Made by a program: the position numbers and the translations under genes. From NCBI RefSeq assembly GCF_000143415.4, contig NW_003314411.1:1-60611 (forward strand): a stretch of DNA of 60,611 nt, given 5' to 3'. Below, in pieces: positions 1 through 60,611 of the stretch; the first letter of the stretch is position 1; each line of letters opens with the position of its first letter. This stretch comes from Selaginella moellendorffii (lineage: Eukaryota; Plantae; Lycopodiophyta). Under the pieces are notes generated by a model. The model was given only the letters and a program-made list of their open reading frames with translations, was not told the origin of the DNA and did not search any database.

Positions 1-823
1 AAACTTACTCTTGGCGGCATTCTGTTCCCGCAGTCACTCCCAATCTCCCGCGATACTTTCTGTAAAACCCTAACGCCGGCAGCTGCCCTAACCCTAACCT
101 AACTTTCATCACAGCCGTTCATCATGGATGCAGTAAATCTTCACTGTACAATAAATAATAAATCTAGCACACAATTTCTATTCCGCCCTAGATTTGATCA
201 CGTGACAAAGTCCTTTTGAATTGTAATTTAATAATGGAGGTGTGCTCTAATATGACTATGTCATAATGTGAAATAATGTCACAGACGCATGTGTTGAATT
301 GATCACAGTACGAAATTGTTAAAAAATATAAGATTATTAAACTGTAAGGTGTTATTTCCAAAGTAATGTATATAGATAATTTACTATAGGTGATAGATGG
401 TAGTACAAAGATGGAATATATTTAAATGAGTTCAGAAGAATGTGATGATTTCTAGCTTTAATGAAGTACTGAAAATATGTACAATATTTAATTTATTTGG
501 CAACAATTGGTTGATGGTAGATCCTAGAATAAAATCATTCCTATCTTTTATATTATGGCACATGCTTGACGTGATATTTCTTTCCGTTCTACCAAAAGTT
601 AGTGCATATAATAAATTTGAGTATGTTTTTGAATTCAATGTATATAGACTTTTAATATTGTACAACATAGTCCTATATACTTCATACAGAATTTATTATA
701 ACAACATTATTCAATGTTAGATCCTAGAATAAAATCGCCCTATCTTTTCACATAATGGCATAGCACATGTGAGGTGACATTTCGTTATAAAAGTTCAGAG
801 TTCCAAAACCTAAAGGCAACAAA

Positions 824-3800
824 ATGGAGGGCTTCCTTTTGCATTACCAAGATCACCCACCGCTTTCTATCTCCCAGAGTCTTATTTCAGAAAGTTTTCT
901 TTGCCGACGTTTCGATCTTTCTCTCGGTTCTATTTCATTGGAAGCTGTGATTCGCAACAACATTGGTGTAGTTGAACGATCAGAGTTTCTTCTTTCGGGT
1001 GTAGGTGAAGGTGGACAACATTGGGATTTGCAACATTCCAAGTCGAAAGAGATTCGAGTTTTTGGATCTCCAATCAAAGTGCGAGGCTGTGATCCTGCTA
1101 AAGTGAATGTGAAGCAAGAGTCGGTCGTCATCATTTCTTCCTCTTCTAGTTCTAGTAGAGATGTCAGTCCAGTGCGAGCCAAGAATTTCCAAACTCCAAC
1201 TTCACTGATATTCCAAGTTGTTTGCAACGCTTTCCAGTTTTCCCGCCTCTCTATCGACGTGCGTTCCTTTCTGCATAGGCTCGTTAGCGAGCTCCCATCT
1301 ACATACAATGGCAATATCTTCTTTGAACTACCACCTCTTGTCAGCTCAAAACAAAAGGGGATGGAGACGAAGCAAGATGTCCATAACTGGTGCAAGATCA
1401 AGACCACACATTTCCAGCATTTTGAAGGCACAGTGTCCATGGTTCATTGTGGTGGGTATTTGGATTGTGTGAATAAAGCATGCAATCAAGAGCGTGGTAA
1501 AAACTCCATATTTTTTGAAGGATCTGCAACCAATCCTCCCCTCTGTGACACCATTAGTGTTGGATTCAAGTGTTGGTTTTGCAAGAATGCTCCATTGTGT
1601 CGTGCCATCTGCGGGGCCAAGATGTACTATTTTCTTCCACGGGATGGAGAGGTTGGTAGAGCTGCAGTACATATTGGCACGCACACACATCCAATGCAAG
1701 AAGGGATACAAAGGAGTTCAGTCAACCATTTCAAAGATGCAGTGCAGATAAAGACTGTGAGAAACTCATCTGCAACTCCGAAGCATGTTCAGAAGACAGT
1801 GCTCAAGGATTTTATCGCAAATACTTTACTTGATCCGGACTACAAGAATACTCAACTGGATGAGGCTAGCTTGCGGGAGTTACTACGACATGTGCAACCT
1901 GCAACTAGCCTTAGAAGGTATGAAAATATTATTACATACTTTTCAATAATATCTCTCTTACATTTTGTTTTATTTAGGATAAAGTCTTGGATGTGTGAAT
2001 CTCGAGAGGGGAAACTCCAATCAAAAATCGACTCAATCCTTGAACTAAAACGGACTTGTCCCTATGAGTTTATCCATGGGAGTTTATTTTCAGATCAAGT
2101 CGTTAGCGAGCAAGAGCGCCCCTTCGTTTTCAAAATGTCTACCATGGGCCCTGCCTCTGGTGTGGATCTTGTTTCCCGAATGGATATGTCTGGGTCGAGT
2201 GACCTTGCTAATGCATGGGTACATTTTGACCATATGGAGCGGGTGGCAGGTTGGACAACCATGGGAGCTCATGTGTATGATCCAAGGTAGTTTTTTTTCT
2301 CATTATCTTAAAATGGTTTTAAACATTGCACTTTTCACAGGCTACGTTGTAACTTGACAATTGCAACGGCAGAGTTTAAAGTACAAGACCAGATGGCTCA
2401 AGAAATATTTTGGAAGTCCCTCTCCGACATTGTATTGAAGCGGACTGGTAAGCCTGCCAACTTTCGTGGTTTCATGGCAGATGGGGCTGGGGCTAATTGG
2501 AATGGTGTCCAGGCAGTCTTTGGGAATGGTCTACCCCTAGAAGGTCGTGAGAGGACATGTGAGTTCCATTGGGCTCAGAGCCTAAACCAACACTGCCACC
2601 TTATCAAGCCAGATTTCCAATTAGCATTTAAGGAGTTGTGCAAACAATGGCAAGTTGCACCTTCTGAAGAAGAGCATGAGGCAAAAGCAAACAAGATTCG
2701 AATGTGGTGGCGTGAAGATGGCCATACTGACGTAAGTTGTCTACCACAACTTGAGTCGTGGTTGGGGTGGTGGGAAGTTAGAATGTTCCAATGGGGACAT
2801 CACTCTTTTCAGGTTGGTTTTTCTTTTTTTCCTCTCTTTTTATTGCTTTTTAATATCATCTTTTTATAAGGATCAACCACTTGAGGATCTTGCATACACC
2901 CCAACTGTGAATCTCTCAGAGAGTAAACATTGGAGCTGGCGTTCCTCTGAGGCAGGGAAAGGGAAGATGAGTCTATATGAAGCATGTCTATCAGATTTGA
3001 TACGCGCTGTAGAGCAGTCTTCAAAAGCTTTGGCATTTGAGGAAGGAAGATACATGGGAACAGGACCTTCGATTGAGATGTTACACGATCGGATGAAGAA
3101 GAAAGTGACTCCACCAGCACGAACAATGGCAACTGCAGTGGAGGAAGTGGTCCGCGGCACATCTATGGAGTACACTCCTCGGGCTTCTATTGGTGATATG
3201 AAGACCGTCCGCTCAAAGCGTCGATTTTCTTTTGCTGGTGAAGATGTTGGCACGGATCTTGGAGCAAAAAGCTCTCACAGGCCTGATGTTGAGTATCATT
3301 CTGCTCCAAGACATCGCCCCAGAACCGAACCACCTCAAGTGGCTGATGAAGAAAGTGCATCACAGCAAGTTGAAATTGCTTATCGTAGTGTGGAGCCGAA
3401 GCAATGGGCAATCCGTCGAGTGCCAGCGAAATCAAATGTAAGGTGTGTGGGGATGCTTCCAAGGGGCAAATGTTGGGCTTGGATCCGTGGTGATAAGTTT
3501 GCTTCTGTTCCAGCCCCATGTTTCCATGGGGAACGAAAGCAAGCAGGATTTTCAAGATGGTGTTGGTTATATTGCTGCAACTCTGATGTCAACCATACAA
3601 AGCGGCTTGAAGACACTATAGTGACTAAACCTAATGCAGTACCTAAAGAATGGCCGGTTGCTAATGGGGTTGCGCTCACCTCGGATGAGATTGAAAACCT
3701 TGAGAAATCTGGTTTCAATCTTGAGAGGAGAGTTGGAGATATGAGTGACAGAACCAGAACTATTCCTACAGAGATGCATAGGAGGCCAGCACGAAAAGGT

Positions 3801-4148
3801 AAGGCAGTTAAATTTATTGGTACTGTCTTCAAGCAGAAGCAAGGTAAAATAAACTTGGCTCAAACACTTGAGTGTGAGATTCTCTCCACGAAGTACATCA
3901 CTGCGCTCGCAAAGGAGTACACAGTCAAAACAGAAGGTGGAGAGTACACAATTGCCATTCAAGACTTTCCTTCTTGCACATGTCCAGACTTTACGAAGCG
4001 CAAGGAACATGGGAAGGCATATGCTCCTTGCAAGCATATGTACTACATCTTTATCAACATCTTGCACCAGGATCCTAAAGTGGATATTCATATACACCAA
4101 GCAAGCCTTACTATTGCTGAGTTGCAGAAAACTTTTGGAGCTAATTAG
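824..4148 (+). CDS. Mutator-like (MULE) DDE transposase with N-terminal GCM-like Zn domain and C-terminal SWIM finger. Exons 824-1917, 1978-2286, 2341-2812, 2871-4148
   Basis: GT-AG introns of 60, 54 and 58 nt join the three long ORFs in frame. Motifs VHFD, FMADG, CEFH, TVNLSES (D-D-CxxH-E) and SWIM CTCPDF..PCKH. No TIRs recognised. Confidence 0.85.
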
Positions 4149-4772
4149 ATTTTCCAGCACTATCGATGTTTATTCTCTATCAATAATATAAATTAATTAT
4201 ACCTTATATAATTAATAAAAATATTTTATTATTTCACTTTTCATTTCATATACTTGTAAGGTTCTTTTTGCAATACTACCCATAGTATTTGTGAGTCTCC
4301 ATTTTTGTCTTTACCTTCTCAAAAAATATTTCGTGATAGTCTTTCGGGTGTATGATGTTACAATGTATTGTGAGAGCATATGTACCATCACAGTTTTTTT
4401 TTTTCCTTTCAAATGGTTATATGGCCTTATATAGAATCTTAATTCAAATTTAATAATTTAAAAATTCTGATGAACCTGACATTTACTAGCTAGAAAGCAC
4501 AGAGTACAAATTTAAAGAAGTGACAAGAATACTCTTTTTGCAAACATTTTATTTTATATTCTAACAAACGTTTCTATTATTGCATGTAGTAAATATTTAA
4601 ATTATTAGAACAAGAAGTGTCCTTTAGAACATTTTTATCTATATAATATATAGAGAGTTATGAAATTATTAAGTTCGCCATAACTTTAAAATTTTAAAGT
4701 TTATAATGTTTGTACTAAATTACAATTGAAAATTGAGCTCAACTCGTGAGCTCAACTCTTCAGCTCGTGAGC

Positions 4773-5990
4773 TCAAGTATGGTCCACGCTCCCAACGAGC
4801 AGCGCATTGTAGCTCTCCTTGCTAAGTTCCTCCTCCAGATCCTCCACCATTTCCCCGTGTATCTTGTCGAAATCCTCCGGCATTCCCATCTTTGAGTAGC
4901 CGCAGAGGAGAGTGTTGTAAGTCATGGCGTTGGGACGAAAGCTCGAGCACTCGCTCTCGCCCAGGAGATTTGCGAGGCCTGGCGAGTCGCCCAGCCTCGC
5001 AAACATGGCGATGAGGATGTAGTACGTGACTGCGTTTGGCGAGCACCCCTTGCAGAAGGCTTTCATCTGTTCGAGGATGGAGAGCACGGTTCGAGCGTCA
5101 CCTTTCTTGGCGTAGGTGAGGATGAGAGCGTTGCAGCACCTCGTCGATTGCTTGCGCCCCTTGCCTTTGAGATCGTCAAACCAGATGCGTGCTAGCCTCA
5201 GGCTCCCAACGACTCCGGCGTAAGAGATCATCGTCGCGTAGAGCTGCTCGAGCTGCAGTCTCTTGGCTGATAGTAGGACCATTGGATTGTTTGTGAGCCA
5301 TGTAAAGACCTGGCACGATCGTGATATAAGAACGCGATGGACGGAGAGGACGAAACAATAAAGAATGTCACCGACAAGATCAGACTCGATCAGGCATGAA
5401 AGATACAAGCACGGAAACAACGAGAAAACCAAAAGAAATCCCGCCCAAGAACACCAAAGTTTGACGGCAAGGAAAGCAAGAAACTCATAAGAAATGCTGG
5501 AAGAACAGCCACGAAGTACATAGCAAATCAAAAGAAACTGGAAAATGAGAGAAAAAATCTAAGATTCTTGTGTACCTCTAAACTGCAGTGGTGATAATCC
5601 CCCTCCCATGCGATCGCCCAGCATAGGAATTCAGAAACTCTCGAAATCTCTCACGTAGCTCTTCTTGTCTAAGATCGCCTCACGCGCCCCCATGGACGAA
5701 GCATTCTCGAGACGCATTCTCAAGAGCCTGCCGTAATATCCTGGATTCGGCCGCTTCGCTCGACCCCAGCATTGTTCCAATCTCCCAGAAACAACGAGCT
5801 TAAATCCAACCTAGCATTCCATAGCCGTGATACTTCCCGGGCCAGCAAAGGTACTTCTCCGTGCGCAGGGGAGGACTCCTTGTCGTACTGCCTTGGCTGC
5901 TTGATCACAGAAAAATAGATCTCGGCAAGAATCCTTTGTCGGCTTTGTTCCAAAAGAACGCGCTCCAACACGTCAGCCCTAACCGACACG
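4773..5990 (-). pseudogene. P-class pentatricopeptide repeat gene remnant
   Basis: About 4 PPR motifs (CCNALILTYAKKGD, PNAVTYYILIAMFARLG, PNAMTYNTLLCGYSKMG). Truncated in mid-repeat; upstream exon has stops. Confidence 0.7.
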
Positions 5991-6269
5991 CAAGTCCTAA
6001 TTTAGGCATGTCAGCCCTAACGGATCAGCTTGAGAGACCGCATTAGTTTAGGCTAAAATATCTCTTATTATCTCGTTAATCTCTGCACTATCGGTGTGGA
6101 TAAGAAGAAAAAACAAGGGATAGACAATCCAGTGTGAGGGGTCCCATTTTTTGGTGAAGTGTTTGGAGACATGCCACAGTAAAGCAAAGGGCAAGTAAAG
6201 AAGAGATCACAAGCAAAGCTTTGGAGCAAGGGCAAGTGAGGGCAAGTGAGGGCTATGGTGAGTGACTGC

Positions 6270-7620
6270 CATGCCACAAGCTTTTGCAATGCATGACTCT
6301 CTTTCAGGATCTGATTGTTCTCCCAAACCTTTGCCAATTTGTTTTCATATTAGGTGTTGAACTCCATAATCTGTTGTTCAAATTTTGACTCTTATTGTCC
6401 ATGCACCTTCATCAAATGTTGCATAACCTTCAGTAACTCCTAATTCTCATCACAAAGCTGCTACACATCAGTGACCTATTGCATGATTTCTCTAGTGGCT
6501 AACTCCATCAGCTCCCCTCACATCTCTCGAATCATAGCAAAAGACCTCTCCTCTCACAACTAGACTTAGGATGCCATGAGCTGGTTCCATATACCCCCAA
6601 ATTGCTAGCTGAGGATGGAATGCCTCCATTTCTAAGTATGCTTGCAAATTTGTTGTAGACGAAAGATTCCTAGCCCCTTGAACATCAAAGCCATATGTTT
6701 GAGCCACTAATCCACAAATTGACTCCAATCCAACTTGATCTCAGCCTTCAACAACAACTCAATCACACTTATAGCTCCAGTGGTAGATCTTTATAATTGG
6801 AGCCCAATTTGGTGTTGTCATGCTAGAAACAACATAAAACTGGTGATGGCATCTTGAATGGAAAGTGAAGCATTACTTTCCTTTGACCTTTGCTCTTAAC
6901 CAACTACTCTCTACTATGCCCTGCTCATGATCCCTCGGTCATCCCCTCTTCAAAAGATAACAATATCACTCTAAAAGCTCATGTATAAAAGGAATTTCTA
7001 TGTTGGCACATTTTCAAACTCAATCCTCTAGTTTGATTGCTTTTGTATTGTAGCAATGTCTCTGGACATGATGTTCTACTTGCTCAATAGTGTCTGGATA
7101 GCACAAACATTTTGCAACAACACTCCCTTCTCAACTTGTCTCTATGGACCACCCTACGGGTTGTCCATTGCACTTGGATTTTCAATCCAACCAATCTCTT
7201 GCATTGCAAAGCCTTCATAATGTCCTTTATTTCCCACTAGATAGACCCCAAGTGCCTGTATTGCTTCCTCCTTTGTCATTGGCATACTCCTTTTGCTTGG
7301 CTTGTCACTCTCTTCTTGAGTGAGATTGACTTCAATCTTGCCTCTCTTAGCTAAAGACAGCCCTCCTGCCTTCTTCCTAACTCCTCTCTGCTGCCCCAGT
7401 CTTGCATTGATGGAGTCCACTTGCTCTATAGCTGTAGATCCTTGGATCCGTAGATGGGAGGATGGCAAGGATGACTATGCCTTTCTTCTTAAGTGATGAC
7501 AACAAAGGGGGCAGTAGCCCATTTCAGTTCTTGCCCATCACTCACCAAAACATGCTGCTCTAAGTCACCCAAGCTCCACCTTCTCTTTGCTCCTCACCTT
7601 GCTAAGATACCCTAAGCGCA
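6270..7620 (-). mobile_element. Degenerate coding-like region downstream of the host gypsy pol (possible extra ORF)
   Basis: Broken minus-strand ORFs (6492-6728, 7154-7468) that follow the integrase stop and a purine tract. No recognisable domain. Confidence 0.3.
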
Positions 7621-7935
7621 AGATACCCTAGGTCGTGCCACTTAATCTGGGCCATTGATCTCCTAGGGTCCAATTTAGACCATTGCTTGGGACTTAAAAA
7701 TTTCTGCCTACACTAAGATCCTTGAGAGGACTTCCATATAAATTAGATTCTCACCAAGCTTCTAATATAGGGAATGCAAAGTCACTTTCACTTTTTTTTC
7801 TTTTTTTTCCTTTTTCTTTCACTTTTCATTTCTTTTTCTTTCTTTTTTGTTCTCTCTCTTTCTTTGTCTTTGTTTTTTTTTTCTCACTCTCCCCCTCCTA
7901 CAACTTACCTTTTACACATTTCCTTCCCTAGTTTG

Positions 7936-8208
7936 TCACCTCAAACCATGTTCAACCTTCCTAAACACAAATGAGTGGTGGCATGAAATGAACTTTGGAG
8001 GATTCTTTGGTGGTGCCTCATATAGAATTAAGGTGTCAAAATGAGTTATGCTCCACCCTGCCACTCTGTAAGGTCCCATGATATCATGTGCCAACTTCCT
8101 CTTCCTCTTGTTCTTGTCCTAGGCATACACCACCTCATCCACACCAAATGATGTTGCTTCTTTATTTGGATTATGATGCCTTTCAGCATACCTCTTAACC
8201 TGGACATA
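7936..8208 (-). mobile_element. Ty3/gypsy integrase C-terminus (GPY/F module), left part of the interrupted host element
   Basis: Manual translation YVQVKRYAERHHNPNKEATSFGVDEVVYA*DKNKRKRKLAHDIMGPYRV. Confidence 0.75.
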
Positions 8209-9343
8209 TGTCGCGAATGTGACTTCGGGTATCGAAAGTTACTTGTCGACTAGTCCATACGGACACTCTTACCTTACTACCACGATGGCAGGAGGTCGGT
8301 ATTGCTGGACCCTTTATTAGCCCCTCTTGTTCAAGTGTTAGTAAACTGAACTTTGCATCTGTACTTGGCCGGATGAGCATAAGGACGGAATTCCTAAGTG
8401 TCTATTCAGCCAAGCATACTTGGCCTGGCTTTTTAGTTCTCTTTTGCTCTGTCTTGCACTGGCTTGACAAGAACCCTCGCGTATTGAGATTGGTCCCTCA
8501 ATATTGCTACATGATAGCTTACCGTGTCTGCCAAACACCCTCGCTATCATGCCCTTTGTGTTAGTCTCATTTCGGTCCCAAATGCTATTTATGGAAAGTG
8601 TCCAGATTTGCTCATTTGGCATATCTACGGAATGTAGAGATCGTCTTGAACATAATGGTGTTCGTCCCGTGTCCAAATTCGCAATCTAGGGACATTCCAT
8701 ATTTAGTAAGTTTCGAGCTTGTCCCAGAGACTAACTCCTGATACTAAGGGAAGCTTGGGGTGAAAGCCCAAAGCTCAAGGGGGGGGCTGTGGGGGGTTCC
8801 AAATGTATAGTAGGGATAGTGGGTAGGTCGGGCATGGCCGACCAACCTGAGGCATAGTCTAGCTCCTGCTTGCGTGCCTATCCTTGTTCTGCGTCCGGCT
8901 TGGGTCTAATCCCAAGTTCCATTCCATGCTAGTTGGTGGAGTACCCATATCCTCACGTTAGGCCACCGGTATGCCGAAATAGCGCCAGACTCCGTTTGGC
9001 TCCATTTTGCGTGCTGCTCCTGGCATTGGGATGCTAGTTGCTCCAGGACTGTTCCAAGTCGCTCCGGGCTCCTGTCCCTTCGCTCCTTGGGCTTTATGCT
9101 CGGGAGTTGCTCCGTGGTTCGGTTCCGTCACTCCTTGGCTCCATGCTTGGGAGTTTGGCATCGTTCCTTTGTTCAGTGGCCCAAGGCCTTGAACCTCAGG
9201 TTCTTATGGACACGTGGCATGGACACGTGGCATGTGACACGTGGCATCTGTCATGTGGCACAAAGAGGGTTTAGGTTCCGCTTTGTGGTGTTATCCTATG
9301 GTAAATCACCATAGGATAAAGGGTCAAAACCACGTGCGCTACA
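8209..9343 (+). repeat. 5' LTR of element A
   Basis: TG...CA ends (tgtcgcgaatgtg...cacgtgcgctaca), followed by a PBS. Inverted homologues at 12523-13658 and 18112-19266. Confidence 0.93.
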
Positions 9344-9345
9344 TT

Positions 9346-9357
9346 TGGTATCAGAGG
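9346..9357 (+). promoter_or_regulatory. Primer binding site (tRNA-iMet type)
   Basis: TGGTATCAGAGG, 2 nt after the LTR end. Confidence 0.9.
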
Positions 9358-12300
9358 ATGAGTCTCAGCAAGTACTATTCAATGAGATTGGGCAACTAGT
9401 CTCGTTGCATACGCAGAGATGAAAACGATGATCCGAGTGGGTACACGTTTGGTGCAAAGGGTTCACATTCGTTCCTTGGGTATGGTTTTGGTTACCTTTT
9501 GTACCATATTCTGTGAGCTTGAGCTTGGGCTCACAAAAGGGATTGAGTTGTTCCAGTTACATGAGTTTATGCTTGGGCTCGTGAGTGAGGCACATTAGCA
9601 ACTTAAGGTTACACTTTGAGTTGGCAGGATTAATGTTAGCCTCTTAGTGGTTCCATGAGTTGTTCTAATGGTTCCATGAGTTGTTCCATGTACCGTGGGT
9701 AAGAGCAAACCTTCCCTGAGTTTGCTATGAGTGGCAAATAGGCTGGTCCGTAGCTATTTAGCACAGCACTAGTAGATCCTTCCTAAGCATGATTACAAGT
9801 GGATCAATCAAGACTGTAGGGATTAGTCTATTGGTTCAAGTAATCATTGCCGTGCTCTCTCATAAACTTTTCTTGGATTGGACTGAAGGCAGTGCAAACG
9901 CAAGCTTGAGGTGCAGTCAAAGATGAGACCGAAAAGAGAGTCATCAGGGACGAAGGATCAAACACGTAAATCATTTTCTCTTCTTGGAGATATAATTTGC
10001 AACATGGTGTTAACTCATTGCTTATGTTCACATCATGCAATCAAGGTCCCTACCTTGATGCATGTTGGAAATGATGGTCTTGTAAATGGTGAGTCATGGG
10101 ATGGATAGCAGTGAAGCGCTAAACCATTTTGTCTAGGCTTGCTATAGGAAGACTTGGGTTGCAATGCTCAATTCTTCTCCGAGGAACCTTGCTATTGCTC
10201 CTTGAGTAGCTTGGTGTTAGATTAGTTTTGAGTTTGGTCAGAAAAAGAGTGGCATAAGCTTGTCCGTGTTGTGAACAAAAGTTAGTGATGTTGGGTGTTA
10301 TAAGTCTCTATCGGTGGAGTGTGGCATTTATGTTGCATTTTGTCGAATTGAGTTGGCACTTGATACTCACATAAACCTTTGAAATAATGACATTGGCATT
10401 GCTTGTGGTGTTGCTCAATTAATGATCAAGTCATTGTGATACTTATATCATATCTATGTGATAATGAGCAATGTGTTTACGAAGTTGCTTGGTTAAACGA
10501 TGATCAACCCCAAAGTGGTTGATGGTGAAGCTAGTCTACTTGCACGAAGTAGCATTGTAGTAGCTTTGACTGGATTCTCGATGGTGGTCCATTATGCTAA
10601 ACTTAAGTTGGTTCTTTATTTCCTTGAGGGTTTGCCCATAAAGTGTTGGAAAGGGTTGTAGCATTCATTTGCTATAGCTCATTAGTTGATCCGTTAACAC
10701 TTGGAGTAGATTGTTGGATAGAGAAGGTGTGAGGTTGAAGCATTGACATTACTAACACTTGTGTTAGTAGAAGTGGCATAATTATTTCAAGTGATGAGGA
10801 GTTTTCCTTAGAGCTTGATTTTCCATATCATTTTTCTTGTTCGTGTTTTTGGCTTCACATTGGATCTTGAAAGTGGTTGAAGAAGAGTGTTAGTGCAATG
10901 TGGATATCCGAAGATGTGGTCTTCGTGATCAAGCCTTGGGTGTTCATTTTGCATCTTTACGGATGTCAGTGTTGGATATCGGAAGTATGGGCAAAAAGAT
11001 GTTCAAAGCTTAAGCATACTATGGGTCATGAGAATTTGTGTTGAAGTGAGCCTATGTGAAGTTGTTAAGTAGGAGGAAGTTGGTTGAGTCTTGAAAGTTT
11101 ACATTCCTGGACTGAGAGCCATTCTTTCTCTAGGATGGAAAATTTTCCACAAATTTTCTTAAGACTTTTCCAATGGCTGATCTGTTAATCATTTTGTTCG
11201 AAAACCATTCCGTTTTCATATGCCAGTATAAACTAGTGAAGGGGTTAGAGTTGACTTCGGTTGGCTTAGATCTTAGTAGGTAGTTTGTATGATGCAGCCC
11301 AAAAGGGATGCTAACTTTTGGGGCTAAGGCAATTAAGTTGGATAGAGTCTGGAGTTATGTAGAAAAGTGGCCGTTGCACTTTTATAAGAAAGGTGACCCT
11401 TGTGCCTTTCTTTTGTAGTGTTATGCTCGGTGGCAAGTTGCACTTTGCATTTCATTAGACTCTATGAGAGTAGTGAGCTCTCACTGATCTTGACTTGGTC
11501 TTGGTGGCTTTGCGCCTTGGCTGAGGATGGTGATGTTCAACTTAGTTGTTTGAGTTTGAGATGTTGGTACCCGTACTGTAGCTTTGTCTATGAGGAGGTT
11601 GTGTACCGATATGGATCCATCTCGTGGTCTTCACTTTAGTTTCGACTAAGTGTTGATTACGCATAGCTAGCCTCTTCAAGGCATGCTCAGAGCTAGTGGC
11701 TAAATGCATTGGTGAGCTTATCGCAGTTGAGTTGGATTTGAGTGGTCATTTAGTTCGTGCTTATCCATGAACCTTTATCTCATATCTGGGGTATCACATT
11801 CATGTTGGACAAGTGTATGACTAAATGACATGAGTTTAGTGTTTGGGTCTCATGAAAGCAAGTTGAAAAAGTGATTGTTAGTTGCTTGGCAACTAGTGAT
11901 TGCTTGTAGACTTTGTCAATGACTGTTGACACTTGCTTCACTCGATGAAGATTTATCAGTGATGGGCTTGCTTTACCGAATGGGGTTGCGGAGGATCGTG
12001 TCGTTAAACTTACATGGGTTTTCCATGTTGGCATGTCGACTCTACCTCTGTCGATATCATTTGGTTGCGTTTAGTTCATGGTGTTAGATTTCATGGAGTC
12101 TTGGATGTGGTGATTCACTCCTTGAGGAAGTGTTATCTGTGACTGAGTATTGTTGAGAAATTGGTCTCGGATACTATGTAAAGTATCTCCGACTTTGGTT
12201 AGCTTGGTTGCTAGAGAGCTTTAAGTGGTGATACACTCGTGCTTTCTTCTAGCTTTGTTCTAGTATTGATGGCATTAAAGTGATGCCTTGTCGTTGACAT

Positions 12301-12522
12301 TGTTGATGTTGAGATTTTAGTGAAATGAGATGTCTCTCTGTAAGATTGATATTAAGTTTCATTAGTCACAATAAAGATAGTGTTGATGATTTGGCTATAG
12401 CTTTGTGTTATTAGCATTCGTGCATTTGCTAGTTAGCAACTATGTTAACGTTCAAATGAACTGGGTGGCAAGTTTAAGTTAGTTGTGTTCTAGACGAGAT
12501 TATTTAGTAGGGGTTAAGCTTA

Positions 12523-13658
12523 TGTAGCGCACGTGGTTTTGACCCTTTATCCTATGGTGATTTACCATAGGATAACACCACGAAGCAGAACCTAAACCCT
12601 CTTTGTGCCATGTGACAGATGCCACGTGTCACATGCCACGTGTCCATAAGAACCTGAGGTTCAGGGCCTTGGGCCACTGAACAAAGGAACGATGCCAAAC
12701 TCCCAAGCATGGAGCCAAGGAGTGACGGAACCGATCCACGGAGCAACTCCCGAGCATAAAGCCCAAGGAGCGAAGGGACAGGAGCCCGGAGCGACTTGGA
12801 ACAGTCCTAGAGCAACTAGCATCCCAATGCCAGAACCAGCACGCAAAATGGAGCCAAACGGAGTTTGGCGCTATTTCAGCATACCGGTGGCCTAACGTGA
12901 GGATATGGGTACTCCACCAACTAGCATGGAATGGAACTTGGGCTTAGACCCAAGCCGGACGCAGAACAAGGATAGGCACGCAAGCAGGAGCTAGACTATG
13001 CCTCAGGTTGGTCGGCCATGCCCGACCTACCCACTATCCCTACTATATATTTGGAACCCCCCCACAGCCCCCCCCCCCCTTGAGGAACACATGCTTTGGG
13101 CTTTCACCCCAAGCCTCCCTTAGTATCAGGAGTTAGTCTCTGGGACAAGCTCGAAACTTACTAAATATGGAATGTCCCTAGATTGCGAATTTGGACATGG
13201 GACGAACACCATTGTGTTCAGGACGATCTCTACATTCCATAGATATGCCAAATGAGCAAATCTAGACACTTTCCATAAATAGCATTTGGGACCAAAATGA
13301 GACTAACACAAAGGGCATGATAGCGAGGGTGTTTGGCAGACACGGTAAACTATCATGTAGCAATATTGAGGGACCAATCTCAATACGCGAGGGTTCTTGT
13401 CAAGCCAGTGCAAGACAGAGCAAAAGAGAACTAACAAGCCGGGCCAAGTATGCTCAGCTAAATAGACACTTATGAATTCCTTCCTTATGCTCATCCGGCC
13501 AAGTACAAATGCAAAGTCCAGTTTACTAACACTTGAACAAGAGGGGCTAATAAAGGGTCCAGCAACACCGACCTCCTGCCATCGTGGCAGTAAGGTAAGA
13601 GTGTCTGTAAGGACTGGTCGACAAGTAACTTTCGATACCCGAAGTCACATTCACGACA
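12523..13658 (-). repeat. 3' LTR of element B
   Basis: Near-identical direct repeat of 18112-19266, adjacent to the PPT. Confidence 0.93.
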
Positions 13659-13670
13659 CTCTCCCCCCCT
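13659..13670 (-). promoter_or_regulatory. Polypurine tract
   Basis: AGGGGGGGAGAG on the minus strand immediately before the 3' LTR. Confidence 0.88.
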
Positions 13671-16600
13671 AGGGAAGATCGACGTCCTCGTCGATGCATA
13701 CTCGAGTCTAGAATACCGCCAAGGAAACAACTCCACAAAAAGTTCACGGTACTCACACTATGTGAGAAATGCACCAACTTAAATGAGTTAGGAGTAACCT
13801 CTTTGTCTAACGCGGATGCGCTACCAGCTCAGACACCTTCCGGCCATCGCCGACAAGGAAATGACCAACGGAGTCAGCCACCCTTGCTGCTCTGGGAGTC
13901 ACCCAGCTTACAAAAGTGTGATATGCCCCTGCCCGCAGGAACATAGAGAGAGAAGCCAGAGGCCCCAACCTCCTAAGCAAAGAAACCAAACCCGTCGGTA
14001 AGGTTTAGATAGACTACTGTAAACAGGCAGTTAGAGTTGTTTACACGGTCACGCCCTTTTAACGGAATAAGGAACATCGACAAAGAGGCGGGTTATGTGA
14101 CCAGTCGACAGTAGCTACCCCATGACTAGAGATTTCACTATGCACACGAAGTGCCGAAGCCAATCTGCCCATACTGGCCCAAACTCAAAGATCAATAGAT
14201 GGACAATATCAAAGTCAGAAACAATAATATCTTAGAAGCTTAATTATCAGTGATTATATCTTAAAGTAGAACACAAAAGTATTCTAAGCAAGTTATCATC
14301 CGATAAACCAGTATAATAGTGCAGGAACCACCAAGATCATTATAGTTGGTAAACATAAGATGCACCATCAACAAAATTCAATAGCAAGTATATCATCAAG
14401 TAAACTCAATGATAAAGTTTAACTATTAAAGATTGCAGATAGAATGCCAAACAACTTACCAAAGAAAACTCAAAGAACACAAAGTATCATCAACTGGCAA
14501 GCAAAATGCTTGCGAATGTATCACCCGGAGGAAATAACATTCCAATCTATCAGAACAAACTTGAGCAACAATCAACAAAGGAGAATGAATGCGGTAAGAC
14601 CAACAAACACTCATTCCTGCCAACTATCACAAAAGTTAATCCAAATAGATCCCAGCCAACAATACCAAGGAATTCAAGTTGCCTAAGCAAGTGTCAGCAA
14701 CATCCTACTGATGTCTCAAACCCAAAAGACCAATCCAAAGCAAACCACAAAGAACATGTGGTATTGTGAAAAGCCACAAGCCATCAAAGAGAACAATTAA
14801 CCACCATAAAAGATCATCAATCATTCTATCAATAGAGAAATGCATAATCATCATTAAAGAAAGAATCTACTATCCCGAAGAATAGCAAATTATTCTATAC
14901 TAACAATAATCAAGTAAAACCCTTGATAAGGATAATCAACTATCTTAGATGATAGTCAATCATCACCAATGATTGCTAGATGCAAAGACTAACGTCAACA
15001 TCGAAGCTAATGAGCCAAAATGCCTTCCCCCAACAACTCCTAACAAATGGAACAATGAGCATAAAAACTCAAATAACCAAAAGCTCGAAGAAGTTTATAG
15101 CCAAGTCTTGCCTAATAATGATCACGAGTCTCGCATGGACTAACGTCAATGCTAAGAAGAAATCATGGTACAACCCACAATATCCTCCTCAACACATCTA
15201 TAAGCTAAACTTCATAATGCAAAGCTAATGAAGAGCATGTTTGCATCAATCCAAAAGCTAAGCATAACAAAGCTACACTCAACAAGTGATCATCAAACGA
15301 TCCTCCATGAATCCATCTATAGCAAGACGTAACTCACATCATAACAAGCACAAGAAGAATCATCAATTATCGATATATTCCAACTCAAATCCAATAAGGA
15401 TTCAAATATTCCAATATCAATCACTAACTCTTCATCCCGTAAAGTTAGTGTTATCCACGACTAAATCACTTTTCAAGGAAAAGCTGAAGCTCAACCCCTA
15501 CTAAATAACTTTGTCTAGAACACAACTAACTCAAACTTGTCACTTAGTTCATTTGAACGTCAACATAGTTGCTAACTAGCAAATGTACAAATGCCAATAA
15601 CACAAAGCCATAGCCAAATCATCAACACTATCTTCATTAAGACTAATGAAACTCGACATCAATCTTGCGGAGAGACATCTCATTTCACTAAAATCTCAAC
15701 CTCAATAATGTCAACGACAAGGCATCACTTCAATGCCATCAACACTAGAACAAAGCTAGAAGAAAGCACGAGTGTATCGCCACTCAAAGCTCTCTAGCAA
15801 CCAAGATAACCAAGATCAAAGATACTTTAGTTAGTATCTGAGACCAATCCTTCAACAATACTCAATTACAGATAACACTTCATCAAGGAGTGAATCACCA
15901 CTTCCAAGACTCAATGAAATCCAACACCACGAACTAAACACAACCAAATGATATTGATAGAGATAGAGTCGATATGTTAACATGGAAAACCCATGTAAGT
16001 CTAACGACACAATCCTCCGCAACACCATCCGGTAAAGCAAGCCTATCACTGCTAAATCATCATCGAGCGAAGCAAGTGTCAACAGTCCTCGACGAAGTCT
16101 ACAAGCAATCACTAGTCGCAAAGTAACTAACAACTAACTCCAGACTCTATCCAACTCAATTGCCTTAGCCCCAAAAGTTAGCATCCCTTTTGGGCCGCAT
16201 CATACAAACTATCTACTAAGGTCTAAGCTAACCGAAGTCAACTCCAACCCTTTCAATAGTTTGTATTGGCTTACGAAAACGGAATGGTTTTCGGACAAAG
16301 TGATAATAGATCAGCTATTGGAAAAGTCTAAGAAAATTTGTGGAAAATCTTTCCATTCTAGAAAAAGAATGACTCTTAGTCTAGGAATGCAAACTTTCAA
16401 GACTCAACCAATTTCCTCCTACCAACAACTTCACATAGGTTCACCTCAACACAAATTCTCATGACCCATAGTATGCTTAATCCTCAAACATCTTTTTGCC
16501 CATACCTCCGACATCCGTAAAATGCAAATGGAACATCCAAGGCTTGATCACGAAGACCACATCTTCGGATATCCACATTGCACTAACACTCTTCTTCAAC

Positions 16601-18097
16601 CACTTTCAAGATCCAATGTGAAGCCAAAACACTAACAAGAAAAATGACATGGAAAATCAAGCTCTAAGGAAACTTCCTCATCACTCAAAATAACAATGCC
16701 ACTTCCACTAACACAAGTGCTAGCAATGTCAATGCCTCAACTACACACTTTCTCCATCCAATAATCTACTCCAAGTGCTAACGGATCAATCGATGAGCTA
16801 TAACAAATGAATGCTATAACCCTTTTCCAACACCTTAGTGGGCAAACTCAAGGAAACAAGGTACCAACTTAAGCTTAGCATAATGGACTACCATCGAGAA
16901 CCCAGTCAAAGCTACTACAATGCTACTACATGCAAGTAGACTAGCCTCACCATCAACCACTTTGGGGTTGATCATCGTTTAACCAAGCAACTTCGTAAAC
17001 ACATTGCTCATTATCACATGGATATGATATAGGTATCACAATGACTTGATCATCAATTGAGTAACACAACGAGCAATGCCAATGCCATTACTTCAAAGGT
17101 TTATGTGATTATCAAGTGCTAACTCGATTCGACAAAATGCAACATAAATGCTACACTCCACCGATAAAGATTTACAACACTGAACACCACCAACTTTTGT
17201 TCACAACACGGACAAGCTCATGCCACTCGCTTTTCGACCAAACTCAAAACTAATCCAACACCAAACTACTCAAGGAGCAATAGCAAGGTTCCCCGGAAAA
17301 GAATTGAGCATTGCAACCCAAGTCTTCCAATAGTAAGCCTAGACAAAATGGTTTAGCACTTCACCGCTATCCATCCCACAACTCACCATTTGTAAGACCA
17401 TCATCTCCAAGATGCATCAAGGTAAGGACTCTTGATTGCATGATGTGAACACGAGCAATAAGTTAACACCTCGTTGCAAATCATCTCTCCAAGAAGAGAA
17501 GATGATTTACGTGTTTGATCCTCCGTCCCTGATGACTCTCTTTTCGGTCTCATCTTTGACCAAACCTCAAGCTTGCTTCCGCACTGCCTTCAGTCCAATC
17601 CAAGAAAAGTTTATGAAAGAGCACGGCACTGATTACTTGAATCAATAGACTCATCCTTACAGTCTTGATTGATTCACTTGTAATCATGCCTAGGAAAGAT
17701 CCACTAGTGCCATGCTAAACAACTACGGACCAGCCTATTTGCCACTCATAGCAAACTCAGGGAGGTTTGCTTTCACCCATGGTACAAGGAACAACTCATG
17801 GAACCACTAATAGGCTAACATTAATCCCACCAACTCAAAGTATAACCTTGAGTTACTAATGTGCCTCACTCACGAGCCCAAGCTCAAACTCGTGTGAACG
17901 AAACATCTCAAATCCATCCTATGAGCCCAAGAGCAAGCTCACATTATTAGGTATAAAAGGTAACCAAAACCATACCCAAGGAACGAATGTGAACCCTTTG
18001 CACCAAACATGTACCCACTCGGATCATCGTTTTCATCTCTGCGTATGCAACGAGACTAGTTGCCCAATCTCATTGAATAGTACTCGCTGAGACTCAT

Positions 18098-18109
18098 CCT
18101 CTGATACCA
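18098..18109 (-). promoter_or_regulatory. Primer binding site (tRNA-iMet type)
   Basis: cctctgatacca is the reverse complement of TGGTATCAGAGG. Confidence 0.9.
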
Positions 18110-18111
18110 AA

Positions 18112-19266
18112 TGTAGCGCACGTGGTTTTGACCCTTTATCCTATGGTGATTTACCATAGGATAACACCACGAAGCGGAACCTAAACCCTCTTTGTGCCAC
18201 ATGACAGATGCCACGTGTCACATGCCACGTGTCCATGCCACGTGTCCATAAGAACCTGAGGTTCAAGGCCTTGGGCCACTGAACAAAGGAACGATGCCAA
18301 ACTCCCAAGCATGGAGCCAAGGAGTGACGGAACCGAACCACGGAGCAACTCCCGAGCATAAAGCCCAAGGAGCGAAGGGACAGGAGCCCGGAGCGACTTG
18401 GAACAGTCCTGGAGCAACTAGCATCCCAATGCCAGGAGCAGCACGCAAAATGGAGCCAAACGGAGTCTGGCGCTATTTCGGCATACCGGTGGCCTAACGT
18501 GAGGATATGGGTACTCCACCAACTAGCATGGAATGGAACTTGGGCTTAGACCCAAGCCGGACACAAAACAAGGACAGGCACGCAAGCAGGAGCTAGACTA
18601 TGCCTCAGGTTGGTCGGCCATGCCCGACCTACCCACTATCCCTTCTATACATTTGGAACCCCCCCACAGCCCCCCCCCCCCCCCCCCTTGAGGAACACAC
18701 GCTTTGGGCTTTCACCCCAAGCCTCCCTTAATATCAGGAGTTAGTCTCTGGGACAAGCTCGAAACTTACTAAATATGGAATGTCCCTAGATTGCGAATTT
18801 GGACATGGGACGAACACCATTGTGTTCAGGACGATCTCTACATTCCATAGATATGCCAAATGAGCAAATCTAGACACTTTCCATAAATAGCATTTGGGAC
18901 CAAAATGAGACTAACACAAAGGGCATGATAGCGAGGGTGTTTGGCAGACACGGTAAGCTATCATGTAGCGATATTGAGGGACCAATCTCAATACGCGAGG
19001 GTTCTTGTCAAGCCAGTGCAAGACAGAGCAAAAGAGAACTAACAAGCCGGGCCAAGTATGCTCAGCTAAATAGACACTTAGGAATTCCTTCCTTATGCTC
19101 ATCCGGCCAAGTACAGATGCAAAGTCCAGTTTACTAACACTTGAACAAGAGGGGCTAATAAAGGGTCCAGCAATACCGACCTCCTGCCATCGTGGCAGTA
19201 AGGTAAGAGTGTCCTTAAGGACTGGTCGACAGGTAACTTTCGATACCCGAAGTCACATTCGCGACA
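18112..19266 (-). repeat. 5' LTR of element B
   Basis: TG...CA termini on the minus strand, followed by the PBS. Confidence 0.93.
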
Positions 19267-22200
19267 ATTTGCTAGGCTGCTTGTATGTTCCTCTGACCAT
19301 TGTCTTGGATCCATGAGATGCAAGAGTTGTGCATCCTTGCTAGATTCCACAAGTAGAGTCATTGGGTACCCAAGGAGTGCCTCTCATGGACTCATCCTAA
19401 TGCTCTTCTACCTTGTTAATTTGTACACTAGCAAGCATAAGGAATCACTTCCTCCCAATTCTTAACATTTTTTCTTATCTGTGCAACTTGATGGCTTTAG
19501 TGAGTGTTCTAACAAAATTTTCAACCAATCCATTTGCCCTGGGCCAGTAGGCTAAAGTATTTTGGTGCCAAATCCTTCCTATCTTTAAGTTGGCATTTAA
19601 CTTACTACCAAATTCTCGGTTGTTATCTAATAAGACTTTTGCTAGTGCCCTATACTAGAAAACCACATCCTTGAAAAACCATCAACTTAATTCAGTGGCC
19701 TCCTTCAATTAGAGTGGAGTTGGTGCATTTGACAAACCAAAAAGCATCCAAAGGAACTGAAAGAAACCTTGTTTGTGTGACAAATATATGTCTAATGTGT
19801 GACCTATCTACCAGTAGGTTGAGTGAAGATTAATGATGGAGAAAACTCAAGATTGCCCCACTCAATTGAGCATCGTATCAATCTGAGGTATAAGATGTAC
19901 ATCTTTTGTTGTGACATTGTTTAACGGCTTGTAGTTGATACATGTAAACTCTTAAATTTAAACTTCTCAGGAGATCACTTAAAAAAAATGAGCACTTGGG
20001 AAAAGTCTCTCAAATTGTTCCTTTTAATTGTTTATAATCCACCACGCTTTTCTACAAATTCATGTCTTCGTAAACAGAAGCTAAGAGCCACAGCTCTTCC
20101 AAGAGTCTCACTCTCTTGACACCCTACCCCTCGAATTGAGCCCAACCAAAGGCAAATTGAATTTGCCAGATGTCAACTTCAATATATAGTGTGATTTCTT
20201 TAGCCAATCAATAGAATTGGACTTGAGACTTATCTAATACCAAATATAAGTTCTTAAATTTAGACTTCTTGGGAGGTCACCTAACCTAGTACTATTCAAA
20301 CCCAAAGATATTTAACCCCAAATATCCCATGACCCTTAACCAATTAAAAAAAAGGGTGCACTCTTATTCATAAATCATTTCCCTTTATATTTAAATATTT
20401 ATGAATCATCGTTCTCTTTGGTTGCTTATAATACACATCTAAAGACTTCCATTCTACTTAGGTGCAAGCACTACAAGAACACACCATAGAGATCATGACG
20501 ACTCTATCACCCTTGATCATAACATAAAGTCCACACTATTGTTAATTACTTTAGTCTCCACCTCAGAGTACCGATATACCTATTTCTTTATCAAAGTAAC
20601 ATCTACAACCTTAATTTGGTGTTTGACTAAGGGAGTAACATTCAACTCCCATCCCATCTGCTGGAATACTAACCTGTGCTAAGCAATCATTTTCCAACTA
20701 GCATAACAAATTTAGTCTTCTCTTGGCTGTCCAATATGAGACTAACCTACTAGTAGGCCAAATGAAGATTAATGATGGAGAAGACTTGTGACTGCCCATT
20801 TGATCTAGATTGTGTCAATCTGAGGCATAGAATGTGCATCTTTTGTCGTGACATCATTTAACAGCTTGTAGTTGATACACATCTGGAGACTTCCATCCTA
20901 CTTAGGTGCAAGAATTGTAGGAAAACACCATGGAGAGACTGATAGCTTTATCACCCTTGCTTGCAGCATAAAGTCCACATTGTCATTGATTGCTTTAATC
21001 TCCACCTCAAAGTACCAATATGCTTTTTTTTTTTATCAAGGTAGCATCTAGAGTCTCAATTTGGTGCCTGACCAGGGGAGTAACATTCAACTCCCATCCC
21101 ATCTTCTAGAATACTAATTTGTGCCGAGAAATCATTTTCTCTGTCCTTTCCATCATACTAGCATTCACTAGAGCCAAATTCCTAAATTTCACATTCACTA
21201 GGAATCTTAGCATCTCATCCTCTTCAACAACTAGCTTGACACCCTTTTCAAAAGATTGCTTACTTCTTCCTAGCCCATAATTTTAGTGTTTTTTGTCCAC
21301 AATATCCACTCTGTGCAACTATCTCTTCCACCAATGCTTCCACCAAAGATTTGGCTATATTCTATAATGCCTTTTCCACTAGAGAAAACTCCATCAACCT
21401 ACTGGTTAGGTAGATTGTCCACCCCTTAATGTTATAGTCCAAGTGGATTGTCATTGGGACATAGAGCTTCTCCCCTTCACTACCAAAGAATTGAAAGATT
21501 CTTTTATGAGGCTTCAAGTACCCATTCAAGAGTAAATAAGCCTTCAGCCCGAATAGCATGAAGTAGTAGCCTAGTGATTCATAAGCATAGTGACCAAGAT
21601 TTTTTTTGCCCTAACTTGAATCAGCAAATCCCAAATGAACCCCAAGATATGCATAGCTTGCACCAATAACCACTAAGCTCCACCAAATGCTCCAACTTGA
21701 GGCATTTCACAACCTCCTAGTTAAGGATAAATTGGTTAGCAATAGAATTTTGCAATGCCTCAACCTTCTGACCATAAATCACTATTTCCATGATCACATG
21801 AGGTCATACTAGATGATCCTTCTAGAACACAGTGAAGATACCAATATTTTCACTCTAAATCTTGTTCCATTTGGCCTTGACTCTATGCTGATCTTCATCC
21901 ACTTGCTTCACAAGTAGTCTTAGGACTTTTTGGCTATTATTGGTGGTGAGAATTTGTTGGAGCTAAAACTATACAAAAGATTCTTATATATACTTCATCA
22001 TCTCTTTAGTTTCAAACTTCGGCTCCCTTGGAGGAGGCTTTATCCCTTTTTCCACAACCTTGGCCCTTGCAACTACAGCCTTTTTATTATGTTTTTCCAT
22101 TCTCCTATATTATTCTCAAGTATGAATTGCACATAATTGCAGATCCTCCTTCAGAATCTAGTTTATTTATCTCTTCTAGCTCCATATTACCAACCTCATT

Positions 22201-22640
22201 GAGTTCCTCAATTATGACTATGTTAGCAGCTGAATTCCTTTGGTTAAGAGGGCAACCCTTAACCCAATTATGTCCTTCACATTTGAAACATTTACCCTAC
22301 CTATTACTCTGGTCTTGATATGCCACTTTTTTACCAAAGGTCACCATTTGATAGTGCATTTTGGTAAGTTAGGCTTTTGTCTCTTGTGTAAGGGTTGTGA
22401 TCAAGCTCTTGACCTCCTCTAGCATCTTTTTTGTAATAGCATTTTTCACATTTTTCGATTGTCACACAGATTCCGCTACTTTTTCCACCTTAGTGTTTCA
22501 TAAAAGCATTTTTAGAGTATAAACTCAATTGCCTACATCACTGCTTGTGCATATGATTCTTGCAAGCTGTTCTTCATGCCATCCCTTAATAAAGTTTTTA
22601 ATCCTTCTATGAAATACTTCTTAAGACACCAATTAGTAAC
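19267..22640 (-). mobile_element. Degenerate Ty3/gypsy gag-pol (host element), with internal duplications and deletions
   Basis: Integrase core (LLDNNREF..HQNTLAYWPRANGLVE, NWEEVIP) at about 19300-19690. The RT motif CINYKPLN..TKD occurs twice (about 19800-19945 and 20740-20885). Many stops. Confidence 0.8.
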
Positions 22641-22658
22641 CATAGATAGTCCTAATTA

Positions 22659-22671
22659 CACTACAAGAAAA
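22659..22671 (+). repeat. CACTA/En-Spm-type terminal sequence (orphan end)
   Basis: Exact CACTACAAGAAAA followed by repeated TTAGC motifs. No convincing partner TIR. Confidence 0.4.
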
Positions 22672-24135
22672 CTTGATTTAGCCAATCATTAGCTATATGT
22701 TAGCTACTTTGATTTAGCAAAGTCTTTGCTCTAACCAAGGCCAAGAAACACTGACTACTCCTATGCGAAATTCTTGCAAGTTACAATAGAAATAAACAAG
22801 GATTATTTAATGAAATTGTTCAAGAATACATTATTCCTAGTGGCCAATTATGAGTTACACAAAGCTTTCCAAAAACTAAAAAACCAATTACAATTTTACT
22901 AGCACTCATAATCTCCTTATTGTTCACTAAAAATCACTTTAGAAACACTTTTAAATGTTTTTAAACACTGTTAATCACTTCAAGAAAAGGGTGAAGCCTA
23001 GTATAACACTTCTTTATTGTCACCTTTCTTTTTATAGTCAACTCTCTTACCGCTTTAAATCTTTATTGTCCTGAAGTGTAGATTCTCTTCCCACAACTCC
23101 TAGAAAATATCCACACATCTCCACATCACACCCTAAATGCCATGTCAATCAAATATAACTTCAATTATTTCCAAGATTTAGACAGCATTGGCATGCATAT
23201 TGGTTAGAACCACATGAATTACACTTTTTAACTTATTCTAGGAAATGCTTTCAACTCTATGAACCACCCATTAGATGATGAGCTTTTAAATGAGGATATG
23301 AAATCAAAAAGAGAAATGCATAGTAGATTCATACTCTTGTACCCATTGATTATCAATTAAAGAAATGCTTGCACACAAGAATTTTGTGCATGGAAAGTAA
23401 TAAAAATAGTTATTGCTAAAGGGAACTAAAATAAGTGGTATGTACTTTTTATTTTAATCAATTGTTTCTAGCTACTAAACAATCATTAGTTTACAGCATG
23501 GCAACCAACATAAGGGAATTGAGATTTGCAAGGCCTGGCTTTAGAATCTAGAGATGTGATTAGATCCTTTTTCTTTCATATAGTTAGAGCTACAAAAAGG
23601 TTACAAGGAGCCAACTTGTACTTTGAGCAGATTAGCTCCAGTGATGGAAAGACTGAGAAAGGATGCGTGCACACATGCGTCTCTTCACTTTCAATGGCCT
23701 ACAAAGAAGAAACTTTTGGCTCATGAGTGAAAGAAAAGCTGATTTGATCACCTTTGCTTGGCTCTACACTGTCAAAACAAGCTGTGTGATCAACAATAGC
23801 TTTAAAATCCGCCGCTTCTTCACAGTGTTCGTGAACCAAAAGCTCCAGCAAGGGCCATTTGAAGACGGACGACCAACGTATGCTTTTCTACCAAGGCGTC
23901 CATACCGAAAGCCATGGCTGTTCCTTATCTAAGAAAAAAAAAGAAAAGAACAAAGAGAAAGGATAGAAGAAAATCGAAGAGAGAGCTCTTACCGCTCGTT
24001 CGCTTTGGAAGTGCACACAAAGTCCGTTCCACTGCACTAGCTGAGAAACCATTCGATTCAATCGATTTCCATCTGATAATACACGTGGCACTATATAGGC
24101 AGTTTGATCCAAGCTATAAGTCATCAGTGTCATAT

Positions 24136-24640
24136 ACCTGGAAAATAAATCGCATCCTGTTAGCACAGCACAAACGAAAACATTTGATTCGTGGCTTACT
24201 TTTCTGGGGAAGGGATCTTGCTCGTCTACAGCAGTCAGCTTCTTCGTGATCAGGAATAGCAATGTCTTACTATTACTGTTGAATTTAGGAAAAACGTTTC
24301 GTGCGTACTGCTCCGAGTCCCCATCCTTTTGATTGAGTCTTTATGTGTTCCTCTTGTAAAGGAACGGCTTCACCAGACCCAAGTTCTTGTCCTGTGCTTA
24401 ACAAGTTAAGGAGATGGAGATTTTTCTCTTTTGTTACATTTCTAAAGGTTTTCATGACTGGTAAGGCAGCGTTGGAGATCCGTGATGTTGCGACTGTTGG
24501 ACACAGTAACCAACTCCATATAGCTCTGCAAGTTGTGAGGAATCTAAAATACTGACGGTAGAAACTTCAAGCTACCTGACAGCATCCTTTCAAATTCCCC
24601 TGGATGATGGAGGGAGTGTACTTTGGGACCACACGCCACT
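24136..24640 (-). pseudogene. Deletion-compressed copy of the CSN3 3' half
   Basis: Colinear patches match 43428-44210 including intron pieces (KKLTAVDEQ, DKNLGL, ITDLQRCLTSHE). Confidence 0.85.
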
Positions 24641-24649
24641 GGAGATGAG

Positions 24650-24965
24650 GGAAATTGCCAGCATGCTGAAACATAAAAACTCAGAAGAGAAAAATACAGA
24701 CATTCACTTACAACATTAAACAGCCATGCAACTTCATTGAGCATGGTTATCACGATGCCAGTAGCACCAGCTGCGGAAAGTTTCTTTCTCGCATCCGAGA
24801 ACTTCGTTGCAACATCAACACCAGTGTAAATCAAATTGTACACTCTGGGCGGACAAGGTCTCCAATCTCGTCAACCAAGTTGCGATCAACAAAAGTGAGT
24901 TGAATCTCCTTGGCTGACAAGGTTCACCTGAGCTCCTCCGCACCATCATGGGTGACAAGAAACTG
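24650..24965 (-). pseudogene. Xaa-Pro aminopeptidase (aminopeptidase P) internal fragment
   Basis: YTGVDVATKFSDARKKLSAAGATGIVITMLNEVAWLFNV and NLVDEI, with a stop and deletions. Confidence 0.8.
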
Positions 24966-25029
24966 TCAAGACAATAACTACATCAGAACGGAGGTTTAGA
25001 AAAGCAAAAGAAAAACTGTAGCTCAAAAA

Positions 25030-26599
25030 GATTGTTTAGACACCTTATAGGATCGCCTATAGCTCTAGATTTAGGGTTTAGGGCATAGGGTTTCACATAT
25101 CTCTTCATATTTCTCTTCATATATCTCTTCATATATAGATTTAGGGTTTGGGATATAGATCCAGTTTAGGGTATAGGGTTTCACATATCTCTTCATGGTA
25201 TCGGAGCCCTGAGGGCTCTAGATCCTGGGATGATGGTGCTGGCTGAGGAAGCTAGCGAGGATGACGATGAGTGACTAGATGTGGCTGAGAGGTGCCAAGA
25301 TTTGGCACTGCACTGCACTGAGCGCCAAGATAACAGCACCAGCAAGCTGAGCAAGGCGCTAGGGCGTGATCTAGCAGAGACTGGCCCGAAGGCACTGGCA
25401 GAGGCACTGAGAGAGGGCTGGCGCGAGGCACCGAGCAGAGGTGAGCGCTGGGCACCCTGTAGGGTAGAGGTGCGAGGCTGCAGGCAGAGGTGCGAGGGCT
25501 TGGAGCACTGAGTGAGGCACTAGCGTGAGAGAGTGGCCTAAGGCATTGGCAGAGGTGCTGAGAGGAAGCACCGAGCAGAGACTGCACTAGGGTGCTGAGC
25601 AAGGCACTGGCAGAGTTGCTAAGAGAGGGCAGAGACTGCATTAGGGCGCTGAGCAAGGTGCTAGGGTGTGCGATGCCCTGCAAAGACTGGACAGAGGCAC
25701 TGACAGAGGTGCCAGACACTTGACACTGGCCGAAGGTGAGTGCTGAGTGTAGAGGCACAAGGGCTTGGAGTGCTAGGACTGGATAGAGGAGCACGTATGG
25801 AGCGTTAGAGTGCTGTCCAGAGGCAAGCAGGCAGAGGCAATGCTGAGTGCTGGGCTGTGAGAGGGCTCTGTAGCAGAGGAAGAGAGCTGTTAGGGCTCTG
25901 GCCGAAGAGGCTTGATCGAGGTTGAGATGATGGGAGCTTCAACTGAGGACGGTGAGAGATCAGAGGTATTCCTTGGTCCATCCTTGCTGTGTTTAAACAA
26001 GTGTTTCTTGAAAGGGAGATCTTGATAAGCGGCCATCGGACAACCCAGGAGGCAGAGTTATAGGTTCTTGAGAGGGAGACAGATTCCTATCATGGATACG
26101 AAAGAGTGCTTGGATGCAGAAGGAGAGTGATCTCAGATTCATGTTATCAATACGAGAGAGTGCTTAGATGCAGAGGGAGAGTGATCTTAGATTCATGTCA
26201 TCTAAATCGAGAGGGAGTGTTGAGGTATACACTCTCTATGACATGATCCTAGGTGGCAAGCATGCCATTTCATTGATCCAGGTGTAGGCTAGAGACATGT
26301 CTCTTGATTATGTATATATAACTATGATATTATATATGATTATCCTTTGAGTCATCCTTGTCCATCATAACTTCCACTCTTCTTCTTTCATAAAATAGAT
26401 ATACAGAAGCTACAATAGACAAGAATGACTCAAAGGATAATCATATATAACATTATAGTTATATATACATGATCAAGAGACACACCTTTAACCTAGTAAC
26501 ATTATGTCATAGAAAGCATATACCTCAACACTCCCTCTCGATCTCAATAACATGAATCTAAATTATCCTTGTCTATCATAGGTTCTGCATATCTCTTCA
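25030..26599 (+). mobile_element. Small non-autonomous copia/TRIM-like LTR element inserted in the aminopeptidase P pseudogene
   Basis: LTR end catatctcttCA followed by PBS TGGTATCGGAGC (25196-25207). PPT-like GAGAGGGAG-TGTTG at about 26209-26222. Second catatctcttca at about 26588-26599. Low-complexity GC-rich interior. Confidence 0.6.
26187..26561. repeat. Long imperfect inverted repeat (foldback)
   Basis: Arms about 26187-26375 and 26406-26561 are reverse complements (e.g. gagagggagtgttgaggtata / tatacctcaacactccctctc). Confidence 0.85.
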
Positions 26600-26694
26600 A
26601 CCTAAAAGTTAAAGAACAACATATAAGTCAAAGTGAAGCATTCCCACAAAGATGCCACCAATCATGCAATGACCGGCAAAAGAAAAAAAAAAAA

Positions 26695-27290
26695 CATAAC
26701 TGAAGCACTCGGCTATAAATTCACTCCGCATATGCAGCAGTGAGCTACTTACAGAAAGGAAAAGAGGAAACAAGAAAAAAAAATCCTAGACTCCTTTTTC
26801 TCTTTCTCAAGGAAGACGCAAGTACCTGGTGAGCGTCCTCCGAAGGCACGATGTAAGCTTGGACACCCGATTCGCTCATCAATTTCCTCAAATCCGCCAG
26901 CTTCTTAAATTCCTTGTCTTTGACATTCTTCCTCGCATTCCTGACGGACGAAGGCTCTGCCGTGATCCCGGGCCCCGGATTCCTGGATCCCGAACACAAT
27001 GCTGTGGGATTTCGCCTTCGAGATGGAAATCGAAGAGGAGCGTCTGATTCCAGCGCCAATGCCCCTGCGCGCGGCAGCAGCTGCGAGAACCGAATGGCGG
27101 CCCGGGCGATTGGAAATCCAAATACACCTCAGCAATCACGCGCTCCCGAGCAGCACCATCGCGGGAGGGCGAGAAGCCCTAGAGCTTGAACAAAATTTTT
27201 CTTCACCTCCATTTTTTAACCAGCTCTCAGATCTGGAGCTCGATTCCAAGGACGAAAACAATTCGATAAACATCATGTTATCAATGGGAC
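26695..27290 (-). pseudogene. Aminopeptidase P 5' fragment (copy 1)
   Basis: KLADLRKLMSESGVQAYIVPSEDAHQ | SEFIAECF, then truncated. Confidence 0.8.
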
Positions 27291-27674
27291 TATTTTCTCC
27301 AAATGTGACAATTGACTAGCTTTCTTTTAAGTATTATTCTGAGGACTTAGTCTTTGCCATTAATGTTCACCATAAAAAATTTAAGAAATAAGACTTTTAA
27401 AAAACTCACAACAGACTATTTCTCCAAATGTGACAATTGACTAGTAAATTTTTTATGGAAGCTTACCTTGTTAAACATTAATGGCTGTTAACACAAAGAC
27501 TGAGTCCCCAGAATAATAATTTAAATTTTTCATAAACGAAAAAGAGAGAAATAAGACTTTAAAAAACTCACAACAACCTTTCAAAAGAAGTCAACTGAAG
27601 TCTGGATTGAGCAAGATATATTCAAGAGGCTAATGTTAAACTTGTGCAGTGAGTGCTTCGTTCCTTCTGGCAGC

Positions 27675-29523
27675 ATGGAGCTCTTCCTGCAGTCCTGGAT
27701 TGCTCTGTACTTTCTCGTGTTTCTACTCTCTTTGTGGCTAATCTCCCGAAAGTTCTACAAATCATCCACGATCAAGCTCCCGCCAGGAAGCCATGGCTTG
27801 CCTCTTGTCGGAGAATCTCTCTCTCTCTTTTGGAGATCCCCTCTAGACTTCCTCAGCACTCGACGCAAACGGTTCTTCTGTGACTTTCGCTTCGATTTTA
27901 CTTTAACTAAATGTGATCATTTTACAGATTTGGAGGAGTTTTCTGGAGTAACTTGCTTGGATCTCCCACCATCGTTGCAACAACGGTAGAGTCGGCCAAG
28001 TTCTTCCTCAGCTGCGCTGACTGTGGCCCCTCGGGTTTGTTTGCCCGATTGATTGGGCCAAAATCTTTAAGCGAGGTCATCGGGAGTGAGCATGCCCTCT
28101 ACCGGAGAATCCTTCTGGGGATGATGGTTCCAGAGACGCTCAAGTGCCACGTCCAAATGATTGATACCTTGGCTCAGGAGACTCTCGAGTCGTGGGGGTC
28201 GAAAAAGACGGTGTCGGTTATGGAAGAAACTGTCAAGGTTTTCATCACGTCTTTGTGTCGCTTGATCGTTTGATCTGGTTTTATACTCTTGCCAGTTTAG
28301 CTACTGCACGGTGATTGGATTAGTGTGCCAGAAACTCCTGCCCTCCACTCCGGCGATGATCGATCTCATGCGAGACGTCCAAACGATAGAGAATGGGGTG
28401 CTCCAGTTTCCAATCGACTTACCCTTCTCACCTTATCGCAAAGCCTTACAGGTTTTTGCGTGGCTTTTTTATCTTTTAATTCTGGATCTATTGTTGTAAT
28501 TGAGCAGGCCAGGGCAAGGCTGCACAGATTCTTGGATGGGCTCATCAACGAGAGAAGGACCGAACTAGCTGCCAATGGTGAAACGGACAAAGACGCGCTG
28601 GACGAGTTTATTATGCACAAAGATGACAAGGTTGGATTCCTCTCGAATCAACAAGTGGAGACAATCTCATGACAATGCTGTTCGGAGGCCACCACACCAC
28701 AGCTCTTGCTCTCGTGTGGTTGATCAAACACTTGAATGAGAACCCACAAGCTTTCAAGGAAGTGGAGGTTATTATTATTGTTATTATTATTATTATGATT
28801 TTTTAAAAATCTGTTTTGATTTCTAGGAGGAGCAAAGGAGAATACTTCTTGGTAAAAGCTCCACCAAGTACAGCTTAACTTGGGAAGACACACGACAGAT
28901 GCCAGCCACTCTAAGGGTTGTGGACTAAGCTCCAATTTTATGTTAGATTTAATTGGAGTGGTTTTGCAGGCTGTTCATGAAAGTCTGAGGCTTTCTAATG
29001 TTGTGGGGGTGGTGACACGTAAAATCACTAAGGATATCAGCTACAAAGGTTTTATTACATATGATTGAAGCTAATTCCAATTGTTTGTCTACTTTGTTGG
29101 TGTTAACAGGTTACACCTTGCCCAAAGATTGGATGATTCATGTCTATATGCCACCAATCCACTTAGATGACAGCATTTACCCCAATGCAGCAAAGTTTAA
29201 TCCATCCAGATTTGAAGTATGGTATTTTTCATGTTTATACTTAACCAAACCTTTTATTTTAGGTTCCAGCTAAAACTGGCACATTTATTCCATTTGGCTA
29301 TGGAGATAGAATATGCCCAGGAAGAGCATTAAGTCAGTTAGAGCAAATGATTTTCATACACAGGCTTATCACAAAATACAGGTAAATTCTCTTGCTCCTC
29401 TGTTGTCAACAAATTGTAATCTTTGATTGAAGATGGGAGCCTGTCAATCCAAACAGTAAAACAAGCTACTGGCCAATGCCATCCGTGAAAGATGGATACC
29501 TCGTACATGCTATGTCCATTTAG
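27675..29523 (+). pseudogene. Cytochrome P450, CYP85 clan, copy 1 (frameshifted)
   Basis: Same 9-exon structure as copy 2, but a 1-nt deletion at about 28659 (gtggagacaat vs gtggaagacaat) lies before the I-helix. Confidence 0.85.
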
Positions 29524-29694
29524 AAAGAAATAACAAGAAAATAAGCCTTAACTGATATTTAGGGTTAGACCAAGTAAATTCTGCACAATAAGATGATTTC
29601 TATTCAAATTCCAAATGATCTTCACAGAAGTCAATAAGATAAATCAAACGTGTTTGCGCATGCAGGTCTCGAACCTATTTCTATACTTCTGTTT

Positions 29695-29760
29695 TGGCCC
29701 ATGCAGGTTTCCAACTTGCGGTTTTTAGCGGCACGCTATGACCCACTAAGCTAATAGGCC
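29695..29760 (-). pseudogene. tRNA-Ile(AAT)-derived remnant
   Basis: Reverse complement GGCCTATTAGCTTAGTGGGTCATAGCGT...CATGGGCCA, with internal deletions. Confidence 0.75.
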
Positions 29761-29789
29761 TTTGTTCTGATTACAAATGTTGACGCCTT

Positions 29790-31100
29790 CTCTCTCGCAG
29801 CGTCCAGCAAATCGGCCATGCATTCGTTGTGCTCCACTCCAGGACTCGTTCCATACCTGGAGCTCATCGACTTCAGAAGCTCACGGCCCCTCTCCACGAG
29901 CCCGGCATGACTACAAGCATCCCGCCAGGAGGCCCTCGTCCATCATCCCACCAAAGAGATGGAAAACCTCTCCCGGCGTGACTATTTCCTGCCAGCGACA
30001 TCCAAGTTACCAAGTTCCTCTCTGGAAGCGAATCGAAATACCTCGTGAGCTCTGGACACCATCCCGGACGCCAAGTCCACGAGTTTGCTGCCGACCTGTG
30101 TCTCGCACTCTACACAAGTATCAGCGTGGAAGGTGCCGGTTTCGATCGAAACTCCGTCCCGGCAGGCTCCCAGTGCTGCGACGAACGAGGCCGAGTTCAG
30201 ATGGCATCCTTCATGTCGCATTGGATCAAAGAGCAAGCCTTTTTCACCTTCACTATTTTCAACGTATCCCGCCAGGACGCCGCTCCATTCCATCGAAGGG
30301 GCGGCCTGCGTACATGTCCACCAAGTTGTTCGTGAGGAAGAGGTCGCAGCAGCCATACCTGATAGCTTCCGACTGTACGGTCCATAGAGTTTATCTGAAC
30401 TTGATTGGTGCTGGATTTCTTCTTTCGCTGCGAGGCCGGTGCAAGCTTTCGATGCAGCAAGAAAGCTCCGAGCATTTGGTCGGCAGTTTCTCGCTCTGGA
30501 CAGCGCTCATGCTGGGATACGCAGAAAATCGCGAAGAAGATCTGGAACGGAGGCTGTTTACAGAGCTAAGACCGCCAAAGAACGACGTTGCATGACTCCA
30601 GTTTGTCGATCCTCTGGGCTCCCACACTTGGAGTACGCATGCTGGCCATGAGCAGGCTGGTGTCAAGTCCTCTTCTCGCCGCCTAGGCATGAACAGCCAT
30701 GCCTTTCTCCAAAGCAAAAGCTTTGATGAGCCTCACTTCTTTCTACTGCAAGCCTTGAGAACTGCCACAAAACTCAGATGATCCGGTTGGAGCCGAGTCG
30801 AGAGACATCGAGAGAAAACCTCAAAGGCCACTTCTTCTTCGAGGTTCGTTGCATATCCCAGCACTAGGGAGACCGTGTTTGGAGAGATGATCTTCTCAAA
30901 AGCTCTGCGAGCATCGGCCATGCTCCCACACTTAGTGTACATATCCACCGACGTGTTTCCAACAGAAACATCACTCTCGAGCTACTGGGAAGAAATTTCT
31001 GGAATCCTCTTGCGGAAGCTCGCTTACCTGATTTCGAGAGAAATCTGGCGGCTGGATCGGTCGCGTCATTCCATTCTTCGCGGGGAAAAATGCTAGAAAG
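29790..31100 (-). pseudogene. Inverted, deletion-riddled copy of the PLS PPR gene (51.6-53.6 kb)
   Basis: Patches such as SASFVAALGACRDGVSIETG and DMYTKCGSMADARRAFEKI; frameshifts; retains the intron donor. Confidence 0.9.
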
Positions 31101-31109
31101 CTCTGCACT

Positions 31110-32040
31110 GCTCGAAGAATTTTAGCGAGAGCAAGCTGCCATTGCCCGAGAGCAAGAAGAGAAAGAGCGCCCGAGCGGTATCTTCTTTGTATTCCCCTTA
31201 GCTATCTTTAACTGAGAATGCATGCGTTTCAGGAATCGATGTTGCTGAAAATCTATCGCTGCGGTACAAGCATTTTTCCATTTTAAGGCTCTAAACTCAA
31301 GAGAAACGTATCTCAGAGAACTCAGTAGTTTCATCGTCAAACAAAGTCGTTTGACCCCGTGGAAGACGATGAGAATTGTAAGAAACCTCACATGGTCAGT
31401 CGGTTTATCAAGGAAGACTCAAATCTGAATGGTTTCATGGCGATCCAACACCCGAGGCCACCACACAACCTACTTCGTTCATTTGCCACCTTTCGGTTCT
31501 GCTGCTATCGGGCGCAGGAAACCTAAGGCTTGGAAGTGGGATTTCCAACCGCTTCTACGAGTGATCAGGAGATACCACGAGTGCATGGGCCCAGTCCGGA
31601 CCAAACGAGCCTCGGCAACCTGGTCGAGCTCGAGAAATCCGGCAAGCACAGGCAAACAAACACGAAGCAAACAAGGTGAATACCGTTACCTTATGACAGT
31701 GCCTTAACACCGGCGTTCTAAGGATGGGGATCGTGTTGGAGGCGTGTAGAACGGCGTCCGAGTTTATCCGAGACAAAGATCGCAACAAATGTATGCTGGT
31801 AAGTTTCCATTTGGTTTGTAACTCCGAGAAATCTCTCTTTCCATCGGTGGGTTGTTCGTATGCAAATGGCAAGGGCACTGGCATGACAATATCATCCATG
31901 GGAACGTACCGTTTTAATCGTCAAGCCAAGCATTCCACTCGGGCTCCATGCTGCAAGGAAGACCCAGCCGACACTTCTGAAAAACTTCGAGGCATGGCGA
32001 GTGATTCGTCCGGCTCGTTTTTGAGATTCTCCCTATCCAT
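31110..32040 (+). pseudogene. Fragmented inverted copy of ARC3
   Basis: GIVLEACRTASEFIRDKDRN and MORN fragments matching 48900-51400. Confidence 0.8.
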
Positions 32041-32311
32041 CCTTGATCGCGTGATTCTTCCTTCTTTCTAGCCTCCACCGCCATCGACGCGCAACGCCCT
32101 CGGCCCTGGAGCGAACTAGTTCCTGATGTGCCAGCATTCAGGCTGGATATTTGGGCGCGGCCGAGCGATTGTTCTGAGATGGCGGATTTCCAATCCGAGG
32201 AGAGATTTCCTGCCCCAGCATTGGACGAGGCGGCGGTGGAAGGAAGAGCATTGAAAGGTGAGAGAGATCTAAACAACCTGGAATTTTCTAGCATAGAAAG
32301 TAGGTTATATA

Positions 32312-33720
32312 ATGGGCCTGGATGGCCTCGTGGGCGATGGAACCAGGGCTATCGCTGCGTTTTGGAAGCCGGATCCCGCGACTCTGTGTATTGGCGACGG
32401 TGTGCTGCTCGCGGATGCAACTGGAACCTCCATCTTCGACGTGGAATCCACCGGCAGACGGCAGTCAGGAGTGGCCTGGGCGATGGCAGCTCCAAAGACG
32501 CAGCCATGCCCATCACTGCTGAAGAAGAAGAAGTACAAATACCAAATTGGGCAGAGATGAGCCGCAAGCGGCTCGAGGCATCGCGGCAGCTGGACGAAGA
32601 GTTCCGCCGGGTGTTCTTCAAGGCCGAGGGAGCTATCCACGCTTACCACAACCGGGTAAAGGAAGCAGCCGACGATATCCGGGTGCTCGAGGCCGAGGCG
32701 AGCAAGTTCATCGGCTGGTTCTATCGCGTGGGTCGCCAGGATGACGAGGAGCTCGACGCCACAAACAGGTGCGGAATGGTGACGCTGGTGAGGCCGGATG
32801 GAACTTGCGTCACGAGCTACGCTTGCATGAAGAAGAAGGCGGAGGAGGAATCCGATGGCAAGCGCTACGTTGTGTGCGTGGACGGGAGGCGATACGAGTG
32901 CGTGTCAGAGGTGGCGGGTGGAGTGGGAGTTTTAACTCCCGCGCAGGGATGCTCCCAGAGCTTCTCGGCCTGCGCGGTGGTGGCGCCGATGCCAGGGCCG
33001 TGGGGGCCAGGATCGAGTGTGGAGCGCCAGTGATGACTCCCAGGGGTAGCTTGACGGGCGTGGTGGTGGGATTTGGGAAGCTCAGGAATGACAAGAGGAG
33101 GTCCAAGAAACTAAAGCCGCCATACAATTTTCCCATCACCAAGGGAGACTTTGGGCCCTTCTTGGAAGGAGTGCCGGAATCCATCGCCAAAGGTAAGCAA
33201 GCTTGTTGAGGCATTTGGAGTGATTTTGTTTGTCAGCAGATTGCAGGGTCGGGGTGGAGGTGAGTTGCTTGGTGTACTACAATACCGTCGAATGCAAGAT
33301 TAGCTTCCCAGCTATCGAATGGAGGGTATGTTTCTACTATTATGATCCTTGTCAGTCAACTTACACACTTACGTGCAGCACAAGAACTACTTCAAAGCAG
33401 ATGGTACAATTGTTCGGTTAAGCTGCGTGGAACACCGTGATCGAATCCTTCGCCCTCGCGGGATTGGTAGAGCGGCGCAAGGTCGCGCTCGATAGGGATC
33501 AAGCCCGATGGATCCACGCTTTGGGACTCAATTCTTCCTGGGGATTTCGGCCTCGATCCGGGGAAAGAACACTATAGCTGCCTTGTATTCCATGGCGGCT
33601 GGATTGGAGGGAGCGGCGGAGAATGTGGTGCCCCGGAGTGGAGCGCCATACGTGATCTTGTCGAGCGCCATCGCCGTGGAATCCTTGAAACAATAGGATA
33701 TACTGCATAGGATGATTTTC
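32312..33720 (+). pseudogene. Uncharacterised gene with a trypsin-like-looking domain (copy 1, disrupted)
   Basis: Broken ORFs homologous to 41305-42860 and 47860-48496; ECGAPVMTPRGSLTGVVVG motif. Confidence 0.55.
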
Positions 33721-33759
33721 ATAAAAGAATAATATTTGAAAGATATCGTATATGAATAA

Positions 33760-34190
33760 AACGCGCCGGCGGACGATCCAGCAGCCCCGTCCATTGCGAT
33801 GATCCTGGCAATGGATCCAGCGAGGACGAAGACTATGTTGCCGGTGGCGAGCTCGGCACTCCAGGAGGAGGAGGTAGGCAAACACAGAAAAAAAATCGAT
33901 TTCTTTTCTTCCAGATCGACTTCGTCCGTGGTTTTCCAGGGAAATGATCACGCTGCTGTACGTGGTATCTTCTTCCATTCTTTTCTCTGTCGCTGGGATC
34001 TCTTAGATTTTATCGTGTGATAGTTTTGATGGTCTGTGAATGCAGGTGACTTGTTACCTATGCATATTTCATTGCTGCAAAATGTTTGCCAGTTTTGATG
34101 CAATGTAGCGCTTTTTGTCTTCCTGGTAACTTTTCTTTTCTTACTTTCTGGATTTTCACGCACATCGAATATTCTTCTAATGTATTCTTC
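33760..34190 (+). pseudogene. 3' fragment of the CHZ-domain gene
   Basis: Direct match to about 45998-46460. Confidence 0.85.
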
Positions 34191-35059
34191 CTATCCTCGC
34201 CGGCATTCGATTCTCTCAGCTGCTGCCTCGCGCAGGGGCCCTGCCGCCACAGTCTCCTGGAATCTTCTCCTCCAATCCTGGGCCTTCGGGAGGAAATGAT
34301 CCAATTGATCGTGCAGGGCGCTATCTGGCAAATCGATTCGTGCCATGCACCGGGACTTCATTGGGACGAGGAGCTCGACGCCAAAGTGTGTGGAATGGTG
34401 AGGGCTGGTGACTTGCATGAAGGCCAAGCCACACCACATATTAGGCTCGCCAAAAAATCTCTCTTTTGCCTCGCGAGCTTTTGTTTTGCATGGATGATGC
34501 TCCAAAAGGCCAGGTTTCAAAGCAGATGCCAACATTCCTCCGTAACAGACCATCTTTGGAAAGATAATAAGCTGGCATTTTGAAATTTATCTCTGGGAGC
34601 AAATGATATTCCAAAAGACCAGATTTCAATAAAATCTTTGCCTCGTTCCTGGCAGACCATCTTTACAAAGGTGACATGTCTCATCTCCTCGAACGTTTAC
34701 CTCGCAAAAATTCGAGCTCAAAAACACTCCGGTGATCCAGATGATAAGGAACGTCAAGGTGGAGCTAAGACATAGCCATCCTCGCACAAACCTTTGCAGG
34801 TTTCAGCTGAACATGTTTGGAACCGTTTGAAACGCGTTTGGTCTTGGAGCCGAACCTTCGCAAACTATTATACTTGAATGGGTGCCAGCAGTCAGGATGG
34901 AGATTCTGGTGAGGCCGAGCGATTGTTCTTGGTGATGTTCTTTCCTGAAGCCTCACAGCCTACAGCAATTCAATCAATCACGCAATCATGCATAGTACCT
35001 CAGACTGGCAAAAGAGAGTGTAGATGTTCTTGAGCACGGTGGTGGTATCGAATCAAGCG

Positions 35060-35490
35060 AAGTCTTTCTCAGCTCGCCTAGGTGAGCTGTGGAAGGAGCC
35101 ACTGCTGCCCGTTGCCAGACTTATACATCTCCGCGAACAAAATAAACACAGCTTTCCATCCAAACGTTGGCCTGCTCTTTACCATAGGCTGGGCCGGATC
35201 AAGTCCGCATTCTCAGACATTCATCTTGTGTACACATCACTGCCCTCAAATGCTTAGTCACTGGCTTTTCTCTTTAGAAACTCAAGCCTTACCTGGAAAG
35301 ACCATGATGCCTTCCATCAATACACCAGTGATCAATAATGGATAAATCATCCTGGTTGAGTCAGGACAATTGTTAATCACTGAGAGTTTTGCTAAACTGC
35401 TATCTGACCTAAAAGTTAAGAAGCATCAATTCAGAAAGTATTTTCCAATCCAAGTTGCAATCTCATCACCTTGAGTTTCCTACATCAACA
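35060..35490 (-). pseudogene. Coclaurine N-methyltransferase-like (CMAS family) 3' fragment
   Basis: Manual translation: ATWIGKYF | DDLSIIDHWCIDGRHH | AYGKEQANVW..AVFILFAEMYKSGNGQQW, with splice sites. Confidence 0.65.
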
Positions 35491-35624
35491 TATAAATCAA
35501 GGTGAAGCATTCCCCGCAAAGATGCCAATCATGCAATGACCGGCAAAAGATAAAAAACAAATATAACTTTGGTTAGAAAAATGCTCACGAAAAGAACAGG
35601 AGAAAGCATGAAGTTGAATCAATC

Positions 35625-36212
35625 ACCTGAAGATAGTATCGACCATCCGTCCAAAGCGCAGCCTTCTCCAAGGTGATCACAGCAGTTCCTGCGCTTCCCG
35701 TGAATCCTGAAACGTAAGCTCGTCGCGTGAAGCACTCGGCTATAAATTCACTCTGCATACGCAGCAGTGAGCTACTTACAAAAAAGAAAAGAGGAAACAA
35801 GAAAAAAAATTCCTAGACTCCTTTTCCTCTTTCTCAAGGAAGACGCAAGTACCTGGTGAGCGTCCTCCGAAGGCACGATGTGGACGAAGGCTCTGCCGTG
35901 ATCCCGGGCCCCGGATTCCTGGGTCCCGAACACAATGCTGTGAGATTTCGTCTTCGAGACGGTGGAAATCGAAGAGGAGCGTCTGATTCCGGCGCCAATG
36001 CCCCTGCGCGCGGCAGCAGCTGCGAGAACCGACTGGCGGCCCGGGCGATTGGAAATCCAAACACAGCTCAGCAATCGCTCGCTCCCGAGCGGCACCATCG
36101 CGGGAGCGAGGAGCCCTAGAGCTTGAACAAAATTTTCTTCAGCTCCATTGTTTGACCAGCTCTCAGATCTGGAGCTCGATTCCAAGGACGAGAACAATTC
36201 GATAAACATCAT
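35625..36212 (-). pseudogene. Aminopeptidase P 5' fragment (copy 2)
   Basis: IVPSEDAHQ | [42 protein letters not shown]; deletion in exon 1. Confidence 0.85.
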
Positions 36213-36637
36213 ATCAGAGGGGACCTAATGGGACTATTTCTCCAAATGTGACAATTGACTAGTAAATTTTGTATGGAAGCTTAACTTGTACATCATGAAC
36301 ATTAATGGCTGTTAGCACAAAGACTGAGTCCTCAGATTAATACTTTAAATTTTCCATTAAAAAAAAGAGAGAAATAAGACTTAGACTATTTCTCCAAATG
36401 TGACAATTGACTAGTAAACGTTGTATGGAAGCTTACCTTGTACATGATGAACATTAATGGCTGTTAGCACAAAGACTGAGTCCTCAGAATAATACGAACA
36501 AAAAAGTCAGAAGTAAGACTTTAAAAAAACTCACAACAACCTTTCGAAAGAAGCCAACTGAAGTCTGGTTTGTGCAGGATATATTCGAGAGGTTAATCTC
36601 AAACTTGTGCAGTGAGTGCTTCGTTCCTTCTCGCAGC

Positions 36638-37722
36638 ATGGAGCTTTTCCTGCAGTCCTGGAATGCTCTGTACTTTCTCGTGTTTCTACTCTCTTTGTGG
36701 CTAATCTCCCAAAAGTTCTACAAATCATCCACGATCAAGCTCCCGCCAGGAAGCCATGGCTTGCCTCTTGTCGGAGAATCTCTCTCTCTCTTTTGGGGAT
36801 CCCCTCTAGACTTCCTCAGCACTCGACGCAAACGGTTCTTTCGCTTCGATCTTGCTTTAACTAACTGTGATCATTTTACAGATTTGGAGGAGTTTTCTGG
36901 AGTAACTTGCTTGGATCTCCCACCATCGTTGCAACAACGGTAGGGTCGGCCAAGTTCTTCCTCAGCTGCGCTGACTGTGGCCCCTCGGGTTTGTTTGCCC
37001 GATTGATTGGGCCAAAATCTGCAAGCGAGGTCATCGGGAGTGAGCATGCGCTCTACCGGAGAATCATTCTGGGGATGATGGTTCCAGAGACGCTCAAGTG
37101 CCACGTCCAAATGATTGATATCTTGGCTCAGGAGACTCTCGAGTCGTGGGGGTCGAAAAAGACGGTGTCGGTTATGGAAGAAACTGTCAAGGTTTTCATC
37201 ACGTCTTTGTGTCGCTTGATCGTTTGATCTGGTTTTATACTCTTGCCAGTTTAGCTACTGCACGGTGATTGGATTAGTGTGCCAGAAACTCCTGCCCTCC
37301 ACTCCGGAGATGATCGATCTCATGCGAGACGTCCAAACGATAGAGAATGGGGTGCTCCAGTTTCCAATCAACTTACCCTTCTCACCTTATCGCAAAGCGT
37401 TACAGGTTTTTGCGTGATTTTTTTATCTTTTAATTCTGGATCTATTGTTGTAATTGAGCAGGCCAGGGCAAGGCTGCACAGATTCTTGGATGGGCTCATC
37501 AACGAGAGAAGGGCCGAACTAGCTGCCAATGGTGAAACGGACAAAGACGCGCTGGACGAGTTTATTACACACAAAGATGACAAGGTTGGATTCCTCTCGA
37601 ATCAACAAGTGGAAGACAATCTCATGACAATGCTGTTCGGAGGCCACCACACCACAGCTCTCGCTCTCATGTGGCTGATCAAACACTTGAATGAGAACCC
37701 ACAAGCTTTCAAGGAAGTGGAG

Positions 37723-37760
<38 letters not shown>

Positions 37761-38490
37761 GATTTTTTTTAAAACTGTTTTGATTCTAGGAGGAGCAAAG
37801 GAGAATACTTCTTGGTAAAAGATCCACCAAGTATAGCTTAACTTGGGAAGACACAAGACAGATGCCAGCCACTCTAAGGGTTGTGGACTAAACTCCAATT
37901 TTATGTTAGATTTAATTGCCGTGGTTTTGCAGGCTGTCCATGAAAGTCTGAGGCTTTCTAATGTTGTGGGGGTGGTGACACGTAAAATCACTAAGGATAT
38001 CAGCTACAAAGGTTTTATTACATATGATTGAAGCTAATTCCAATTGTTTGTCTACTTTGTTGGTGTTAACAAGGTTACACCTTGCCCAAAGATTGGATGA
38101 TTCATGTCTATATGCCACCAATTCACTTAGATGACAGCATTTACCCCAATGCAGCAAAATTTAATCCATCCAGATTTGAAGTATGGTATTTTTCATGTTT
38201 ATACTTAACCAAACCTTTTATTTTAGGTTCCAGCTAAAACTGGCACATTTATTCCATTTGGCTATGGAGATAGAATATGCCCAGGAAGAGCATTAAGTCA
38301 GTTAGAGCAAATGATTTTCATACACAGGCTTATCACAAAATACAGGTAAATTCTCTTGCTCCTCTTTTCTTGTCAACAAATTGTAATCTTTGATTGAAGA
38401 TGGGAGCCTGTCAATCCAAACAGTACAACAAGCTACTGGCCAATGCCATCCGTGAAAGATGGATACCTCGTACATGCTATGTCCATTTAG
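36638..38490 (+). CDS. Cytochrome P450, CYP85 clan (CYP707/722/716-like), apparently intact. Exons about 36638-36834, 36882-37191, 37250-37405, 37462-37722, 37790-37879, 37933-38011, 38074-38180, 38227-38345, 38400-38490
   Basis: N-terminal anchor, LPPGSHGLPLVGE, FGGHHTT, ESLR, FNPSRF and heme motif FGYGDRICPG. All introns are GT-AG and preserve the frame. Confidence 0.9.
37723..37762 (+). repeat. (ATT)n microsatellite in P450 intron 4 (shorter version at about 28769-28800)
   Basis: Direct observation. Confidence 0.9.
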
Positions 38491-38643
38491 TAAGAAATAA
38501 CAAGTTACAAAAGAAGACCAAGTAAATTCTGCACAATAAGATGATTTCTATTCAAATTCCAAATGATCTTCACAGAAGTCAATAAGATAAATCAAACGTG
38601 TTTTGGCATGCAGGTCTCGAACCTGTGTTCTATACTTCTGTTT

Positions 38644-38709
38644 TGGCCCATGGAGGTTTTCAGCTTGCGGTTTTTAGCACCACGCTATGACCCACTGAGC
38701 TAATAGGCC
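38644..38709 (-). pseudogene. tRNA-Ile(AAT)-derived remnant
   Basis: Reverse complement GGCCTATTAGCTCAGTGGGTCATAGCGTGGTGCTAA...CATGGGCCA. Confidence 0.75.
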
Positions 38710-38744
38710 TTCGTTCTGATTACAGGTTGTTAATGTTGACGCCT

Positions 38745-40100
38745 TCTCTCTCGCAGCGTCCAGCAAATCGGCCATGCATTCGTTGTGCTCCACTCCAGGA
38801 CTCGTTCCATACCTGGAGCTCATCGACTTCAGAAGCTCACGGCCCCTCTCCACGAGCCCGGCATGGCTACAAGCATCGTCACACTGTCCGCCAGGAGGCC
38901 GTCGTCCATCATCCCACCAAAGAGATGGAAAACCTGTCCCGGCGTGACTATATCCTGCCAGTAGCGACATCAAGTTACCAAGTTCCTCTCTGGAAGCGAA
39001 TCGAAATACCTCGTGAGCTCTGGACACCATCCCGGACGCCAAGTACAAGTCCACGAGTTTGCTGCCGACCTGTGTCTCGCACTCTACACAAGAATCAGCG
39101 TGGAAGGTGCCGGTTTCGATCGAAACTCCGTCCCGGCAGGCTCCCAGTGCTGCGACGAACGAGGCCGAGTTCAGATGGCATCCTTCATGTCGCATTGGAT
39201 CAAAGAGCTCGCAAGCCTTTTTCACCTTCACTATTTTCAACGTATCCCGCCAGGACGCCGCTCCATTCCATCGAAGGGCGGCCTGCGTACATGTCCACCA
39301 AGTTGTTCGTGAGGAAGAAGTCGCAGCAGCCATACCTGATAGCTTCCGACTGCACGGTCCATAGAGTTTATCTGAACTTGATTGGTGCTGGATTTCTTCT
39401 TTCGCTGCGAGGCCGGTGCAAGCTTTCGATGCAGCAAGAAAGCTCCGAGCATTTGGTCGGCAGTTTCTCGCTCTGGACAGCGCTCATGCTGGGATACGCA
39501 GAAAATGGCGAAGAAGATCTGACGGAAGCTGTTTACAGAGCTAAGACCGCCAAAGAACGACGTTGCATGACTCCAGTTTGTCGATCCTCTGGGCTCCCAC
39601 AGAGTACGCATGCTGGCCATGACCAGGCTGGTGTCAAGTCCTCTTCTCGCCGCCTAGGCATGAACAGCCATGCCTTTCTCCAAAGCAAAAGCTTTGACGA
39701 GCCTCACTTCTTTCTACTGCAAGCCTTGAGAACTGCCACAAAACTCAGATGATCCGGTTGGAGCCGAGTCGAGAGAAATCGAGAGAAACCTCAAAGGCCA
39801 CTTCTTCTTCGAGGTTCGTTGCATATCCCAGCACTAGAGCGTTCCAGGAGACCGTGTTTGGAGAGATGATCTTCTCAAAAGCTCTGCGAGCATCGGCCAT
39901 GCTCCCACACTTAGTGTACATATCCACCGACGTGTTTCCGACAAAAACATCACTAGATCGATGCTCTCGAGCCACTCGGAAGAATTTTTTGGAATCCTCT
40001 TGCGGAAGCTCGCTTACCTGATTTCGAGAGAAATCTGGCGGCTGGATCGGTCGCGTCATTCCATTCTTCGCGGGGAAAAATGCTAGAAAGCTCTGCACTG
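38745..40100 (-). pseudogene. Second inverted, deletion-riddled copy of the PLS PPR gene
   Basis: ACSHAGLVERGRELLKSMSSRYG and NTVSWNALVLGYATN; frameshifts. Confidence 0.9.
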
Positions 40101-40109
40101 CTCGAAGAA

Positions 40110-41010
40110 TTTTAGCGAGGGCAAGCTGCCATTGCCCGAGAGCGAGAAGAGAAAGAGCGCCCGAGCGGTATCTTCTTTATATTCCCCTTGGCTATCTTTA
40201 ACTGAGAATGCATGTGTTGCTGAAAATCTATCGCTGCGGTACAAGAATTTTTCCATTTTAAGGCTCTAAACTCAAGAGAAATGTATCTCAGAGAACTCAG
40301 TAGTTTCATCGTCAAACAAAGTCGTTTGGCCCCGTGGAAGACGATGAGAATTGTATGAAACCTCACATGATCAGTCGGTTTATCAAGGAAGACTCAAATC
40401 TGAATGGTTTCATGGCGATCCAACACCCGAGGCCACCACACAACCTACTTCGTTCATTTGCCACCTTTCGGTTCTGCTGCTATCGGGCGCAGCAAACCTA
40501 AGGCTTGGAAGTGGGGTTTCCAACCGCTTCTACGAGTGATCAGGAGATACCGCAAGTGCATGGGCCCAGTCCAGATCAAACGAGCCTTGGCAGCCTGGTC
40601 GAGCTCAAGAAATCCGGCAAGCACAGGCAAACAAACACGAAGCAAACAAGGTGAATACCGTACCTTATGACAGTGCCTTAACACCGGCGTTCTAAGGATG
40701 GGGATCGTGTTGGAGGCGTGTAGAACGGCGTCCGAGTTTATCCGAGACAAAGATCGCAACAAATGTATGCTGGTAAGTTTCCATTTGGTTTGTAACTCCG
40801 AGAAATCTCTCTTTCCATCGGTGGGTTGTTCGTATGAAAATGGCAAGGGCGCTGGCATGACAAATCGTCCAACCGTTTTAATCGTCAAGCCAAGCATTCC
40901 ACTCGGGCTCCATGCTGAATTTGTGCAAGGGAGACTCAGCCGACACTTCTGAAAAACTTCGAGGCATGGCGAGTGACTCGTCCGGCTCGTTTTCGAGATT
41001 CTCCCTATCC
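40110..41010 (+). pseudogene. Second fragmented inverted copy of ARC3
   Basis: Duplicate of 31110-32040; contains LHAEFVQGR. Confidence 0.8.
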
Positions 41011-41304
41011 ATCCTTGATCGCGTGATTCTTCCTTCTTTCTAGCCTTCACCGCCATCGACGCGCAACGCCCTCGGCCCTGGAGCGAACTAGTTTCTGATG
41101 TGCCAGCATTCAGGGTGGATATTTGGGCGCGGCCGAGCGATTGTTCTTCGGAGATGGCGGATTTCCAATCCGAGGTCCCAGCACCTTTTTATGCTAGAAA
41201 ATTCCAGGTTGTTTAGATCTCTCTCACCTTTCTTCAACTTAACTAACATCCAAGTTCTGTACTCGAACCTTTTCAATACGTTCTCTTCCAGCCTAGGGTA
41301 TAGA

Positions 41305-42860
41305 ATGGGCCTGTGGTTGAAGCATGGCGAAGGTTTTGGCCTCGTGGGCGATGGAACCAAGCTGCCGGTAAGGGCTATCGCTGCGTTTTGGAAGCTGGAT
41401 CCCGCGACTCTGTGTATTGGCGACGATGTGCTGCTCGCGGATGCAACTGGAACCTCCATCTTCGACGTGGAATCCATCCGGCAGACGGCAGTCAGGAGTG
41501 GCCTGGGCGATGGCAGCTCCAAAGACGCAGCCATCATCGCTCAAGAAGAAGAAGAAATACAAATACCAAATTGGGCAGAGATGAGCCGCAAGCGGCTCGA
41601 GGCATCGCGGCAGCTGGACGAAGAGTTCCGCCAGGTGTTCTTCAAGGCCGAGGGAGCTATCCACGCTTACCACAACCGGGTAAGGGAAGCAGCCGACGAT
41701 ATCCGGGCAAGTGGTTCTATCGCGTGGGTCGCCAGGATGACGAAGAGCTCGACGCCACAAACAGGTGTGGAATGGTGACGCTGGTGAGGCCGGATGGAAC
41801 TTGCGTCACGAGCTACGCTTGCATGAAGAAGAAGGCGGAGGAGGAATCCGATGGCAAGCGCTACGTTGTGTGCGTGGACGGGAGGCGATACGAGTGCGTG
41901 TCAGAGGTGGCGGGTGGAGTGGGAGTTTTAACTCCCGCGCAGGGATGCTCCCAGAGCTTCTCGGCCTGCGCGGTGGTGGCGCCGATGCCAGGGCCGTGGC
42001 TGACGGTGGTGTCGGCGTCGTGGGACCATGACGGGAACAAGAAGCCGCTGCTCGTGGCCGGAACATCGGTGGGAGGCGATGGCGGACGATTTGAGGATCT
42101 CTTGGAGTACGAGACGAGCTGTCAATTCCCTCCTTACCGTCATATCATGCTGTCATGCGACGGGGCAAAGATCGAGTGTGGAGCGCCAGTGATGACTCCC
42201 AGGGGTAGCTTGACGGGCGTGGTGGTGGGATTTGGGAAGCTCAGGAATGACAAGAGGAGGTCCAAGAAACTAAAGCCGCCATACAATTTTCCCATCACCA
42301 AGGGAGACTTTGGGCGCTTCTTTAAAGGAGTGCCGGAATCCATCGCCGAAGGTAAGCAAGCTTGTTGAGGCATTTGGAGTGATTTTGTTTGTCAGCAGAT
42401 TGCAGGGCCGGGGTGGAGGTGAATTGCATGTACTACAATACCGTCGAAGGCAAGATTGGCTTCCCAGCTATTGAATGGAGGGTATGTTCCTACTATTATG
42501 ATCCTTGTCAGTCAACTTACACACTTAGGTGCAGCACAAGAACTACTTCAAAGCAGATGGTACAATTGTTCGGTTAAGCTGCCTGGAACACCGTGATCGA
42601 ATCCTTCGCCCTCGCGGGATTGGTAGACGCGCTCGATAGGGATCAAGCCCGATGGATCCACGCTTTAGGACTCAATTCTTCCTGGGGATTCGGCCTCGAT
42701 CCGGGAAAAGAACACTATAGCTGCCTTGTATTCCATGGCGGCTGGATTGGAGGGAGCGGCGGAGAATGTGGTGCCCCGGAGTGGAGCGCCATACGTGATC
42801 TTGTCGAGCGCCATCGCCGTGGAATCCTTGAGACAATAGGATATACTGCATTTTCATAAA
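41305..42860 (+). pseudogene. Uncharacterised gene with a trypsin-like-looking domain (copy 2, most complete, frameshifted)
   Basis: MGLWLKHGE... in one frame, then WFYRVG...ECGAPV...GVVVG in another. Two short introns near 42352 and 42482. Confidence 0.55.
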
Positions 42861-43355
42861 ACAATTGTCACATTTGGAGATTATTCTATTCTTGACATTG
42901 TCCATACCTTCAAAAGATGTTGTTTCTACGGGACGCGTTGGACAAGAGCTCATCAGCATCGACAACGAGAACGTCACCCCTCCGCAAATTGAAGGTGATC
43001 GAATCAAGTTTCTTCTCTCATTTTCTGATAAAAGTTTTCCCACCGTTTGTAGTGACTGCCGTTACCAGTAAGATCTGTCGCTTCTTCATGCCTGAACTCT
43101 AGAGACTTAAGACATACTGTTCGTCAACTAAAACCATTTCAGGGCACGCAGATGTAGTGTCCTGAAACGCCCCGCAGTTGCAAACATCGTGCCCTTGCAT
43201 ATGGCCTTTTCTACATTCCACGAAGAAAAAGAAACAGAGATACCACTCGTTAGCTATGAAGCACTCTCGATTAGGATGAACTGCGGGAACGTCAAGGCCT
43301 GTGCTTCGAGTATGGAGCTAAGAAACCATTAGATTTGATCGATTACAATTTCTGC

Positions 43356-45235
43356 CTAAAAATTAGAGAAGGCCTTTTGTGGCACCAGCTCAAAGTCGTC
43401 ACTGTCATAGCGCGTCCGTTCTCTTCCTACCTGGAAAATAACTCGCGAGAAGGAAGCTTGTTAGCACAACACAAACGAGGAGATTTGATTCATAGCTTAC
43501 TTTGCTGAGGAAGGCCTGATCACAAGACACTTGCTCGTCTACAGCCGTCAGCTTCTTCGCTAGCCTGATCACCCTGCGGCAAGGAATAGCAACGCATTCA
43601 ACTTCTTACTTGCAATGGAAAGGGAAGAGCTTACTTCTGGATTTCGGAATGAAGACGCTGGCTCATCTCCCGCGTCTTGTACTGCTCCGAGTCCTCTTGG
43701 AAGCGAACCATCCCATCCTTTTGATTTATAGTGGCAAAAATCTCTCCATCTTGTATCTGTAAGACAGCACCAGGTATGAACGAGTGTAAAAGAACGATGA
43801 CATGGGGCTCAAACCATTTGAAGGACGTGCAGCTCGGCATCCTTGGCGCTCTCCAGCTGAACAGTCTGTGCGATGTCTTGTAAAGACAGGGTGAGGTACG
43901 TTTGAGTAAGTCTTTGTATGTTCCTCTTGTAAAGGGATGCCACCACTTGCTTCGCCAAACCCAAGTTCTTGTCCTGTGCGTAACAAGTTAAAAGAGGTCG
44001 AGAGTTTTCTCTTCTTACATTTCTAAAGGCTTCTTCGTGACTGGTAAGGCAGCGTTGGAGATCCGTGATGTTGCGATTGTTGTACACAGTAACCAACTCT
44101 ATATAGCCCTGCAAGTTTGCGAGGAATGTAAAATACTGACTGTGGAAACTTCAAGCTACCTGACAGCATCCTTTCAAATTCCTCTGGACGATGGAGGGCG
44201 TGTACTTTGGGAAGGGAGGCACCTACGAGGATTTCTTGTTACTTCACAAACGTAGACGGCAAAGGCCACAGAATTACCTGACCGTTGTGAATCAGGCACA
44301 CCAGTACGTACTTCTTGTATGCCTCCACTGCTATGGCATTCATCACGTGAGCAGGAGCTGTGAAGGCCTACCAAGTGAAACAAATAAAAATAAGACCGTG
44401 TCTGGCTGATTAAGAATCTCTTACATGCTGCAGTAACTCCATGGCTCGCAAGAAATTCTTCAAGCCGATTTGTACCATGCCGCTGGAAGTAAGAGTAAGT
44501 TTACTGCAAGAAATGAGAAAAGGAAATCGAAGACCACGTACCCGTAGTAGCAGTAGAGCAAGTAGTCTTTGGGAACAAGCCCGGTCTTCTTGGGGTCTAT
44601 CTCAAAGATCTGGTCCTCCAGGATCGGAGCAGCAGCCTTGTAGCACTTGGAGAGCAAACACACGAGCAAAAAATCCGCATGAATGGGCGTCAAGTACTCG
44701 GAGGATGGCTGGAACTTCCTGATGGCGACTTGGAGTGGAAGAACAGCACGAATGGGCCTGTGCATGTTCATCGCGTGTTCCCTTAGCTTCCGGCACAGGG
44801 AATTGACTATAGCACCACAGAAAACACCATGAGCTAACAAGTTCTTTGATTCTCCAAGAACAAGAGAAAACAAAGAAAGAAGGAGAACTCACATTTATCC
44901 GGGCAGTAGCGAATCTGCTCGGGCGAACAAACCGTGATAAAGTTCGTCACGGACATGAGGAAATTCTCGGCCTCCTCTCTCGAGGGCCCGGCAGACCATC
45001 TCCCATCCCTGATTACAGAAAAGGTCTCTCTTTGTCTCAAAGAAACAATCGAAACTTACAGAATGAAAAGGAAGCCGAGGGAATGCTTGGCAGGATCCAA
45101 GGCGTGGAGCGCCGGCTGCAATCGCGCGCCCTGGGATCGCATCGCGTCATCGTTCTGGCGCAGGAGGACGAGAAGCTGGCCGAGATCATCCGCGCTTCCA
45201 GACAGCCCTTGGACCTGTGTGACGAGCTGCTCCAT
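43356..45235 (-). CDS. CSN3: COP9 signalosome subunit 3 (multi-exon)
   Basis: MEQLVTQVQGLS, LDPAKHSLGFL, LTPIHADFLLVCLLSKCY, LLYCYYG, EAYKKYVLV, NIQRLTQTYLTLSLQDIA, GEIFATINQKDGMVRF. Confidence 0.95.
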
Positions 45236-45240
45236 CGATA

Positions 45241-45249
45241 AACCCTAAA
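45241..45249 (+). promoter_or_regulatory. Telo-box in the shared CSN3/CHZ promoter
   Basis: AAACCCTAA between divergent ATGs. Confidence 0.55.
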
Positions 45250-45316
45250 ATATTTTTTTCCGCCACTCCCCGGAATCGAGCTCTAGATCTGCGTGAAGAA
45301 AGCCCTAGTAAAAAAA

Positions 45317-46255
45317 ATGGCGGATGGAAGTGGAGGAGAGGCCGCCCTGGCGATGGCAGAGGTGAAGAGAAGAGCGCGCGATGAGATCGCCGGCGACGCT
45401 GCTGCTGGAGGCAAGAGATTACGCGCGACGGAGCTCTTCGATGAGCCGCTCGCGGCGGCGTCGCGGCCATCGCCAGGGATCAAGCACCAGGCGCAGGAGA
45501 ATGGGGTAAGCATCAGGGACGAGGAATTCGCGACCGCCGAGGTTGTGAATGCCAGCCGGGGCAGCGCAGCGGCCGTGGAAGATTTCGGGGAGGAGGAGGA
45601 TGGACTGCGGTCGGATGTAGAGGAGGAGGAAGAGGAGGAGTTTGTAGATGAGACCGAGAGCGACGAAGAGGACGATGATGGGGAAGAAGGGGATTACACG
45701 GACGAGGACGACTACAGCGATGTGGAGCTCCAGCTATCGGGCGCTCAAAATCGCCCGAGAAGGATAGAGAAGGGGATCGTCCTGGACAAGGGGAAGAACA
45801 AGGCGGCGGCGGCGGCGGCGGCTCCTCCGCAGGACTACAAAGGCAAAGGCAAGGCGATCGTCCAGGAGGAGGACAGTAGCAGCGACGATAGCGAAGTGGG
45901 CGTGGACGAGGACGAGTTCCTCAAGGCAAACATGGCAGCGCTCAGGGACGCCGATGCGCTGGAGGAGGTGGACTTGAACAACATTCTTCCCACAAGGACG
46001 CGCCGGCGGACGATCCAGCAGCCCGTCCATTGCGATGATCCTGGCAATGGATCCAGCGAGGAGGACGAAGACTATGTTGCCGGTGGCGAGCTCGGCACTC
46101 CAGGAGGAGGAGGAGGAGGAGGAGGTAGGCAAACACAGAAAAAAAGTCGATTTCTTTTCTTCCAGATCGAGCTGAAACTTCGTCCGTGGTTTTCCAGGGA
46201 AATGATCACGCTGCTGTACGTGGTATGTTCTTCCATTTCTTTTCTCTGTCGCTGA
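45317..46255 (+). CDS. Acidic protein with a histone chaperone CHZ-like motif (3' end uncertain, possible short introns)
   Basis: D/E-rich; KGKGKA; DALEEVDLNNILPTRTRRR matches the CHZ signature. Confidence 0.75.
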   Translation: MADGSGGEAALAMAEVKRRARDEIAGDAAAGGKRLRATELFDEPLAAASRPSPGIKHQAQENGVSIRDEEFATAEVVNASRGSAAAVEDFGEEEDGLRSDVEEEEEEEFVDETESDEEDDDGEEGDYTDEDDYSDVELQLSGAQNRPRRIEKGIVLDKGKNKAAAAAAAPPQDYKGKGKAIVQEEDSSSDDSEVGVDEDEFLKANMAALRDADALEEVDLNNILPTRTRRRTIQQPVHCDDPGNGSSEEDEDYVAGGELGTPGGGGGGGGRQTQKKSRFLFFQIELKLRPWFSREMITLLYVVCSSISFLCR

Positions 46256-47254
46256 GATCTCTTAGATTTGATCGTGTGATAGTTTTGGTGGTCTGTGAAT
46301 GCAGGTGACCTGTTGCCTATGCGTATTTCATTGCTGCAAAATGTTTGCCAGTTTTGATGCAATGTAGGGTTTTTTTGTCTTCCTGGTAACTTTTATTTTC
46401 TTACTTTCTAACTCAATGTAAATATTGGATTTTCAACTACCTCCTCGAATATTCTTCTAGTGTAGGGCGCCGAAATCAGGCGCTCTCCGTTTCGATTTCC
46501 ATGGCAATGCCTTCTCCGGCAAGGGGAAATCTCACAGGATTGTCTTCGGGCTCCAGCATCGTCTGTCCGAAATGCCAGGAAGAATGTTCCCAGGAATTGA
46601 TGAGCGAGTTCATTGGGACGAGGAGCTCGACGCCAAAATGTGTGGAATGGTGAAGGCTGGTGACGCCTACGTGAAGGCCAAGCGACACCACATATTAAGC
46701 TCGCCGAAAAATCTCTCTTTTGCCTTGCGAGCTTTTGTTTTGCATGGAAAATGATGTTCCAGAAGACCAGGTTTCAAAGCAAGTATTGCCCACTACATTC
46801 CTCTCCGGCAGACCATCTTTGGAAAGACAATAAGGCGGCATTTTGCGATTTATCTCTGCGAGCAAATGATGTTCCAAAAGACCAGATTTCAATAAAATCT
46901 TTGCCTCGTTCGGCAGACCATCTTTGCAAAGGTGACATGCCCATCTTCCGAATAGATATGAAGCATCACTGTCCACGAAAAGAGGTTCTTCTCGCTCATC
47001 TCCTCGAACATTTACCACGCACAAAAAATTCGAGCTCAAAAACACTCCGGTAATCCAGATGATAAGGAACGTCAAGGTGGAGCTAAGACATAGCCATCCT
47101 TTGCCTACGACGCACAAAACTTTGCAGGTTTCAGCCGAACGTGTTTGGAACGTTTGCGAACGCGTTCGGCCGTTCGCAAACGCTTTTGGTCCTGGAGCCG
47201 AACGTTCACGAACGCGTTTGGCGTTTGGCGTTTGGAGTTTGGCGAACTTGAATC

Positions 47255-47645
47255 GGTGCCAGCATTCAGGATGGAGATTCGGGCGAGGCTGAGCGATTGT
47301 TCTTCGGAGCGCCAGATCTTGCCTCCGCGAGGAAAATGATCGAGCGTGGACAACGATGCTTCAGGCCTATTTGGAAGATGGGCTTGTTATCTTCGCAGCT
47401 CTATGTTTTTATTGAATGCCGAGTGAGCTTCTTGCGTATGCCCGAAATGGGCAAACTATTGCCCATCTGTGTCTGCAAATTGCAGCCATGCCCGAGACAA
47501 ATGCTGTGTCATCGCGGATGGTGCCAAGCGTATGCCTCCATGCCAGATCGAGACACAGTCTCCTGGAATCTTCTACTCCATTCCTGGGTCTTCGAGAGGA
47601 AGATTGATCGTGCAGGGCACTATCTGGCAAATCGATGCGCGCCAT
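47255..47645 (+). pseudogene. PLS PPR fragments
   Basis: LLAYARNGQ and MPDRDTVSWNLLL. Confidence 0.5.
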
Positions 47646-47859
47646 GCAACAGGAAAGGAATATAAAAATCGGGTTTTTATCAGAGCGCGATGTCGTGCTC
47701 CAGATCTGGGGGCGTTTGCATAGTAATTACCCGCGGGCGTTTGAATAATCCAAGAATTACCCGCCATACTTTTGTCATACAATCCAGATTCCATGACCTG
47801 GTCTTGTCAATGGTTACATCTCGGGTTACATTTACAAGGAGCATGACCGCGACATCACT

Positions 47860-48496
47860 TGGCAGCTTTACGCTCTTGGACCTCCTCTTGTCATACCTGA
47901 GCTTTCCACGCACACAACGTAGCGCTTGCCATCGGATTCCTCCTAGCTCGTGACGCATTTGCGGCGTCGAGCTCGTCGTCCTGGCGATCCACGTGATAGA
48001 ACCAGCCGATGAACTGGCTCGCCTCGGCCTCGAGCACCCGGATATCGTCGGCTGCTTCCCTTACCCGGTTGTGGTAAGCGTGGATCGCTCCCTCCGCCTT
48101 GAAGAACACCTGGCGGAACTCGTCGTCCAGCTGCCGCGATGCCTCCAGCTTGCGGCTCGTCCCAGAGGTCTTTGGAGCTGCCGTCGCCCAGGCCACTCCT
48201 GACTGCCGTCTGCATCTTCTCCTGGAAGTATGACAACGCTCTCGGTCATTACGTGGAACTGTCGGGGGCTCAGCTCTGACGACAGTCGTCTCAACAAGCG
48301 GGCCCAGCTCCGGATGGATTCCACGTCGAAGATGGAGGTTCCAGTTGCATCCGCGAGCAGCACATCGTCGCCAATACAGAGCCGCGGGATCCAGCTTCCA
48401 AAAGGCAGCGATGGCGCTTACCAGCAGCTTGGTTCCATCACTCACGAGACCAAAACGTTTGGCCTCCTGCTCCCCATGCTTCAACCACAGGCCCAT
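47860..48496 (-). pseudogene. Third (inverted) disrupted copy of the uncharacterised trypsin-like gene
   Basis: MGLWLKHGEQEAKRFGLV...LEASRQLDDEFRQVFFKAEGAIHAYHNRV. Confidence 0.7.
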
Positions 48497-48813
48497 GAGT
48501 ATTTGAGTATTTGAGTAATCTGGCTGGAGAAAGTGTGCCAGCCTTCTATCGGGAAATTAGGCGAGCGAGATCATCTTCGCGATAAATTCCAATAGCGCCA
48601 CTCTGCAGGATCATTTCAAAACCAGGATACCGCGTCCCTGCGAGGAGCTGATGGGATCATCCTCGCGCACAGGTAATCGACTAACGAGCTTAGTGAGGAT
48701 GGAACTCTTGATATAGGCCGTTGTTCCTCCCGGAAGGACGTTACTGCTTGTTTTCCAGGCGGTGTTCATGCCCGCAGCTCCATGCAGCGTCAAGCCAAGG
48801 TGATAGAATGATA

Positions 48814-51481
48814 TCAGAAACGTATTTGGCGCGAAACTAAGACCCCCGAGTCCCAAGTCTCGCACCACCTACAAAGAAGGAAAAAGGACGCCATCAAAGA
48901 TGGATAGACAAGAAGAAAGATATGATCACCTGGAGCCGGACGAGTCGCAAAAGATGCATTCGCCATGCCTCGAATTTTTCCAGAAGTGCCCAAACAAAAC
49001 ACTGCCGTCTGCCGAGTAGTATCGCCCTTGTCCGTGCGCTCTCCCTTGCACAAATTCGGCATGGAGCCGGTCGCCCGAGTGGAAATAAAACCATCCCTGA
49101 GACCACACCTCAATGCTTGGCTTGACGATCAAAACACATACCTTTCCATGGATGAGATTGTCACGCCAGTGCCCTTGGTAGACGTCGCCATTTGCATAGT
49201 AAAGCGTTCCCATCCCATTTCTCTTGCCTTGGACCCAATCCCCGTCGTAGAAGCTCCCATCAGCGAACGTCCATCGACCCTGAAAACGTATAGCCACGAT
49301 GAGAAAATAAGAAGGAATTTAAACGCTCGTTACTTGATTACCTTGCCATCTGGTTGTCCTCCTTCACAACGTCCTTTATACGAACCACCTTGACAGTTCA
49401 TCTCCACCGACGGAGAGAGGCTTCTCGGACTTCGCTCGTTTTCCTGGTGAAGCTAATGTTAAATATGTAAGAACAAACCAAATGGAAACTTGCCAGCATA
49501 CACGCAGCTCGTTCCGACAGAGACTGCTCTGGCCTGTTGCGATCTTTGTCTTGGATCAACTCGGAGGCCGTTCTACACGCCTCCAACACCGCGTCGATTC
49601 CCATCCTTAGAACGCCGGTGTTAGGCACTGCAGCAGGGTCACAAGGCAACGGTTGCAGCGCATTCACCTTGTTTGCTTCGTGTGGTTCCATGTAGCTGTT
49701 TGCCTGTGCTTGCCGGATTTCTCGAACTCGACCAGGCTGCCGAGGCTCGTTTGATCTCGACTGGGCCCAAGCTCTCGCGTTATCAGAAAATGGTCCTGAT
49801 TCCCATGAACGACATTCCTTATCACTCGTAGAAGCGGTTGGAAACGTTCTCTGTGCCTTTGAATCGATGTGAGTTTCAGTCACGGAAGTTCCATTTGCTC
49901 TTGTATTCTCTCGACTTGTTGATGAAGAGTTTTTAGCAAGGAAATTCTCTGTAAAAGTAGAGCTCGACGTAGGAGCATTCTGACAATGTCCGCGGCTGTC
50001 TTGACGCGTGCTGGGATACACAACTTTTCCAATCAAGTTGTCTTTTACAGTTTCCATCCTGCATTGAAACTTCAAGACTTTTTCTCACGTAAGAAAGCTG
50101 CATATACCTCGTTGTCATTAACAGAACGTGATGAGTTCCAGGAGCCAAACTTGCATCAAGCACGGAAAAGCATGCAATTGTCGCCTCTGTTTTTGATACA
50201 GAACGGAGAATGCGCGCAGCGGTGCGCATTTCATCCTTTCGTACTCGCTTTGAGTTGGTCAGGGCACAAATTATTGGTCCTTGTCTCTCCTGCTCGCATC
50301 AGTTAGTATTGAGACGTATACACCAGAAAGAAAAACATACCGTCTCTGACACGGGAACCATGTCGAGAGCTTCCTTGACTGCTTCCGTCAGCGAAATCCC
50401 ACTTCCAAGCCTTACATTTGCTGAGCCCCATAGCCGAAGGATCTGAGCAGAACCGAATAGTAACAAATGAATGAAAGAGAAACGTATCTTACCATTTCAG
50501 AAATAGAGAATTCAGTAGTTCCATCATAAAAGAAAGACGTTTGGCCCTGTAGAAGACGATGACAGTTGTCGAAAACTAAGAGCAATGTCGTCACTTACAG
50601 ATATCAACTGAGAGACAGCCTGAACTCCGAGTGAAACCATAATGTTAGATAGACAAGTTGCTTCCATTACAGTAAGACCATCTCTTGTCAGTAATGTCTC
50701 GTGATCGATCACTGCAAAGTAAGAAACCTCACATAATTTGCGACAAAGATCAGTCATCTTACCAAGAAGTAAGTCAGCAGCAGCTTTAAGAGTGGCAAGA
50801 CTCCGCTCAGCCTACTTTCGAAGAAACAGTAAAAACTGCCAGCTCATCAAAGACTTACTTTCTCCAGACGTCTTTGGCCCTCAAATCTGAATGGTTTCGT
50901 GGCGATACAAAACCCGATACCACCACCAGCGCGCACAGCCCTGAGTTTAGCACATATTGCATCCAAGCATTGACAAGTCCCTGCTCCAAAGACCTTGAAA
51001 ATATGCCTGAGTTTATCTTCGAATGGAATAAAATCTCGTATAAACATACCAGCACAATCGCAGCTTCCACAGTTGATGAAGTTTCAGCAAGCCGAATAAG
51101 CGGTCCTTCCATTTCGATTCCTAAGCACAGAAATATTTTCACGGAAACGAGTAAAGAAGAATCAATTCGTACCTTCTCTTACTTCCATTCTCTCTCGAAA
51201 CCTGTTAAGAAATTTATATAGCTAAGGCTAAAAACGAAGAAGAGAATGAGCTACCTTTGGTTCAAGACTGTCGCAACTCGCGAGCTCCACAATGCCGCCC
51301 GCGACGATTCTAGCTCGGGATTCCTCTCCTTCTCTTGTCTAGAACCAAGCAGCACACTGCATTCTACCACTCTTCTCTTGCTCTCGGGCGACATCGATAC
51401 CTTCAAAACACAGGGCTCACGCAATCGCGCAACGGCAGCTCCACTGGCCTGGCAAAATGCCACGCCGATGCCCAGCGCCAT
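48814..51481 (-). CDS. ARC3: ACCUMULATION AND REPLICATION OF CHLOROPLASTS 3 (FtsZ-like domain plus MORN repeats), multi-exon
   Basis: Transit-peptide-like start MALGIGVAFCQ; FtsZ-like IATKPFRFEGQRR and VIDHETLL; SLSERAA; C-terminal MORN repeats (GSFYDGDWVQGKRNGMG). Exon phases not all verified. Confidence 0.88.
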
Positions 51482-51606
51482 TGCCTCGCCCTCCCAGCGC
51501 TCGCCCTAGCGCTGGCCCTTCCCTATTTCCAAAATCTCCTTCCCTCCATTATTTAGGGTTCTTTGAGCAATGCGATTCCATCGCGCTCGCTTCTAGGGAG
51601 GATGGA

Positions 51607-53622
51607 ATGCAGCGATCGATCCAGACGCCAGATTTCTGTCAGGTAAGTGAGCTTTCGCAAAGGATTCCAAGCTAGGCCGACCGTTTTTCTTCCTAGTAGC
51701 TCGAGACCATCGATCGCAAGCAGACCAGGCTACGACGATACCTCGCCGGGCTCAAAGAATGCGGCAGCTCCAAGGATCTGGCAAGAGGGAAAAGAATCCA
51801 CAGCGAGGCCGTCCAGAGTGGGGACGAGAGCAACATCTACTTGGCCAGCAGTCTCATCAGCATGTATTCCAAGTGTGGAGATCTTCCCGACGCGAGGGAA
51901 GTTTTCGACAGGCTTCCTCGCCGCAACCGCGACGTAGCAGTCTGGACGGCCTTGATCATGGGCTACGCGGACAACGGACTGGAAGATCGAGCACTGGAGG
52001 AGTTTTTCCGCATGGATTGCCCGCTGAATCCTCGACCATTCGTCGCTGCGCTCAAGGCTTGCTCGAGTCTGGCGGAGAAGGAAGAAGCCATACAGGATGG
52101 TGGTAAGGCTATGGCGATTAAGTCAAGGAGCCTCGAGAGAGGCCGGGAGATACACGCTCGGGCTTGCAGGCTTGGATTCGACTCTAGTGATGTTTTCGTG
52201 GGGAATACGCTGGTGGATATGTACGCGAAGTGCGGAAGCATGGCCGATGCTCGCAGAGCGTTTGAGAAGATCATGGCTCCAGACACGATCTCCTGGAACG
52301 CTCTAGTGCTGGGATATGCAACGAACCACGAAGAAGCAGTGGCCTTTGAGGTGTTCTCTCGATTTCTCTCGACTCGGCTCCAACCGGATCATTTGAGCTT
52401 TGTGGCAGTTCTCAAGGCATGCAGTAGCTTAGCAACGAAAGAAGTGGCTGCTCATAACAGGCTCGTCAAAGTTTTTGCTTTGGAGAAAGGCATGGCTGTT
52501 CATGCTGAGGCAGGAAGAAGAGGACTTGATACCAGCCTCTTCGTGGCCAGCAGTCTAGTAGACATGTACTCCAAGTGTGGGAGCATGGTGGACGCTCAGA
52601 GGATCTACAACAAGCTGGAGTCATGCAACGTTGTTCTTTGGACAGCGCTCATGCTGGGATACGCAGAAAATGGCGAAGAAGATCTGGCACTGAAGCTATT
52701 CATAGAGCTAAGACCGAGAAGTTGCCGACCAAATGCTCTGAGCTTTCTGGCTGCATCGAAAGCTTGCACCGGCCTCGCAGTGAAAGAAGAAATCCAACAC
52801 CAACAAGTGGAGACGATCAAGAGAAGGCCAGTGAAGATCAACTCTCTGGAGAAGGGGATGGCCGTGCACTCAGAAGCTATCAGGTGTGGCTGCTGCGATC
52901 TCTTCCTCACGAGCAACCTGGTGGACATGTACGCAAAGTGTGCAAGCATGGAGGACGCTCAGCGGGCCTTTGACGGAATGGAGCGGCGAAACGCGGTTCT
53001 ATGGACGGTACTTCTGGCGGGATACGTTGAAAACGGTGAAGGTGAAAAGGCTTGCGAGCTCTTCGCTCCAATGCAACGCGACGGATGCCATCCAAACTCG
53101 GCCTCATTCGTCGCAGCACTGGGGGCCTGCAGGGACGGAGTTTCGATCGAAACCGGCAGGGCCTTCCACGCTGATATTTGCCGGAGTGGCGTCGAGTGTG
53201 AGACACAGGTCGGCAGCAAACTCGTGGACTTGTATTCCAAGTCCGGGATGGTGTCCAAAGCTCGCGAGGTATTCGATTCACTTCCAGAGAGGAACTTGGT
53301 AACTTGGACGTCGCTACTGGCAGGATATAGTCGCGAAGGGAGGACGCGAGAGGTTTTCCATCTCTTCGGCGGGATGCTAGACGAGGGCCTCCAGGTGGAC
53401 AGGGTGACGATGCTGTGCCTTCTCACGGCTTGTAGCCATGCCGGGCTCGTGGAGAGGGGCCGTGAGCTTCTTAAGTCGATGAGCTCCAGGTATGGAGTGA
53501 GTCCTGGCGTGGAGCACTGCGAATGCATGGCCGATTTGCTGGAGAGAGCTAACGAGCCCGAAGCTGCAAGAGAGATGAGAAAGATGGTGGCCAGGAAAGA
53601 AAATCCAACAATAATAAACTGA
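51607..53622 (+). CDS. PLS-class PPR protein without a DYW domain (exon 1 51607-51642, exon 2 51700-53622; start uncertain)
   Basis: P-L-S triplets (SLISMYSKCG, VWTALIMGYADNG, FVAALKACS), ACSHAGLVERG, EHCECMADLL. Confidence 0.92.
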
Positions 53623-53639
53623 AATTAACTTAGTGCTAA

Positions 53640-53713
53640 GGCCTTTTAGCTCAGTTGGTCATACCGTGGTGCTAATACCGCCAAGGTCGCAGGTTCGAAA
53701 CCTGCATAGGCCA
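53640..53713 (+). tRNA. tRNA-Ile(AAT), variant or possibly pseudo
   Basis: GGCCTTTTAGCTCAGTTGG...CTAATAC...GGTTCGAAACC...GGCCA. The D-stem and one acceptor pair are mismatched. Confidence 0.75.
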
Positions 53714-53931
53714 AAAGTGCTGTAGTAAACAAGGATGTTTTTTCTCTCTATCTGCGGCTTTAAGAAATCTTCCATAACCTTGTATAGTTTCTGATTCATA
53801 CGCCGAATGTTGTATCGATCAATGTTCCAATGTTAATGAACTTGGTGTTATTTACATATAATATTTATGGCAGAACTATTAGTTATGTTCGATAGCTAAT
53901 AACTTATTAGCAATTGGTATATCTCATGCAT

Positions 53932-55308
53932 TTAACTTCTAACCGGCTTTTCAAGCAAAGCAGTGAGAAAGACATGGCGAGAGCTGTGAGAGTCAACGGA
54001 CCATCTAACTCTCTCATAGCCCATGCGATCAATGGCAGGAACATAGACCGTTTGCAACATCTCATAGCTGCAAGCCAGCTTCTCGAGCCACAAGAGCCCT
54101 CCAGGCCTCAATATCCTGTCCAGATCATACACAAGGAACTCGAAGCTTTCAGCGGGCATGGAGCCCGATCCAACGATGTCCTCGGCGTGGACGATATCCA
54201 TGGTGTTGTCAAAGAAGGGCAGCCGCTGGGATATGGTGACATGCATGGGCACCAAGCCCCTCGCCGCCACGACACTGCTCAAGGGAGCGCCCACGTCCAA
54301 TGTGGTGGTGACGATCGTCACGCCCATCTCTCGCATCCTAGCTGCAAAGGTTCCACTCCCGCCGCCCAGATCGAGCCCAATCCTCAGCCCACCTCGCTTC
54401 ATCGCCAGCACCCCGTGAATGACGAGGTCGTGATCGTCGCGAGCGCTCACCCATCTGTGCTTCTCCTTGTCCAAATCGAGGCAGGAATCGCAGCTCATGA
54501 TCGAGCTCGAGCTATGGCGGCCCAGGCAGCTGAAGTTCTTGCAGGCGTAGTGCGTCCAGAGGATGGAATTGTCGGGAGGGAGGCTCCAGAGACAAGCCGG
54601 GAAGGGCAGCGGATCGCTGGACGAGTTTGGGGATATTGCGAAGCATCGCCTGCGCGGGAGAGGCTCGCAGCCTTGCAGCATCAGCGTTTGTGCGAGATCG
54701 GAGTCGTCCGGGCAAAGGCCTCCCACGGGGTAGTCCATGAAGGTCTGGAGGAGATCCTTGCTGCTGGATCCGGCGCACGCGTGGCCCACCGGCGATGCCA
54801 CCCTTGAGATCTGGAAGAGCTTGTGCTTGCCGAGAGGAAGGTCGCGGAGCGCGATGAACTCCTGGAGCTCGGAGCTGGGGATTGGATCCAAGAGATTGAG
54901 GTTGTCGTTCACATTTTCGGGATGCATGGATTGATCTTCGTTCTCCTCTCGCTGACTCCTTGGCTTTGGATCTCGCTGCTGATCTAGCCGACCCAGAAAC
55001 GAGGATAGATCGTTCCGGATCCCGACCAGCTGAATCTGCGCTAGCTCCAGCTCGTGGTGGACGCGAGAGATGTGGCTCGTGATCTTCGTCGCCTGAAGCT
55101 TGCTCGATCTTTCGCCGGCTAATCTGGAGAAGAAGCTGCTGTAGCTCTTGCTGCCATGATCGTGCTGCGAGCTCGTTGCTGTGAGGCTGTAGAGCATCAC
55201 AAAGTTGGTTCCAAGGAGACAAAGTAGAATCACGCATTTCCAAATGCCTATGCAAATCCTAGTGCAGTAGCTACTCTTTTTCTCGTCTGCCGCTCTCTTG
55301 CTTCCCAT
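53932..55308 (-). CDS. Type II membrane SAM-dependent methyltransferase (Methyltransf_29-like), intronless
   Basis: N-terminal TM, GCEPLPRRRC, IGLDLGGGSGTFAARM, RLPFFDNTMDIVH, DRILRPGG. Confidence 0.92.
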   Translation of the reverse strand: MGSKRAADEKKSSYCTRICIGIWKCVILLCLLGTNFVMLYSLTATSSQHDHGSKSYSSFFSRLAGERSSKLQATKITSHISRVHHELELAQIQLVGIRNDLSSFLGRLDQQRDPKPRSQREENEDQSMHPENVNDNLNLLDPIPSSELQEFIALRDLPLGKHKLFQISRVASPVGHACAGSSSKDLLQTFMDYPVGGLCPDDSDLAQTLMLQGCEPLPRRRCFAISPNSSSDPLPFPACLWSLPPDNSILWTHYACKNFSCLGRHSSSSIMSCDSCLDLDKEKHRWVSARDDHDLVIHGVLAMKRGGLRIGLDLGGGSGTFAARMREMGVTIVTTTLDVGAPLSSVVAARGLVPMHVTISQRLPFFDNTMDIVHAEDIVGSGSMPAESFEFLVYDLDRILRPGGLLWLEKLACSYEMLQTVYVPAIDRMGYERVRWSVDSHSSRHVFLTALLEKPVRS

Positions 55309-55532
55309 CTCTCTCTATAGATTGAAAGTTTCGTGGCTCGCTCATGGCATGCTTGAAGGAATGAAACTCAGATCGTGGATTAACTATAGAAGATCAATCA
55401 TGATGGCTTCGTGGATTATAGTATGATGGTCAGGTTGGTAATCATGGCGATGCGTTGGAGGAAAATTTTCCTATGTAGATTCCACTTTGTTGGTATCCCA
55501 TGGACTTCGTAATATTTTGAAATACTTTCATA

Positions 55533-55811
55533 ATGTCTATCTTAATAATTCGTATCTTCATGATCCTAGGAAAAACTCACCGCTCAAGCTTGCTAAAAGT
55601 CATACCAGAATTACTATCAAATGGTCATCCCACCATTCCAGAATGCCGGAGGCCTATCAATTCTCTACTGTATAGATACGTGAAATCTAGGAGCCAGTGT
55701 AGCTTGGGGGTGAACAATCCTGGGAAAACAACCCAGGATACTAATTCAGCTCTTAACTGGACTCAAGCTTCTTGGACAAATAAGTATGATAAAAGAAATT
55801 TCCTTGCAGTG
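55533..55811 (+). pseudogene. Compressed remnant of a Spherulin-4-like gene
   Basis: Signal peptide, LYRYVKSRSQCSLGVNNPG and WTQASWTNKYD match the gene at 57014-57841. Confidence 0.85.
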
Positions 55812-56958
55812 GGTTTGAATTTGAATATCTTTGAGTGTTACTTAATTTCTCAATTAGAATGAACTTAGAACCCTCGAGTTCATTAAGTTTTGTATTTGCC
55901 CGAACAAAGGTGTATCAACTAAATAAGGTTTTCAATGAAATTGTCAATAGAAAAAATCCAAAAATTATAAACTAAATGAATTTGCTTGTAGTACAATTCA
56001 CTATGCTTTAGTGTTCTCTAATCATTATGCAAACTTTCATAAAAGAAACAAATATTCATACCATAAATTTCTTTCCAAGTAATTTCTATAACTGATGGAG
56101 AATATTAAAACAATCGTGGAATAGATAAGTTATAAAATAATAATTTATTGCGGTTTTCTTAATAGTAGTGTTATTCCTATTTATCAATATAATTGATAAA
56201 ATAAAAGTTTATAATTATAAACATGTTTGTAATTTATAAACAATATATTAATCTTATTGCATATCAACCATTAGATGGTAGAATAAACTATAATATACTA
56301 CAAAGTGTTTAGGAAAGTTTATAAATTATAAATACAAGATTAATCTAAATGAATAATAACTGTTAGATTGTAGAATATCCTAGAATATTCAAGCATATTC
56401 TAGCTATATTCACTGGCATTTTAGTCCCCTACCATTTTGCCTTAAGTAAACCAATAATTTGTATGTTGTCTAATGGCTTGCTATGAACTTTTTGTTGAAG
56501 GATTAAAAAAATATTAAACCAAAATCATATCAGAAAAAGTATATATTACATATATACATAGAAAATAAAATGATTTAAACTTTAGAGTATTATTTTATTT
56601 CCTGGATGCTGGATCTATGCCCTTAAAAACATAAAAATAAATAAAATATGAATCTATGCAACTAAAAGTAAAACATAATTGGAAATTAATGGGAATGTTG
56701 TGTAAATTCTTACAAATTTATAAAAAGAATAATGAATATCTAAAAATTTATTTTTATATATACAAGAATATTCAAACATATGCTAGAAGAAGATAATAAT
56801 ATCAATAGGTAGAGAACCACTTCTGGCTGTGTGGTGGATTTAGAGCTTTAGAAAAGATTGGTATGTGTGGTAAGATAAAGGAGAGGTGTTGCTACAGAGC
56901 TACAAAATTGTCAAAAGTAAGATATTGCCTTATTGGTGATCAATTAAAAGCCCAACTC

Positions 56959-56966
56959 TATATAAT
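56959..56966 (+). promoter_or_regulatory. Putative TATA box
   Basis: TATATAAT about 50-80 nt upstream of the Spherulin-4-like ATGs. Confidence 0.5.
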
Positions 56967-57013
56967 AGTCTCATTAATTCAAAACATCTCACCCTCTCTT
57001 CTTTTTTACTTTC

Positions 57014-57841
57014 ATGTTTAGTGGATCATATCTCATAATGTCTCTCTTAGCAATGCTTATCTTCACAATCCTAGGAAGAACTCACTGCTCAAGCCTGCTG
57101 AAAATCATGGTACCAGCATACATCTATCCTTCTCCCGGCAATACTGCATGGCAGACCCTCACTACCCAAGCAGCCCAATTTCCATACCGCCTGGTTACAA
57201 TCATAAATCCCAATAATGGTCCTGGTACTTCTGCAATCTCAGACTACCAAAATGCCATCCAAGCTTTCAAGAATGCCCAAGGTCTCTCACTCGGTTATGT
57301 TCCCACAACATATGGCAACCGGGCATATGCAAATGTTATTTCTGATGTTGATAAATACTATAGCTTCTACCCCAATATCAGTGGCATCTTTTTTGATGAG
57401 GCAAACTCCAACAATGGCTCCCAAGGTTATTACCAGAACCTCTATAGATATGTGAAATCTAAGAGCTCATGTAGCTTGGTGGTGAATAATCCTGGGACAG
57501 CAACACTGGAATCTTATCTAATATATAATGGGTCACGAGTGACTGATGTGATCTGTGTCTTTGAGGGTAACAATACAGCACAAAGAGCTCTCACTTGGAC
57601 TCAAGCTTCATGGACCAATAAATATGACCGAAGTAATTTCCTTGCAGTGGCTTACAATATCAGTAGTGGGGTTTACCAGAGTGTTATGGATCATGCTTAC
57701 CAGCAAAACACTGGATGGGTTTATGTTACTGATGATGGTGGCAATAATCCTTATGATAATATTCCACCTTATTTTGCAGACCAAGTAGCTTATGCAAGTA
57801 CTTATTCGAAGAACCAGAATTGTCCATGGAATATTATATAA
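57014..57841 (+). CDS. Secreted Spherulin-4 / GH135-like glycoside hydrolase, intronless
   Basis: Signal peptide; VPAYIYP, IINPNNGPG, LGYVPTTYG, GIFFDE, VNNPGT, DVICVFE, VYVTDD, NPYDNIPPYF. Confidence 0.88.
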   Translation: MFSGSYLIMSLLAMLIFTILGRTHCSSLLKIMVPAYIYPSPGNTAWQTLTTQAAQFPYRLVTIINPNNGPGTSAISDYQNAIQAFKNAQGLSLGYVPTTYGNRAYANVISDVDKYYSFYPNISGIFFDEANSNNGSQGYYQNLYRYVKSKSSCSLVVNNPGTATLESYLIYNGSRVTDVICVFEGNNTAQRALTWTQASWTNKYDRSNFLAVAYNISSGVYQSVMDHAYQQNTGWVYVTDDGGNNPYDNIPPYFADQVAYASTYSKNQNCPWNII

Positions 57842-58698
57842 TGAGATAGATCGGTACAGATGGATGTATAAAGGTCACCCCATGGGGCATCAGATCTATT
57901 GGCAAAGTTATTGCATGTTGTTGTTGTTGCTTCTAGAATGTCTTGAAGCTTGCTTAAGGTGGGTGACAAATTATTGTTGGGTAAACTGCAATTCATCAAG
58001 CCTGTAGGGTGGATGTTTTGATGATGAACTAATACTGATGAGAGCCACTAAAACCTCTATTCAAATTTCACATTTACTAATTAATTTACCTTTTCTCGTA
58101 AAGTATGGGCATTCTTGGATGATGATCTATTTCATTGCACACTAGCAAAGCATCCAACCTTTTATATTTGGAACTTATTTTGGAGGGACAGTAGCATTGG
58201 AGTAAGGAGTGATTTTATTGAAAACTAACCTCAAGTTAATTTAAAAACATAATGGGTCTATATTAATCCTACATGCGTATAGTAAGTTTTGAGTTCAAAT
58301 TCTGTGAGTAAATATTTAATGTTTGAATCCTGTTGTGGTGTCAAAATACACTTTATCCAATACAAGGAAATAACAAATACATAACAATGTAAGTGCTATA
58401 GAAGTTTATGGCTTAATTTCCTCATATTTTTCTAATGTGGCTACTATTGCTGACTATGATGGAGGCAATAGGCTATTGTACTATAGGCCTCTCCATTTTG
58501 GGTGAATTTTCTAGCCACTCAAAGAATTTTTCATTAAGAAAATCTACAAGATAAACATAATAGAAAGATTGATACTAGATCATTTAGTTTATATGATCTT
58601 TTACACTGCTTGACTTTTACCAAGTACTTCATTTTCTTTTAGGTGCTATGATCAGTAAACTTCCATTCGAGGTATATAATATCTATTTTAAGCATTGC

Positions 58699-58955
58699 NN
58701 NNNNNNNNNNNNNNNNNNNNNNNNNNNNNNNNNNNNNNNNNNNNNNNNNNNNNNNNNNNNNNNNNNNNNNNNNNNNNNNNNNNNNNNNNNNNNNNNNNNN
58801 NNNNNNNNNNNNNNNNNNNNNNNNNNNNNNNNNNNNNNNNNNNNNNNNNNNNNNNNNNNNNNNNNNNNNNNNNNNNNNNNNNNNNNNNNNNNNNNNNNNN
58901 NNNNNNNNNNNNNNNNNNNNNNNNNNNNNNNNNNNNNNNNNNNNNNNNNNNNNNN
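58699..58955. other. Assembly gap
   Basis: Run of N. Confidence 1.
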
Positions 58956-59039
58956 TTCCATTACTTTTGTCTCCCCACTATTTTTTCTTATGTTTCCCTT
59001 TTGTTCTGCTCTTCCCTTTTCTTATCCCTTTGGTAGTCT

Positions 59040-60611
59040 TCGTGGTGCAACAGTTGACCAGCTTATGAAAAAGTATGCTAATCTATTTGAATTTGATTTA
59101 TTGTTTGGGGCCAAGATTGCCACATGTCATTTAATTCCAATTGGGGATCCTCATCCAATCAAGGTTTTTGTTCGTCGTCGGTCACCCAAAGAGATCAAGA
59201 TTTTATATGTAAACGTCAAAGAGATGTTAGAAAAAGGTGTTATTCGAAAGTGGTAAAGTTCTTAGGTATATGAACCTCATCTTGTGACAAAGCTTGATGG
59301 GAGTATTTGTTTCTGTATTGATTATCATCCGTTAAATAAAGTGACGATCCTGGATGTGTACCCTCTTCCTCACATTATTGATATCTTGGATTGTCTAGGA
59401 AGAAGTCATTAGTTCACCAAACTAGATCTTGCTTCTGGGTACTGGCAAGTATTGATGGCCTAAAAAAATATTCCTAAGACTACCTTTCATACACCATTTA
59501 ATTTATACGAGTTTTTGGTGATACTGTTTGGTTTGAACAATGCTTTAATGACTTTTCAGTAAATGATGGATGAGGTTCTTTGCGATATGCCGAAGGTGAC
59601 TACTGACTTTATTGATGATGTTTCGATCCATTCGGAGGGGACATGTGAGGAACATGTCTGTGATGTTTGTAAAGTGTTGGATGGGCTATGGGAAATTGGT
59701 ATAAAGATGAAGTAGTCGAAGTGTGTGTTTAGATCCAAAGTGTGTGTAGATTGTATTTTTCATGAGGTTTGCAAGTTGATCTTGAGAAATTTGTGGTTGT
59801 TCTAAGTTCCCTACTTCGAAGTTTGTGAATGATGTACAACACTTCCTGAACAAAGTGCAATATCTCAGTTATTTTATGGATCATCTTTTTGATTGCATTG
59901 CACCATTACGAACGTTATTGAAGTTATCAACGTTATCTTTCATCTAGTCTCTAGATTGTGAGTGGGCATTCATGGATCTTAAAGAGTTATTGACGACTCT
60001 TCCAGTTTTGACATATCCTGACTACACTCAACTTTTCATTTTACACGTAGATGCCTATAATATTAGTCTTGGAAGAGTGTTGATACAAGAGAGCTCAAGT
60101 GTGCCTAGTCAATGCCATCCCATTGCGTATATAAGCTATACATTACAACTAGTGGAGGTGAACTACTCCACAATAAAGAAGGAGTGTTTAGCAGGAGTCT
60201 AGGGTTTCAAGAAACTTCATATATATCTACATGGTTCTCGGATATTACTAAAAGGTGATCATGTTGCCATTACTTCATTATTAAAGCGGAAGAACCTGAT
60301 TGGTTGTACTGTTTAGTGGACTTTGAAGTTTCAAATATATAATTTTGATGTTATTCATTGCTTGGGGAGTTCTATAGCTGATGCTGATGCCATTTCTCGA
60401 GCTCCTCTCCTTCTTCACTCTTTTCTCATATTTTTGATGAGCCTATTGTTCCAGCATTTATGGATTTTCTAGATGAAGATTGGCAGTTGTTATATTTGAT
60501 ATTCAATGTTCACAAGAAACAAACCAAGATCTACTTTCTCTTGATGAGGTTCGCGAGGCTCAGAAGATTGAGCCGTGGATTCGAAGGCTTCGAGATGGGT
60601 TTGAGAATCCT
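59040..60611 (+). mobile_element. Degenerate Ty3/gypsy RT-RNase H
   Basis: FCIDYHPLNKVT.LDVYPLP, KLDLASGYWQV, FIDDV, PVLTYPDYTQLFILHVDA, NYSTIKKECL; many stops. Confidence 0.9.

Follow-up and report, generated by a model that had tools for sequence, protein, structure and literature searches.

The nuclear DNA of the lycophyte Selaginella moellendorffii contains SELMODRAFT_431316, a genuine member of the Spherulin-4/GH135 family residing in a plant genome, and its sequence features indicate that it probably encodes a secreted sugar-cleaving enzyme. Phylogenetic and similarity evidence supports the acquisition of the lycophyte and fern Spherulin-4 genes from bacteria and not from fungi, in a transfer which, judging from the sequences, is old, common to both groups of plants and not private to Selaginella. 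Taken together, the identity, predicted fold, plant residence and bacterial origin of this gene are very likely to hold; with the inferred function as a secreted degradative glycosidase joined to them, the combined reading is still probable, at a distinctly lower level of assurance.

Identification of the gene and its family

The gene occupies the following position in the window, i.e. the whole stretch of 60,611 nucleotides that was analysed:

57014..57841, + strand: Spherulin-4/GH135-like CDS, SELMODRAFT_431316 (ORF, Pfam, database cluster mate, AF2 model and match to Sph3)

ORF analysis yields a frame of 275 amino acids plus a stop codon, with no internal stops and no need for an intron, which fully agrees with the intact intronless frame reported at exactly these positions in the preliminary description. 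It is not newly found as a gene, being already recorded as SELMODRAFT_431316, EFJ05707.1 and UniProt D8TC72 under the labels 'Spherulation-specific family 4' and 'spherulin-4'. The protein matches the Pfam profile PF12138 (Spherulin4) at an E-value of 2.1e-47, scoring 162.1 bits where the cutoff is 30.2, and the alignment covers profile positions 1-238 of 239, which is essentially the whole domain, while a search with the NCBIfam profiles returned no match. The three motifs to which attention had been drawn are all present, namely FFDE (residues 126-129), NPG (residues 159-161) and VFE (residues 182-184), alongside an additional NGPG at residues 68-71, and the protein retains 36 of the 37 family-conserved alignment columns. 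A feature search of the ESM Atlas returned the same family, with Ascomycota clusters among the neighbors.

Predicted fold and active site

An Sph3-type (β/α)8 barrel is predicted for the protein with high confidence. The AF2 model has a pLDDT of 91.6 and a pTM of 0.86, and Foldseek recovers Sph3 as its best PDB match (TM 0.71-0.78); VIA-align superimposes the two with a Z of 27.3 and an rmsd of 2.3 Å over 228 residues, the next fold scoring 15.6. At the sequence level the PDB Sph3 entry is matched with an E-value of 2e-13 using the single sequence and 1e-28 using a profile. Sph3 from Aspergillus, the founding member of GH135 (PDB 5C5G/5D6T), also shares with the Selaginella protein the PF12138 domain, the spacing of the catalytic Asp and Glu, and the motifs PxY, NPxxGPG, GYV, GIFFDE, NPG and FE at the top of the barrel. 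The positions aligned with its catalytic residues are:

57395..57397, + strand: codon of D128 (GIFFDE), aligned with Sph3 catalytic Asp166 (alignments to 5d6t/5c5g)
57563..57565, + strand: codon of E184 (CVFEG), aligned with Sph3 catalytic Glu222 (profile alignment to 5d6t)

These alignments indicate that both Sph3 catalytic residues are kept as D128 and E184. Both are invariant across 40 aligned homologues, and they are separated by 56 residues, precisely as are D166 and E222 of Sph3, whereas E129, which stands beside D128, varies: some of the plant and bacterial proteins have Q, G or C at this position. The Asp/Glu pair of Sph3 has been named as catalytic (PMC12054363), and its D166A mutant is inactive (bioRxiv 10.1101/113696).

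N-terminus and upstream region

Two short elements lie at the beginning of the gene and ahead of it:

57014..57088, + strand: predicted signal peptide, residues 1-25 (hydropathy scan; judged by eye)
56959..56965, + strand: TATATAA motif, possible TATA box (read from the sequence; 49 nt before the ATG)

The N-terminal leader is predicted to be signal-peptide-like and, on reading by eye, looks cleavable. Residues 7-20 form a hydrophobic core (Kyte-Doolittle 2.5-2.9), after which comes G-R-T-H-C, and by the same reading the putative cleavage would follow T-H-C, with small residues (T and C) at -3 and -1. In the AF2 model the N-terminal segment forms a separate helix and the Sph3-aligned barrel begins at residue 25; hydrophobic N-terminal leaders are also seen in the paralogues, the fern copies and the bacterial relatives. 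Met1, Met9 and Met32 are candidate starts, and one public gene model begins at Met32 and leaves out the leader. Five N-glycosylation sequons are present in the protein. The TATA box of the preliminary description does exist as a TATATAA motif, but constitutes weak evidence for a promoter because the region has about 25% GC and the motif is expected there by chance.

Genomic neighborhood and the decayed duplicate

The scaffold carrying the gene is a 278.5 kb scaffold of S. moellendorffii, on which the following neighbors were recognized:

51841..53622, + strand: PPR protein ORF (Pfam PPR_2, E 7e-52)
53932..55308, - strand: SAM-methyltransferase ORF (Pfam Methyltransf_29, Methyltransf_11)
55528..55823, + strand: decayed partial duplicate of SELMODRAFT_431316 (blastn/tblastn blocks, direct repeats D1 and D2)
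59972..60202, + strand: gypsy LTR-retrotransposon fragment, RT/RNase H (Pfam RT_RNaseH_2, E 6.6e-19)

The PPR and methyltransferase genes lie 3.4 kb and 1.7 kb upstream of the gene with no intervening gap, and the gypsy fragment is found 2.1 kb downstream in the same AT-rich tract. An assembly gap, visible as a run of Ns at 58699-58955, is located 0.86 kb downstream of the gene. The immediate flanks have 24-31% GC, and the GC3 of the gene is 0.37, compared to 0.53 in a tandem paralogue and 0.61 and 0.72 in the PPR and methyltransferase neighbors.

About 1.2 kb upstream of the gene, local blastn and tblastn comparisons bear out the decayed paralog of the preliminary description. Three blastn blocks (55528-55603, 55668-55738 and 55748-55815) show 83-84% nucleotide identity to the gene, and 55615-55668 matches it more weakly at the peptide level, so that pieces matching gene residues 8-32, 78-95, 143-167 and 190-216 are retained. 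In-frame internal deletions have affected the duplicate, from which the segments with D128 and E184 are missing, and its remaining ORF is 109 aa long (55533-55862); a Pfam search with the duplicate gave no match. Between duplicate and gene dS is 0.43 and dN/dS is 0.52. Capture of the pair by a transposon was also considered and rejected, as, apart from the gene/fragment blocks themselves, neither terminal inverted repeats nor long direct ones occur around 55.3-60.6 kb.

Other plant copies and phyletic distribution

The same genome has a tandem array of Spherulin-4 genes (SELMODRAFT_403642-4 / 411700-1), which are likewise intronless, have a predicted signal peptide and belong to the same plant clade as SELMODRAFT_431316, to which they are 50-52% identical. 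The array copies are nearly identical to each other and have a 6-residue insertion, whereas SELMODRAFT_431316 is single, accompanied by its decayed duplicate, and does not have the insertion; their GC3 of 0.53 likewise contrasts with its 0.37. The insertion is common to all other plant copies, so that at this point SELMODRAFT_431316 resembles the bacterial proteins, and its overall identity to the plant paralogues (45-54%) is comparable to that to bacteria (50-51%). It is, in short, a divergent single-copy member of a small Selaginella Spherulin-4 family. Introns are absent from it, from the tandem paralogues and from the Adiantum copy.

The only named eukaryotes among the close matches were Selaginella, two species of Adiantum, Pteridium and, by profile search, Ceratopteris. 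This distribution rests on named matches, since the transcriptome and metagenome members without names could not be assigned to species, and within it seed plants, bryophytes and algae do not figure among the named matches in the best 42, 120 and 61 of three word-index searches. The preliminary description had called for such a survey, and its outcome, with lycophytes and ferns as the only named plants, differs from the vertical distribution across green plants that would have spoken against a transfer. The relatives are transcribed, as seen in cDNA contigs from 10 runs and in a Pteridium transcriptome entry.

Bacterial relatives and the origin of the plant genes

The family is represented by 4443 matching representative clusters, which are overwhelmingly metagenomic. 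A GTDB scan with the SELMODRAFT_431316 protein alone produced no match; a 13-sequence alignment recovered relatives of 42-51% identity from Actinomycetota, Ignavibacteriota, Bacteroidota and Bacillota. In a maximum-likelihood tree the plant copies from Selaginella, Adiantum and Pteridium form one clade (support 99/94), which unites with an actinobacterial sister of Dermatophilaceae type (100/97), and this union is nested in a bacterial clade of 44 rows (100/100). The tree was rooted at its midpoint because it contains no fungal outgroup sequences. The terminal branch of SELMODRAFT_431316 is 0.56 in length, about twice that of the other plant copies. The nested position of the plant clade is what the phylogeny proposed earlier was meant to reveal, and of the microbe-to-plant transfer claimed there the microbial origin stands while a fungal donor does not: bacterial proteins are 42-51% identical, against 23-26% for Sph3. 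Lycophytes and ferns would thus owe their Spherulin-4 family to an ancient acquisition from bacteria.

The bacterial 'spherulation-specific family 4' proteins (Dermatophilaceae-type L001/L060; Ignavibacteriota/Bacteroidota L003-L006) match over the full domain and share the length, the N-terminal leader, AYQQN and other motifs with SELMODRAFT_431316. Their genes occur in sugar-uptake and catabolic loci or carry T9SS tails, whereas the plant gene stands alone amid plant genes and encodes N-glycosylation sequons. In two independent contigs the sister-group loci combine ABC sugar transporters, a DeoR regulator, DUF4874/DUF4832 and GH4, the Ignavibacteriota relative shows a T9SS tail plus a TonB receptor, and other relatives are fused to dockerin, lectin, SLH and CBM modules. 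The closest bacterial relatives thus appear to be secreted or catabolic, which fits a degradative enzyme and does not identify the substrate.

Three other accounts of the gene's origin have to be set against its descent from an ancient bacterial transfer. The microbial character of the family, the intronless gene and the run of Ns 0.86 kb downstream might suggest that it came from a microbe co-sequenced with the plant, as a contaminant or assembly artefact, a danger which the preliminary description had itself pointed out. We reject this origin, whose probability is practically negligible, in view of the PPR and plant-type methyltransferase genes linked to it upstream in an unbroken stretch, the gypsy fragment downstream, the decayed duplicate, the three further paralogues that another scaffold carries amid eukaryotic genes (TruD, CHCH), and the orthologues in four fern species along with cDNA contigs bearing UTRs. 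A fungal donor, or vertical eukaryotic descent in kinship with fungal Sph3 and slime-mould spherulin 4, might be expected from the fact that the characterised and the eponymous members are eukaryotic, and Ascomycota clusters do appear among the ESM Atlas feature neighbors; yet the low identity to Sph3, the fully supported position of the plant clade inside the bacterial clade, and the absence of named fungal proteins among the best 42, 120 and 61 matches render both versions very improbable, and they too are rejected. There is finally the prospect that SELMODRAFT_431316 did not arise by duplication within plants and was instead acquired in a second transfer from the same Dermatophilaceae-type lineage. 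Its bacteria-like lack of the 6-residue insertion and its near-equal identity to bacterial and plant proteins are in favor of this, and an AU test does not reject its grouping with the bacterial sister (p 0.145). However, the same test equally fails to reject the monophyly of the Selaginella copies (p 0.159), the ML tree places the gene within the plant clade (99/94), a plant-only profile ranks it (1e-109) above every bacterial protein (1e-101), and a duplication preceding the insertion explains the missing residues just as well, which makes a separate acquisition decidedly unlikely.

Expression and functional constraint

In three raw S. moellendorffii RNA-seq runs, of which about 12% of each was read, no reads fell on the gene; these runs say little on its expression because the neighboring gene attracted only a single read. 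In 17 further runs under the same species label there were next to no words of the gene. The sole trace is a perfect 470-nt contig inside the CDS, from a 4-Mb run of undefined kind, a size at which chance coverage of the genome would be very sparse. The low GC3 of 0.37, the AT-rich surroundings and the branch of 0.56 could reflect relaxed constraint.

Functional considerations

We propose that the protein would enter the secretory pathway and become N-glycosylated, and that it would act extracellularly as a retaining endo-glycosidase. Its substrate may be an α-linked GalNAc/GalN-type or similar microbial exopolysaccharide, and the most plausible role would be that of a defence or surface-cleaning enzyme. 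The substrate specificity of Sph3, the only characterised enzyme, is not transferable to SELMODRAFT_431316 because the two are only 23-26% identical. Further, Sph3 is described as membrane-bound, encoded in a five-gene GAG biosynthetic cluster and needed for GAG synthesis (PMC12054363), whereas the leader of the Selaginella protein looks cleavable, its ancestry lies in a degradative subfamily of bacteria, and no GAG cluster surrounds its gene. The fungal setting, with an epimerase, a synthase, a deacetylase and a GH114 enzyme, is replaced here by PPR and methyltransferase genes and a retroelement, and the nine other window ORFs of at least 200 aa that were scanned showed no glycosyltransferase or deacetylase match, a survey that intron-split genes could escape. 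Comparable enzymes are the GH114 protein Ega3, the hydrolase domain of PelA (GH166) and GH191, all (β/α)8 barrels with an Asp/Glu pair acting on cationic GalNAc/GalN exopolysaccharides (PMC12054363). These belong to separate CAZy families without a sequence-level match to SELMODRAFT_431316, and the GH191 structures are distant structural matches of its AF2 model, with Z of 14.6-15.6, the level of generic TIM-barrel glycosidases.

The proposed logic, in which a secreted hydrolase is directed against a microbial polymer absent from the plant, is the same as for the pathogenesis-related and other horizontally acquired plant glycosidases. The apoplastic PR glycosidases of plants include the PR-2 β-1,3-glucanases and the PR-3/4/8/11 chitinases, whose fold family is unrelated to that of SELMODRAFT_431316. 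A specific anti-biofilm role, as advanced in the preliminary description, is tentative in our assessment, somewhere between doubtful and possible. The wider conjecture, that a GH135-type endo-galactosaminidase of bacterial origin serves lycophytes and ferns as a defence enzyme of a new class, which would dissolve GalNAc-rich biofilm matrix of fungi (GAG) or bacteria (Pel-like) in the apoplast, with SELMODRAFT_431316 as a paralogue from before the lycophyte-fern split (or a second capture) having a different target, is rather doubtful.

Two further readings compete with a working defence or surface-cleaning enzyme. It is conceivable that the tandem array is the functional part of the family and SELMODRAFT_431316 is an unexpressed copy becoming a pseudogene like the duplicate next to it, which has already decayed; the zero reads in three RNA-seq runs and the near-zero share of words in 17 others, the GC3 below that of paralogue and neighbors amid AT-rich flanks, and a terminal branch about twice as long as in other plant copies would all be accommodated. 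The RNA test is nonetheless weak in view of that one read on the neighboring gene, and the perfect 470-nt CDS contig does not favor a silent gene. Moreover, the 275-codon frame has stayed intact despite AT-rich DNA, where stops arise easily, both catalytic residues are retained together with 36 of the 37 conserved positions, and the dN/dS of 0.52 between gene and decayed fragment agrees with one lineage under constraint and the other evolving neutrally. We therefore consider a silent relic a minority reading, though one of some weight. Alternatively, the enzyme might trim an extracellular glycan that the plant itself makes, be it of the wall, spore coat, mucilage or a glycoprotein. [quoted passage not shown] Against it, α-1,4-GalNAc polymers are not known from plants, the nearest bacterial relatives belong to catabolic and uptake loci rather than biosynthetic ones, and seed plants lost the family with no obvious replacement; an endogenous role accordingly appears unlikely.

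Conclusions

Should the inferred activity of SELMODRAFT_431316 be true, no GH135-type enzyme would have been described from any plant before it, and seed-free vascular plants would own an anti-microbial glycosidase of a type that is not known in seed plants. The Sph3 and PelA hydrolases are under study in recombinant form as anti-biofilm agents (bioRxiv 10.1101/113696; PMC8546845), and a plant enzyme with this activity would add a eukaryote-adapted, secretion-ready scaffold to such work. We found no report of a lycophyte or fern Spherulin-4 transfer in the searchable literature, although it might be listed in supplementary tables of horizontally transferred genes. The solid result is evolutionary, namely a well-supported transfer from a bacterium to a plant that is common to lycophytes and ferns. 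If this was a single event before the split of these two lineages, the capture of the gene would date back over 400 million years, and the line leading to seed plants would have lost it afterwards.

A Spherulin-4 gene in plant nuclear DNA

The preliminary description had an intact, intronless open reading frame (ORF) for a secreted Spherulin-4/GH135-like hydrolase preceded by a TATA box and a decayed paralogue. Translation recovered exactly this ORF, 275 aa with zero interruptions, and all the family motifs named there are present, as GIFFDE (residues 124-129), NNPG (residues 157-161) and CVFEG (residues 181-185). The match to the Pfam Spherulin4 profile (PF12138) spans positions 1-238 of 239, practically its full length, and scores 162 bits where the cutoff is 30.2 (E 2.1e-47). 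The gene lies among the following features:

51841-53622, PPR ORF, 593 aa (PPR_2, E 7e-52)
53932-55308, minus strand, intronless SAM-methyltransferase ORF, 458 aa (weak Methyltransf_29 and Methyltransf_11 matches, C-terminal domain)
55528-55603, 55668-55738 and 55748-55815, blocks of the decayed duplicate, 83-84% identical to the gene
55615-55668, weaker peptide match in the decayed duplicate
56959-56965, TATATAA motif read in the sequence, 49 nt upstream of the ATG
57014-57841, plus strand, Spherulin-4 ORF, 275 aa
58699-58955, assembly gap, the sole N run
59972-60202, gypsy RT/RNase H fragment

The TATATAA motif exists, but is weak evidence for a TATA box because the DNA around it is only about 25% GC. 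A public record identical to the protein from Met32 onwards is placed on a 278,539-bp S. moellendorffii scaffold and shares a cluster with EFJ05707.1 (SELMODRAFT_431316, UniProt D8TC72, 'Spherulation-specific family 4'); the gene is a previously annotated member of the Spherulin-4 family. The two public gene models differ, and neither agrees with the full ORF (57014-57110, 57790-57999): EFJ05707.1 (276 aa) starts at Met9 and has its last 14 residues swapped for a tail by a predicted 3' intron splice, while the second model (244 aa) starts at Met32 and hence lacks the leader. Read from Met1 without interruption, the ORF fits the family up to the C-terminal helix.

A hydrophobic core spans residues 7-20 (Kyte-Doolittle 2.5-2.9), with G-R-T-H-C after it; by eye we take this for a probable signal peptide, with small residues at -3 and -1 of the cleavage site. 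N-terminal leaders are also found on the paralogues, the fern copies and the bacterial relatives, and the window protein contains five N-x-S/T sequons. On these features of the sequence, secretion can reasonably be inferred, provided that translation begins at Met1 or Met9.

The window is plant nuclear DNA. The upstream plant genes (PPR and methyltransferase) are joined to the ORF with no assembly gap between them, which for practical purposes rules out a contaminant origin. Base composition shifts sharply from about 50-60% GC for the genes at 51.8-55.3 kb to 24-40% GC from 55.5 kb to the window end, and this shifted stretch (55500-60611) coincides with the Spherulin-4 fragment, the gene, the N run and the gypsy fragment. 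Elsewhere, several ORFs of 272-488 aa with no Pfam match (824-4148, 29777-33033, 38727-42368) may belong to unannotated genes as exons, or have arisen by chance where the DNA is rich in GC.

Fold and active site

A sequence search of the PDB found only Aspergillus clavatus Sph3 (5C5G/5D6T), the founding GH135 enzyme, with E 2e-13 for the single protein and 1e-28 for a 40-sequence profile. The AlphaFold2 model built from the 40-sequence alignment (pLDDT 91.6, pTM 0.86) is an eight-stranded beta/alpha barrel with a separate helix N-terminal to it. Foldseek ranks Sph3 at the top (TM 0.71-0.78), and VIA-align superimposes 228 residues (model 25-263) on it at 2.3 A rmsd with a Z of 27.3, the runners-up being generic TIM-barrel glycosidases at 15.6.

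The Sph3 D166A mutant is catalytically dead (bioRxiv 10.1101/113696), and the nucleophile and acid/base have been assigned to an Asp/Glu222 pair (PMC12054363); we read the Asp196 printed in the latter as a misprint of Asp166. Both alignments place D128 and E184 of the window protein on D166 and E222 of Sph3, at the same 56-residue spacing, and the two residues are invariant in 40 plant and bacterial homologues. The acidic active-site candidates proposed earlier stand for D128 and for E184 of the VFE motif, but not for E129 of FFDE, which is variable: several members of the plant clade have Q there, and some bacteria have G, C or Q. Alignment A4 has FFDQ in the plant-clade rows P0002, P0004, P0009 and P0055, and FFDG, FFDC or FLDQ in some bacteria, indicating that this second acid is dispensable. 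Thirty-seven columns are conserved to 85% or more among the other 39 sequences; the window protein departs from them only once, by a conservative I for L.

Bacterial ancestry and distribution of the plant clade

An exhaustive representative search returned 4443 clusters at E <= 1e-3, and a GTDB scan (one genome per species) gave 50 loci in bacteria, of which the best reach 42-51% identity across the full domain. The window protein is 50% identical to a protein of a Dermatophilaceae MAG, 49-51% to Ignavibacteriota, 44-47% to Bacteroidota and 43% to Cohnella proteins; these values are on a par with those for its Selaginella paralogues (50-52%) and for fern proteins (45-51%). Sph3 is at 23-26%.

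In a maximum-likelihood tree of 85 rows (LG+C20+F+G4, midpoint-rooted, no fungal sequences) the window copy and the Selaginella tandem array form a 15-row plant clade (99/94) with Adiantum capillus-veneris, A. nelumboides, Pteridium aquilinum and seven transcriptome or metagenome sequences. Its sister (100/97) is a pair comprising the Dermatophilaceae MAG gene and a Logan contig, and both are nested in a 44-row bacterial clade (100/100, stem 0.32) spanning Bacteroidota, Ignavibacteriota, Kryptoniota, Bacillota and Spirochaetota, with Burkholderiales, Cyanobacteriota, Chloroflexota and Streptomyces outside it. This nesting supports the proposed microbe-to-plant transfer, within a midpoint-rooted tree of non-fungal sequences. 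Every plant copy checked is intronless (the window copy, the Adiantum gene, and the tandem copy, whose 271 aa take up 816 bp). A plant-only profile shows a clean gap, with plant-clade proteins, now joined by Ceratopteris richardii, at E <= 1e-126, the window copy at 1e-109, the bacterial sister at 1e-101 and FCB-group bacteria (Bacteroidota, Ignavibacteriota) at 1e-84 and below. As anticipated for seed plants, neither these nor bryophytes or algae are among the named matches of our word-index protein searches. Both the bacterial ancestry of the gene and its residence in plants are well supported.

One plant-clade member, present in ten runs, is a cDNA that carries adapters and an AT-rich 3' UTR. 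Another lies on an environmental contig from an ENA metagenome (L057, 1-3328) that is gene-poor, AT-rich and eukaryote-like; the 2.1 kb upstream of the gene are non-coding and AT-rich. Several ENA samples contain relatives, and its host plant could broaden the known distribution of the clade.

The sister contig is clearly bacterial (61-67% GC, densely coded). Its gene order (L001, 1-12741) is DUF4874/DUF4832 hydrolase, DeoR regulator, Spherulin4, two ABC permeases and solute-binding protein, which a second, independent metagenome contig (L060, 1-12766) repeats with an added GH4 gene. The L001 Spherulin4 gene is 55% GC against 61-67% around it, a hint that this bacterium too acquired it.

Divergence and decay of the window copy

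Within the plant clade the window copy branches off first (the other 14 rows: 99/93), and its terminal branch is long, 0.56 against 0.1-0.3. A 6-residue insertion after about residue 216 is found in every other plant copy and is absent from the window copy and all the bacteria. Either the window copy split off before the lycophyte-fern divergence or it represents a separate capture; in AU tests, both a Selaginella-only clade (p 0.159) and grouping of the window copy with the bacterial sister (p 0.145) escape rejection. Its GC3 is 0.37, as compared to 0.53 for the tandem paralogue, 0.61 for the PPR gene and 0.72 for the methyltransferase, the N-terminal part of which resembles a membrane anchor.

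The decayed upstream paralogue is real, with its three blocks of similarity, and lacks both segments bearing the catalytic residues. Its three internal deletions (two measured, at 267 and 66 nt) are all multiples of three, so that a 109-aa ORF persists (55533-55862). Against the gene its dS is 0.43 and its dN/dS 0.52, the value expected from one constrained and one neutral lineage. The leader survives in this remnant ORF. The methyltransferase gene is oriented divergently to it, with its start codon only about 220 bp away. The ORF may be due to chance or encode a small secreted remnant peptide.

Could the intact window copy itself be a silent relic? Three raw RNA-seq runs labelled S. moellendorffii (about 12% of each read) gave 0 reads on the gene and 1 on a neighbouring gene, and 17 more runs of the same label contained next to no words of it; a very small run of unknown kind yielded a perfect 470-nt contig within the coding sequence (57270-57739). 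These data fit an expressed as well as a silent copy; we regard a silent relic as unlikely.

Functional implications

Sugar-uptake and catabolic loci (ABC transporters, DeoR, GH4), not exopolysaccharide biosynthesis clusters, house the nearest bacterial relatives; others are T9SS-exported and adjoin a TonB receptor, and further ones carry dockerin, lectin, SLH or CBM modules as fusions. Accordingly, this subfamily looks degradative, whereas fungal Sph3 works inside the synthesis machinery of galactosaminogalactan (PMC12054363). At only 23-26% identity the GalNAc specificity of Sph3 is not transferable. Family, modelled fold, catalytic pair, conserved barrel-top motifs and a leader-like N-terminus are shown for the window protein; beyond these, it would be exported and glycosylated, and would cleave an extracellular polymer as a retaining endo-glycosidase. 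The defence or anti-biofilm role suggested in the preliminary description is a tentative proposal of rather low probability.

A literature search recovered no paper on Spherulin-4/GH135 in plants, two large catalogues of horizontal transfer being outside its scope. The window adds a fourth, divergent Spherulin-4 locus with a decayed duplicate, the insertion character, a bacterial sister locus with conserved synteny, and the unsettled start codon of the public models. Most economically, the gene would encode a plant enzyme for breaking down a microbial matrix polymer.
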